Below are positions 1-64,000 of a DNA stretch of 64,000 nucleotides, piece after piece. Numbering within the stretch: the first letter of the stretch is position 1; every line of letters begins with the position of its first letter. The notes below the pieces were generated by a model, which was not told the origin of the DNA, searched no databases, and saw nothing but the letters and a program-made list of their open reading frames with translations. A program made the translations under genes and the position numbers. This DNA comes from Macrostomum hystrix (taxonomy: Eukaryota; Animalia; Platyhelminthes), in the NCBI GenBank assembly GCA_950097015.1, contig CATNEN010000003.1:8680001-8744000 (forward strand), in the 5' to 3' direction.

Positions 1-1659
1 CGGTAGCTTGGCTAATAAAGCCTTAACCATTCCGTCTGACTGCGAACCAAAGTTACACCCGGTGAGGTCCAGCTCTTGAATGCCAGTAAGCGGATCAAAG
101 AACTGATGCCCGTGGCATTCTTTTTTATTTAAAAAATTATTGTGAGACAGACTGAGCACTCTTAGCTTTGAGCAGTTGCGAAACCATGTTCGACCAATCG
201 GACAAGGAGTCTTGAGTTTTTGCACGTCAACCAGATTATTGAGGTACAAAGCCGTCAGATTCGGTTGGTCGACAAACGCGTTGACAAGAGGTTCATAGTA
301 CCAGATATTTATCAGTTTCAAGGTTTCGAGGCCAGGCAAAATGCCTCTCAGATCTGTTGCCCCCAGCCTTATGGGGTTATAACTAAGGTCCAGGTAGGTG
401 ATTTGACTCTGATTAATGAGCAGTTCCTTTGGGAATTCGCTTAGCGTGTTATGGATCAGCCGAAGATTGCTCAACTGCGTTAGGCGGCTGAACGCATGCG
501 GTGGCAGATCTTCGTTGCTCAGTTTGCAGTTGGTCATCGACAGCAGGAACAGCTGGGGACAATCAAAGTACCTGTCGGCATCCGAGAAACTGATTCGCGA
601 GTGACTCAGCGATAAGCGTCTAAGCAGAGGCAGCGATCTGCATAGTGCGTTGAACTCCTCAAATGGAAAGCCTTGCTTCTTATAGTTGAACTCTAGTGCG
701 AGGGTTCTCATTTGAAGAGGTTCTCTAACGTGAGAGATGGCACTGAGCAGTTTTGGCAGCAGTTTTTCATCGAGTCCCGCTCCAGTCACGGAGACGTCTT
801 TCAGCGTCAAGTTTTGAAATGGCGTCGGTCCAATACTAACTAACCGGGTGCTATGAAATTGCAATTTGTATAGGTCGAAGCCTTTTAATCGTGCCGGACC
901 ATCTAAGCTGAATTTTTGTGTGCCACTGTCGGAAAACAATAACTCCAGCGCGCTCTTGGTTCCGAGATTGTTGAAGGACAAGCTCGAGAAGTTGCCGTTG
1001 ACCTTCGGCAGGCTGCCGTGCCAACGAAAGGCAAATGATAGCGAGCTCGTGTTCAGCACTAGGTCGATTCGATCAAACAGCTTTGGAGAAAAAACTACAG
1101 TGAACAGTTTCAATGCCGTCAATCTCAGTAGCGATCTAGGTCCGAAGCGTCGTTCCTTGACTTCGGCGGCCATGCCTTGGATAAGAATTTCTGTCAACCC
1201 TACCGGACAGCAGAAAATGTCTGAGAATTGTTCCAGGTCCATTGACATGTTACTGGATCGCAGCGCAAAGGCAGAAAGCTTTGGCAGTTTTGAAAAAACA
1301 CGAACCTGGTTAAACACGAAGCTGCAGAATGGGCCGATGCTTAGCTCCTTGATGCGACGCCACTGCTCATGGCGGAACAGGTCCGAAGTGAACTCAATGA
1401 TTGGATGTATCGAGCTACGTTGATTGCAGCTCAAGACTACTTTTCTCAGCGGACAGCTGTTCGGGTCGATTGAAGCGCCGATAGCGTCCATGCCTGCTTG
1501 GCTGAAGCAGTTCTGCATTGCTAAGCAAGTGAGAACTGTTTCGTCGTCTCTAAGGCTGCAGTCGCATTGCTCGGGGAACCTGCAAGGCACAGGTGAATCG
1601 GAGGCTTCACTGCCGGCGAATAGGTACAGTACGAGCAGGACTCTCAGACCAGTACTCAT
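1..1659 (-). CDS. Leucine-rich-repeat secreted/receptor protein (TLR-ectodomain-like), 3' part outside the window
   Basis: Manual minus-strand translation from ATG 1659 stays open to base 1 (absent from the ORF track because it has no stop). Signal-peptide-like MSTGLRVLLVLYLFAGSEA, Cys cap PCRFPEQCDCS, LRRs such as LRRLSLSHSRI, ITYLDLSYNPI, LRVLSLSHNNF, IQELDLTGCNF. Confidence 0.85.
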   Translation of the reverse strand, partial: MSTGLRVLLVLYLFAGSEASDSPVPCRFPEQCDCSLRDDETVLTCLAMQNCFSQAGMDAIGASIDPNSCPLRKVVLSCNQRSSIHPIIEFTSDLFRHEQWRRIKELSIGPFCSFVFNQVRVFSKLPKLSAFALRSSNMSMDLEQFSDIFCCPVGLTEILIQGMAAEVKERRFGPRSLLRLTALKLFTVVFSPKLFDRIDLVLNTSSLSFAFRWHGSLPKVNGNFSSLSFNNLGTKSALELLFSDSGTQKFSLDGPARLKGFDLYKLQFHSTRLVSIGPTPFQNLTLKDVSVTGAGLDEKLLPKLLSAISHVREPLQMRTLALEFNYKKQGFPFEEFNALCRSLPLLRRLSLSHSRISFSDADRYFDCPQLFLLSMTNCKLSNEDLPPHAFSRLTQLSNLRLIHNTLSEFPKELLINQSQITYLDLSYNPIRLGATDLRGILPGLETLKLINIWYYEPLVNAFVDQPNLTALYLNNLVDVQKLKTPCPIGRTWFRNCSKLRVLSLSHNNFLNKKECHGHQFFDPLTGIQELDLTGCNFGSQSDGMVKALLAKLP

Positions 1660-3453
1660 TGCCTTGTATCCAGATCAGTTGCGAAATTCTAGCCTCAGTT
1701 AATGAAATTCGATCGCTAAAGCGAGCGACAGCGATAAGGTAGAACGCAGTTAGCGTTTTAGTAGAAACGTTTGTCCTATGTATAAGTTATCAAAATAACA
1801 AACTCTGTGCCACTGATTTTGTGATGCGAAATAAATTAAGACCCAGGCACTCGCGCCTGATGTGTAGAACTGTAATCTACTGGACCATCTTCATATACGA
1901 GTACGTAGATGCCAAATTTTCATGCGATTCGCCTTTGACCTACATATAGAATCAAACGATATTTTAACTGGCACTGAACAGTTAATGTAATCGGGAAATT
2001 GGCACAATTACCTGCATCTGGGCATCCATTAATGTTCTACTCTGCAGAGTAGCAGAGTACAGAACTCTTCGTTGTCCAATGCTGTACACTGATTTTGGAA
2101 CAACTGCAATAGCTGTGATTGTGCTACTGGCTACACACCTGACCAAATAGGGTTGGGTATTTGGTTCTGTCTATTAGACATTAGATTGGCTATAATTTTG
2201 TTGAATATATGATAGTTTTAAAGAAAACTCGAGCCGTTCATCAAAATTCACAACGTTTAAATTTCCAAAACCTGTCTCAACTGTTCTAAAAGAATGAGCA
2301 TTTTTGTGAAGGAAACTGGTTTATTAACCAGTTATTAAACATTTATTAAGTAACCGGCAAAAAACGACGTCTTTAATTGCTATGGCCCATGTTGTCTCAA
2401 AAAAAGCCAGAACATAGAAAATGAGCTGCAAAGACATGTTTTCTCTGAACTTGCTTATTCTAAGGTTATAGGATTCAGAGCAGTTAAACCTTAAAAAAGA
2501 AAGTTTCAAAAAATGCTCACATCTAAACGAGTCTATTGTCGATGGTAGTTATCTAATCGCCGTGAATGAGTGGCTCCGTCTCCCGCGGCGCCTCCACCTT
2601 ACGGCCCGCGCCGCTGTACAACAGGAGGCCTAGCCGATTGGCCGAGTTGGCGCCAACGCCGCAGCCGCTGCAGTCCACAATCCTGTTCGGCTTGCACATC
2701 CGGTACAGATGGTGTATGTAATTATAGCCTATAGCCATACCGCTGACCACTGAGTACACACAAATGCAGGAGCGCAAATACATAATCAAACAAATATGTC
2801 AACCTGCCATGATTTTGACATTATCAGGTGCAATGCCTGCATGATATTTAATCTGGCCAATAGCCATGGATAGCAATGAAGTTTGGAGTATATCTTTGTA
2901 GTGACTGTGGTCGATTTGGGATCCCCGGCCTATAACAGTACTATTAAGTATGACACGAACAATCACTATAATCACACAGTACAGTACTAAGTAAGATACA
3001 GTACTCCGTACAGGCCTGGCACTCCGAAAGGAAAGACACGAATGCAGCGCTTACCGGTCGGAACGCAGGATGACAGGAGACTTCGATTTCGTTTATTTGT
3101 ATGAAATAACTTGAGACTTCGCAGTAAGAGACCGTCTTTACCGATGGAATCTTAAAGTTTGCCAGAGCGAGCGCGGTTGCCCCGGCAGGGGCAGATATTG
3201 ACAAACAAACAGGGCAGCACGGGGGCAGACAGGGGAGGCGGTGCACAAACAGAGTCAAGCGACCAGCGCGCAGGGAGGTGTGGGGTTGTACGCGCTGGCC
3301 GGGTGGACGGGCAAAGCTACGCAGAGCTGATTGGCGGGAGGGGCAAAGCCACGCAGGGCTGGGGTAAGGGTTGACAGACAATGCCCGTGCCCAGCAAATC
3401 AGATGGCGGCACAGGGCACCCTGAGCAGTCGACCTGAGAACACAGGCACTACA

Positions 3454-3687
3454 TCATTGTAGTAGGCTTATCCGAACATTAGACATGGGATTATCGTTGA
3501 CGATAAGTTTAGTCAGGTGTGGCATTTTTTTCTCGTATGAAGTAGTCAAGATTCGCGACATTGTTATCCGATATAGGACCAGAGTCTGAAGTGAAGTTAG
3601 ATTCACTAGCAGGGTCTTAATCACGCCATCAATTTGTAGACCAAATAGACATTTATCCAAATCCATATTTAGTTTAAACTTTTTCAA
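3454..3687 (-). pseudogene. Possible LRR gene fragment
   Basis: LQTLVLYRITM and LTKLIVNDNPM resemble LRR units; short and isolated. Confidence 0.3.
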
Positions 3688-4158
3688 ATAACATTATTCT
3701 GTTTTCAATATGTCCTATTGTGATCACAATGTCATTTCCGATAATCATTCAATGAATCCTGTCATTTCTAAAGATTCGGATTTTTATTTCACAAAGTCAA
3801 CAACAAGTCTATAAAGGTGCTAACTGAATAGCAACTGGTTTTTTATCATTGAGGTTTTCGAAGAGGTCAGTGGCCTCTTCAACCATTCCTACAAGAAACC
3901 GATAGGTAGCCACATAGATTTTTTCTGAGCACATCTGCTCAAGAACGGTTTCTCTAAAGCGGCTGTCTTCAGCGCTGAGCAGATCCTGATTCTGTTGCTG
4001 CTGCTGTTGCAGTCTTTGTTGCTGGACCGACTTCTGGTTTTCCCGCTGCTGCCCTTTGGCTGATCTTCTTTCGTCTTTGGCCACCTGCAGGAGTGTTGAG
4101 GTGTTTGAGTAAGACTCCATCAGAGAACGGCCAGGATTCGTTTGAGGGCTCAAGAGTC

Positions 4159-4338
4159 GATTTGGTTAGCGTCATCATGGATTAGGGGATTGGGTTAGCG
4201 TCATCATGGATTTGGGGGATTGGGTTAGCGTCATCATGGATTTGGGGGATTGGGTTAGCGTCATCATGGATTTGGGGATTTGGTTAGCGTCATCATGGAT
4301 TTGGGGGATTTGGTTAGCGTCATCATGGATTTAGGGGG
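4159..4338. repeat. ~30-bp tandem repeat, ~6 copies
   Basis: gatt(t/g)ggttagcgtcatcatggatttgggg units seen directly. Confidence 0.9.
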
Positions 4339-5511
4339 GAGTTATGAGCATGAGAGTAGAACTCATCAACATGAGAATTGTAGACTCATCGTAGAGTTGA
4401 ATAAAACTAGTGAACTGCTTATTTAGCTACCAAAGATTCGGGGTCAAGGAGCTAAGTCGCCATTGAACGCATCTACCCTCGCAACAGTCTAAAATTAATG
4501 CAGTTTCACAGCAAAGCCTTACCGATCTGGGTCGCTGCGACGACCTTGCACTGCCGGTGCTTTTTGAAGCAGCCGACGATGGTTGCTGCTGCCTCTGACG
4601 CCTGCCACCAGCGAATCGAGAACGACGAGTGGCTGAAGATTATGGCGAGTTGTCAAAGAGACTTCAAATTCTAAACCTCGATCTTTTCATTTAACGCAAA
4701 CATTTTTCATAATAAGTCAGTCTCTAAGTTTCAAATTATGTCAGTACTCGTACATGTACGACAAGGCCCGTCAGCTTGCGTAGCATTTAACTGCAGTCAA
4801 AAAAGGAAATAAAAGGTTCGAGTGCCACATTTAAATTCCTGTCGTTTTAAACAAAAAATGAGAGACAATACATATTGGCTACAGAGAACTACAAGTTAAT
4901 CTATTCATTAATTAAATGACTAATTGTTCTAAATGATTACCAATCAGATCAGTATCGACATCGATCTCGTAGAGAGCCTCATCATCACAATGAATGCCTC
5001 CAGAGTCTTTGTCATTGTACTCTGATGATTCTTCACTGGTGTTGTTAAAAGCGACTGAATGTAAGTGCAGGTGTAGAATGATAAACATTGGTGCTGTCAT
5101 AGGTGCACAATAATATTATTATTAACTTTAACTCGCAGTACACCAATAGATTAGTTTTTTGCTAAAAAAAACAATTTTTTAAGATCCAAGCGAAAAGGAA
5201 CATTCACTGCTGAACTGATTCAACTGCGGTCAACTGTAGAAGTAATCTGTTGGAACCCAAAGCTTGGGGACTGCACGTTAAAAGATTTCTCTTCCGTTTT
5301 TCGAATTGATTTAACAAAGAGTAGTGAAAAAATGTATTTTTTAATTAGAGCGAAGTAAAACAAAAAAGTATAGCAAAATTTATTTTTTCTGTGTACATTT
5401 TTGTCAGTAGAGATAGAAGCTAAGCTACCTAAACATGCCCTGCGGCATACTTGTACCAGTGCTTTGTAATCAGATCTGCGATAGTTTTTTGACGCCATCT
5501 ATCATATTCGT

Positions 5512-6267
5512 TCAGTCGAAGGGAGAAAGGCACTCGCACAGGACAGCGCCAGGTGTGCCTGAGGAATCCCAAAAGTCTGCGAGCTTATCGTGAGAGGACC
5601 AGCGCCCGATAGTATTCTCTCGATTTTGGTCGTTGTTCGGCTCACCGCTGCCCCACAAACTGCCGTCCAGGTTGGTGTTGCAGCCGACCCAGTACCAGCC
5701 TCCTGCTGGCTCCGGACTGCCAGGAGCTTGCAGACCGCCGAGCCAGAAGGAGATGCCTCCAGCCTTGTTGCTGTAGATCATGTCGACACGGCTCATCTCG
5801 GTAGCGTCGGTCACATCGGCCATGATCACCAGACCGCTCTCCGACTCGCACTTCTGCCTGCTCGGCCACCAGGTTCCCGTGCCAAAGTACAGCTTGTACT
5901 TCACTCCGCACAGGTCGTCTCCGTAGCCAGTCGGACACAGCTGGCCAGCCTCGAGTCCCGGCTGCTGCTTCACAAACACCTGGCCTCTCCTGGAGCAGCT
6001 GCAGTCCCTCACCGACTTGCTGCACTTGTCGAACACGAACAGCTGACACGGACCGTCAGCCATGGTGAAGGCCTGGCAGTTTGTCATCAGAAAGCACATC
6101 ACAGAACAGCGGGTGAGTGACATCACTGCTTGAGTCCTGACAAACTCAGGTCGGATGCACAGGTATCCGATTTTGTCATCGAAAGCCACACCGGCATAGC
6201 AGGGTACGAAGGATCGATGCACCAGCATCAGCACCAACAGGAAGCTTTTGTGCTCTGAGAACAGCAT
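5512..6267 (-). CDS. Secreted C-type lectin with N-terminal PAN/apple-like Cys domain
   Basis: Hydrophobic N-terminus; CSVMCFLMTNCQAF (PAN-like); CTLD motifs FWLGG, WYWVG, WGSGEPNN (EPN motif), terminal LCE. Confidence 0.85.
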   Translation of the reverse strand: MLFSEHKSFLLVLMLVHRSFVPCYAGVAFDDKIGYLCIRPEFVRTQAVMSLTRCSVMCFLMTNCQAFTMADGPCQLFVFDKCSKSVRDCSCSRRGQVFVKQQPGLEAGQLCPTGYGDDLCGVKYKLYFGTGTWWPSRQKCESESGLVIMADVTDATEMSRVDMIYSNKAGGISFWLGGLQAPGSPEPAGGWYWVGCNTNLDGSLWGSGEPNNDQNRENTIGRWSSHDKLADFWDSSGTPGAVLCECLSPFD

Positions 6268-6679
6268 GCTCAATAGAAGAACAGATTGAACACTCTATAG
6301 CAGGTTGATCAAATCGTCTCGAATGGTTTGAGATTTTTCGGCAGTTTTTATGCGCCTGGTTTTGACTAAGTGCCACGATCGTCTAGTAAGCTGTCAATCA
6401 ATCGTAGCTTCAGAATAGAATATGTTTGGTGACTTAGCATTTGAAATCTCATTGTCTTGAAACATAAAGCGTTGAAAACATATATTTAGCGCGAAAGGAA
6501 GCATGCTAACGATTCAACAGTCAATGGAAAACAAGTGAGAAATTTCGCGTCGGCAAACAATCAAACCGATTGCCTCAAGTATTTTTTTTTTTAATTTAAA
6601 TTTTTTATGAATTTTGAAATCACAGTCGAGACACTAAATATAGAAAATCATTGTTCGATAGAACAAACGAATTGGGGGC

Positions 6680-7410
6680 AATTTTTGGATTTCGATGGAT
6701 TTCGATGGGTTTTGATGAATTTCGATGGAATTTGATGAATTTGATGAATTTCGATGGAATTTGATGAATTTGATGTATTTCGATGGATTTCGATGGATCA
6801 GGGGGCAGCACAATGGATTGCAATGGATTTGGGGACATCCCGATAGATTTGGACGGATTTTGATGGATTTTAATAGATTTTGATAGATTTCGATGGATCA
6901 GCGGGCGGCTTAATAGATTTGGGGACATCGCGATGGATTTCGATAGATCTGAGGACATCACGAAGGATTTCGATGGATTTTGATGGATTTCGATGGATCT
7001 GAGGACATCACGAAGGATTTCGATGGATTTTGATGGATTTCGATGGATCTGAGGACATCACGAAGGATTTCGATGGGTTTTGATGGATTTCGATGGATCT
7101 GAGGACATCACGAAGGATTTCGATGGGTTTTGATGGATTTCGATGGATCTGAGGACATCACGAAGGATTTCGATGGAATTTGATGAATTTGATGGATTTT
7201 GATGGATTTCGATGGATCTGAGGACATAACGAAGGATTTCGATGGATTTTGATGGATTTCGATGAGGACATCACGAGGGATTTCGATGGATTTTGACGGA
7301 TTTCGATGGATTTGGATGGATTTTTTATGGATTTCGATGGATTTTGATAGATTTCGATGGATTTTGATGAATTTAGATGGATTGTGATGGATTTCGATGG
7401 ATCTGAGGTG
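6680..7410. repeat. Low-complexity gatggattt(c/t) minisatellite with ~50-bp higher-order units
   Basis: Repeated gatggatttc and gatctgaggacatcacgaaggatttc. Confidence 0.9.
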
Positions 7411-8098
7411 ATCTGTTTATTGAGTAATTTTTTCCTTGCTACGTGTGGGTCTCCAGTGGCTTTTCTGATTAATTGTTATCGTTTTATTCAAATCAAATTT
7501 AACTGTTATTGAAGTGCTCTGCTCAGCATAAAAAGCTTTTTGGCATGATGAAAAATCACTGAATGGTTTCAATTTAGTATTTTGGAATAGAATTGATTGA
7601 AAAATTTCCCAGAATGTCACTATCACGTTTGCCCCGTAGATAACTAGTAGATTTAGTCTCACAGCACAGCTGCAAATTTATGAACCGATTGCCATGTATT
7701 TAGAATATTTTTCAACCTTTTGTTGATTTCGACTTGTAACTGATTAAGCCTCAGTACTAGTGTTAAATCATTCTTAAGAACTAATGATGCCACTATTAAA
7801 TGTGAAATACAGAAGATATAAAAATGAGGGCATTAAAAACATTTCCCGTTCTACTGTTAAAAGTTCTGTCTGTGGTCATGACGCAACTGTCCTGTGCATT
7901 GAAAAACATTTTTGAATAAAATTTGAGGTGCTTAGGTGTATTGACACCTATATTGATTACAGGTATAAAAAATTAAGAATGAAGTTGTTCAATTTTGGCA
8001 AACGAACACACCAAAATAAATAAATAAACAAGTGCAGAGTGCAAAGTTGCTAGAAAATTAATCCGATCACAGCTGCTCATAGACTAAAATTATGATCG

Positions 8099-11000
8099 CT
8101 AATCAGACGACTCACATGGATCCGGAAAATCAGCTTCCAGTTCTGGCAGTCCACTGACGAATCGTTGATAGTGCCAGAAGTTGAAAATCTTGTCCATTGT
8201 CTCCATTACCAGTCCGTAACTGCAGAGAAATTTCGAATGTTCTTAGCCAGTGTGGCACAGGCGCAGTTACTTTAAAGGGCAATGTACGAGTGTACGCGAT
8301 CCTCAATACTCACCACAACACGTAGCGCTTTTGGCTGGCATTGCGTCCGCCAAGATCGATCTGGAAGGACATGCGGGCATCCACCAGGACGAAGAGACGC
8401 CCTACAGCCTGCGAAGCAGCCGCAGCTGTTGAGGCTGAGGCTGACGAGGACAGCGCTGACGAAGTAGTCGATGCCGAAGAGACCGCTGTGACTCCATCGA
8501 GAGCGAGCAGCTTCTTTCGCAGGCTGGTAACGCTCAGATCCCAATCATCGTCCGCAGCATTTTTCATAGCCTTCGCTGAACTCTTTGAAGCGCCTCGACG
8601 TTCTGTCGTCGTCGCGGATGTTCCGTGGAGTCGTCGAAGCTGCGCTAGCAGATTGGCGTCCGGTTGCCAAAACATTCGACCGAGTCTGCAAACAGCCAGA
8701 CTTTGGTTGGCGTTTAGAAAGGCCTCAGTTTCATCCAAACTGTCTTCAAAAATGTTGTGCGACTTATTTTGGCTGATCTCAGTTACGCCCAGCAGAAGCT
8801 CGTCAAGAATGTTGGTCACCATTCTGTCCGAAAAGCAAATGAAATTTTGGAAAAACTTAAATGATGTTTTAAACAACATATTTTTTGGTTTATCAAAAGT
8901 AGATTTTTTAATCGCTATCATCTCGTCTTTACGATTCAAAACAAAAAATCTATTCTTCAAGCGATGACGTAATACATGTCAAGTCGAATAAATATAGTCA
9001 TTTGAGAAGTGCACGTTTACAACAATCTAAAGCTTTTATCAGCTTAATACAGCTAATCTACAGCTACTCGTATAATGATAATTATAATTATAAGAATAGT
9101 TTATTGCACCTGCCCCAATCCGGCCAGATGTGCAGCCGACAGCACAGCCGCAGCTATTGCGCGGCGCATCTGAAGGCTGCGTACGGCTGTTCAGTCCATG
9201 GACTGGGGGTGGGAGATGGACCACACCCACCCTCAATTACCCCAGCTAATTCTGGTACCCATTTCACATGGGTCAACTGGAGCTTTGCAAAGCTAAGTGT
9301 CAAACACTGTTTCAGTGGAGTCGGGAATCGAACCCTCTACCTGCTAGTCGTGATTCCGATGCTCTAACTTATTGGGCTAGAACCCCCTGGCTACAAATAC
9401 AACCATCTACTGTCATCTACAGCTATCTTTATCACCAAATGAATCGTGTCAACGCAGCTGTCGTTATAAACATGTTATGGAAACTTTAGCAAGTGAGAAT
9501 ATAACCTGTTAATGTCAATGCCGTGATGTCATTAGTTCAAAAGCAAAAATATTAAAGTAAAACTTTAATCTGCCAGCAGTACACACCTGACAGCCCACCG
9601 ACGAGCCAGAGTGTCCTCTAGATCAGCCCTGACCTCGGCATTGGCGTCTGGCTGCACTGCTAGGCCGCGAAGGACAATCGTTAGGTCAGCACCTCCGAGC
9701 AGCGTAGGCGTCGTCTCCAGGCGCCAGCGCTCGGTGAAGAGGCCCGGCTGGCTAGACTTGAAGATGAATGGAAAGTGCAGCAGCTCGCCGGGAAGTAGTA
9801 CGCCACCGCCAGTGTCGAAGTAGAAACGACGCGACAAAGATTTGGCAAAGCCGAATGGGTTCTGCTGCTCTTGACGCTGCGGGTGCATCGCCATATTACG
9901 CTATCACGCTCACCTGACTCATCTGATTAATGCGATTTGGTGAAACGACTCAAAACCTCTGCTTTGAACTCACTGAAACCATCAACTTGGAACTCACTGA
10001 AACCATCAGCTTGGAACTCACTGAAACCATCAGCTTGGAACTCACTGAAACCATCAGCTTGGAACTCACTGAAACCATCAGCTTGGAACTCACTGAAACC
10101 ATCAGCTTGGAACTCACTGAAACCATCAGCTTGGAACTCACTGAAACCAACAACTTGGAACTCACTGAAACCATCAGCTTGGAACTCACTGAAACCAACA
10201 ACTTGGAACTCACTGAAACCATCAACTTGGAACTCACTGAAACCATCAGCTTGGAACTCACTGAAACCATCAGCTTGGAACTCACTGAAACCAACAACTT
10301 GGAACTCACTGAAACCATCAGCTTGGAACTCACTGAAACCATCAGCTTGGAACTCACTGAAACCAACAACTTGGAACTCACTGAAACCATCAACTTGGAA
10401 CTCACTGAAACCATCAGCTTGGAACTCACTGAAACCATCAGCTTGGAACTCACTGAAACCATCAACTTGGAACTCACTGAAACCAACAACTTGGAACTCA
10501 CCTCCGATTCTAATCAATATAAATTACCTAAATTTCTGACATGAAACCGATGTGCATGTTTGCATCTCACCTTCCACCTGTAGAACAGCACTGTAGTACC
10601 ATCGTTTTCAAACTCCAGGCACTGCGATGTTGGTTGGCCAACTGTTGTGTCAAGAATGACTCGAGCCTCAATTCCAGGAGTCCCTCGATAACGATAAGGA
10701 TCGCCTAGCCAACGAGCTGGTTGACCACCGAAGAGCAGAGATGGCCCTGACACTCGATGCTGGAGTGTCTGTTGATGCTCCATTCGCTGCTGCTGTTGCT
10801 GCTGTTGTGCGGGCCTAATTGTTGTCAAATAAGAAACGTTAAGGTGTTGATCGTTTCTGATTGAGTGAACTAGATATATTATTAAGGATGACTAGGCATT
10901 GTGTTTTTTAATTTAATTAGTCCTTGTATATAAATTTTAGTAACTGTGATTTAGTAGTTTGTGCATTCGTTTAATTGATTTTTTGTTTGTGAATGAGTGA

Positions 11001-13319
11001 AGGAATTGAGTCATTTTGTTATAATTAGTATATGTAATTGATAGTTTATAATCTCACTTGACAGCAACTACAGACGGAACGACGGCGGTAGTCGGCCTAG
11101 ATTCAATCCTAGATGTGGCTTTCATTTCACCGCCGTTCGGTGTGCCGCATCGGCCTAAAACAGCCAAGCTGTGGACGTCAGGTTTGTGGGGCTCCAGTTC
11201 CGCAATGACAGCGGCCAATTCTGATGTCCGCTTGAGAAGATACCCCGGTTGCTCCAGCTGCCACTGCTGTGTACTGCTGTAGCGCTTCCAAGGATAGCGA
11301 GGAGATGCCGGAGTTCTTGGCGTTGAAGAACGGGACGATGTTGATGTTGGAAGTCCTCGTTCGGCTCGAGCAACTGCAGACAGTCCGATGTGTTCAACCG
11401 GTGGCGGATAGCCTTGCTGGGTCATTGTCAGCGTGGTGCTGAAATCATTCAGGAGCAAGAATGAGCTTGGAGTCCAAGGCTTGAGAACTAAGACTTTGTG
11501 ACCGAGAGGTCAAAAGAGAAACAGCTTGTCATTGAGCATGACAATTTGTACTCAGTTTTTTAAGCTAACTGAGTTGTTCTATTTGGTTATCAAATATTAC
11601 GAATGAAAATCAAAATAACAGATGCTCGTCTTGCTACTGTTAATTGAAGGCTTCAACTGACAATGTCGAGGCAGTGTTTTGCCAAACTGCTTACTGGATT
11701 CCCATGGCCACATCGCCGATTCGATCTGCCTGCTGCCAGAACTCGCTACCGTGTCGATCTGAAAACAAATAATTACACTAATTCATGATAGAATCAGAAA
11801 AAAGTTGCGGTTCTAACTTAGACCAGCACCTTGCAAGTCCAACTTACATCCCTTGCCGTAGTCAAAGAATGGAATCGCTCTACCAATCAAGTCTTTGTCT
11901 TCAACGTCGGTTCTTTGAAAATCGGTCGCGTTCATCAATAACTCACCGATCGGACGATCCAGTAGCTCTGTTTGTTTTAGAGTTAAAAAAATGAAAATTA
12001 ATTTTGGATGTCAGAATCCAAAATCAAATATTTCTGATAGAAATCATTCAAGTGTGCCGGAAGGGAATGAGGTGTGCAGGAAGGGAATGAGGTGTGCCGG
12101 AAGGGAATGAGGTGTGCCGGAATGGAATGAGATGTGACTGAAGGCAATGAGGTGTGACGGAAGAGACTGGCTGTTAACAACCACCCAGCTCACTGGAGAT
12201 GCGGCCCTGCAGTCGTTTCCGATCGGCCATCCGCAACTGCCAGTTATTCAAGGCTGCCATGTCGGCAGCCGGTGCCGGAAAGGGCGGCGGAGGTTCCGGT
12301 GGCTTTTGCAGCCGGCCTTCAACCACCTCGGCGTCTTCCGCGACCTCTGGTGGCACCTCATCCGGTCGAAGGTGTCCTTTAGCCACAGCCAGACGATAAT
12401 AGTCAGCCGGACTGCCCAGGATGCTGTGCCCAATTAGGCGGCCGCGAAGATCGAAGCGGGGACCTGACTCACCGTTGGCTGCTGCTGGTTCCGTTGTCAT
12501 GACAACAGCTGCAGCGTCTGCAGGTACTGCTGGCTGAATTTGTAGAATTACAGGAAGATATAAAGACAAAAAAATAAATACGAATTTATAGAATACGTTA
12601 CCTTGACAACGGTTGGAGGCTGTCGCTTTAACAAGCCAATGCGACGCATATTCTGTTTCCGCTGATCGAATGGTATCTCTTTTCGCACGGGCACGGTCTT
12701 CTGTAGCTGCTGCTGCTGCTGCTGCTGTTGCTGATCTTGTTTTACTAACTGTAGAGTTTAGAAGTATATTATTCATTTCGAGGTCTTAAGAGTACTTTAG
12801 ATGCCTAAATTTATTTCCGTTTCAATATAATGAAACTAACATTTAACTTACATCAACCAAATCGGCTTCCTTGATCTTAAGGCGGGCGATCTCTTCATTA
12901 AATATGGGACGATTCGATGACAATTCCGGGCCGTCCGCGCATTCCTTGTCGGGCGTTGATGCGCCACCATCTCTTTTGGCCCGGTGTGCTCGTTTATCTA
13001 ATGCAAATTAGGATGGTTCGTAGCATGTATTGCTTCTTTGTCTCAACTACACTACTTATGACGTCATCATAAGTAGCAAGTAATGCTTTTTAGAGGATTT
13101 TTTCTTTTGAACAAAAATATGCAAAAGTAATATCTGTGACAGATTAAAAATTAAAACGTGATAGAAAGAATCTTGCAAACGACTTTTATTAAGCCTGTAG
13201 CAGTTTTTATTTTCGTGAATTTTTTGGGAGTGACAAAATTTGTGCCCCAAGACATGTAAAATAACTTTTCATGTGAAGTAACAATTGTCAAATTTTCAAG
13301 TTACCCTCATCAAGCTCAT
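8099..13319 (-). CDS. MYCBPAP: MYCBP-associated protein, multi-exon
   Basis: Exon peptides GPRFDLRGRLIGHSILGSPADY, ALNNWQLRMADRKRLQ, FENDGTTVLFYRWK and RFYFDTGGGVLLPGELLHFPFIFKSSQPGLFTERWRLETTPTLLGGA match MYCBPAP as I recall it. Putative ATG 13319; last exon YGLVMETMDKIF ends at TAG 8101-8099. Internal junctions not all resolved. Confidence 0.85.
9107..9380 (-). mobile_element. tRNA-derived SINE, family A (intronic)
   Basis: Minus-strand head with B box GGTTCGATTCCC; body near-identical to 14023-14286 (ggccagatgtgcagccgacagcacagccgcagctattgcgcggc). Confidence 0.75.
9965..10501. repeat. 24-bp intronic tandem repeat, ~22 copies
   Basis: ttggaactcactgaaacca(t/a)ca(g/a)c units. Confidence 0.95.
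12052..12163. repeat. 20-bp intronic tandem repeat
   Basis: gtgtgccggaagggaatgag, about 5 copies. Confidence 0.85.
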
Positions 13320-14022
13320 CTTCGGATTCTTCTAGTATGCCTGAAAAAGGCGTTCAGGCAAAATATTTTCTTTGGTATTGATAGAACTAAAGAAATTACA
13401 CCAAGCCCACTTGGGTTCAGAGCCCTCACGTGCTCTTTCTACTGTTAATCGTCTTGCTCAAGGACACCAATTGCTTACTTTGAATGCGATTCGAGCTGCG
13501 ACCTCTAGATCAGAGAGAGCTAAGAATTCACAGAAGCATAATTTTAGTTTGTTTTTTTAGAAGGGAAACATTTCTCAACTCCTGTATTTTATAGACTCAA
13601 GCTAATCAATGTTTGGTGGATTAATTCGAAAAATACGAGTATCATAAAAATCAATACTCAAGAGTATAAATTTGTGAAAAAGTAGAGCGAATGCAAAATA
13701 AAAATAGCTTGTCGAGTTGTGCATTGATCTAGCACAATGCAAGTATACTGAAGTAATGAAAGACTATTGTTAGAAATGTATATAACTTGGTTTTTCGAGT
13801 GTGTTAAACGTTGCTAGGTGTAAGAAATTCAGAAAATGTGACGACGTGAGATCAGAAAATGAGTGCAGCCGCTTAGTGAGTTAAATAATTGGCTTAAAAT
13901 AAAAAAAGTAAATAAATAAGCAATCTACCTTCAGGTATGTCAGCATCTTTCGATGTGGCCTTTTCTGAAATAATACATGCCACACCATATTGACATAACT
14001 AAAAAATATTATTTTTTTATTA

Positions 14023-14286
14023 CACCTGCCCGAATTGGGCCAGATGTGCAGCCGACAGCACAGCCGCAGCTATTGCGCGGCACATCTGAAGGCTGCGTAC
14101 GACTGTTCAGTCCATGGACTGGATGGACACCACAGCACTCACCCTTAATTACCCCAGCTAATAGCTAAAACTGAAGCAATTCAGAGCTATGTGTCTTGCT
14201 AAAGGACACAAGTAGTTCCGGTTGGAGTCGGGAATCGAACTCCCGACCTTCGAGTCATGAATCTGAAGCGCTAGCCACTAGGCTAC
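14023..14286 (-). mobile_element. tRNA-derived SINE, family A, second copy
   Basis: Shares body and tRNA-like head (ggagtcgggaatcgaac) with 9107-9380. Confidence 0.75.
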
Positions 14287-17200
14287 TACAACCCCTCATC
14301 CCCCAACGGATGACCAACGCCTGCCCGAGATCTCCCAAATATCTGGCGTGTTCCCAAATCCTCGACGGTAACCACATTATGGCACATAGCGACACCCTCT
14401 ACAAGACAACGAATTAAACTTCATTAAAAAAATACTTGCAGTGCCAATAGTCTTGGTCAAATATCACATTTTGCTTAAACGTCCAGTGAGGCCAGAAATG
14501 AGACGTGAGTCTATAGAAGTGAGACGTATAGTTCCTAATCATCCAAGCATTCGTTACTTTTAATCTAAAACTTTGACACCGCCTATCTATTATTTCAATA
14601 ATAGATATAGTAAACTTTATTATTTAAACGATGGCATAGGTAAAACATATATAGACTCACTGTGAATGACAATAGAATGCCTCCTGTGACTGTTATTTCC
14701 ATTGTTAGTATGATGCAGCTTGGAGGAGGAAGAATGCATCCTCAATCATTACAAATTTCGTCGGGTCCAGGGAATCAGAAAATGCGCTATAGATTCGGTT
14801 AATCCTCCTTTGTTTTATTTGCCTATACTCAGCTGATTTTCTGCTACTATAATGCAGCATCAGCAGCAGCTACAATACCTCAGCTATATACTTGCATGGG
14901 CGTGACAAAGCTAGCAGCTCCCTTTAGAAATGCCACTCCCCTACCTCGACGGGTTGGCAAACAAAATTTCGACGCTTGCTAAGTCTCCACGCCACACGGC
15001 GACAATTACCTGTAGCTATATTAGATCCCCATTGGCAACCAAACAAAAGAGAGAAGACTCCGCCATGAGGGGCTAAGGGGAGAGAGCCGAAAGACAAGGA
15101 GAGAGTCCTGAGAATGCCTATTCAGTGCTCAGTCTCTAGAAGCAGCATTTGAGTTTGATTGGATTGCTGTTGTAGCAATGATTCATTAACTGTACAATTA
15201 GTTACATTAACTGTACAATTGTGCGTGATAATCAGCGTTTTGCATCTTATTTCGGTCGTGTTTTTTACTGTTATTTTAATCTAGAGTCATCCCGAATAAT
15301 CTACTCAGTTGAGAGGCGTGTTTGCCTCGAGGCCTTAGAGACACTTCATTTCAAATTCTATTAATCTAATCCTGTGTTTGCTCACTTGAGTTGTTCTCTC
15401 TGAATTGCTTTCTCGAGAGGTTAGTTTAGAATAACAATGAGAGACTATGGAATGCATGCATGCATTCATGCAACAAGATAGAACTACATGAAAGAGAAAC
15501 ATGGAGTTGACTATAGGTAAACACTTCATAGGCTGTCTGTATTATACTATCAGTGTGTCTATTCTGTAGAGTTTCTGTCCGCAAATTTTTTTTCTGCTGC
15601 TTTGCAGTTTAAAACACAAAGCTATATACGCATAAAGGATTGCTCATCGACCAAAATTCTCAAGCATGATGACGGCTTGGAAGATCACCTATAATCATCT
15701 ATCGTCGAATCGTCATAATCTTGCACCAAAGTCACTGCATGACCTTGAATTCAAAGCAATCGCAGGAAATAATACCTGGATGGGGGGCTTAATTGTCTAG
15801 CAATACGCCCACAATTAGTAGGCCGACCAACAAGTATACTGGCTTAACAATGAGATAGTCAGGGCAGATGGTACACAAACATGCATCACACGTGTAGGCC
15901 TACGATCGTATTTGAACAACAAAGTACTTTTGTGACGTTGTCTCTCTAATTTAATGTAATTTTAATATGCTATTTCTAATTCAGTGCATTATTTTCGTTA
16001 GCTATATTTGTTAGGGATATTTCTTCGGTTTTCCATATATATTTATAATGAATTTGCTTTAGTATACTATATAGTCGTATTCAAATGTTCTAATTAGGCC
16101 TTTCCAGGAAGACTCTCTCTCCCCCCCGTGCCTGGTTCTGGTTCTACGACTGAGTGCTGGCTATTATTTAAGTGTGGCTAATTTCAACTGTAGCCGTAAC
16201 TGCTTTCAAGTGAATCTTGATTCATCTAACATATCTCTAAGTCATATAGCCAGCATTCACCGTTAAGCGATCTCGTTATTTGAAGACCCAATTTACTGCC
16301 GAATAATAATTTACCTTACTGCTATTCAAATAGACCGAACCGCTACGCCTATACATTGGGACCGAAACTTCGTCATACTTTCATCTAAATTCCAGGTATA
16401 AACATGCAAACCTAATGATGTCACCATTCATCGCATAGCAGGGCTAGTGAATGATATATTTTTATTAATTTTTATTCAAGGATTAAGAAATGTTGCAATC
16501 TCAGTTTAGGACAATAACAGCTGTCTTACTGGCTGCATTTCGACCCGTCATGATCGATGAGCGACGACCGGGTCCCATTAGCGAGCTCTTCCTGGCAAAC
16601 GACATGCTGGCCATAGATGTCTTACGCCCCAATGAACTTGGAGCTGCCGAATGTTGAGGCATTTCTGTTGATTCTTAGTTCGCCGAACTATAAGTCCTGA
16701 TTGACTCCCACTGCACAAGCTGGTTTAGTGCAAGTATAGAGACTCAAAACTCTTTCTCCCTTTTTATATCGACAAAACTGAGAGCTGCATACTGTCTCCC
16801 ACTGCACCGTCATGCAACGCACGGATAGCAAACTCTTTTGTTGATCACAAAATATTCATAGCTCCCTATAGGTGTGCATTCAGAAATCGTTAGGATTTAT
16901 AGCTCAGACAGCTATTAGACTGCATCAGAAGGAGAAGAGAGCAGAATGTTTCAATTGAGAATATACTCATCAAAGCACACAGAATGCGTTAGCTACCAAC
17001 CCATGAACTGACAGCGGAATTTAATTACTGACCATTGACGCCTCTTATAAAAATTGCTTAAACTTATAAATTTATAATGCATTGATGGGTCTTAGATAAA
17101 CCAAATGCTTCAATTTATGGCGGCCCTTATAGCTGAATTGTTTAAATTTGTAAAAAGTATTTCATTACTTATTTATAATATATTTATATATTGTTAACTG

Positions 17201-19969
17201 CAGGGCACATTTACATCCATTCAGACCGAACTGTCATGTATTTTACCTCGCCTTGACGACGATGATGATGACACGGCAGACCGAGAACGAACTGACGATG
17301 TGCCACTAGTAGAAACTGCACGAGGAACTGTGAGATACTGCGGCTGCAGTTGCTGCTGCTGATCATGATGACTATGTTTCATTCCAAAGATTACACTCTA
17401 TTTGGTGAGAAGAAAAACTGAGAGCTTTGGTTCTCTCGATTTAGTTTTTTTTCTTTAGCGCGACTAAAATTAAAGGCGTCACATCGCGTAGAAATAAGAA
17501 GAAGTATTCCTAAAAGGGCAGGTAAAAAACGGGCAGCCAATGCAATACACGTACGTGAGCCAGCTGTATACATGTATGCCACAAGAGCTATAATATAGGA
17601 GGCCGCATTTGGCAGTCCCCTGCAAGCGGATCAATATTTGAACAGGGAAAGTTGTATGCACTGCAATTGCTCACTTGTATTATATTGTTCCACTGTAGCT
17701 CTGGTTTGGCTGTTAACATATACACCTCTCAGAAAGAAATTGAGACTTGTTGCTCATGCATCCGTTTACCCATACTACAGTTGAGCCTCTTTAACTCCAA
17801 TTATGCAATTCAATACGCTTAGGCAAAATACTACAAAAGCGCGCGCGGTAAACTTGGTGCGCAAATTTTACCTGAAATTTAAATTAAAAAAGCGCTCAGT
17901 TTATTGATTTTAACAAGGCAGGATCGAACGGCCGTTATGAATGAGAGTAATTAAACTTGAGAGGGCTGCATGGGTGAGTTTTAATTGACTGCTGCTAATT
18001 AGAGTGAAGACATTTTTAGATGGACCTATGAACTGACTTTGGCACTAGCCCTACATTAACAAATTGGATGTTAAGTGTTCTCACGGCATGGTTTTATGAG
18101 CTAAAATAGAGTTTCTTAAATTTTCTCCAATTCTCTGGAGAAGGAAATTTGTAGGTTTGTAAGGTATTTAAGGCTGAAGGAATGCTTACTTTTCTTTTAT
18201 AGCTCACAAAAACAAGGTCATTCCGGGCTACAACTCGAACCTTCCTCTGGATCAGATTCAGGGCACGAAAGTTATGATTCATTATTATACTCGTATATTT
18301 ACACACCACAGCTGCATTCAGTTAATTTTCGTACACGATTCTTAGATGGGAGAGAGAGCTGGTTAGAGCTTGGGTTTGGGTACGAGGGCATGCAAGATCC
18401 TGTAGTGTTCTTATAGTTCTGATCTATTAATCCCAATTAACAGTTCTAATCCGTGTGGGATTGGGGATTGGAGACTAATATAAATGGGAATTATAACTGG
18501 TGCAGATTATCGGGACTTCAAAATTGAGGTAAATATTAGAAACACTATATTTGAAGCAAAATTACAGGTAATTATTAATTTCAGTTTAAGTTAATCTTAG
18601 GATTTTATCAAGCCAACAATTAAAATTGTACTAAGCTGGGCTTCTAGAATACGCTCGTAGAATGAAATCATCACGTGTGTGATTCATAATGGAACGTACT
18701 CACTGACACTGTCTTGACCCTGCATGCTGATCACTGTGCTATCCTTTTGGAAATCATATGTGCATTATCGGAGGGTGGAGGGTCGGTTGCGGGGATTCGG
18801 TATTTGAGTGAATTGGGCAACAAGTGGGTACGTGGTAAGCACATTATTTATTAGTATTTGAGGAAATAGAATGAATCTTTTAAAGTAAAATATTGAAGAG
18901 AATGAACTATAACCCTATTAAAAATACGACAGCTGGCAAAAAAGCAAGATTGGCGCGTTCGAGAAAAGCGGTGCAAATACTCGTATATATAATATTTTAG
19001 CATATTTGCCTTAAGCATTGTTTATTCAATATCTTGCTTTAAAGATCTGAATTTGTCCAATCAGATAAAGAAAAACATTTAAAATTAAGAAAACCGTTAA
19101 CGTGGGAAATCGTACAGTTTATAGATCGGCAAATACAAAAATTAGGAGATTTACTCTAAGCGAAATCATTATTTAAAGCTTTTCAACAAGTTTTTGTGTG
19201 ACCCTGATTCTGTGAAGCGAAATTATTGATGTTAAGACAGGGATTTTGTTAGAACAGTGTGCTTTGCATTCCATAATTTAAATTCCCTCCTGACATGCCA
19301 CGGATGTGTGACACAGCCCTGTTGTTTTTTCTGCCCAAAATGTGGATGCCAGCTTGCATCTCAAGCTTAAAAATTGGATGCAAATATGAAAACCAGAATG
19401 CAACTTGCAACTAGGTCTAAATTAGCTAATTTGGATGAATTTGGATTAGCTAATTTGAAAGCCCAGCTTTCAAAATGTTGAAAGGGGGGGTCTGGTCAAG
19501 GCAAAGGGGTGTCTGGTCCAGCCAAGCCCCAGCCAAGGCCCCAGCAAGACCAAAACGGACCTCTGTTGTACGTGTATTCTAAATCGGTGCGAGTTTTCCC
19601 CAGAGACGACGACCCTAATTGGGATAGCCTTTATAAAATGTTCTATATTTAGAAATACACTACGGAGATCAAAAAAAGGTCATTCGGTTTTTTGCGCGCT
19701 ACTATTTACAGCCATAGACGTGTGCAAGAAATACACTAAGGAGATAAAAAATGTCTTTTCAGCTACGCATGCGCCTGCTGTAAGTAGTAGCTATAGCAGT
19801 GCAGAAACTGGCTAGTCAGTGAGTTGCAGCTAGAAGAAGCTGCAAATTTGGATTTCGGCTTTGGTTTTTGGCTTTGGATGCTTCAGTTTCTTCGAACTGA
19901 TCTCAACTGAAAAGCACTCTGGTACCATTTATTGACGTGTAACTTTCGCGAAAACATAGTTGGCGGATA

Positions 19970-20582
19970 GTGAAAGCGAGGGAGAGTGAAGAGAGGATCA
20001 AATCGAAGGAAGGGGAGGAAAGCAAAAGTAGGTTGACTGCACAGATTGTAGATTTGTACTGATGTGTTACTTTCGCGAAAAAATGTTTGGAGGATAGTAT
20101 ACAGGAGGAAAGTGAAAGCGAGGGAGAGTGAAGAGAGGATCAGGATCATCAGATCCTGAATCAGAATCCAGAATCCTGAATCCAGAATCATCAGATTAAA
20201 GGAAGGGGATCAGGAAAGCGAAGGTATAGGGGAGGAAGCTAGGACAGAGTGAAGGGAGGATATGCAGAGAGTCAGACACCACCACCTACCCAACCACCTG
20301 CACTCTGCATCCACCCACCCAAATTCGTACGACTGGTTCATTGTAATTATTAATTCATTGTACTGATCGATGTCTTACTTTCGAGAAAACATATTTGGAG
20401 GATAGTACAGGAGGAAAGTGAAAGCGAGGGAGAGTGAAGAGAGGATCATCAGATTAAAGGAAGGGGATCAGGAAAGCGAAGGTATAGGGGAGGAAGCTAG
20501 GACAGAGTGAAGGGAGGATATGAGAGTGAGACACCATGCACCACCTACCCAACCTGCACCTGCACTCTGCATCCACCCACCC
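19970..20582. repeat. Purine-rich direct repeats (two ~250-300-bp copies plus a partial third)
   Basis: gtgaaagcgagggagagtgaagagaggatca at ~19970, ~20112 and ~20418; ttaaaggaaggggatcaggaaagcgaaggtataggggagg occurs twice. Confidence 0.85.
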
Positions 20583-20729
20583 AACACCACACACCACACC
20601 ACACCACACACCACACCACACCACACACCACACCACACCACACACCACCCACCCAACACCACACACCACACCACACCACACACCACACCACACACCACAC
20701 CACACCACACACCACACCACACCACACCC
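20575..20729. repeat. (CACAC)n-type microsatellite
   Basis: Seen directly. Confidence 0.95.
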
Positions 20730-20750
20730 TGCAGCAGCACTCCAATTATA

Positions 20751-21350
20751 AGAGTTTATGGACTTAGAGAATTTACAATCAGTAAATTCTCGACCGTCCC
20801 AAGTTTTAAATAGTGTAGTGGGATCGGGGCGGGATAGAGGGAGCCAGTTAGTATATACTCTAAAGAAAGGTGCGCGCACTGTATTTTCCCGCCGTGTATA
20901 TGCGGCCTCGCTAGTTGACGTCAGCATATAGGATAGCTGCTACTCCACGGAAAAACCGCGCAGGCGCACCTTTCTTAAGAGTATAGACGCGGCTCGTGTG
21001 TGTATTCAAGTGGCAGCCATGTAAGTCTATGGGACACGCAAGTCAGTATATACTCTTAAGAAAGGTGCGCCTGCGCGGTTTTTCCGTGGAGTAGCAGCTT
21101 TGCTAAAAATAGAATCGCCCGGGGTTTCCCCGTTCAGCGGCAAGCTAGCAAGCCAGCCCGGCTATACTAGCCCCCATATGCCGACGACGTCGAGTAGCGA
21201 AAAAACAGCTCGCGCACCTTTCTTAAGAGTATATATATATACCTGCCTGTATGGCATTTACTACTCCACCAGCCACACCAACTAAAAGCTCTGGGGACGG
21301 TCGAAAATTTTATCACTGACATGATAAAATTCTCTAAGTCCGTAAACTCT
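20751..21350. repeat. Nested imperfect palindrome with a perfect 51-bp inverted repeat core
   Basis: 20935-20985 is the exact reverse complement of 21049-21099; outer arms 20852-20876/21211-21235 and ~20751-20807/~21283-21350. Confidence 0.9.
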
Positions 21351-21722
21351 AGTTTATATGGAATTACGGATGTCAGAGGGCTATATGCGATGGAGGTCGA
21401 TTCGTAAACTGACTTGGCTGTGAATAGACTCAAATGCTGGTATTTTCGCGAAAAGTGTATTTATTGTCTATGCATATTCAGGAATTAAAGTATTTTCGCA
21501 AAAATACTGATATGTTTCCAAAACAAAGGTAAGGGTAGTATTTTTGCAAAACGTTCCTGAACTACTACTCTCTATATTCGCTGAATAAATATTATCAGTC
21601 TGTTAGAAAAAAAAATTGTATTAGTGATCAAGATTTCACCATTTGCAGACAAACGTCATTAAAACTCGAACATGCGAAAGAAAATAAATATAAATAGCCA
21701 GATAACACACTATTTGATTGTT

Positions 21723-21796
21723 AGTGATCTGGCGTGCAGGTCTAAGGCATTTCTCTCTAATACCAGTGGCCCGGGTTCGAATCCCAGTCAGCCCTA
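21723..21796 (+). ncRNA. tRNA-like (Pol III A/B box) sequence, degenerate cloverleaf
   Basis: TGGCGTGCAGGTCTAAGGC (A-box/D-arm-like), GGGTTCGAATCCC (B box/T-arm), followed by T runs. Confidence 0.5.
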
Positions 21797-22504
21797 CGTT
21801 TTAATTTTTAATTAAAAAAGCAGCTAACATTTTACTATCAATGAAAATTAAAATTTTTATTTTTTATATTCGAATCCCCACTTTTTGTGGATCCCCATTA
21901 TTATTAACGTACTTTTGCTCAAATAGGGCAGTTACTTTCTTTTGATAATGCCTTTACTTTCATTTGGGACACATGTCTTTTAGCGAAAATTTTTCAGACG
22001 AAGTGTCTTGTCTTTTTACTGCCGTACTTATGCAAATAAATCTGAGATTGTGTGGCTACAGCAGCCGGTATATATTCGCGAAAGTACAAATGTGTCTTCA
22101 AACAATATTAAATGTATAGTTGCGCAATAGTACTTGAAGTAGTGCTGCTTGCACCTGAAGTAGTAAAGTATACTGCGAAAGTAATTGAATTAACATGGCT
22201 AGTCTATATACTTGTGATAGTTTAGATGGTATTTTCGCGAAATTAGACATAGACATTTCATCGATTAGTATCTGCGCAGTGGCAAAATTTTTTTTGCTGA
22301 ATAATATTCATACATGAATTTTCGCGAAAAAGTTTGGTCTATAGCCAGACCTAGAACCACAGTCCAGTACAGTCGCAAAAGTGAGCTATCTAAGACGGAG
22401 CGCGGTTAACAGATACTTTGTGACCGACTGACTGACTGACTGACCGAGCCGAGCGATCAACCACATTTACGAGTTAATTTCTACGCCTCGACTTCAAGTT
22501 TGAA

Positions 22505-22767
22505 ATGTCAGCATTTCGTGGCCGTGGAAAGAAGGCTCGTGTGGATGCCAGCATTGCTACACCGGATGCTAATGGTCTACGCCAGACTATGATCGTGGAC
22601 TACTTTAGATCTCAGCAGTCAACCGATCGTCCTACTGGCAACTCAATTAGACCGAGTGGGCAAGCAGCATCGGCATCATTCGCAGCACTGGCAGGAACGG
22701 CTGGTCGGGCATCGGCTGCCTTCAATGTTCCCCGCCGTGCAGCAGTAGTACAGCAGCAACAGCAACC

Positions 22768-22804
<37 letters not shown>

Positions 22805-25161
22805 ACTGTTATTACAACCGCAGTTCAGAAGCGTCGACGTGTCCGATCGACTCTACGCAAGCGGACGCGTGTAGTTGTCGACTTGGATGCTTCGTCTAGC
22901 AATTCATCGTCGTCTGATGCTGAAGACACTGGCGTTGGATCTCTAGTAGCCATGCGACAGCCTCTGGTTATTGCTGCCCAACCAATTTGTGGCGCCGGCG
23001 ACCATGCTGATCGCATAGAGTCCACGCCTAAAGTGCTATCATCTGAAGATGAATCAGCGGACGACTTGCTAGCAGACGACGTACAGCTGGAGATTGTGGA
23101 CGAGTGGACGAGCAATACAGACAATGTAGAGTCGAATACTGCCCCTGTTTTGACGGCTTCTAATAGTTCAGCCTTGTCATCGCAGCTAGTCGATGATAAG
23201 TACAAAACAGAGGTGGCAGAATTATTGCGCGTAAATGGCGAGTCTACTATTCCTAAAAATAGTGCCGCACTTGGTGCCTGTCCGACTTCGCCAGATTATG
23301 CGCCTCGCTCTACACCGGCAATGTCTGTCATCGAGAATGGGACAATATCCGATGATGATGAACCAGCTCTCGCAGTATTTTCTCCAGCGTATGTCGACGC
23401 TTTTGAATCAACAGCGCAACAGTCGGGACGACGGCAGCAATCGCAGCAGCAGCATCATCAGCGAGATCAACAACCGCAGCAGCGGCAACAGCAGCAGCAG
23501 CAAGTTGGTGGCGTGGCATTTGCTCCGATAGCCGATGAATATGCGTTGTGTCGTTCGACATCACCACTTCTACGGCTATGTCCTCGAGCTCCAATTACCG
23601 ACTACGCCTCTTTAACAGCAGAGGGCAGGTCGGTTCTTATGACTAGAAGGACGCTACATCTTATAGAGATTGCATTCATCTCGAGCGATGTGGAAAAATT
23701 CAAGGCTTTTCTAGAAGATGAATTGGTAGCTCCATGTGCACAGTTTGCCATCGGCGCAACATCATGTATTCAGGTTGACATGCTGACCAGCGAAGAAATC
23801 CGAGCGCGTCGTCAGCAGAAATACAACATGTCAATCCGTGAATGTTTAGGAGCTCCGAATCATCCCAATGGTTTGCTGATGTTCCTGAACCTGCGCCAAC
23901 CAGAAGATGGTTACACTGTTTACTGCGGACTGCATGCCCTTTTGATGGAATCTGCGGAAGCTTCGGCCTACCTGCATCCTACAATGTGTAGAATGACAGT
24001 GTCTGGTGTACGCAGTGCGTCAAGTGCAATTAAGCTAGTTACCAGTACGGACGAGTTTCCAGCTCTTTTCCGCGTTTCTACTCAAGAGTGCAGCTTGCTG
24101 ACCAAGGCCTTTTGCTGGGTTGCTGCTCATGAGACGTCATCTACTGAGCCTTTGCTAGATAGTGGCTTCATGTTCGAACACTTTCGTGTCAGACAAGAGC
24201 TCAGCGATTACTTTAAGGTGACTCAGATGAAACGCGTAATAGCAACAGAGGTGCTAGCTGGTTGCCAAAACTGTCGCCCTACTGCCGCTGCCGCCGCCGC
24301 CGCTGCTGATGATGCTGCAACAGCCGACTATGCGAGGACGACCTTGCCTACTCAGCTGGAGGTATGCAAAATATTATAATACATGACATTTTTTAGCACA
24401 CGTACGAGTATTGATCATTGAATTTTTGCTGTTGTTTTAATTCAAATAATTATTACTTTTGGACAATTAATTAATTAATTGTATGCGAACCTACCTAACA
24501 ACACAACACCATCCAACAGGTCTCTGCTGCTGCTGATGTTGCTGCTTCCGCTGCTACTGCTGTTCAAGTATTTGATGCCGCCGTCGCTCATGTTCCCCGG
24601 CTGATCGCCGCCGCCACCAACGTGTGCCCAACTGTAAAGGCTGTGTGCAGCGCGTTGCAATTGCCAACTGGTGTCGTCTATCTATATGGCCCGTCTGGCG
24701 TTGGGAAGACCCACTCTGTGCAAAGCCATCTCGGTTCTACGAAAGTGCTGAATATCCAGGTGCAGAAGCGGTCTAACACGTTTATGTTTGACAAGCTCTG
24801 CGAGACTATACACACTGCCATGTTTATTGACGAGCTACGCCCGCAACTGTTTGATGACACATCTGAAGTCATGTGCACACTACTTCGTTTGGTCAATGGA
24901 GACACTTTTGAAGTCAATGCTAAATACAAGGCTATTCGACACGTCTCTTGGCTCAATCGACTGTTAGTGCTTGCTGGGCATGCTCCGGTCAGTGCGTATT
25001 CGATGGACTTTCAGCGCCGATTAGAACCGACACCTGATGGGCACAAGCGTCCGGTAGTTGCCATCTTCATTGGTCATTCCCTCAGTGCCGACTACCAATG
25101 CGATGGACAATGCCACCCAATACGCAATGTGTTTGGCGATCACCCGGACCGGCGAGTATGA
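22505..25161 (+). CDS. Rep-like protein with C-terminal superfamily 3 helicase; exons 22505-24361 and 24520-25161 (~832 aa)
   Basis: Donor GAG|GTATGC at 24361/24362, CTAAC branch-like site, acceptor AACAG|G at 24519/24520; the join is in frame. Walker A GPSGVGKT, Walker B MFIDE, B' LLRLVNGDTFEVNAKYK, Arg-finger-like FQRRL. Confidence 0.85.
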
Positions 25162-25616
25162 GCGACAAGACGGTGCTGTTAGCAGGTTTTTTTTACACCA
25201 AACTGCCTGCATGCTGCTATTTTATCGACTATATTTTTACTCGGTCCTTCAGTCAGTCTTTCAGCTGTTTTTTTATATTTTTTACTGTTTCATACTGTTT
25301 TTGTATGCAATTTTATAATTAGTCATAAAAATAAAATGAATTTATATGCTCAGTTTTGAGCTTTTATTGTTGTGAAGTAGGTAATTGCTACTTCTGTTGC
25401 AAAAAAATCATATTTCTTGCTAATTGTAGTCAATTGACTGATTAATGAAGCCCAACACGAATACAATAAATGTATTGAGCGTTTGCATGCATAAAAATAC
25501 AAACAATAGTTACGATAATCAGTAAATTTATAATATAACTGCATAATGAATCCATAAAATTCATTTATAGGTGTTATCGCGAAAAAAAATAACGACTTCT
25601 AAACCGAAAGTAAATA

Positions 25617-27720
25617 CGGTATTTTAGCGAAAATACTGATATGTTCTCAAAACGAAGGTAAAGAGCAGTATTTTTGCAAAAGTTCTTAAAGTAGTGTGCA
25701 TGGCTACATCTTATGGTATTTTCGCTAAAATACTGCTATGCTATTAAACAAAGGTAGTTGGCGGTATTTTTGCAAAAGTTATTAAAGTAGGTAGTGTGCG
25801 TGGCTACATCTTATGGTATTTTCGCTAAAATACTGCTATGCTATTAAACAAAGGTAGTTGGCGGTATTTTTGCAAAAGTTATTAAAGTAGGTAGTGTGCA
25901 TGGCTACATCTTATGGTATTTTCGCTAAAATACTGCTATGCTATTAAACAAAGGTAGTTGGCGGTATTGTTGCAAAAGTTATTAAAGTAGGTAGTGTGCG
26001 TGGCTACATCTTATGGTATTTTCGCTAAAATACTGCTATGCTATTAAACAAAGGTAGTTGGCGGTATTTTTGCAAAAGTTATTAAAGTAGGTAGTGTGCA
26101 TGGTTACATCTTATGGTATTTTCGCTAAAATACTGCTATGCTATTAAACAAAGGTAGTTGGCGGTATTTTTGCAAAAGTTATTAAATTAGGTAGTGTGCG
26201 TGGCTACATCTTTGGTATTTTCGCGAAAATACTGCTATGCTATTAAACAAAGGTAGTTGGCGGTATTTTTGCAAAAGTTATTAAAGTAGTGTGCATGGCT
26301 ACATATTATGGTATTTTCGCGAAAATACTGCTATGCTTTAAACAAAGGTAGTTGGCGGTATTTTTGCAAAAGTTCTTAAAGTAGTGTGCATGATTACATC
26401 TTTGGTATTTTCGCGAAAATACTGCTATGCTATTAAACAAAGGTAGTTGGCGGTATTTTTGCAAAAGTTCTTAAAGTAGGTTATATGCGTGGCTATATCT
26501 TATGGTATTTTCGCGAAAAGACTGCTATGCTATTAAACAAAGGTAGTTGGCGGTATTTTTGCAAAAGTTCTTAAAGTAGTGTGCATGATTACATCTTTGG
26601 TATTTTCGCGAAAATACTGCTATGCTATTAAACAAAGGTAGTTGGCGGTATTTTTGCAAAAGTTCTTAAAGTAGTGTGCATGATTACATCTTTGGTATTT
26701 TCGCGAAAATACTGCTATGCTATTAAACAAAGGTAGTTGGCGGTATTTTTGCAAAAGTTATTAAAGTAGTGTGCATGGCTACATATTATGGTATTTTCGC
26801 GAAAATACTGCTATGCTTTAAACAAAGGTAGTTGGCGGTATTTTTGCAAAAGTTCTTAAAGTAGTGTGCATGATTACATCTTTGGTATTTTCGCGAAAAT
26901 ACTGCTATGCTATTAAACAAAGGTAGTTGGCGGTATTTTTGCAAAAGTTCTTAAAGTAGTGTGCATGATTACATCTTTGGTATTTTCGCGAAAATACTGC
27001 TATGCTATTAAACAAAGGTAGTTGGCGGTATTTTTGCAAAAGTTCTTAAAGTAGTGTGCATGATTACATCTTTGGTATTTTCGCGAAAATACTGCTATGC
27101 TATTAAACAAAGGTAGTTGGCGGTATTTTTGCAAAAGTTCTTAAAGTAGTGTGCATGATTACATCTTTGGTATTTTCGCGAAAATACTGCTATGCTATTA
27201 AACAAAGGTAGTTGGCGGTATTTTTGCAAAAGTTATTAAAGTAGTGTGCATGGCTACATATTATGGTATTTTCGCGAAAATACTGCTATGCTTTAAACAA
27301 AGGTAGTTGGCGGTATTTTTGCAAAAGTTCTTAAAGTAGTGTGCATGACTACATCTTATGGTATTTTCGCGAAAATACTGCTATGCTATTAAACAAAGGT
27401 AGTTGGCGGTATTTTTGCAAAAGTTATTAAATTAGGTAGTGTGCGTGGCTACATCTTTGGTATTTTCGCGAAAATACTGCTATGCTATTAAACAAAGGTA
27501 GTTGGCGGTATTTTTGCAAAAGTTCTTAAAGTAGTGTGCATGATTACATCTTTGGTATTTTCGCGAAAATACTGCTATGCTATTAAACAAAGGTAGTTGG
27601 CGGTATTTTTGCAAAAGTTCTTAAAGTATTGTGCATGGCCACATCTTATGATATTATCGCGAATGCAGATACGCGGCGGTTGAAGACAATAAGAAGACAA
27701 TATTTTTGCGAAAGTACTTT
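25617..27720. repeat. 95-100-bp tandem array (~21 copies) with internal palindromes
   Basis: Unit ggtattttcgcgaaaatactgctatgctattaaacaaaggtagttggcggtatttttgcaaaagtt(c/a)ttaaagtagtgtgcatg...; no unique spacers. Confidence 0.95.
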
Positions 27721-27974
27721 AAGTATTCATGATGACTATATCTAATGGTAATCAATAACCAAATATGACTTGACTTCATTATATTTTATTATTATTCATG
27801 CCGCGAATACAACTTGCAACAGGTTCACTCATGTATTTTTGCTTGAGCGAATTAATTGGGTTAAATAAATAGCTGGCATTAATTAAACGGCGAACAGGAA
27901 ACTACAATTAGCTGTATTAGCTGTATTAAGTCTACCTAAAACTAGTGCTGCTACTGCTGCTGCTGCTGCTGCTG

Positions 27975-28394
27975 TTACTGCTCAATTCGATATCGGCGGC
28001 TCCGGAGCAACTCTCGCAGTCTAGCCCTTTGCTGTACGCCGCGCCAGTAGTCCAGGCCGTGTAGAATGTGCTGCAGCTCCAAACATGTGTCCTCCAGCAG
28101 GCCTAGCAGCTCGGCCAAGTCGAAGGCCTCGTTCTCTGTTAGGCAGGTCACCTCCAGGATGGTCTCGTAGCCCGCAGCTGTCTTGTGTTGTAGCAGCCAG
28201 TCCAGGAGGCTCTTCATCAGGGTGTGCAGCTGGGTGACGTTCAGCTCAGCAGTCGGGCAGTGGCGCTGCAGGCAGGTTAGCTGCTCCAATCGTCCTCGGT
28301 AAGTCAGGAACGGGGCCAGACAGGCGATGTCGCATCTGGCCAGGAGTGCCACGGTGGCCGGCGAGCCGAACAGCGCCACAGAATGCGTATTCAT
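27975..28394 (-). CDS. 139-aa Leu-rich helical protein of unknown function (possible death-fold)
   Basis: GC-rich ATG-initiated ORF in AT-rich surroundings between two arrays. Confidence 0.6.
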   Translation of the reverse strand: MNTHSVALFGSPATVALLARCDIACLAPFLTYRGRLEQLTCLQRHCPTAELNVTQLHTLMKSLLDWLLQHKTAAGYETILEVTCLTENEAFDLAELLGLLEDTCLELQHILHGLDYWRGVQQRARLRELLRSRRYRIEQ

Positions 28395-28719
28395 CGTGAT
28401 TTCTACACAACAAACAATGTCGTGAGTGCAACAGCAGCGCGTCTAACACTAGCAGAAGTAGAATTAGAATAGGAAGCAGAGTTCTAAATGGAAAGTAAAT
28501 ACAGTATTTTCGCGAAGGTAAGGGCAGTATTTTTGCAAAAGTAGCGTGACTACATCTTATGGTATTTTCGCAAATGCAGATACGTATTCTCAGACAAAGT
28601 GACTTTTTACCATAGACAAATTTAGTGTATTTCTGTAAATTGCCAAAACTCACGAATGAGTTTTTTCGCGAAAAGACAATATGTACTATATTGAATACTT
28701 GTAAATGAAAAATAGTGTC

Positions 28720-29625
28720 TGTTTTTGCGAAAATACTGCTATCCTATTAAACAAAGGTAGTTGGCGGTATTTTTGCAAAAGTCATTAAAGTAGGTTATAT
28801 GCGTGGCTATATCTTAAGGTATTTTCGCGAAAATACTGCTATCCTATTAAACAAAGGTAGTTGGCGGTATTTTTGCAAAAGTTATTAAAGTAGTGTGCAT
28901 GGCTACATCTTAAGGTATTTTCGCGAAAATACTGCTATGCTATTAAACAAAGGTAGTTGGCGGTATTTTTGCAAAAGTTATTAATTAAGTAGGTTATATG
29001 CGTGGCTATATCTTAAGGTATTTTCGCGAAAATACTGCTATCCTATTAAACAAAGGTAGTTGGCGGTATTTTTGCAAAAGTCATTAAAGTAGGTTATATG
29101 CGTGGCTATATCTTAAGGTATTTTCGCGAAAATACTGCTATGCTATTAAACAAAGGTAGTTGGCGGTATTTTTGCAAAAGTTATTAAAGTAGTGTGCATG
29201 GCTACATCTTAAGGTATTTTCGCGAAAATACTGCTATGCTATTAAACAAAGGTAGTTGGCGGTATTTTTGCAAAAGTTATTAATTAAGTAGGTTATATGC
29301 GTGGCTATATCTTAAGGTATTTTCGCGAAAATACTGCTATCCTATTAAACAAAGGTAGTTGGCGGTATTTTTGCAAAAGTCATTAAAGTAGGTTATATGC
29401 GTGGCTATATCTTAAGGTATTTTCGCGAAAATACTGCTATGCTATTAAACAAAGGTAGTTGGCGGTATTTTTGCAAAAGTTATTAAAGTAGTGGGCATGG
29501 CTACATCTTATGGTATTTGCGCGAAAATACTGCTATGCTATTAAACAAAGGTAGTTGGCGGTATTTTTGCAAAAGTTCTTAAAGTAGTGTGCATGGTTAC
29601 ATATTATGGTATTTTCGCGAATGTA
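28720..29625. repeat. Second array of the same unit (~9 copies, 96-104 bp, ~300-bp trimer periodicity)
   Basis: Same unit and orientation as 25617-27720. Confidence 0.95.
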
Positions 29626-30022
29626 GATACGTATTCTCAGACAAAGTGACTTGTACTTTTTTACCATCGACAAATTTAGTATATTTCTGCTAATTGTCAA
29701 TAATCACGAATGATTTTTTCGTGTATCTTCGGCTTTTAAGAAAATGAGAATAGTTTAATCTTAGTTTAATCAGATGATAATCAAATGATTTCATTTGTTA
29801 ATTTATTTAATTACTAACGAAATAATCACAGTGTTGACAATCATTAGCATCTTAACAATATATAAGAGAGCAACAAACAGAACATATGAGATTCTCGGTT
29901 GTAAAGGGACGGGTATTAGTGGGGGTATCACAATTGACACAATTGATAATTGATAATAGTTTGGCAAATCAGACAATCAGCACATATAAAGTCAGGTGAC
30001 ACGACTGGGACAATATGAGCAT

Positions 30023-33000
30023 TCAGATGTCCAGTCTAGTTCTCGAACTGATCAGGCGCCCAGATCGCGTCCTGTATTCCGTTCGACGAACCACGAGTAG
30101 CTCAGAATCCGAGCTGGTCTCATTGTCATTGCTGACGTGCTGTTGTTCACCATCATCACCTTCTTCGTCGATATCGTCGTGAACGTTGCCTTGTCCAGCC
30201 GATGCTCCAAACATCGGCGGTTGACTAAGACTGCGTCGTCTAGACGATGTAGACGAAATAGGCGATGGTGTTGCTGAATCGATGGCCGGCTTTGTCGACT
30301 CGGTGTTGTCCGTTGTTGAACATCTAGGACTAACCGTAGCGGGTCGCATTGTCGACATTCGAGGTCGCTTCTTGTCAGTGGCCTTGCAAATGGACGACCG
30401 TCGAGTGCGTCGCTTGCGTGTGCGTTGACTATGTGGCATCACAATGTCATCAGCAGGTAGAGGAGATGCAGCCGATGAATTGGTTGCGTCCAGATCAACG
30501 CTACAGGCGGCAGAGCGACGACGCTTCGTGTCGTTTTCGGCTGTTGGATGTCGTTGATGTCGACGATCAAGTGGCCGATTGTGACAGAATGTCTCGAAGC
30601 ATCCTCTGACGTCGTCGGCGACCATCAGATTGGCCTGCTGTTTGGCCAGGCGTCCATACGCATTCACGACACAGTTGCGCGATGTGTCGTACAGAGGCAC
30701 CAGCTGGTCTAGCTTGTCGGGATGCGCGTGCACATAGGCCGACAGTACATTTCGACGACCATCGCCCATGCGATAGGGCCGATCGATGACCAACTCGGCG
30801 CCCTGCTTGACAAGCGTGCTGAAACTTGTCGAGTCACGCTGCTTGCCACGATGCGTAGGAAACAGCAGACATTTGCCTGGCCTGACATGGATGTTGCACT
30901 CGGCGAAGTATGGCAATAGAAAGTTGTCTATCCATTGCAGTAGACATTCGCCGACTTTGCGTGGCGCAGTCCAGCTTGCACCTTTACCACGACCGCCCTT
31001 TTTGTGTGCCACTTCGGTAGGCGGCAGGACTGTGACAATGGTGGAGGACGTTGATACGCCGCTATTGAGTGCAGCATCCAAATAGCAACGCCGGATCGCG
31101 ACCCAAGGACGTAGTCGATTGGCATGGACAATTGCTGCACAGAAGAAGGCCAGTTCACGCGTGATCGGCATAATAAATGTATTCCATTTGCCGACGACGT
31201 TGGCCATTCGACGTGCACATTGTCCAATGCGACCCCAGTAGCCCTTCACGGGTAGATGAGACCACGAATGTTTGGCGACCATATCAATCAGGCAGTCTAG
31301 CCGGTTGTGAATGATGCGCCATTCGTCAGCGGTCAGGAACTTATCCGTGTAGGACAGCTGGCGTTCGTCGTCGCGCAGGTGATAGATATTCTCTTGCCGC
31401 TGACGAATCAATCCAATGCAAGCCTGTACATGTTAAAGGGTTATGAAAGAGAAAGTACATGCAGTAGCTTCTACAATTGTTCATGATATATCAACTAACA
31501 TAGTATACAATATGCGACACAACAACACTGCTCACCATGATTGATTCGATGCGGCTAGTCAACAGACCAGATACTGCAGTCTGATGATAGAGAATACCAT
31601 CTTTGCGCGGGTCAGGACAGGCAGGCAATTCTGACGCGGCCTTGACAATGTCGGCATGCACGTTGGCAAACAATCCATCTGGTGGCGAGGTCAATTGGAA
31701 CGCGTTCATAACACTAGGAGCACCGAAGTCGTTGTTGGCTGCTAGAAACTTCTTCGCGCCGCTCAATATGTTATGAAGCTCGTTCATTCGCTGTCCAACA
31801 GTCGATGGTTTCCAGATATGGCGCTTCACCATCTCGTCCAAATCGAATTGGATGCGCGCTGGATTGATGAACCACATCTCGACTGTGACATTGATTGCGT
31901 GTAGGAGACGACTAGTTGTAGCATGATAGTTCCGCTGGATTGCTTTCCTACGGCTAACATGCGATGCGTTCTCTTCTACACAGCAATGACCCTTGAACCA
32001 GATGTCGCCGACATTGTCTAGTTGCTTGTACATGTGTTCAGATGCAACGTGGTAGTCTGGGCCGTCGAAAACAACAAGCCGAGACTTCTTGTGCCTCCGT
32101 TGCAATACAAGCTCCTCTTCACTGACAGAATCATCAGTATTTTCCACGTCAGATTTAGAGGTCTGAGTCTCTGCTTGTCGCTGACTGACAGCATTGGTGA
32201 CTCCGACCGGAACATAGTCTGACGTATACTGGAGAATTGCTTCTGTCAGATTGACCAGATTCTGCAAGCTAGTACACACGCGCGGATGCTCAGCGTTGTG
32301 GGCTTTCTGCAGAATCTCGTTGAGGCCGGCCGCATTCAGACGCAGTCCATTGATAAACTCTGTTTGACAGGAAAGTTATAAATATTTGTTGATTCTTTTT
32401 TTGTCTTTATGTGTAAATTTAAAAATGTAAAGGCATGTACAACAATATTTTAGACCACTTACTGATCGCTGCCACATTGTCGTTGGCATTATCGAATTCT
32501 GGCATCGTACTCGTTTCGTTTTGCAGTCGCTCGATGTCGTGACTGACAATATCGGCCGTGTAAGATGGTCCGGCACGATCGAAACTAGCCAACACCGGTG
32601 CTACTAAAGTAGACGGTGTGACAGACGATGCACTGTTGATAATGCGTACAGCATTGGACTGTCCAGCAGAAGACGATCCCGCAGAAGACGCTAACACGAC
32701 AATAGGCGGCTCAATGTTTGCACCCGCGTCTATCGACTCAGACGAAGAATCGTCGCTGTCACTTGACGAACGGGTTGCATTTGCTGCCTCTGTAATTGCC
32801 GGTTTACGCTTGCATGACCTGGCAATGTGTTTACTGAGCTGCTGAACACATTTGCCACAGTATTGACAATAAGACAAAGATGCATCGGATCCATCCCGAC
32901 GTAACCGGATGATCTTCCATACGGTCTTTGCCTTGACGTCATACGATGCAGTCACTGCGGGTCGTCGAACCTCTGGGATCGTGCTCCAATCAAAAGCCGA

Positions 33001-33084
33001 AATGAAGTCCGAATGGTTTCTAATAAAGTGCCGAAATACATTCGTCTTCCGAATTGAAGCTTTGCAGACTGGGCACGTATCCAT
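30023..33084 (-). CDS. Tyrosine recombinase with N-terminal zinc fingers; exons 33084-32463, 32359-31536 and 31423-30023 (~948 aa)
   Basis: Donors GTAAGT (32462) and GTGAGC (31535) and CAG acceptors keep frame. Zn-finger-like CPVC-x12-H-x4-H and CQYC-x9-H-x4-C. YR-ordered motifs NRLRP (R), HKK (K), LLFPT, GDGRR (R), LYDTS, VVNAYG (Y). Confidence 0.75.
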
Positions 33085-33239
33085 TTCGCTGGTTTGATGC
33101 TGTTCCAAAGTGCTTATGACAGAAGAACGTTTACACAGATTTGTAAGCGAGCGCGCTCGGCTTCTGACTTAAGCTGCTATCGTGACCCGTACGACAGTTT
33201 AATCACATAAACTATCATTCAAGGTTGGTCTATGGCGAA

Positions 33240-34932
33240 AAAGCATAATATCGAACTCATAATATATTTAACGTTGCTATATTGTCTACTCATAGTAGAG
33301 TAGGTAGTTTCGAACAGAAAATGAACATAAACACGAATAATTATTTGATTTCTGAATGTCTATCTATATGTTGAAAAAGCGCTTAAATAAGTGTTGATTA
33401 TTCCAGAGGTATTTTCGCGAAAGTACATATGTATTCTCAAACAAAGGTTAATGCAGTCTTTTTGCGAAAATACTTTTGTGCTAATATGATTACTCTTTCT
33501 AGTGGTATTTTCGCGAAAAGACATTAGTGTCCCATATAAAAGTAAAAGAATTATCAAAAGAAGGTAAACGCCGTAAACGTTAATAATAATGGGGGTTCAC
33601 AAAAAGTAGTTTGGTAGTAATTAGTAGTAAATTATTAGCAGATTTTTTAAATTGAGAAAAATGCGTAGTGCCGACTGGGATTCGAACCCGAGCCACTGCT
33701 ACTAAAAAAGAATGCTTTAGACCTGCATGCCAGATCACTTGCAAATGATTGGTGTGTTATCTGGTTATTTATATTGATGAGTCAGTTTTCGCGAAAAAAA
33801 AACTGTAAAGCATAATATCGAACTCATAATATATTTAACGTTGCTATATTGTCTACTCATAGTAGAGTAGGTAGTTTCGAACAGAAAATGAACATAAACA
33901 CGAATAATTATTTGATTTCTGAATGTCTATCTATATGTTGAAAAAGCGCTTAAATAAGTGTTGATTATTTCAGAGGTATTTTCGCGAAAGTACATATATA
34001 TTCTCAAACAAAGGTTGATGCAGTCTTTTTACGAAAATACTTTTGTGTTAATATGATTACTGTTTCTAGTGGTATTTTCGCGAAAAGACATGTGTCCCAT
34101 ATAAAAGTAAAGGCATTATCAAAAGAAGGTAAATGCCGTAAACGTTAATATTAATGGGGGTTCACAAAAAGTAGTTTGGTAGTAATTAGTAGTAAATTAT
34201 TAGCAGATTTTTTAAATTGAGAAAAATGCGTAGTGCCGACTGGGATTCGAACCCGAGCCACTGCTACTAAAAAGAATGCTTTAGACCTGCATGCCAGATC
34301 ACTTGCAAATGATTGGTGTGTTATCTGGTTATTTATATTGATGAGTCAGTTTTCGCGAAAAAAAAACTGTAAAGCATAATATCGAACTCATAATATATTT
34401 AACGTTGCTATATTGTCTACTCATAGTAGAGTAGGTAGTTTCGAACAGAAAATGAACATAAACACGAATAATTATTTGATTTCTGAATGTCTATCTATAT
34501 GTTGAAAAAGCGCTTAAATAAGTGTTGATTATTTCAGAGGTATTTTCGCGAAAGTACATATATATTCTCAAACAAAGGTTGATGCAGTCTTTTTACGAAA
34601 ATACTTTTGTGTTAATATGATTACTGTTTCTAGTGGTATTTTCGCGAAAAGACATGTGTCCCATATAAAAGTAAAGGCATTATCAAAAGAAGGTAAATGC
34701 CGTAAACGTTAATATTAATGGGGGTTCACAAAAAGTAGTTTGGTAGTAATTAGTAGTAAATTATTAGCAGATTTTTTAAATTGAGAAAAATGCGTAGTGC
34801 CGACTGGGATTCGAACCCGAGCCACTGCTACTAAAAAGAATGCTTTAGACCTGCATGCCAGATCACTTGCAAATGATTGGTGTGTTATCTGGTTATTTAT
34901 ATTGATGAGTCACTTTTCGCGAAAAAAACTGT
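33240..34932. repeat. Three ~565-bp tandem copies, each with a minus-strand tRNA-like sequence (33667-33739, 34232-34303, 34796-34867)
   Basis: aaagcataatatcgaactc recurs at ~33240, ~33807 and ~34371; each copy contains gggattcgaacccg. Confidence 0.95.
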
Positions 34933-35454
34933 AACGAAAATACGGATACGTATTTCATAATTCAGTCTAACAGAACAATAAGATTTATTGAGGGAATAGA
35001 GATAGTACTGCTGATTATTACTATTATTGTTAGTATTTTCGCGAAATACGGATACGTATTCAAACGAAGGTAGAACAGTATTTTTTGCAAAAGCACTTTA
35101 AGTACTTTAGTTACATTAGATGATGTTTTCGCAAAATGCTTAAAGTGAAGTAGCAATGTTAATACAGGGCAAGGTATTTTCGCGAAAGTACAATGAAATA
35201 TGGTGCATGAAGGACACAGTGATATATATTAGCACTTTCGCAAACACGACTACATGCTCCGCAGTGCTCGATTGCAAAAAGACAAGCTTAGCTGTTCTAA
35301 TTATAGAAATACACTACGGAGATCAAAAAAAAGGTCATTTGGTATATGCGTCCGTATTTTCGCGAAATGACCACATGAGCTGGTCTATTTTTAGAAATAC
35401 ACTAAGGAGATCAAAAAAAAAGGTCATTCAGTCTTTTTGCGCGACGCATGCCTA

Positions 35455-35563
35455 TTTGGCAGCGGATAATTTGGCAGCGGATAATTTGGCAGCGGATAAT
35501 TTGGTAGTGGATAATTTGGCAGCGGATAATTTGGCAGCGGATAATTTGGCAGCGGATAATTTG
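35455..35563. repeat. 15-bp tandem repeat, 7 copies
   Basis: ttggcagcggataat units. Confidence 0.95.
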
Positions 35564-37113
35564 GTACTATAGCATACATATGCTAGTGCCATAGACGGTT
35601 GGGTCTGGACTGCAGCCTTGAGTAGCGGATTTCCGACTTTTGGCCACTTGTACATAGGGGAATCCACAGTCAAAGTAAGGTTTCTCGGACAAAATCTTCC
35701 GACTGTTGGGGTCTGCTTGCCAAATTATCCGATGCATATTTTGTTGGGATGAATAATTAATTATCTTATTGTTTCATTAGTCACATAGCTAAAGTAAGTG
35801 GCGTAACGCATAAGTATGGTTCCATTCATTAAACTATTTGGAATTCAAATTTATGCTAGGCCTAAAAGAAAAAAATTTACTACATTTTTGCTAGAAAATG
35901 ACTTGCATGCATCTTGATCTAATAAAATGCAGATGCACAAGTTGTATCCAGTGCCAAAAAGTTGGTGCAAATCCAAATTTCAGGGTGTAAATTACACTAC
36001 ACCCTATTTGCATAAAAAACTCTATAACTTAAGGATGTGTGTCTGGATGTGTGTCTAGTGTGACATTCAATTTAAGTGTGTTGACGATGTTAGCGAGATT
36101 ATATATATATACACACTTGAACTGCATTTACCATTTACTAATACACATTATAATTTCATACACAAAGTCAGTTTTTGTGAAATTTGAGAAATGTGTGAGA
36201 CATATTATTAGTGATGTATTTTCATTCATATATGTCTATATAATGGTATAACTATTTTTAAAGTTCACTTAAATATGACTGGTCTTCTTCAATATTCTAA
36301 ATGACTAAAGATCTGAAGTGTCAATCATTTATAGATTTTTTATAAATAGCAGCAAAAAGTGCATAAAAGCTCATTAATGTTTGGTTTTAAAGAGGCATCA
36401 TTTTGTTAATAATATTTAACCCTAATTCATTAAGTGTCTATTCTATTCAGTATTCTAATTTAGAGCAAGACATTTTAAGACTTAAATTTCTTGAGTTCCC
36501 TATTGTAATTTTTGAATTATTGGGCCTAGTCTTTAGTCTAGACTCTGGATCATGTTGGGTCACCAAACTTGGGTGGCTGGTAAACACCAGAAAAAAAATT
36601 AAATGCTAAAGTGCATGCCAAAATGTTTATTTTGTGTACTTAAAAACTAAAATAAATTAAAAAAGATGATAAATTGGAGGTGAAACAAAGCAAATACATT
36701 TTTATTGTCTTCCGCCTTATTTACTTGTTTCTAGCCTAGTCTAGGCCTATTAGTTGTTTGTGCTAAATATGCTAACATATATTTCACCAACCTTGGGCAC
36801 TAATTTTCTTTGCCAACAGCCAACTGTGCATGCCAAATTGCGCAGGCAACACCAATGGCAATGCATTTTATATGATAGTAGCTTTTTTTGCCCGTTGTTT
36901 TTGGGGCAGAAATTTAAAGCAAAGCAGTAAGCAATTCACGTCTCTGTATTAACTTTATAGTGAAGGTCACCATTTATTTATTTACTGCATTAATGAAAAG
37001 TGAAGAGTTTTTTAAAGGTCGTTTTAAGTAAAAAAGAAGTAAAAGTTTGTCCAAACAGCCCCCTCTTGATTACTTCTTTAGAAACATGTCTCTTAGCCAC
37101 TCCTCTATACAGT

Positions 37114-37388
37114 CAGTGGCAGATCCAGGAATTTTGTTTTGGGGCGGTCTGTCAGGGGAGCGCCATGAGAATCACAGAGGGGGTGCCAACGGCTGAAAAA
37201 GGGCGCCAGGAGCCAAGAAAGGGCGCCAGCGGCTGAAAAACGGGAGCCAGCGGCTGAAAAAGGGGCGCCAGCGGCCGAAAAGGGGCGCCAGTGCTGCGAC
37301 TGGCGCCCCTGGTGGGGGCATCTTATTCCCATGATTAAAATTTTGGGGGGGGCGACTGCCCCCCGCCCCCCCCCTAAATCTGCCTCTG
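37114..37388. mobile_element. hAT-type MITE
   Basis: Imperfect TIRs cagtggcagat / atctgcctctg flanked by an exact 8-bp TSD TATACAGT (37106-37113 and 37389-37396). Confidence 0.85.
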
Positions 37389-37540
37389 TATACAGTATGC
37401 ATGTACACGCGTATACATAAGGAAAATAGCCATGGCATAACAATAAAAATGTCAAAGAAACAAAATTAAACTGTTTCAGAGTTCAGAGTTAGACAGGTCA
37501 AGGTCAATTCGTGACTACTTTTCTATTAATTGCTTGCGAG

Positions 37541-38789
37541 TCACCTCAAGGCCTGGGGATACACCACATTCTTTGTTCTTCCCCTTGGTGCGAAAATGAA
37601 TAGGCCAGCTGGAGTTCCAACACGGGAGCAGGCGACATAAAGCTGCCCATGCGAGAAGCAAGGAGTCTCCAGGTTGATGCCAGCCACCTTCAGCGACTGT
37701 CCTTGAGCCTTGTTAATAGTCATCGCAAAGCACACTCTCACAGGAAACTGCAGTCGCTTAAACTGAAATGGCAGGTCCGTAGGGATAATTGGAATCCGGG
37801 GAACAAACACAGACTCTCCTCTGCCAGATCCAGTCATTATCGTGGCCTCAATCACATGTGGGAAGAGCCGCCTGACTATCAGTCTGGTGCCGTTACACAG
37901 CCTTGGCGCATTCAGGTTGCGGAGGAGCATAATTGGTGCCCCAACTTTCAGCTGCAAGTTGTGCGATGGAGTTCTAGGAGGATCTAGAGAGTTCAGAAAC
38001 TCAACAGGATACTCCACAGCGGTGTCATCAGTCAACGTTGTATCAATTGACTTGTAGGTGAAAACTGCACCTGGCAACTCCTGAAGCAGTTGGTAGTTAA
38101 TTTCGTTGGCGGCATCATTTCTAGGACACAGAATTGCCCTCTCTGACAGCTAGTCAACGCCAGCCTCTCTCTTTCTTCTATCCCAGGCTGGCTGGAGAGA
38201 ATATCGACCGGAGAGCCCTGCGCACTGGGACGTCACCGCACTCACCGCACTCAGTCTCAGTGCTGCTTGGGGGCCAGTAGACAGTCTAGGGGTTTGGGCT
38301 GTGTACATTCACGGCTTGAAATACAATGTACAGTCTGGGGCTTTGGCGCCCGGGGAAGGGAGGGGGTGGCTGTAATAAAATTTGGCCCGCAGAGTGGCGG
38401 AGGGGAGTTGGGGTGGCTGTCCTCGGAAAACAAAAAGTGACTCACTTTGAGATGATGCAGCTTTGCTCTGGATTGAGTAGAGATGTTCAAAATTGATGGC
38501 ATTGTTGGAAAACATGTAAAGTGTAAGTGGATCAAATTTGGAGAAAATCTGACAAAGTGGGGCGACGATATGTCGAATTGAGTGATTTTTTGACGATTTT
38601 TGAGCAGTTTTTTGCACTTTTGAGCAGGAAGAAAATGATTTTTCGGGAATTTGAGTAGCCTATTGCACTCAGCATAGGTGGTTTAAGGTATGTGCAAAGT
38701 TTGGTGCGATTTGGTTGAGCGGTTTCGGCGTCTATAAAGACAAAAGGTTGCACACACACGGACAGAGTTTTCACTTTTATATATATAGA
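37541..38789 (-). mobile_element. Non-autonomous Helitron with PIF1-helicase C-terminal remnant (37541-38156)
   Basis: LKVGAPIMLLRNL, CNGTRL, QFPVRVCFAMTINKAQGQS, FSHGQLYVACSRV; upstream D*LSERAILCPRN has a stop; 5' end A|TCTATATATATAAAAG at 38789. 3' CTAG end not found. Confidence 0.85.
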
Positions 38790-40817
38790 TAAAACTAGGC
38801 CCCTAATTTGCATACAAACTGTATTTTAACTACATCTTTGATCTTTCAAATAGATGCTGTGCAGTTTAGTATCAGGGTGATTTGTGGCAATATTGCAGTT
38901 AGTTTTGCAGAGTTATTTTATGTTAAAATTCTTGACTTCATAAAAAAAGTTTATTTTAGCATTGGATATGGCCAAAGATAAATGACATGGCATGACAATA
39001 GTTGGTTCTAATTCAAATTCTGGTTTTGGAAATAGACAAATAATGTGGATCATTACTAGTTGGATAAAATTTAGACTATATAATGCCTTTATGCACAAAT
39101 TCAAACAACAAAATAGTCATTACTAACTGCAATATTGACTAATCTGCTACCATTCTATGCTTTTTTGTCAAGCTGACAAGCTCCTAGTATACTACTGTAG
39201 TAAGAAGTACTTTTTGTTGTATGTTAGGCTTATCAATGTTATATTCTATATAATAGGCAGGCATATGACCTGCATATCAAAGATAAATATAGATACAGGA
39301 GTGCAACATTACTTTTAGGTATCAATTCAACTTATTGGATACAAGTATTTTGTGGTTGCAGTTATGTATCTATTTCATTGTTTTAATGTTCCCAAGATAC
39401 AAAATAGATTACATAGCTACATTTGCCCTCAGATTTGTAGATATATGGCAGTAAATTGTAATATATACAAGATTGTTTTTAGTGTTAGAAATTACCATTG
39501 TAAATGCACATTTACCTATTTACATGTTTTGTAGATCATTGAAAAGACTTTCTTTGTCGTAACTAGTGGTATCCAATATATATTTGATATATAGTATATT
39601 ATATTGGTTGTAAAAGGACCCACTTCAATTCGTTTTTCTTTTATTGTTAAAAAGTACCATTATATATTTAATTATAAGTAAGTATATAATGGTATTCTAT
39701 AAATTATGTTCTTATAGAATAAATGTAAAATAGAATAAATTTTAAACAACAAACTAAAACAATATTATTATTACATAACAATATTAAACTATAATTTATA
39801 AATAAAAGAAGGAAAATAAAAAAGTATGCTATATAAACAAGTCCTTACAGGATAAATGTTAAAATCAACAAAATAAAATTAAGAAAAAATTTAAATTAAT
39901 AAGAACCCCTAGATATTGAGCATATCCAGCTAAGACCACCAAATTTTACCTGGATTTCTCTTGGGATATTCTGGGAGTCCATATACTGTCTCTTGTCAAA
40001 AAATATCCTAAAGCCTCAATTAAATTGCATAGACTATCTCCTAAAATTACATTCAACAAGTGGCAGAATCTTGCATAAAATAAAAAAAGAAATCTAACCA
40101 CTTCCTAGTCCTTATTGCATCAACTTTGCATCAGCCTCATTCTTACAGTGCTCCTCCTCTTCTAACTGTCTTTTCTTGGAAAATGGCCATACTGTGGCAC
40201 TGGTTGAAACTGTCATTGATGTTATGTTTTTCTAAATAGATGCCTCATTGGTGTATATATGTACCGTGAATGAAAGTGCATAAAAATTTTAGGAAAAGTT
40301 AGAAAACTAACTCTTCTCCTTTTTCAACCATGCTTGGGACCAGCTTTTTCGGAGTTAATGTCATGTGTCAAGTGATTGGTGGTTACTGCAAAAAATGACC
40401 AAATTGGAGGCACGGATTGAGAACAAACAAAGAAACAAATAAACTATTTGAAGGAGAAACAATGGCCCAAGTCTTAAGTGGCAGCAACAAGTTAGCAAAT
40501 TGCCTTTTATTGTGGTAATATATTCAGCTGTATAAGCTATATCAGAATAAGTTATATTTGCAATTATCCAGAGAATTGCCAGGATAATCAGCAGGATACA
40601 CTAAATCCGGATATGGGTTTAAATCCGAAAAAAGTAGATCCATATCCTTTAAATTAGGATTTGATTAGTAAGTTTTTATCATATATGCCATAAAGTATAT
40701 TCAGTTGCGTTAAACTAGACTTTTTAAACGCATATTCAACCAAGATCAGTTATCGTTTTTTTCAGACATTTAAATACTTTTAAGATTAATTTACAACTTC
40801 CTAAAGCAAGTGCATCA

Positions 40818-42302
40818 ATGGAGAAGCCTCAGATTATTGCTCACGTGCAGAAGTCTCTAAACTACACACTCTACGACTGCAAATGGCTGCCTGGTACTGC
40901 CAAATTTGCCGTTGTTGGCTCCCATCCGAGAGGCACTGGAGCATTACAGATGTACGAAATCGCACAGGGCGATGTTACGCTGAAGCTCGACTCGGAGAAA
41001 GCAAAATCATTCAAATGTTGCACATTTGGCGCTTCCCTACCCGGTAGAAGTCAACTAGCAACTGGGGATTTCGCTGGTCAGTTGCACATCTGGGATGTTG
41101 ACAAGCCGGAGATGCCAGTGTACTCTGTTAAAGCTCATCAGGAAATAGTCAACACAATCGATGCTGTCGGTGGCACGGTGGGCGAAGGCGCGCCCGAGGT
41201 GGCTACAGGATCTAGGGATGGTTCGGTTCGCGTCTGGGATCCCAGACAGCCAGCAGACCCAGTGGCCTGTATGGAGGCTGACGATAAGGCTACGGCCAGG
41301 TATAGCCTCTTGATTTTCGCAACTTGACCAGTAACATAATTTAGTCTTGGCCCATCCAATTAAAACACGTGCCTTTCTAAAAAAAACATTCTAATTCATC
41401 CAATCAAAACACATCTTAACTGATCCAGTTAAAACCAGTGCTATCATAGATCACCCAATCAAAACTTATCCTCGATCATCCAATCAAAACTTATCCTAGA
41501 TCATCCAATCATAACACATCCTAGCCCATCCAATCAAGACACATCCTAGCCCATCCAATCAAGACACATCCTAGCCCATCCAATCATAGCACATCCTAGC
41601 CCATCCAATCAAAACACATGCTAGCCCATCCAATCAAAACACATCCTAGCCCATCCAATCAAAACACATCCTAGCCCATCCAATCAAAACAATACAAAAC
41701 ACCAACTTTGGCACCTTCTCAGAGACTGCTGGGCAGTAGCATTCGGTGATGCGTTCAACGCCACGGAGCGTTGCCTAGTATCCGGCTACGACAATGGCGA
41801 TTTAAAGCTATTCGATCTGCGCGCAATGGCTCTGAGATGGGAGACTAATCTAAAGAATGGCATATGCGGTCTGGAGTTCGATCGTCGCGATATACCGGCT
41901 AATAAGCTAGTGGCATCAACTCTGGAAGGCAAATTTCACGTGTTCGACATGCGCACTCAGCACCCGGCTAAGGGTTTTGCTAGTCTAACCGAACGAGCTC
42001 ACAAATCTACAGTCTGGTGCGCCAGGCATTTACCCCAGAATCGCGACGTATTTATGACCTGCGGCGGATCTGGCGGCCTTTGTCTATGGCAATACAGCTA
42101 CCCCACTGCTCGCGTTGCTAAGGACTCGGATGGTATCGATTACGGCGTACCGGGCAGTGTGGCCCTGTTGCAGAATGTGACACTCAGTACACAGCCGGTC
42201 GCTTCGTTCGATTGGAGTCCAGATAAACTTGGACTCGGCGTCTGCGCTTCGTTTGATCAGTGCCTTCGAGTGCTCATTGTGACTAAACTAAATCGGCTCT
42301 GA
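40818..42302 (+). CDS. WDR92: WD repeat protein 92 (DNAAF10); exons 40818-41299 and 41723-42302 (~353 aa)
   Basis: [56 protein letters not shown], terminal IVTKLNRL; in-frame GT-AG intron. Confidence 0.95.
41450..41692. repeat. 25-bp intronic tandem repeat
   Basis: ctagcccatccaatcaa(a/g)acacatc units. Confidence 0.9.
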
Positions 42303-43171
42303 CTAAATTAAATAATTCTCTTTTGTAAGCGTTCTTTTGCCGAAGGGAAGTTTATCCCGTCGGACTCACCACTCAGACTCACGACATCGTACATTCCGCG
42401 TCCTTTAGCAAGACACTTAACTTCCCATGGATTCAGTTCACCCATCTGTTTAATAGTTACTATTTAACTATTTAATTTGCTGTTAAACTATAAGGAACTT
42501 TCTCCCAATCGCCTTTCTGGTCTTTAAGAAAATTTTCCCCATTTCTATCTATAATATATGGAAATAACTCCTAAAGGTACTCGTAATTTGTTTCTTGGAA
42601 AATTTCTCAATAGTACCATTAGGTTTTAGGGAGAAATATCAGATGATCCCATTTACTGTTGATAGAGGTAGAACTTTTTTGCAAAAGACGTTCTGTTCTC
42701 GTTTAAGTTTCTCCCTAGACGAATTTATTTGTTAAAAAATTATCTAGCTCGTAGAGTACTAAAATTTATTGATAAGATATTTACCTTCAGAATTTATTGT
42801 TAATTTGATACTTTTATGGCAAATACTCCGTTTGCAAGCTGACTAAAATTTAACTACTTGTTAGTAGTGTATCCACTTAGCTGATTTTAAATATGGCTAC
42901 TAAATGTTTTTTCTCTTATGTGCCTACTTGATCCGTCCTTTTCCAATATTTAATACTCATTGTTTTACTTTGTTTGACTTGTTCCTTGAATTCCTTGCTT
43001 ACTAACTGTATTAGCTCAATTTACTTTTTGAATTTGTATGGAAATATTAACTAAGCAATTTCACTGCCCACTTTGAAATCTTTTTTATTCACTATTAAAA
43101 TTAGTAGTTTTTTTAACTGACCTATTATTATTAGTTTATTTACATTTTTCATTTCACTTGATAATCCTTCT

Positions 43172-46100
43172 TAGTCTATTCCCAAACAGTCAAATTCCTT
43201 AATTGTCTATTCTCAAACAGTCTAATTCCTTAATTGTCTATTCCCAAACAGTCTAATTCCTTAATTGTCTATTCCCAAACAGTCTAATTCCTTAATAGTC
43301 TATTCCCAAACAGTCTAATTCCTTAATTGTCTATTCCCAAACAGTCTAATTCCTTAATTGTCTATTCCCAAACAGTCTAATTCCTTAATTGTCTATTCCC
43401 AAACAGTCTAATTCCTTAATTGTCTATTCCCAAACAGTCTAATTCCTTAATAGTCTATTCTCAAACAGTCTAATTCCTTAATTGTCTATTCCCAAACAGT
43501 CTAATTCCTTAATTGTCTATTCCCAAACAGTCTAATTCCTTAATTGTCTATTCTCAAACTGTCTAAACCCTAAATTGTCTATTCCCAAACAGTCTAATTC
43601 CTTAATTGTCTATTCCCAAACAGTCTAATTCCTTAATTGTCTATTCTCAAACTGTCTAAACCCTAAATTGTCTATTCCCAAACAGTCTAATTCCTTAATT
43701 GTCTATTCCCAAACAGTCTAATTCCTTAATAGTCTATTCTCAAACAGTCTAATTCCTTAATTGTCTATTCCCAAACAGTCTAATTCCTTAATTGTCTATT
43801 CCCAAACAGTCTAATTCCTTAATTGTCTATTCCCAAACAGTCTAATTCCTTAATTGTCTATTCTCAAACTGTCTAAACCCTAAATTGTCTATTCCCAAAC
43901 AGTCTAATTCCTTAATTGTCTATTCCCAAACAGTCTAATTCCTTAATAGTCTATTCTCAAACAGTCAAATTCCTTAATTGTCTATTCTCAAACTGTCTAA
44001 ACCCTAAATAGTCTATTCCCAAACAGTCTAATTCCTTAATAGTCTATTCTCAAACAGTCTAATCTCTAAATAGTCTATTCCCAAACAGTCTAATTCCTTA
44101 ATTGTCTATTCCCAAACAGTCTAATTCCTTAATTGTCTATTCCCAAACAGTCTAATTCCTTAATTGTCTATTCCCAAACAGTCTAATCTCTAAATAGTCT
44201 ATTCCCAAACAGTCTAATTCCTTAATTGTCTATTCCCAAACAGTCTAATTCCTTAATTGTCTATTCCCAAACAGTCTAATTCCTTAATTGTCTATTCTCA
44301 AACAGTCTAATCTCTAAATAGTCTATTCCCAAACAGTCTAATTCCTTAATTGTCTATTCCCAAACAGTCTAATTCCTTAATTGTCTATTCCCAAACAGTC
44401 TAATTCCTTAATTGTCTATTCCCAAACAGTCTAATTCCTTAATTGTCTATTCCCAAACAGTCTAATTCCTTAATTGTCTATTCCCAAACAGTCTAATTCC
44501 TTAATAGTCTATTCCCCACAACAGTCTAATCTCTAAATAGTCTATTCCCAAACAGTCTAATTCCTTAATTGTCTATTCCCCACAACAGTCTAATCTCTAA
44601 ATAGTCTATTCCCAAACAGTCTAATTCCTTAATAGTCTATTCCCCACAACAGTCTAATCTCTAAATAGTCTATTCCCAAACAGTCTAATTCCTTAATTGT
44701 CTATTCCCAAACAGTCTAATTCCTTAATTGTCTATTCCCAAACAGTCTAATTCCTTAATAGTCTATTCTCAAACAGTCTAATCTCTAAATAGTCTATTCC
44801 CAAACAGTCTAATTCCTTAATTGTCTATTCCCAAACAGTCTAATTCCTTAATTTTCTATTCCCAAACAGTCTAATTCCTTAATAGTCTATTCTCAAACAG
44901 TCTAATTCCTTAATTGTCTATTCCCAAACAGTCAAATTCCTTAATTGTCTATTCCCAAACAGTCTAATTCCTTAATAGTCTATTCTCAAACAGTCTAAAC
45001 CCTAAATTGTCTATTCCCAAACAGTCTAATTCCTTAATTGTCTATTCTCAAACAGTCTAAACCCTAAATTGTCTATTCCCAAACAGTCTAATTCCTTAAT
45101 AGTCTATTCCCAAACAGTCTAATTCCTTAATTGTCTATTCTCAAACAGTCTAAACCCTAAATTGTCTATTCCCACAAGTCTAATCCCTAAACAGTCAATT
45201 CCCACAACTGTCTAATCCCTAAATAATGAATTCCCACAACTGTCTAATCCCTAAATAGCCAATTCCCAGAACAGTCTAATCACAAAATAATGAATTCCCA
45301 GAACAGTATAATCCCTAAATAGTGAATTCCCAGAACAATCTAATCCCTAAATAGTTAATTCCCACGACAGTCTACTCCCTAAATAGTCTAATCCCTAATT
45401 TGTCGATTCCCAAACAGTTTAATCCCTAAATAGTTTATTTCCATAACTGTCTAATCCCTAAATAGTCGATTCCCCTAAATTGTCTAATACCTACGCAGTC
45501 TATTCCCACGACATCCTAAATAATCAATTCCCCTTAACTAAATAGTGAATTCACAGAACAATCAAATCCCTAAACAGTCGATTCCCAGAAGAGTCAAATC
45601 CCTAAACAGTCAATTCCCAGAACAATCAAATCCCTAAACAGTCAATTCCCAGAAGAGTCAAATCCCTAAACAGTCAATTCCCAGAACAGTCTAATCCATG
45701 GACGGTCAATTCCCAGAACAGTCTGATCCCTAAACAGTCGATTCCCAGAACAGTCTAATCCCTAAACAATCAAATCCCTAAACAGTCAATTCCCAGAAGA
45801 GTCAAATCCCTAAACAGTCAATTCCCAGAAGAGTCAAATCCCTAAACAGTCAATTCCCAGAAGAGTCAAATCCCTAAACAGTCAATTCCCAGAAGAGTCA
45901 AATCCCTAAACAGTCAATTCCCAGAAGAGTCAAATCCCTAAACAGTCAATTCCCAGAAGAGTCAAATCCCTAAACAGTCAATTCCCAGAACAGTCTAATC
46001 CATGGACGGTCAATTCCCAGAACAGTCTGATCCCTAAACAGTCGATTCCCAGAACAGTCTAATCCCTAAACAATCAAATCCCTAAACAGTCAATTCCCAG

Positions 46101-46875
46101 AACAATCAAATCCCTAAACAGTCAATTCCCAGAACAGTCTAATCCATGGACAGTCAATTCCCAGAACAGTCTAATCCCTAAACAATCAAATCCCTAAACA
46201 GTCAATTCCCAGAACAATCAAATCCCTAAACAGTCAATTCCCAGAACAGTCTAATCCATGGACAGTCAATTCCCAGAACAGTCTGATCCCTAAACAATCA
46301 AATCCCTAAACAGTCAATTCCCAGAACAATCAAATCCCTAAACAGTCAATTCCCAGAACAATCAAATCCCTAAACAGTCAATTCCCAGAACAATCAAATC
46401 CCTAAACAGTCAATTCCCAGAACAGTCTAATCCATGGACAGTCAATTCCCAGAACAGTCTGATCCCTAAACAATCAAATAACTAAACAGTCAATTCCCAG
46501 AAGAATCAAATCCCTAAACAGTCAATTCCCACAACAGTCTAATTCCTAAACAGTGAATTCCCAGAACAGTCTGATCCCTAAACAATCAAATCCCTAAACA
46601 ATCAAATCCCTAAACAATCAAATCCCTAAACAGTCAATTCCCAGAACAATCAAATCCATGGACAGTCAATTCCCACAACAGTCTAATCCATGGACAGTCA
46701 ATTCCCAGAACAGTCTAATTTCTAAACAATCAAATCCCTAAACAGTCAATTCCCAGAACAATCAAATCCCTAAACAGTCAATTCCCACAACAGTCTAATT
46801 CCTAAACAGTCAATTCCCACAACAGTCTAATTCCTAAACAGTGAATTCCCAGAACAGTCTAATCCATGGACAGTC
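43172..46875. repeat. Satellite: 31-bp unit grading into a related 32-bp unit
   Basis: attcccaaacagtctaattccttaattgtct to ~45180, then aatccctaaacagtcaattcccagaa(g/c)agtca. Confidence 0.95.
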
Positions 46876-47462
46876 TAATTTTCGATCAGTCCAACCCAAA
46901 GGTAGCGATCCCTTGCATATTCCAGGCGGACTCCAAAGCACTAATTCAGATTTCGCCATTAGCTACTTCAGCACCAGCTGAGCTGAAGTCTGTTCAGTTT
47001 AGCCCAGATGAGCAGCTAAGACAGCAACCAACTCTATCTTCCTCGCCGGCCTACAGTCGGATAGCCAGCAGTCCTAGTAGTCGCCAATCTTCGCTGCCGT
47101 CATCGCCCTACGCCGATAGACGTTCGCTTTTTGACGCCGAGTTTGTTGACAATCTGGACACTGTCTCGCCTACGGGTAGCGGTCGCCGACGTCAGACATT
47201 GTGCATTAGCGAAATTCATCGCCTATTGCTGCGTCTGCCGCCAATCGATGAAAACTCGCCGCTTGTTTTAAGATCAAGGCGTAGGTTTGCAACCAGTGCA
47301 GCTGCCGCAGCGGCTGCTAAGGATTGCCCGTTGCCATCGCAACCAACAGCCAATCAGCGACGTTTAAGCTTGCCCAGCCTGCCACTATTGGATAGCGTCA
47401 GAGAATTACCAGAGACTATTGGCACTGGCTCCGATGCTGCAGATGTAAATAGACGAAACTGA
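46866..47462 (+). CDS. Ser/Pro-rich ORF or terminal exon, function unknown
   Basis: 198-codon GC-richer ORF; its ATG lies in the last satellite unit. Confidence 0.4.
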   Translation: MDSLIFDQSNPKVAIPCIFQADSKALIQISPLATSAPAELKSVQFSPDEQLRQQPTLSSSPAYSRIASSPSSRQSSLPSSPYADRRSLFDAEFVDNLDTVSPTGSGRRRQTLCISEIHRLLLRLPPIDENSPLVLRSRRRFATSAAAAAAAKDCPLPSQPTANQRRLSLPSLPLLDSVRELPETIGTGSDAADVNRRN

Positions 47463-48159
47463 CCTGGTGTGTACGCTCGTAGCCTGTTGTTAGTGGATTC
47501 ACCATGTGCAATCTAATTTCACATTAAATTCAAATCGAATTTTGAGCAGAATTTTATTTTAAATAAATTCTAACAGCTTTTCTATCCATACTAAAAAGTG
47601 ACTGCTTGAATTCGTCTTTATCGTTAAAAATAATGTTTATTAAGTCAGTACCTTAAATCAGTAGTTCGCTTATTAAGTTATTATTTTTTTGTTATACATT
47701 TGAAAGCTTTTTTAGAACACTTTGGTGTTATTCTGTGAAACTAGTAAACTACTAGTTTGCAGCTTAGAGATTGTCAAGTCATTGTTTGACTTATTGTTTT
47801 ACTAAAATACTCTTTATAACGTGTTGACTGTAGTGTTGTTTACACTATTTTTATAGCTTAGTTAAACAACAACGACATCGTGGCTTCAGATTTACTTATC
47901 TTTAGAGCTTGTGCAATTTTTACGCTGCCGATTTTTTTCTTATTTTTTGTAAAATATATTCAGCGGCTGAAAACTTAGTATTTATTCCGAGAAATTTCCT
48001 TGCCAGACTTTTTTTGAGGTACAGAACACTGATGTTTGATCTGATATTTTTGGCCAGTTTTTATGGCTAACAGAAAATCCGTTTTTCAAGTTTTTCTGAT
48101 CAACTCTTATTCCCAGTGCAAGTTGCCATACGGCCTCAGTTTTAACTCTACCGACTAAC

Positions 48160-48676
48160 CCTCTTACCCTAATTTACACTAGCTGCCGACCAACCCCTTA
48201 CCCTAATGTACACCAGCTGCCGACCATCTCTCTTACCCTAATGTACACCAGCTGCCGATCAACCCCTTACCCTAATGTACACCAGCTGCCGAACAACCCC
48301 TTACCCTAATGTACACCAGCTGCCGATCAACCCCTTACCCTAATGTACACCAGCTGCCGATCAACCCCTTACCCTAATGTACACCAGCTGCCGAACAACC
48401 CCTTACCCTAATGTACACCAGCTGCCGACCATCTCTCTTACCCTAATGTACACCAGCTGCCGATCAACCCCTTACCCTAATGTACACCAGCTGCCGACCA
48501 ACCCCTTACCCTAATGTACACCAGTTGCCGACCATCTCTCTTACCCTAATGTACACCAGCTGCCGAACAACCCCTTACCCTAATGTACACCAGCTGCCGA
48601 CCATCCCTCTTACCCTAATGTACACCAGCTGCCGACCATCCCTCTTACCCTAATGTACACCAGCTGCCGACCAACC
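48160..48676. repeat. 34-36-bp tandem repeat, ~14 copies
   Basis: ccttaccctaatgtacaccagctgccga units. Confidence 0.95.
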
Positions 48677-49228
48677 CGACCAAGTAAAAATACAAAGTAA
48701 CTGCTATTTTTTGTTTTGTTCATAAAAAAGGATCTGTTAGGCTCTCTGGATGCAGGAAAGAGTTTTCTGCTATCCTCATTAATAATCTATGTTGTCATTG
48801 TGCATTATTTTGTTGGTTTTGGTTATTCCCTGATATAAAATCTTCAGTATTTTATTTAGTTTGTCTAATCCTGCTCTTGAACTTTTTATTTATTTTATTC
48901 ACTTAATATTTCATTTACTGTAAATGATTTAAGGCCACAAAAAAATTGTTTCTCTGACATTTAAGGTCATAATCTGTGTACATTAGCATTCTGCCTGCCT
49001 ACATGTTGTCTTTTAGTGCTGTGTTTGGCCATCGATCTTTTGATTCGATTATATTTTTACATCCTTATTTTCTGTATAAGTTTATATTATCTGCATGTAT
49101 CTTATTGGCATTCATCGATTTTTTTTCAATTCGCTTGAAAATATATAGTCATGTGCTGATTAGGATCTGCCACCTGTCTTGTGATGTCGTAATATGCATT
49201 CGTATTTATGTTGTAAGTAACAGAATCT

Positions 49229-50302
49229 GGTCAGTGGATTATTATGATCAGTGGATTAGTATGATGACTAGATTTTTAGGATCAGTGGGTTATTAGGATC
49301 ATTGGGTAATTATGATCAGTGGGTTATTAGGATCATTGGGTAATTATGATCAGTGGGTTATTAGGATGAGTGGATTATTAGAATAAGTAGATTATTAGGA
49401 TCAGTATATTATTAGGATCAGTGGATTATTAGGATTAGTGGATTATTAGGCTAAGTGGATTATTAGAATAAGTAGATTATTAGGATCAGTATATTATTAG
49501 GATCAGTGGATTATTAGGATTAGTGGATTATTAGGATTAGTGGATTATTAGGATCAGTGGATTATTAGGATCAGTATATTATTAGGATCAGTGGATTATT
49601 AGGATTAGTGGATTATTAGGATTAGTGGATTATTAGGATCAGTGTATTATTAGGATGAGTAGATTATTAGGATCAGTGGATTATTAGGATTAGTGGATTA
49701 TTAGGATTAGTGGATTATTAGAATAAGTAGATTATTAGGATCAGTATATTATTAGGATCAGTGGATTATTAGGATTAGTGGATTATTAGGATGAGTGGAT
49801 TATTAGGATCAGTGAATTATTAGGATTAGTGGATTATTAGGATTAGTGAATTATTAGGATGAGTGGATTATTAGGATCAGTGGATTATTAGGATTAGTGG
49901 ATTATTAAGATCAGTGGATTATTAGGATGAGTAGATTATTAGGATCAGTGGATTATTAGGATCAGTGCATTATTAGGATCAGTAGATTCTTAGGATCAGT
50001 AGATTATTAGGATCAGTAGATTATTAAGATCAGTGCATTATTAGGATCAGTGGATTATAAGGATCAGTGCATTATTAGGATCAGTAGATTCTTAGGATCA
50101 GTAGATTATTAGGATCAGTAGATTATTAAGATCAGTGGATTATTAGGATCAGTAGATTCTTAGGATCAGTAGATTATTAGGATCAGTAGATTATTAAGAT
50201 CAGTGGATTATTATGATCAGGGGATTAATAGGATTAGTGGATTATTCGGATCAGTGGATTATTAGGATCAGTGGATTATTAGGATTAGTGGATTATTAGG
50301 AT
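49229..50302. repeat. 17-bp tandem repeat
   Basis: ggat(c/t)agtggattatta units. Confidence 0.95.
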
Positions 50303-50401
50303 AAATATCAATACATTTGAGAGCAGCAATAAACTAAGTCACGTACACCAACGCATTTTCAGCGAAGCATTTCAATTCTAATCCCCTATTCGACTCCAAT
50401 A

Positions 50402-51028
50402 ATGTCCTCGATATCCGGTGACTCACCAGCGCCAGTTAAATGGGCCCAGCGCAAGGACAAACTGTACCTGACCATCTGTCTGGAGGATGTGCAGAACAAA
50501 CAAATGGATTTAACTAGCAATCGTCTGACATTCAACGGCATTGGCGGCACCGATAAAAAGCCGCATTCTGTCACCATCGATTTCTACGCCGAGGTGAATC
50601 CAGACGACAGTCTCCAGATGGCCAACGATCGCGAGATTGTCATGAGCATTCGCAAGAAAGAATCCGGCCCCTATTGGCCCAGACTAACTGCCGACACTAT
50701 CAAACGGCATTGGTTGAAGACCGATTTTAATCGTTGGGTGGACGAAGACGAGGGTCCCGCTGAAAGTGACGGCTTCGGAGGCGGTTTCGGCGGAGACGAC
50801 GATCGATTCGAATCGATGATGTCCCAGATGGGTAGCGGCTTCGGCGGAGGCGGCGGCGGCGGGATGGACTTCATGAAAGACGGCGACGAAGAGGACTACG
50901 GAGATGACGCAGATCTTGAGGACTTCGACGATCAGGCAGCTGAGGACGGAACGAAGGGCGGCGATGAGGGAACGAACGGAGAAGAAAAAGGAGAAGAAGG
51001 GGCAGAGAAGGCGCCGGCCTCGGAGTGA
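50402..51028 (+). CDS. PTGES3: p23 Hsp90 co-chaperone / prostaglandin E synthase 3 family
   Basis: VKWAQRKDKLYLTI, GPYWPRLT, WLKTDFNRWVDED, Gly/Met-rich and acidic tail. Confidence 0.92.
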   Translation: MSSISGDSPAPVKWAQRKDKLYLTICLEDVQNKQMDLTSNRLTFNGIGGTDKKPHSVTIDFYAEVNPDDSLQMANDREIVMSIRKKESGPYWPRLTADTIKRHWLKTDFNRWVDEDEGPAESDGFGGGFGGDDDRFESMMSQMGSGFGGGGGGGMDFMKDGDEEDYGDDADLEDFDDQAAEDGTKGGDEGTNGEEKGEEGAEKAPASE

Positions 51029-52090
51029 TAATCAATCATTCAATCAATCAGTTTTGAATAATTGGCTGCTAGGGAAGAATTTACTGGGGATTTGTTTGTT
51101 TTGCACTGAAATTATAATTTCTGAGTATACATTTCTGGTCTTAATCTGGCAAGCATGTTATTGATCTGTTGATAATTTATGGGATCAGTAGATTGTTTAT
51201 TGGATAATTTGATCAATTGTAGAATAATTGAATCAATTATGGAATAATTTGATCAATTAAGGGATAATTTGATTAATTGTGTGATAATTAGATCAATTAT
51301 GGGATAATTAGATCAATTATGGGATAATTTGATTACTTATGAGATAAATAGAGATCAATTATGGGATCATTATATAAAATATGGGATCTTAAGATTAAAT
51401 TATGGGATTATCTGACCAATTGTAGTATAAATCTCTTTCATATATAACATACCTTGTCTGGTCAGTTAATGTAGCATTATTATCATCCCTGTCAGCTTTG
51501 TGAAGTTGCAAGTGAACACTTTCCCTGTTAGCTCCTCTGTTTACAGCACCGGTGGGTTAAAAGTCACTATTCAGCGAGCAAAGTGCAACATGTTTTTAGT
51601 TTTTTTAACTCGAACCTTTAACTTCATATAAAATGGTTTATTTAAGTTCTATAATATTCCAGCATGAAAGTGAATGATTTAATAAATTCACTAATTGTTT
51701 CTATGGCAACGATTGTTTTGCATTTGTTGTGCTTGTTAGTAACTATCTTGTCACCGCAACTACCCAACAAACAGGTCCTATTCCGAACTGTAATACCAAT
51801 TTAAAACTTGAATTAAAACGCTCTAGCAGCTTCTTGTCTACTTAGAAATCTACTACTGGCAGTGTTTTGTATCGCTTTTTAAAAATACCCGTTTAATACG
51901 ATACCGTTTCAAAATAAACAAGTGCAAAAAACTTCACATTGCTTCTGCTTTGTGCGTAACAGTTTATAAGCTTTAATTTCGTGTTTTTTCATAATTTTAT
52001 TCATTCACGCTTCAGAAATATTTTTTTCTAGTTTATTATCATCATAATAATACAGACTAAAAATTACATTTTCTAGTCTCCAGATAGACA

Positions 52091-52846
52091 CCAGTCTAGA
52101 ACTCATGAGATTCCAGTCTAGAACTCATGAGATTCCAGTCTATATCTAATGAGATTCCAGTCTAGATCTAATGAGTTTCCAGTCTAGATCTAATGAGATT
52201 CCAGTCTAGATCTAATGAGATTCCAGTCTAGATCTAATGAGATTCCAGTCTAGATCTAATGAGATTCCAGTCTATATCTAATGAGATTCCAGTCTATATC
52301 TAATGAGATTCCAGTCTATATCTAATGAGATTCCAGTCTATATCTAATGAGATTCCAGTCTAGATCTAATGAGTTTCCAGTCTAGATCTAATGAGATTCC
52401 AGTCTAGATCTAATGAGATTCCAGTCTAGAACTAATGAGTTTCCAGTCTAGATCTAATGAGATTCCAGTCTAGAACTCATGAGATTCCAGTCTAGAACTC
52501 ATGAGATTCCAGTCTATATCTAATGAGATTCCAGTCTAGATCTAATGAGTTTCCAGTCTAGATCTAATGAGTTTCCAGTCTAGATCTAATGAGATTCCAG
52601 TCTAGAACTCATGAGATTCCAGTCTATATCTAATGAGATTGCAGTCTAGATCTAATGAGTTTCCAGTCTAGAACTCATGAGATTCCAGTCTATATCTAAT
52701 GAGATTCCAGTCTAGATCTAATGAGTTTCCAGTCTAGATCTAATGAGATTCCAGTCTAGATCTAATGAGATTCCAGTCTAGATCTAATGAGATTCCAGTC
52801 TAGATCTAATGAGTTTCCAGTCTAGATCTAATGAGATTCCACTCTA
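52091..52846. repeat. 22-bp tandem repeat
   Basis: ccagtctagatctaatgagatt units. Confidence 0.95.
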
Positions 52847-52911
52847 TAATTCAAAGGATTCAGATGAGAATTCAGATTTCAGTGCGCTAATGCATTGCAG
52901 CCTTAGTGACC

Positions 52912-54069
52912 ATGTCAGCAGGCGAAGAAGGCATCAGCGCTGACATCCTTGAGTCAGAAATGGCCGCAGTCAAAGCCGAGGAAACTGCGGGCAGCGCCGC
53001 CGGGGGAGGCGGATTGTTTGAAGAGGAGGCGCCAAAGGAATTGGAAATCATTCCTGTTCAGGTGAGATAGGACTTTGTGTGCCATTTATTAGCCACATTA
53101 GATAGATATAAATAAATTGCACCCAGTCTTTTTGGGCCAGATCTTTCGAATCTTCGGGTTGCTTCTGAAAGCTGCGTACAGCTTTTCAGTCCTTAGGTCG
53201 AGCCTACAAAAATGTGTACCTCATAAAATGCCGGTTTCCAGGGGCAGTGGCAGACGGGTTAACGCGTTTGCCTAAGTCCCTAACGCGTTCGCGCCAAGGT
53301 CCCTAAGTTCGATTCCGCGACGGGGCCACATTTATTTAGGGCGCAGCCGCGGATAGAAGGCTTGGAGGCTTGTCGTGTAATTTACGCCCTTTAGTACCAA
53401 CCTCCAAGGCACAGTGAGAGTGTACACTGCCTGACAAAGAGAAATTCTGGGCAGATGTACACACATGTGTGAGCGTATATCTGCGTACGGTATTCGTGTG
53501 CGTGTGTGGTCAGGAGCCGGTGAAATGGGCAGAATTGCCTCCTAATTGCTAGCTGCGGATCTAGTATCACCGAATGATGCGCCATTGCCTGCAGCCCTCC
53601 AGCAATCGCTGTTATTATTTTTCTGGTACCCATTTCTAAGCTTGCCGAGACTAGTAGACTTTACTAGCTTATCAGTAAAGCCACCCAGCAAGCATGCTCA
53701 CCTGTTTTTTAGGGCTCAACTCGCGAGTGCACTTTTATATTGCGCAACGAGGATCACACTCTGGGCAACGCGTTGCGTTCAACACTGATGCACCATCCTG
53801 GAGTTAGCTTCGCCGGCTACAGTGTGCCGCATCCGCTAACTAGGGAGATTCACCTGCGCATTGTTACGGTTAGCGACGACTGTTCGCCCAGTGATTGTCT
53901 GGCTGAGAGTTTGCAAGAATTGTCTAACAGTGCCGAACTGATTATGCGTCAATTCAACGCGGCACTGGACGAATATTCAGCTGGCGATGCACCGAACAGA
54001 GCTGAAGCTGCTGAAGCGGTTGCTAGCTATGGCATGCTGGATATAAAAGTGGAATTAAAACAAGAATGA
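52912..54069 (+). CDS. POLR1D: RNA polymerase I/III subunit AC19 (RPAC2); exons 52912-53061 and 53713-54069 (~168 aa)
   Basis: CTFILRNEDHTLGNALR...FAGYSVPHPL...IHLRI (Rpb11-like family, AC19-type); phase-0 GT-AG intron. Confidence 0.85.
53242..53520 (+). mobile_element. tRNA-derived SINE, family B (intronic)
   Basis: Head with gttcgattccgc; body matches the reverse complement of 59560-59780. Confidence 0.7.
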
Positions 54070-54795
54070 ATCACACAATCTTAACACTGTTTATTATTTA
54101 TTTGGAATTAAATAAACAAAAATAACTGAAAATAAATGTGTGTCCTTGCATTTCTTAAATTTTTATCGGTTTGAAGCTTTTTCAAAACTTGTTTGTTGTT
54201 TGTCTATTGCTTTTTTTAAAACAGCATTTAACTTAAATTGTTTCTCTTTGTATTTCAACTACAAAGGCCCATCACTTTAGAGCAAAGATTATAAATACCC
54301 AAGATGCGTCACTCAATGCAAAAATCTGGTTTTCGCTCTCATCACACACTTTATGCCATAGACATTGATAGCGCTATGCACCATTTCATGAATGAATGCT
54401 GCTATTTTTTATTGCCGGAATACTCATACGTGGTACTCGTACATTGCACAAATAGGTATAAGTTATCACCCATTTTTTTATTTATTTTGGCCGGGAACGG
54501 CTGAGGACTCGTTTATTGGCCGAGGCAAGAAACTATGTCCGAAGACGTTTTCGGCCATAGATAAGTCAAACAAGTGGGTGATAATGTATTTATTCCACTG
54601 TTGAAGCCAGATAATTGTCACCGGACCAGATAAATGTTTATCTGTCCCGGCCAGATAAATTTCAACGGCCAAATAAATAAATTTATCTGGTCTATGGGCC
54701 AATCCAACTGGGGAATAAATGAATTGAACTTCATAAATTTAAGTGAATTTATATCAAATTACGCATGTGCATAGGTTGTTGCTGGCGCTAGAACT

Positions 54796-56306
54796 ATACC
54801 TTTTTACGTTCTATTTGATAAAAACTGCAACCAATTTGGCCTCGGCTCAGCTTGACGCAGCCGCAGCAATTTTCCATAGACAGCCGCCGCTAGCAGCAAC
54901 CAATTTGGTAAAAACTGTGAGCTATTTTGCCAGCCTGAAGATATCATCTTATCATTCTTATCATCACTCTGATGGCGAATCGTGGGCCGTACCAAAAGAT
55001 AAGTCAGCTGGATCGAGAGCGAATCATGAGAGCGTACAGGAATGGCGACGACTGGAGAGAGCTTGGCAGAATGATGGGGATGAAGAAACCGACATTGAGG
55101 AACATCGTGATCACGTATGAACGAACTGGTAGAGTTGGCACTCTGCCAAAAGGAGGAGTGAAGAGGATGGCGCTGACGGAGGCTATGGTGGACACCATTG
55201 TTCAATTCGTTGAAGGTCAACCTACTGCGACGCTGCAACAAATGAGAGAGCACCTGCTACACCAACACAATGACGTTGCCAACGTGAGTCTGACCACTAT
55301 CAGTCGTGCTCTGGATGGTCGCCTCATCACCCTGAAGTTGCTGCGCCAGGTACCTGTGAACTGGAACATGCCTGTTACAAAGGAGGCGCGAAGGATGCAC
55401 GTCGAATGGATGCTGGACGAGGGAAGCCAGGTGAACACAATTTTCATGGACGAGTTTGGGGTGAACATCTGGACGGCGAGGACTCAAGGCCGCTCTGCGA
55501 AGGGGCTCCCAGCTGTGAATGTCGTCAGCGGACAGCGTGGGCAGAATCTCACCATCTGCCTGGCCATCTCGCAACTCGGCCTCGTTCACAGCACTCTCGT
55601 TGAAGGAGGCTTTAAGAACGAGCACTTCGTGGAATTCCTCTCTGAGATCGATGTTCTGATGGAAGAGGAGTTTGTACTACTGTCCGATGGGGCACGCGCT
55701 CACCTAGGTGTCCCTGGGATGTCTGAAGGTCATGCTCACCGATTCCTGCCTCCATACTCGCCGTTCATCAACCCGGCGGAGTACGCAGGCTCAGCGCTGA
55801 AGGCCAAGCTGAAAAGGCAACTGCAATCACCTGCCATTCAGCGCGAGGTGGCAGATACTGGACTGGCTGCTGCAGCAGGTGCGACACTGCATCAGCACAG
55901 GATGCGCATTCTGAAGAGAGAAGTGCAGCAAGCACTGAACTGCATCACGCCTCTTAAGTGCCTGCGCTGGATCAACCACTCCCAGACGTACTTCAATCGG
56001 TGCTTGAATGCTGAGGACATAATGTTATGAATTCGTGTTCTGACTTCTGACTGAGGACATATTGTTATCATTCTTTATCGTTATTGTTATGCTATCGCTC
56101 CCTATTTCGCTACTGCTGTTGACAGGGCAGGTCAAATACAGCAGTGAGCTGCTATCTTCAAGCTGGCAAAATAGCTCGCAGTTTTTACCAAATTGGTTGC
56201 TGCTAGCGGCGGCTGTCTATGGAAAATTGCTGCGGCTGCGTCAGGCTGAGCCGAGGCCAAATTGGTTGCAGTTTTTATCAAAGAACGTAGAACGTAGAAA
56301 GGTATA
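54796..56306 (+). mobile_element. IS630/Tc1/mariner-superfamily transposon with ~140-150-bp TIRs
   Basis: ~54805-54942 is the reverse complement of ~56153-56289; TA dinucleotides at the ends; exact termini ambiguous by ~10-20 bp. Confidence 0.9.
54972..56030 (+). CDS. Intact DDE transposase (IS630-like), 352 aa
   Basis: HTH region, IFMDEFG, LSDGARAH, FLPPYSPFINPAE. Confidence 0.93.
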   Translation: MANRGPYQKISQLDRERIMRAYRNGDDWRELGRMMGMKKPTLRNIVITYERTGRVGTLPKGGVKRMALTEAMVDTIVQFVEGQPTATLQQMREHLLHQHNDVANVSLTTISRALDGRLITLKLLRQVPVNWNMPVTKEARRMHVEWMLDEGSQVNTIFMDEFGVNIWTARTQGRSAKGLPAVNVVSGQRGQNLTICLAISQLGLVHSTLVEGGFKNEHFVEFLSEIDVLMEEEFVLLSDGARAHLGVPGMSEGHAHRFLPPYSPFINPAEYAGSALKAKLKRQLQSPAIQREVADTGLAAAAGATLHQHRMRILKREVQQALNCITPLKCLRWINHSQTYFNRCLNAEDIML

Positions 56307-56874
56307 TTTCGCCTGGCAATTTTATAAATTTTGTAATTTATATTTTATAAAAATATAAATGTAAATAAATAAATATAAATATAAAATATATATGCTTCCT
56401 TACGAAATCCAGATTTAAATGATTCAGCTCCAAGATTCGAAGCCATTCTTGTGCTTCGATGGAAAGCTGTGAAGCTGCACTCTTCTTCCGTCCTTCGGAG
56501 GAGCCGAGTAAACTGATGTTAAGCAGCCTCTGACACAACAGAAGCGCGAATTTAGAGACTGCTGCATGAGAGAATTCTGGAAACAAATACTTTTCTCCTT
56601 GGTGTGCTGTGCTTTAAAAGAAAAGAAAATTTCTGGAGACGACTGCTGCTGCTGCTGATAATGCGAATTTGGCTATTTGTAGCTGGCCGAATTTTTGTCT
56701 ATGGCATAAAGTGTGTGATGAGAGCGAAAACCAAGGACAACTTAATAACTCTTAAGTTGTTATTAAGTTGTCCTTGGCGAAAACTAGATTTTTGCATTGA
56801 GTGACGTATCTTGGGTATTTAAAATCTGTGCTTTAGAGTGCTGTGCTATTTTTAGAAGCAGATTTATTAAGGCT

Positions 56875-58391
56875 TTTTGCAGCCCATTTGGTCTTACAAG
56901 CGTTTAATTTAATCCAAGATCTGCCTGATAAAGTATCTCAGCTTTAGTCTATGGCCACAAGGATGCCATAGCGGCATTTAATTTGGTCCAATAAGCATCA
57001 ATTTGGTCCATAGCAGATTGCAAGCCCGAGCAAGAGTTTAACAAATGCCAATGCCAAGTTAGACAATTCCAATTGTGTCTAGTTTCGTTTGGGCCACAAA
57101 CGATTGCGTCGATGGAAATTGTGAACTAAGTAAATTTTTGCGCGCCTTTCGGGCGTCGAAACAGGAATACAACAGATTGCTTATCTGCTAATAGTCTATG
57201 GTCAAGCCGCCCCCCATCTTTGGATATTCCCAACGGGTTATATTTGGATATACCCATTTGCAGATGAGCAATCTGTATATTCCTGTATCAATGCGTTTGC
57301 TAGTATATTTTTTATTCAATACAACAAAGCTGAATAAACAGATTGACTCTTAAAGCAGTCATCGGACTTCAGATCCACCTGTCTCTTCACAACAAATTCA
57401 AAATACCTCTGGATCCCCGATCTGATGCACACAAGGGTAACCGGAGAATATTTGGCTCCTTGCTTGGTCTCTAGCGTGAATTAGAAAAATCTCAAATACT
57501 CGTTCAGCATTGTCGACTCCATGGTAACCAGATCGGCCGCGCTGCTCTTGTTTCGAACAAACCCCACAAAGCGGCCTCCATGCACGTACATCTGCTATCG
57601 ACTCGTACGGGGCAAAGCTTTCTAGTACGCGCTGACCTTGACGACCACGACCCTGCTTTCTTCGAGTCCAAATGTCAAATCTAGTTTCGTCCAGATAATT
57701 TAGATAAACTCCGGGATCAAGACCCGTCAGCCATTCAGCAAACTCCTGCCTTCTCGCAACTGTCTGCAGGCTGTTGCGTACCGTTGGAATAGCGTCTCTA
57801 CCAAGAACTTTCAGTGTTATCAACTGCTTTTCCATAGCTCTGCTGATAGTCGAGATGCTAACAACCAACTGGAATTGTTCGTTCAACTTTTGCTGCATTT
57901 GCTGCAACGTCAACAGAGGGTTTCTCTCGATTTCACTGAGTAGCAGTTGGACCTGACGCTCAAGCAACTTGCTCTGGCGATTGCCACCCCTTCGCAGACG
58001 ATTTCTTCTGCCCGTGGTTTCAACGCGCAGATAGATGCTGTAAACCGTCTTTTTTAACATTCAGCAACCTTGCAATGTCCTTTGGGTGTTCACCTCTGTC
58101 GAGCGCTTCGATCACTAGCCCATGGCGTTCGTTCGAGAGTCTAGCATATGGTCCACGATTCTCTTGCTGATCTGCAGCAGTTGCAAATGAGGAATTGCTT
58201 CCGTCCTCACTACTCTTGTCAGTCATGCCTAAATTTAAATCTAAGAGGGAAACTAAGAAAACGCTATGTTCCAAATTACAAGTTTGTAAATGCCGCTATG
58301 GCATCCTTGTGACCATCGACTAAGGCTGAAATTCTCTAGCAGACAGACCTTGGATTAAATTAAATGCTTGTAAGACCAAATGGGCTGCAAA
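56875..58391 (-). mobile_element. Second, defective IS630/Tc1-type element
   Basis: TIRs 56875-56980 / 58287-58391. Frameshifted transposase from ATG 58226 (NRGPY, ISTISRAM, ITLK, YLDET, IWTRRKQGR) loses homology near 57630. Confidence 0.85.
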
Positions 58392-58962
58392 AATCTATAT
58401 TACACTCAAATCGGATTGGCCAGGAAGAATAATTGGTTTCTATTTTTAGACCACCCATGAGAGCTAGTCAAATCTAATTATGTAACAATGAGCTGTTGCT
58501 ATTTTTAGAAACATAATTAGACTACTTATAGGCGTTGAAATAAGTAGTCAAATTTGATTAGTCGGGACAGAATCCAGGATCCAGGAGCTTCGGATTGCTT
58601 ATTAAGAGTTTGAGAGTTGAATTATAATTTCAGTAAAGCAATTTGTCTTCTTCACAAAGGCCATTCCCTGGCTGTACAGCTGGTCCAACTGGGCTAGGTG
58701 TATGTCTTTCTTTTCTATATATCACCCCGCAGCCCAATTGAAGCATAAATAGTAAATATTTCTCCAACTGAACACCGTATGGTCTTATCTTGTTAGCCTA
58801 GCTGTGTAGTATAAATATGATATATTTGAAATTCTTTTTGTTCTATAAAAAAAACAGATTGGATTTACCAGATTTTAGAGTTTTATTAAGAAACTTATAT
58901 CGGCTAAATCTGATTCAATAAAACCTTTCTTTCAGCTTTAGTTAGACTCAGACGACAATAAA

Positions 58963-60597
58963 ATGTCCGGCATGTACGCTTGTCAACCGTTTGTGAATTC
59001 CTCAGAGGCGGTTAGTTCATTGCCAACCTGCATGTATAAAATGGCTAATTTAGTGGCGCCAGTTCAACAGTCTGACACTAACGCTGGCGCCGCATCCATT
59101 ATTGACGCCTGTCGATTAGAGAGATTGCGAGGCGATCTGTTCACATTAGCTAGAATTTGCGGCATTTTACCGCCCACCGCTGCTGCACCTGCTGCTGCTA
59201 GTACTTCGGCTTCTACCAACAAACCTGCCACTGCTTCTGCTGCTGTGTATGATAATGTCTATATATAAATTTGTACACAGCAAGTAACAATAAATTATTA
59301 CCCTAGGGGTACTGCCAGTCGGGGGTCGTTTGCCAACCGTTTGCCAACACGCGATGACAACATTAAAATTTTGCCCTCCTACCTACAGTCACCCCCCGTT
59401 TGAAATATGTAACAGCAACACTGAATAAACAATAATGTGGTATTTAAAGCAGGGCTGTGGGCACTGGCACATCATTTGGTGACACTAGACCCACAACCAG
59501 CGAAGATGCAATTCTGCACGTTTCGCTGACTACTGAGCACACACGCACACAGATACTGTACGCAGGCACACACACACACAGGTGTCTATATCTGCCCTGA
59601 ATTTCTCATCGTCAGGCAGTTTAAACTTCACTGCGTCTGGACGGTTGACCATCAAGGTCGTAAATTGCACGACAAACCCCTTAAGCCTTCTCTCCGCATC
59701 TGCGCCCCAAATGAATGTGGCCTCGCCGCGGAATCGAACTCAGGGACCTTAGTGCGAGAGACAAACGAGTTAACCCTCCAACACTGAATTATCAGCTATT
59801 CAATGATAGTTGAATGAATGCTAAGCCCTAGTTTTATACTGTTTTATAATGCCAGAGTCAACAGCGGCATCAAGCAGGCGACCAACACCGCCGGCGCAGC
59901 TAAGAAGCCATCCGTGCCGTCTCATCCGCCTGCGCTGGCTTCCGCGTCATCATTTACCCCGGCGACGCCTCCAGTGAGCCTGTCGTTGCAGTGCTCGCCT
60001 AGTAGGCCGCCAATCGCCGTGCTTTTACTTGTGGAAGTGTTGCGCACACAGCGTGGCGTGCCCGTCTACCTGGACACGCACGGTCGAGTAACCAACGGCG
60101 TCGTTTCTTCGCCCTCGCCATCGGTGGCTCGTCTAATCTCTCGCCTACGCCAGGCTAATCCGGATCGACGAATGTCGGCTAAGATCTGTCTAGACTTAGT
60201 CTGGTCAGAATCTGTCGCTGTTAATTATGGCAACGATTGCTGCCTAATTGACAATGCGTTCTCTGGCCAACCAATACTTGGAGAAGTGTTAGCATTGCGT
60301 CTAATTAATCTCGTCGCCGATGGCAAAGCTTTGCCCACAGCTGACCAGCTACTGGATCTGTCTGATCAGTTGCAAACTGGCCGGCGAGTTTCGGACCAGA
60401 GAATGGCCGAACTGCTTAGCCAATCTGACAATCCTAAGCAGACTAGTCTGGGCCAGCTTCTAGCCTGGTCTGTGCTGACCTCGGCTGCCGCTTCGACAAT
60501 TAACAACGCCGGCCTCAACGCGGCAGTCGCTAAGTTTTCTAATAGCCTAAATTCTTCCCAACCATTTGCTAGTTTCTGTCGCGACTTGGTTAAATAA
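58963..60597 (+). CDS. AIMP2: Aminoacyl-tRNA synthetase complex-interacting protein 2; exons 58963-59246 and 59856-60597 (~341 aa)
   Basis: N-terminal MY...LPTCMYKMANL signature; SPSRPPIAVLLL, LDTH, LVW, PILGEVLALRLI; phase-2 GT-AG intron. Confidence 0.8.
59440..59780 (-). mobile_element. tRNA-derived SINE, family B, second copy (intronic)
   Basis: Reverse complement matches 53242-53480; B box gagttcgattccgc. Confidence 0.7.
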
Positions 60598-62542
60598 GAA
60601 TTGCATTAATTTGCACAGACATAAAGCACAGCAGTTGAGTTTGTTTTACCGGTTTGATTCTGATTACGCAGGTGTTGCAAGGAAGTAATAACTTATGAAT
60701 ATTAGTGAAGTGCCTGACCTTAGTATAAAGTAATAATATCACCCTTCCCACGAGTCAGACGCCTTCAATCTGTGGCCAGGGTGAATTCCGAAAAAAGTAG
60801 CGTTGATGCTGGCGCTAGAATGCTCTGACGATCCTCTCGCTTTGGTCAGGGAGAAGCGTCGCGCTTGCAGAAAAGTAGCCAAGAGTCGAACTCTGATCTC
60901 GCACAGGATTAAGATTGATGCACAACTGCTGGATCGCCGGACACCCTCAACTTAATCTTGTTAGTTGGATGGGATAAAAATATTTATCCTTTGGTCTTGG
61001 CCTTCGCAGGGGCATTTTTAGCGCAGAAAAGTAGGGGTAGCAGGCTCATCGCCTGGTTTATATTATTAGAAACTGACGTCAGATAACCAAGGGGTCTGTT
61101 GCTAAAAATAGAAACTGACGTCACTCATACGTTGGTTATACGTAGGAGGGAGTATCCTAGGACACGCAGACTTATTACTAAAAATGGAACATAAGTCATA
61201 AATACAAATACAGGCAGGCAAAGAGATTCCACACGCTGACATGCACAAAAGGCCCATCCCCACCACGCAGGGGGATAGTGTCGCCTACCCCGATTCAAAT
61301 GCAGAGGCAAGACCTGAAAGGAGATATTCGATTTGGAGCGAACAGTGGCATTCCTAGTTAGCGTGGGCGTTGATTTAAAGTTAGATCACGCCTAGGTGCA
61401 AAAATTGACAAAGCTAAAGTAGTAAACTAGCGACTCGCTTCATTAGCAGCTGGAGTTATAGTCCAACGCATAATTAAGCAACAGTGGACCACTCACAATG
61501 CTTTTCCCGGATGGGGTTCCAAGCCTGATTGAGTCATATTCCATTTAGACTCATCAATTCTTTACACATTTGGCATAAAATTCTTACCTCTTAGCTTTAA
61601 AATTTTATTGCGAGCATCGATTACAAAAAATTGCAACTCCTGCGTGTTGCTACTTTAATTAGAAATATTTGTGTGTTTTTGAGTGTTCTGCTTTAATCTG
61701 CTTTTATCTCATCATTTTTCTCACGTATTTATCCAAGTCCAACTACAAGTGTATTTAGCTTCTAATTTTCTTTATGCTGGGACTGCAGAAGCAGAAAAGC
61801 AGAAGCTATACTGTTACTATTTTTTCTTTTGGTGTTTGTTAATCCTTTCGATAGCATCATATAGAACTTACTGACTAACCTTATTTTGTATTTTTATTTA
61901 AATCGTCTCTGACCCATCTTCAGTTGTCCATTGTGCACGCAAATTTTAGCTTCTACCCCTAATTACGCTCGTATATTTTGAAACAAATCAGATTATTCAA
62001 GCAAACACAGCTTTTAACGAAAATTAAAAATACGTACGAGTTTAATGCTTATTGAATAATGTTTATATTTGTGTTTTTGTTTTGTCTTCCTTTCGTGAGC
62101 GATTGGCTAAACCAAGAAAATTAAAATCTTAGTGAAATATAGATCCGGATAAGCATGTAAGCCTGTGTGAAGTGAAAAACAGCAATTTGTTGCTTGTTTG
62201 TGTCTTTCCTTCTTTCATAGAAACTTTACCTAACTTTTAGCATCTAGGGAATTTTATGTAGCCTAGTGGTTCATTGTTTAAAATGTCTACGGATTGAATA
62301 GTTGTTTATAGCATTTTAAAGAGCTGAGAAGAAGCTGCGGCTGTGCCATCTGGCCTATTCTCTCTGTATCCAAGTTATTGAGCACGACAATTTCAGGATT
62401 TTGCTAGCATGCTTTAAATGTAAAACAAATGTTATCAAAGAAATACTGGCATGCAGCAGTTTTATAACAAAAGCATTCCAACTAGTCTTATCACAGCATA
62501 GCACGTGAAAAGACAGGTATCAGCAAGTACTGGTTAAATGGT

Positions 62543-63955
62543 TCAGTCTTCTAAGTCATCCGGGAAATCGATTTCCATTATCTGCTCACAGCTTCGCGCT
62601 TCTCGTCCCGCGCTGTTGCATTGTTCGGCTTCGTCGTCGCAATGCTTCTTGAAATCGTGAATGCAGGCGATGGAGTGAAAGCGGAAGAATACCTGCAGAG
62701 GTATTGTGAAAAGCGCCAGCACTAACGAGGCGTCGTCCATATGGCTTTTGGGAAAAAAGAATTCGAAGCATATTGTGTTAAATAGCCACTGAGAACCATT
62801 GAGCAACATTAGTACGGTTAGCAGCGCGTGTCCGTTCGATCTTCTTTTGGAGCGCATCTTGCACAGTAGGGCGCACTCCAGTGTGAAAACTTGAAGAAGA
62901 CTCTGGCTGATATTTAACGCAGAGCAAATGGCCGTCAAAATGTCCCTCGACATTAATTTCGGATCGTGGTAGTGATTAGGAATCCTATCGAAACAACATA
63001 TACTAAATGTGAAAACGTCGTTGATTGCGATGGCCAATACGCCTAGCCATAGAAGCATCCGGTCTGTTTTGTGTGTTCTGGTCAATTTCTGCGAGCGCTT
63101 ATTTGTATTGAGAGTTTTCAGCAGAAGACAGTTGCATGCAATGCCGCAGGTGTATAGCATTATCAGGGTTGAGTAGAATGCTATCTCTGACTCATTTTTG
63201 TGTTTGCTGTAGGCCTTCACAAAAATGGCCACAGCCAATGCGGTTAGCAAAGCGCCTATTCCACAGCCGATGATTCCCGAGTACTTCCTTAGAATCATGC
63301 GCTCAGCCCTCCTTCTACGTTTGCTATTTAGAGACTCCGAGCAAAGTAAAGCTGCTCGTATTGTCTCGGTTTTCAAGGCCTCTTTTGTAGCCAACTTCCG
63401 GATCGCTTCGGCCAATTTTCCCATGTTGTTCATAAAGGCTAGCATCATCAGTGCGCTCATGACGTAATACTCTATTAGAAATGGATAGAGCGCCCTGATA
63501 ATTACGTCTAGTTCATGCTCTTGCTGCTCGTTAGCTTTTGCCGTGCTATTCACAACTTCTCGCAGTTCAAAGCCAACATTAACGAACCAGGCAGTGATGT
63601 TTGTTGTAAGGACGTGCACCGCCGAAAACCAGGTGGCTGTCAGCTTCCACTGAACGCTTATTCGATGATGCATCAGAAAAAATCTAGTCTGTATAATTAT
63701 GAATATGAGGAGCTGCAGACGCCTGAACACTTCTAAAAGTTCCACTGAGACTGTAACCGACGGAGAATCCTTCGATGCAATAACACCGCACGTTATCTCA
63801 ATCACTATCGACAGGCAGGAAAAGAAGGAAAATATTAGCGACGTAGCAATGAAAAGTCTCGACGGAGAACTGCTTAATCCTTTTGACAGCGTGATACATC
63901 GGCTGACGTTTCTCAGCACGATCGTCCTGCCAGTGTCCAGAGTTGCTAGACCCAT
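62543..63955 (-). CDS. Otopetrin-family proton channel (5' end may lie outside the window)
   Basis: Multiple TM segments; HVLTTNITAW, LYPFLIEY, PLQVFFRFHS. Confidence 0.88.
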   Translation of the reverse strand: MGLATLDTGRTIVLRNVSRCITLSKGLSSSPSRLFIATSLIFSFFSCLSIVIEITCGVIASKDSPSVTVSVELLEVFRRLQLLIFIIIQTRFFLMHHRISVQWKLTATWFSAVHVLTTNITAWFVNVGFELREVVNSTAKANEQQEHELDVIIRALYPFLIEYYVMSALMMLAFMNNMGKLAEAIRKLATKEALKTETIRAALLCSESLNSKRRRRAERMILRKYSGIIGCGIGALLTALAVAIFVKAYSKHKNESEIAFYSTLIMLYTCGIACNCLLLKTLNTNKRSQKLTRTHKTDRMLLWLGVLAIAINDVFTFSICCFDRIPNHYHDPKLMSRDILTAICSALNISQSLLQVFTLECALLCKMRSKRRSNGHALLTVLMLLNGSQWLFNTICFEFFFPKSHMDDASLVLALFTIPLQVFFRFHSIACIHDFKKHCDDEAEQCNSAGREARSCEQIMEIDFPDDLED

Positions 63956-64000
63956 TTTGCCCGTAGTCAGCTGCAGCTCGACCGTTGGAATGCTTCCTTG

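Follow-up and report, generated by a model that had tools for sequence, protein, structure and literature searches.

To our knowledge, eukaryotic DNA transposons come in only a few kinds, and neither of the kinds that use a tyrosine recombinase, the Cryptons and the Starships, has a replication gene. The Starships of fungi are large elements that carry a divergent tyrosine recombinase gene with introns close to one of their ends, and the yeast 2-micron plasmid combines a recombinase that has a non-His residue in its active site with repeat arrays, few genes and the use of host polymerases, is episomal and has no known helicase. Cryptons are recombinase DNA transposons, in some cases with an extra gene, for which the available part of the account by Kojima and Jurka (2011, PMC3212892) describes end repeats of 4-6 nt and neither long direct repeats nor terminal inverted repeats, and proposes excision as a circle followed by reinsertion. 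Polinton-like viruses are integrated elements of 14-40 kb with a tyrosine recombinase and a helicase, some of them in animals (Barth et al. 2024, PMC11296320; PMC12220804; PMC11131425). A recombinase together with an SF3 primase-helicase module is described for them (PMC11296320), excision and reinsertion have likewise been proposed for the recombinase-bearing members (PMC12220804), and capsid-bearing viruses are known to pair a recombinase with a helicase (PMC11296320, PMC11131425, PMC12220804, PMC11071296). Finally, Rep-type SF3 helicase domains, near-terminal direct repeats and the lack of a capsid are features found among Replitrons, Helitrons and the CRESS/pCRESS Reps, the Replitrons being presented in the accessible text as carrying HUH without a helicase (Craig 2023, PMC10288648).

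The window analysed here, a stretch of 64,000 nucleotides from the flatworm Macrostomum hystrix (GCA_950097015.1, contig CATNEN010000003.1, positions 8,680,001 to 8,744,000), contains a predicted tyrosine recombinase gene that an earlier note had singled out. That note overlooked the repeated unit of about 16 kb in which the gene lies together with a helicase gene, and the main interest lies in this whole element, which is possibly a new class, beyond the coordinates of the recombinase. The element shares with the Starships the traits listed above, and with the 2-micron plasmid the non-His site residue, the repeat arrays, the small number of genes and, presumably, the use of host polymerases; it differs from the former in its animal host, its helicase gene, its long end repeats and the absence of a DUF3435 match, and from the latter in being chromosomal and in having a helicase. 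No description of a capsid-less animal element with a recombinase and an SF3 helicase was found in open papers; Repbase, subscription journals and supplements might list it.

Structure and relatives of the predicted recombinase gene

Three open reading frames on the minus strand, proposed earlier to be spliced in frame into about 948 aa, were joined by an ORF-joining script through GT-AG introns to 948 codons that run from 33084 to 30023. Exon 1 (32463..33084) encodes two zinc-finger patterns (aa 4-24 and 73-91) and a Ser-rich linker, exon 2 (31536..32359) a linker and a helical region that is a candidate core-binding domain, and exon 3 (30023..31423) the predicted catalytic domain (aa 483-765) and a basic, low-complexity tail. 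Intron 1 (32360..32462, 103 nt, phase 1) has its GT at 32462 and its AG at 32360, and intron 2 (31424..31535, 112 nt, phase 0) has them at 31535 and 31424. The reading frame alone could not fix these junctions, because 24 in-frame GT-AG combinations exist. Contigs of public run X4 omit both introns exactly, with joints at 32359-32463 (103 nt, CT..AC, the shorter side spanning 34 letters) and 31422-31535 (112 nt, CT..AC, 255 letters), and so bear out the predicted junctions 32463/32359 and 31536/31423. The stretch was found in ten public runs, with at least half of its words in eight of these; among the four runs aligned, the joints were seen in X4, X9 and X10 gave pieces without a junction, and X3 gave unspliced DNA. 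X4 is a run of unrecorded kind, so that an intronless DNA copy could in principle be the source of its joints. Together with a Macrostomum lignano protein that matches all three exons, these contigs confirm the three-exon gene. A second X4 contig departs from exon 2 at the identical boundary into at least 255 letters unlike the window, which suggests that exon 1 differs in another copy.

The search of 1.84 billion representatives returned four matches, two of which were M. lignano UniRef entries; once cluster members are counted, seven M. lignano entries are available (P0001, P0002, P0005-P0009). They carry the source names Ras-GEF or C2H2 proteins, which are misnomers for members of this recombinase family. 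The three exons match the 1084-aa entry P0008 in their own order, with identities of 34% (over 151 aa), 33% (over 203 aa) and 44%, respectively. Both zinc fingers described previously were found (C4/C7/H19/H24 and C73/C76/H86/C91), as were the basic Ser/Arg tail and the motifs WKPSTVG (390), MGDGRR (701), LYDTS (726) and AYG (737), and all of these recur in P0008. More distant, partial relatives are of environmental origin (P0003 from Logan, P0004 and P0010 from JGI). Word-index protein searches with the single recombinase sequence gave no match, although relatives exist. Moreover, Pfam, PHROGs and NCBIfam yielded no family for any exon or relative, PDB sequence searches no significant match, scans of viral and metagenome contigs no relative of either the recombinase or the helicase, and phage tblastn chance matches only.

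The neighbours of the element in the window are animal genes and transposons according to Pfam. Host genes lie at 5512-6294, 10514-12785, 40728-42302 and 50333-51028, among them exons of the MYCBPAP family, and the host ORFs at these places include what we take to be WD-repeat, p23-like and lectin-like proteins. A Tc1/mariner-type transposase ORF (Pfam DDE_3) and a similar fragment occupy 54939-56030 and 57398-58060, and a Pif1 helicase fragment (Pfam Pif1_2B) at 37541-38149 is probably a Helitron remnant. The splicing, the host genes on both sides and the M. lignano relatives rule out bacterial contamination, against which the introns had already been held to argue.

Fold, candidate active site and likely activity of the predicted recombinase

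The fold was assessed on an AlphaFold2 model built from eight aligned sequences (pLDDT 70, pTM 0.66); a single-sequence model (pLDDT 34) was not used. When the alignment-aided model was compared with 48,161 chains by VIA-align, the top 15 were tyrosine recombinases or topoisomerase IB (Z 8.1-5.3, rmsd 3.4-4.1, 113-147 residues aligned). A best Z of 8.1 is close to what models that lack a clear match typically reach and is unremarkable alone; the evidence for the fold lies in the unbroken filling of the top ranks by one superfamily. Foldseek placed the Staphylococcus aureus integrase, XerD, Cre, XerA and XerH in the top PDB rows (best E 0.008, TM about 0.3), and in the viral library integrases ranked on top (best E 0.006, TM about 0.3), with nudivirus integrases and VLF-1 among the weak matches; every fold E-value was at least 0.001. 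In the Atlas features, integrase clusters were among the matches at 0.94, at a recognition slightly below the reliable level. In profile searches, Pfam was without a match, and a profile of 73 XerD-like proteins scored 25.5, compared with a maximum of 22.1 in 40 shuffles and 13.5 for the reversed sequence. Foldseek, VIA-align, the XerD-like profile and the Atlas features agree, and support the prediction that the gene product is a tyrosine recombinase. The suggested likeness of the exon-2 helices to a core-binding domain was not confirmed, the profile score of 18.2 being equalled by 1 of 25 shuffles.

The candidate catalytic residues are all encoded in exon 3 on the minus strand: R585 (31117), K623 (31003), R705 (30757) and Y738 (30658). 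The XerD profile alignment spans only aa 665-739 and sets R705 on R247, T729 on H270 and Y738 on Y279, which places Arg II and the Tyr nucleophile in register with tyrosine recombinases. R585 was not aligned to XerD R148 and K623 lies three residues off the XerD Lys position K172, so these two identifications rest on conservation and order rather than on the profile alignment. Most VIA-align alignments stop at model residue 213, which is G702, opposite Cre 289, the His of HxxR (PMC2943603), and the helices bearing R705-Y738 lie outside the superposed part. In the sequences that cover each site, the window included, R585 is kept in 4/4, K623 in 5/5, R705 in 4/4 and Y738 in 4/4, and the invariant residues are R585, P588, K623, D703, R705, R706, T729, S730 and Y738.

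Both His positions are replaced, as had been claimed, by G702 (30766) at the His II position of HxxR and by T729 (30685) at the second, His/Trp III position. The XerD-like controls retain these His residues in 71 of 73 and 73 of 73 sequences, respectively. Within the recombinase family, position 702 varies as G/S/M/T and position 729 is T in every sequence that covers it. The replacements are thus real and family-wide, and are less unusual than had been implied, because such changes are partly tolerated in Cre, where Tyr and Lys are reported as the only strict requirements, H289G retains moderate activity and small residues at W315 give weak enzymes (PMC2943603); by themselves they are modest news. 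His II is absent from topoisomerase IB in the same account (PMC2943603), and SNJ2-type integrases are described as having Gly/Ala in place of Glu/Asp and Ala/Val in the His/Trp III position (PMC5861418). The present enzyme differs at three site positions together, His II, His/Trp III and a Pro at the Glu/Asp position.

These three non-canonical positions could also mark a catalytically dead or host-domesticated DNA-binding protein with a recombinase fold, situated inside an amplified segment, and the dead recombinase folds MrpR and Ndc10 (Z 5.1) were among the VIA-align matches. The many copies and the sharp left edge of the unit speak against such a protein. Moreover, Tyr and the second Arg, both kept here, are lost in the domesticated Crypton genes covered by the available part of PMC3212892, and we regard this explanation as very improbable. 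Variants between copies or individuals, of which 37 coding changes were drawn from 40 of 72 variant places, included 16 synonymous changes (expected 24%, p = 0.007, with transition bias ignored and runs mixed) and no stop changes, and 7 of the 11 in aa 316-765 were synonymous. The recombinase is likely active, with R585, K623, R705 and Y738 as its presumed catalytic residues.

The repeated unit and its second gene

The inferred element spans 19474..35453, with a left end placed within a few bases and a right end that possibly reaches as far as about 35,740. In run X3 a single contig, identical in sequence and at depth 71, covers the host flank 17800-19501, compared with depths of 838 (19511-19591), 764 (19705-19880) and 816 (31224-32685, the main recombinase contig) within the element. 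The ratio of about 11 applies to the left end and the recombinase gene only, and depth does not equal copy number. The left end is placed near 19,474 because the alignment of a further contig begins at 19475 and its preceding letters differ, and the right end near 35,453 because a loose end in X2 runs from the end of the right repeat into sequence like that from 19,778 onward. The host flank is not covered by X1, X2 and X5, which are therefore uninformative on this insertion. The evidence for further copies consists of the depth step and one other left flank in public-run contigs, among which no second full copy, empty site or circle was seen. The unit is likely a mobile element.

Near-terminal direct repeats lie on the plus strand at 19639..19776, as two related subunits, and at 35293..35453, past the end of which the X2 loose end continues. 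Positions 19639-19698 of the left repeat have counterparts at 35293-35343 and 35381-35443, with 89-90% identity over 51-63 nt. At 60-160 nt the end repeats are long for a recombinase core, and the ends of the element yielded no pair of inverted sites separated by a 6-8-nt spacer. The repeat core 19639-19688 reaches a depth of 6593 in X3, far above the rest of the element, and has several other continuations, so that it must also occur in other repeats, which are perhaps non-autonomous derivatives. The inferred left end is abutted by a perfect inverted repeat of 9 bp whose loop measures 3 nt (19454-19474). In X1 and X2, the host repeat that ends at 19432 is followed directly by sequence that the window has at about 35,742, which looks like a split caused by insertion of the element plus a small inverted-repeat piece (35,454-35,740). 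The two halves of this host repeat (19324-19432 and 35742-36005), contiguous in X1 and X2 contigs, have 55-60% direct similarity to each other.

Internally, a nested imperfect palindrome of 600 nt (20751..21350) contains a 24-nt site four times, its orientation alternating from copy to copy, and folds with z = -21.9 (0 of 20 shuffles). The palindrome lacks a perfect centre; it is a candidate origin, or else a fold-back insert unrelated to the element. Two tandem arrays share a 95-nt unit that carries the palindromic TTTTCGCGAAAA motif, present 21 times at 25618..27663 and nine times at 28722..29621. All 40 matches of the TTTCGCGAAA motif in the window fall inside the element, eight of them outside the arrays and on both sides of the helicase gene. 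Upstream of the recombinase, a 564-nt unit occurs three times (33240..34934), and an inverted relative of it (71%) lies upstream of the helicase gene (21684-21990). By eye, a stretch like a tRNA T-arm is seen upstream of both large genes (33665-33700, 34230-34265, 34795-34830 and 21760-21795); ARAGORN called 0 tRNA genes and Rfam no family at threshold.

The second gene (22505..25161, plus strand) converges with the recombinase gene and is predicted to encode 832 aa in two exons (22505-24361 and 24520-25161) separated by a predicted GT-AG intron of 158 nt. A low-complexity N-terminus is followed by an unassigned middle domain of about 250 aa and a C-terminal SF3 helicase domain with Walker A at aa 676 and Walker B at aa 720; the SF3 set of Walker A, Walker B, B', C and Arg finger was found within about 110 aa. 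Motif C has a His, where SF3 proteins usually have Asn. In HHalign, the helicase domain matched seven Rep proteins, collected from a seed at E 8 that was picked for its annotation, with a probability of 91%, E 1e-6 and 99 columns, and with a score of 52 compared with a maximum of 20 in 30 shuffles. The Pfam entries RNA_helicase and DUF5906 remained below cut-off, and DnaA, the best phage match, was dropped. The gene is accordingly predicted to encode a Rep-type SF3 helicase. The middle domain gave no HUH match above chance when the single query was compared with the seven Reps (24 of 30 shuffles equally high), single-sequence searches of Pfam, PDB and Atlas found no HUH nuclease in the gene, and Atlas returned weak, unrelated matches for the middle domain. 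Two 2-kb circular records filed under Microviridae (L091, L092) encode HUH-SF3 Rep proteins and carry a nonanucleotide motif.

This pairing of a Rep-type SF3 domain with a middle domain devoid of an HUH match raises the option that the recombinase replaces the missing HUH nuclease of a Rep, nicking or resolving the 600-nt palindrome so that helicase-driven replication starts or finishes, besides or instead of integrating. The SF3 helicases of papilloma- and polyomaviruses are not known to need a nick, which counts against it. The large palindrome does adjoin the helicase gene, but its lack of a perfect centre and its possible origin as a separate insert lessen its value, as does the weakness of an HUH test made with one query sequence and seven Reps. 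A swap of the nicking nuclease has been raised (PMC11296320), and topoisomerase IB likewise lacks His II (PMC2943603); overall, we give this option a low probability. With the HUH Rep elements the present one shares the helicase domain, near-terminal direct repeats and lack of a capsid, and it differs from them in having a recombinase and no detected HUH nuclease.

Alternatively, the unit could be a Crypton-like transposon with the recombinase alone as its driver and the helicase gene as cargo or as a separate nested element. Cryptons bear introns, and the absence of a helicase relative from the viral contigs also suits this option. Conversely, the TTTCGCGAAA motif and a related 300-nt block are common to the upstream regions of both genes, and no match to a Crypton-type Pfam family was found; the fold comparison did return Ndc10. 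The element resembles Cryptons in being a eukaryotic DNA element with a tyrosine recombinase, no terminal inverted repeats and a proposed circular intermediate, but its long direct repeats near both ends contrast with the 4-6 nt given in PMC3212892, and it is set apart by the lost HxxR His, the N-terminal zinc fingers, the SF3 helicase gene and a size of about 16 kb. We consider a Crypton-like element unlikely.

Recombinase and helicase together are typical of polinton-like viruses (PMC11296320, PMC11131425, PMC12220804), and with the weak fold matches to nudivirus integrases and VLF-1 they would fit a virus or satellite of a virus, whether polinton-like or not, that has integrated and whose capsid genes were lost or are borrowed. 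Highly divergent capsids are reported to escape first searches (PMC11296320). In the element, however, only three genes are present, the third being an ORF of 139 aa (27975..28394, minus strand) without a family match, and the largest gaps of 1,277 and 1,154 nt hold no ORF over 157 aa. Family searches of the element found no capsid gene, major or minor, and no packaging ATPase, and no gap is long enough for a typical capsid gene; terminal inverted repeats, a primase and a polymerase were likewise not detected, and neither the recombinase nor the helicase has a relative in the viral contigs scanned. The spliceosomal introns and the Rep-type helicase domain further distinguish the element from polinton-like viruses. 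We regard this viral reading as quite improbable. A retroelement of the DIRS/Ngaro type was ruled out, as there is neither a reverse transcriptase ORF nor space for one.

Proposed mode of mobility and its meaning

With confidence a little above even, we favour the reading that the spliced predicted recombinase is the integrase of a capsid-less, self-copying element of about 16 kb, which would be excised as a circle, copied with the aid of its predicted SF3 helicase and reinserted. The recombinase, helped by its zinc fingers, would bind sites in or near the end repeats, excise the element through a putative circular intermediate and subsequently reinsert it. The predicted helicase would provide host polymerases with an opened origin and thereby cause copy gain, with the palindrome or the motif arrays possibly serving as the origin or as protein-binding sites, and the helicase gene would travel with the recombinase. 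More tentatively, at somewhat less than an even chance, the element may represent a new class of animal DNA transposon, capsid-less, intron-bearing, self-replicating, integrative and active in Macrostomum-like flatworms, in which an unclassified tyrosine recombinase lacking the usual His residues is combined with a Rep-type SF3 helicase devoid of a nuclease, the recombinase possibly doing HUH-type nicking.

The element is taken as intact and, from the contigs of X4, a run of unrecorded kind, as expressed. As the laboratory flatworm M. lignano has relatives of the recombinase, tests for circles, target sites and activity are feasible. The enzyme offers a natural test of how far the active site of a recombinase can drift, and is a possible new site-specific tool. 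If the favoured reading is true, a capsid-less element with a recombinase and an SF3 helicase would stand between transposons, plasmids and polinton-like viruses.
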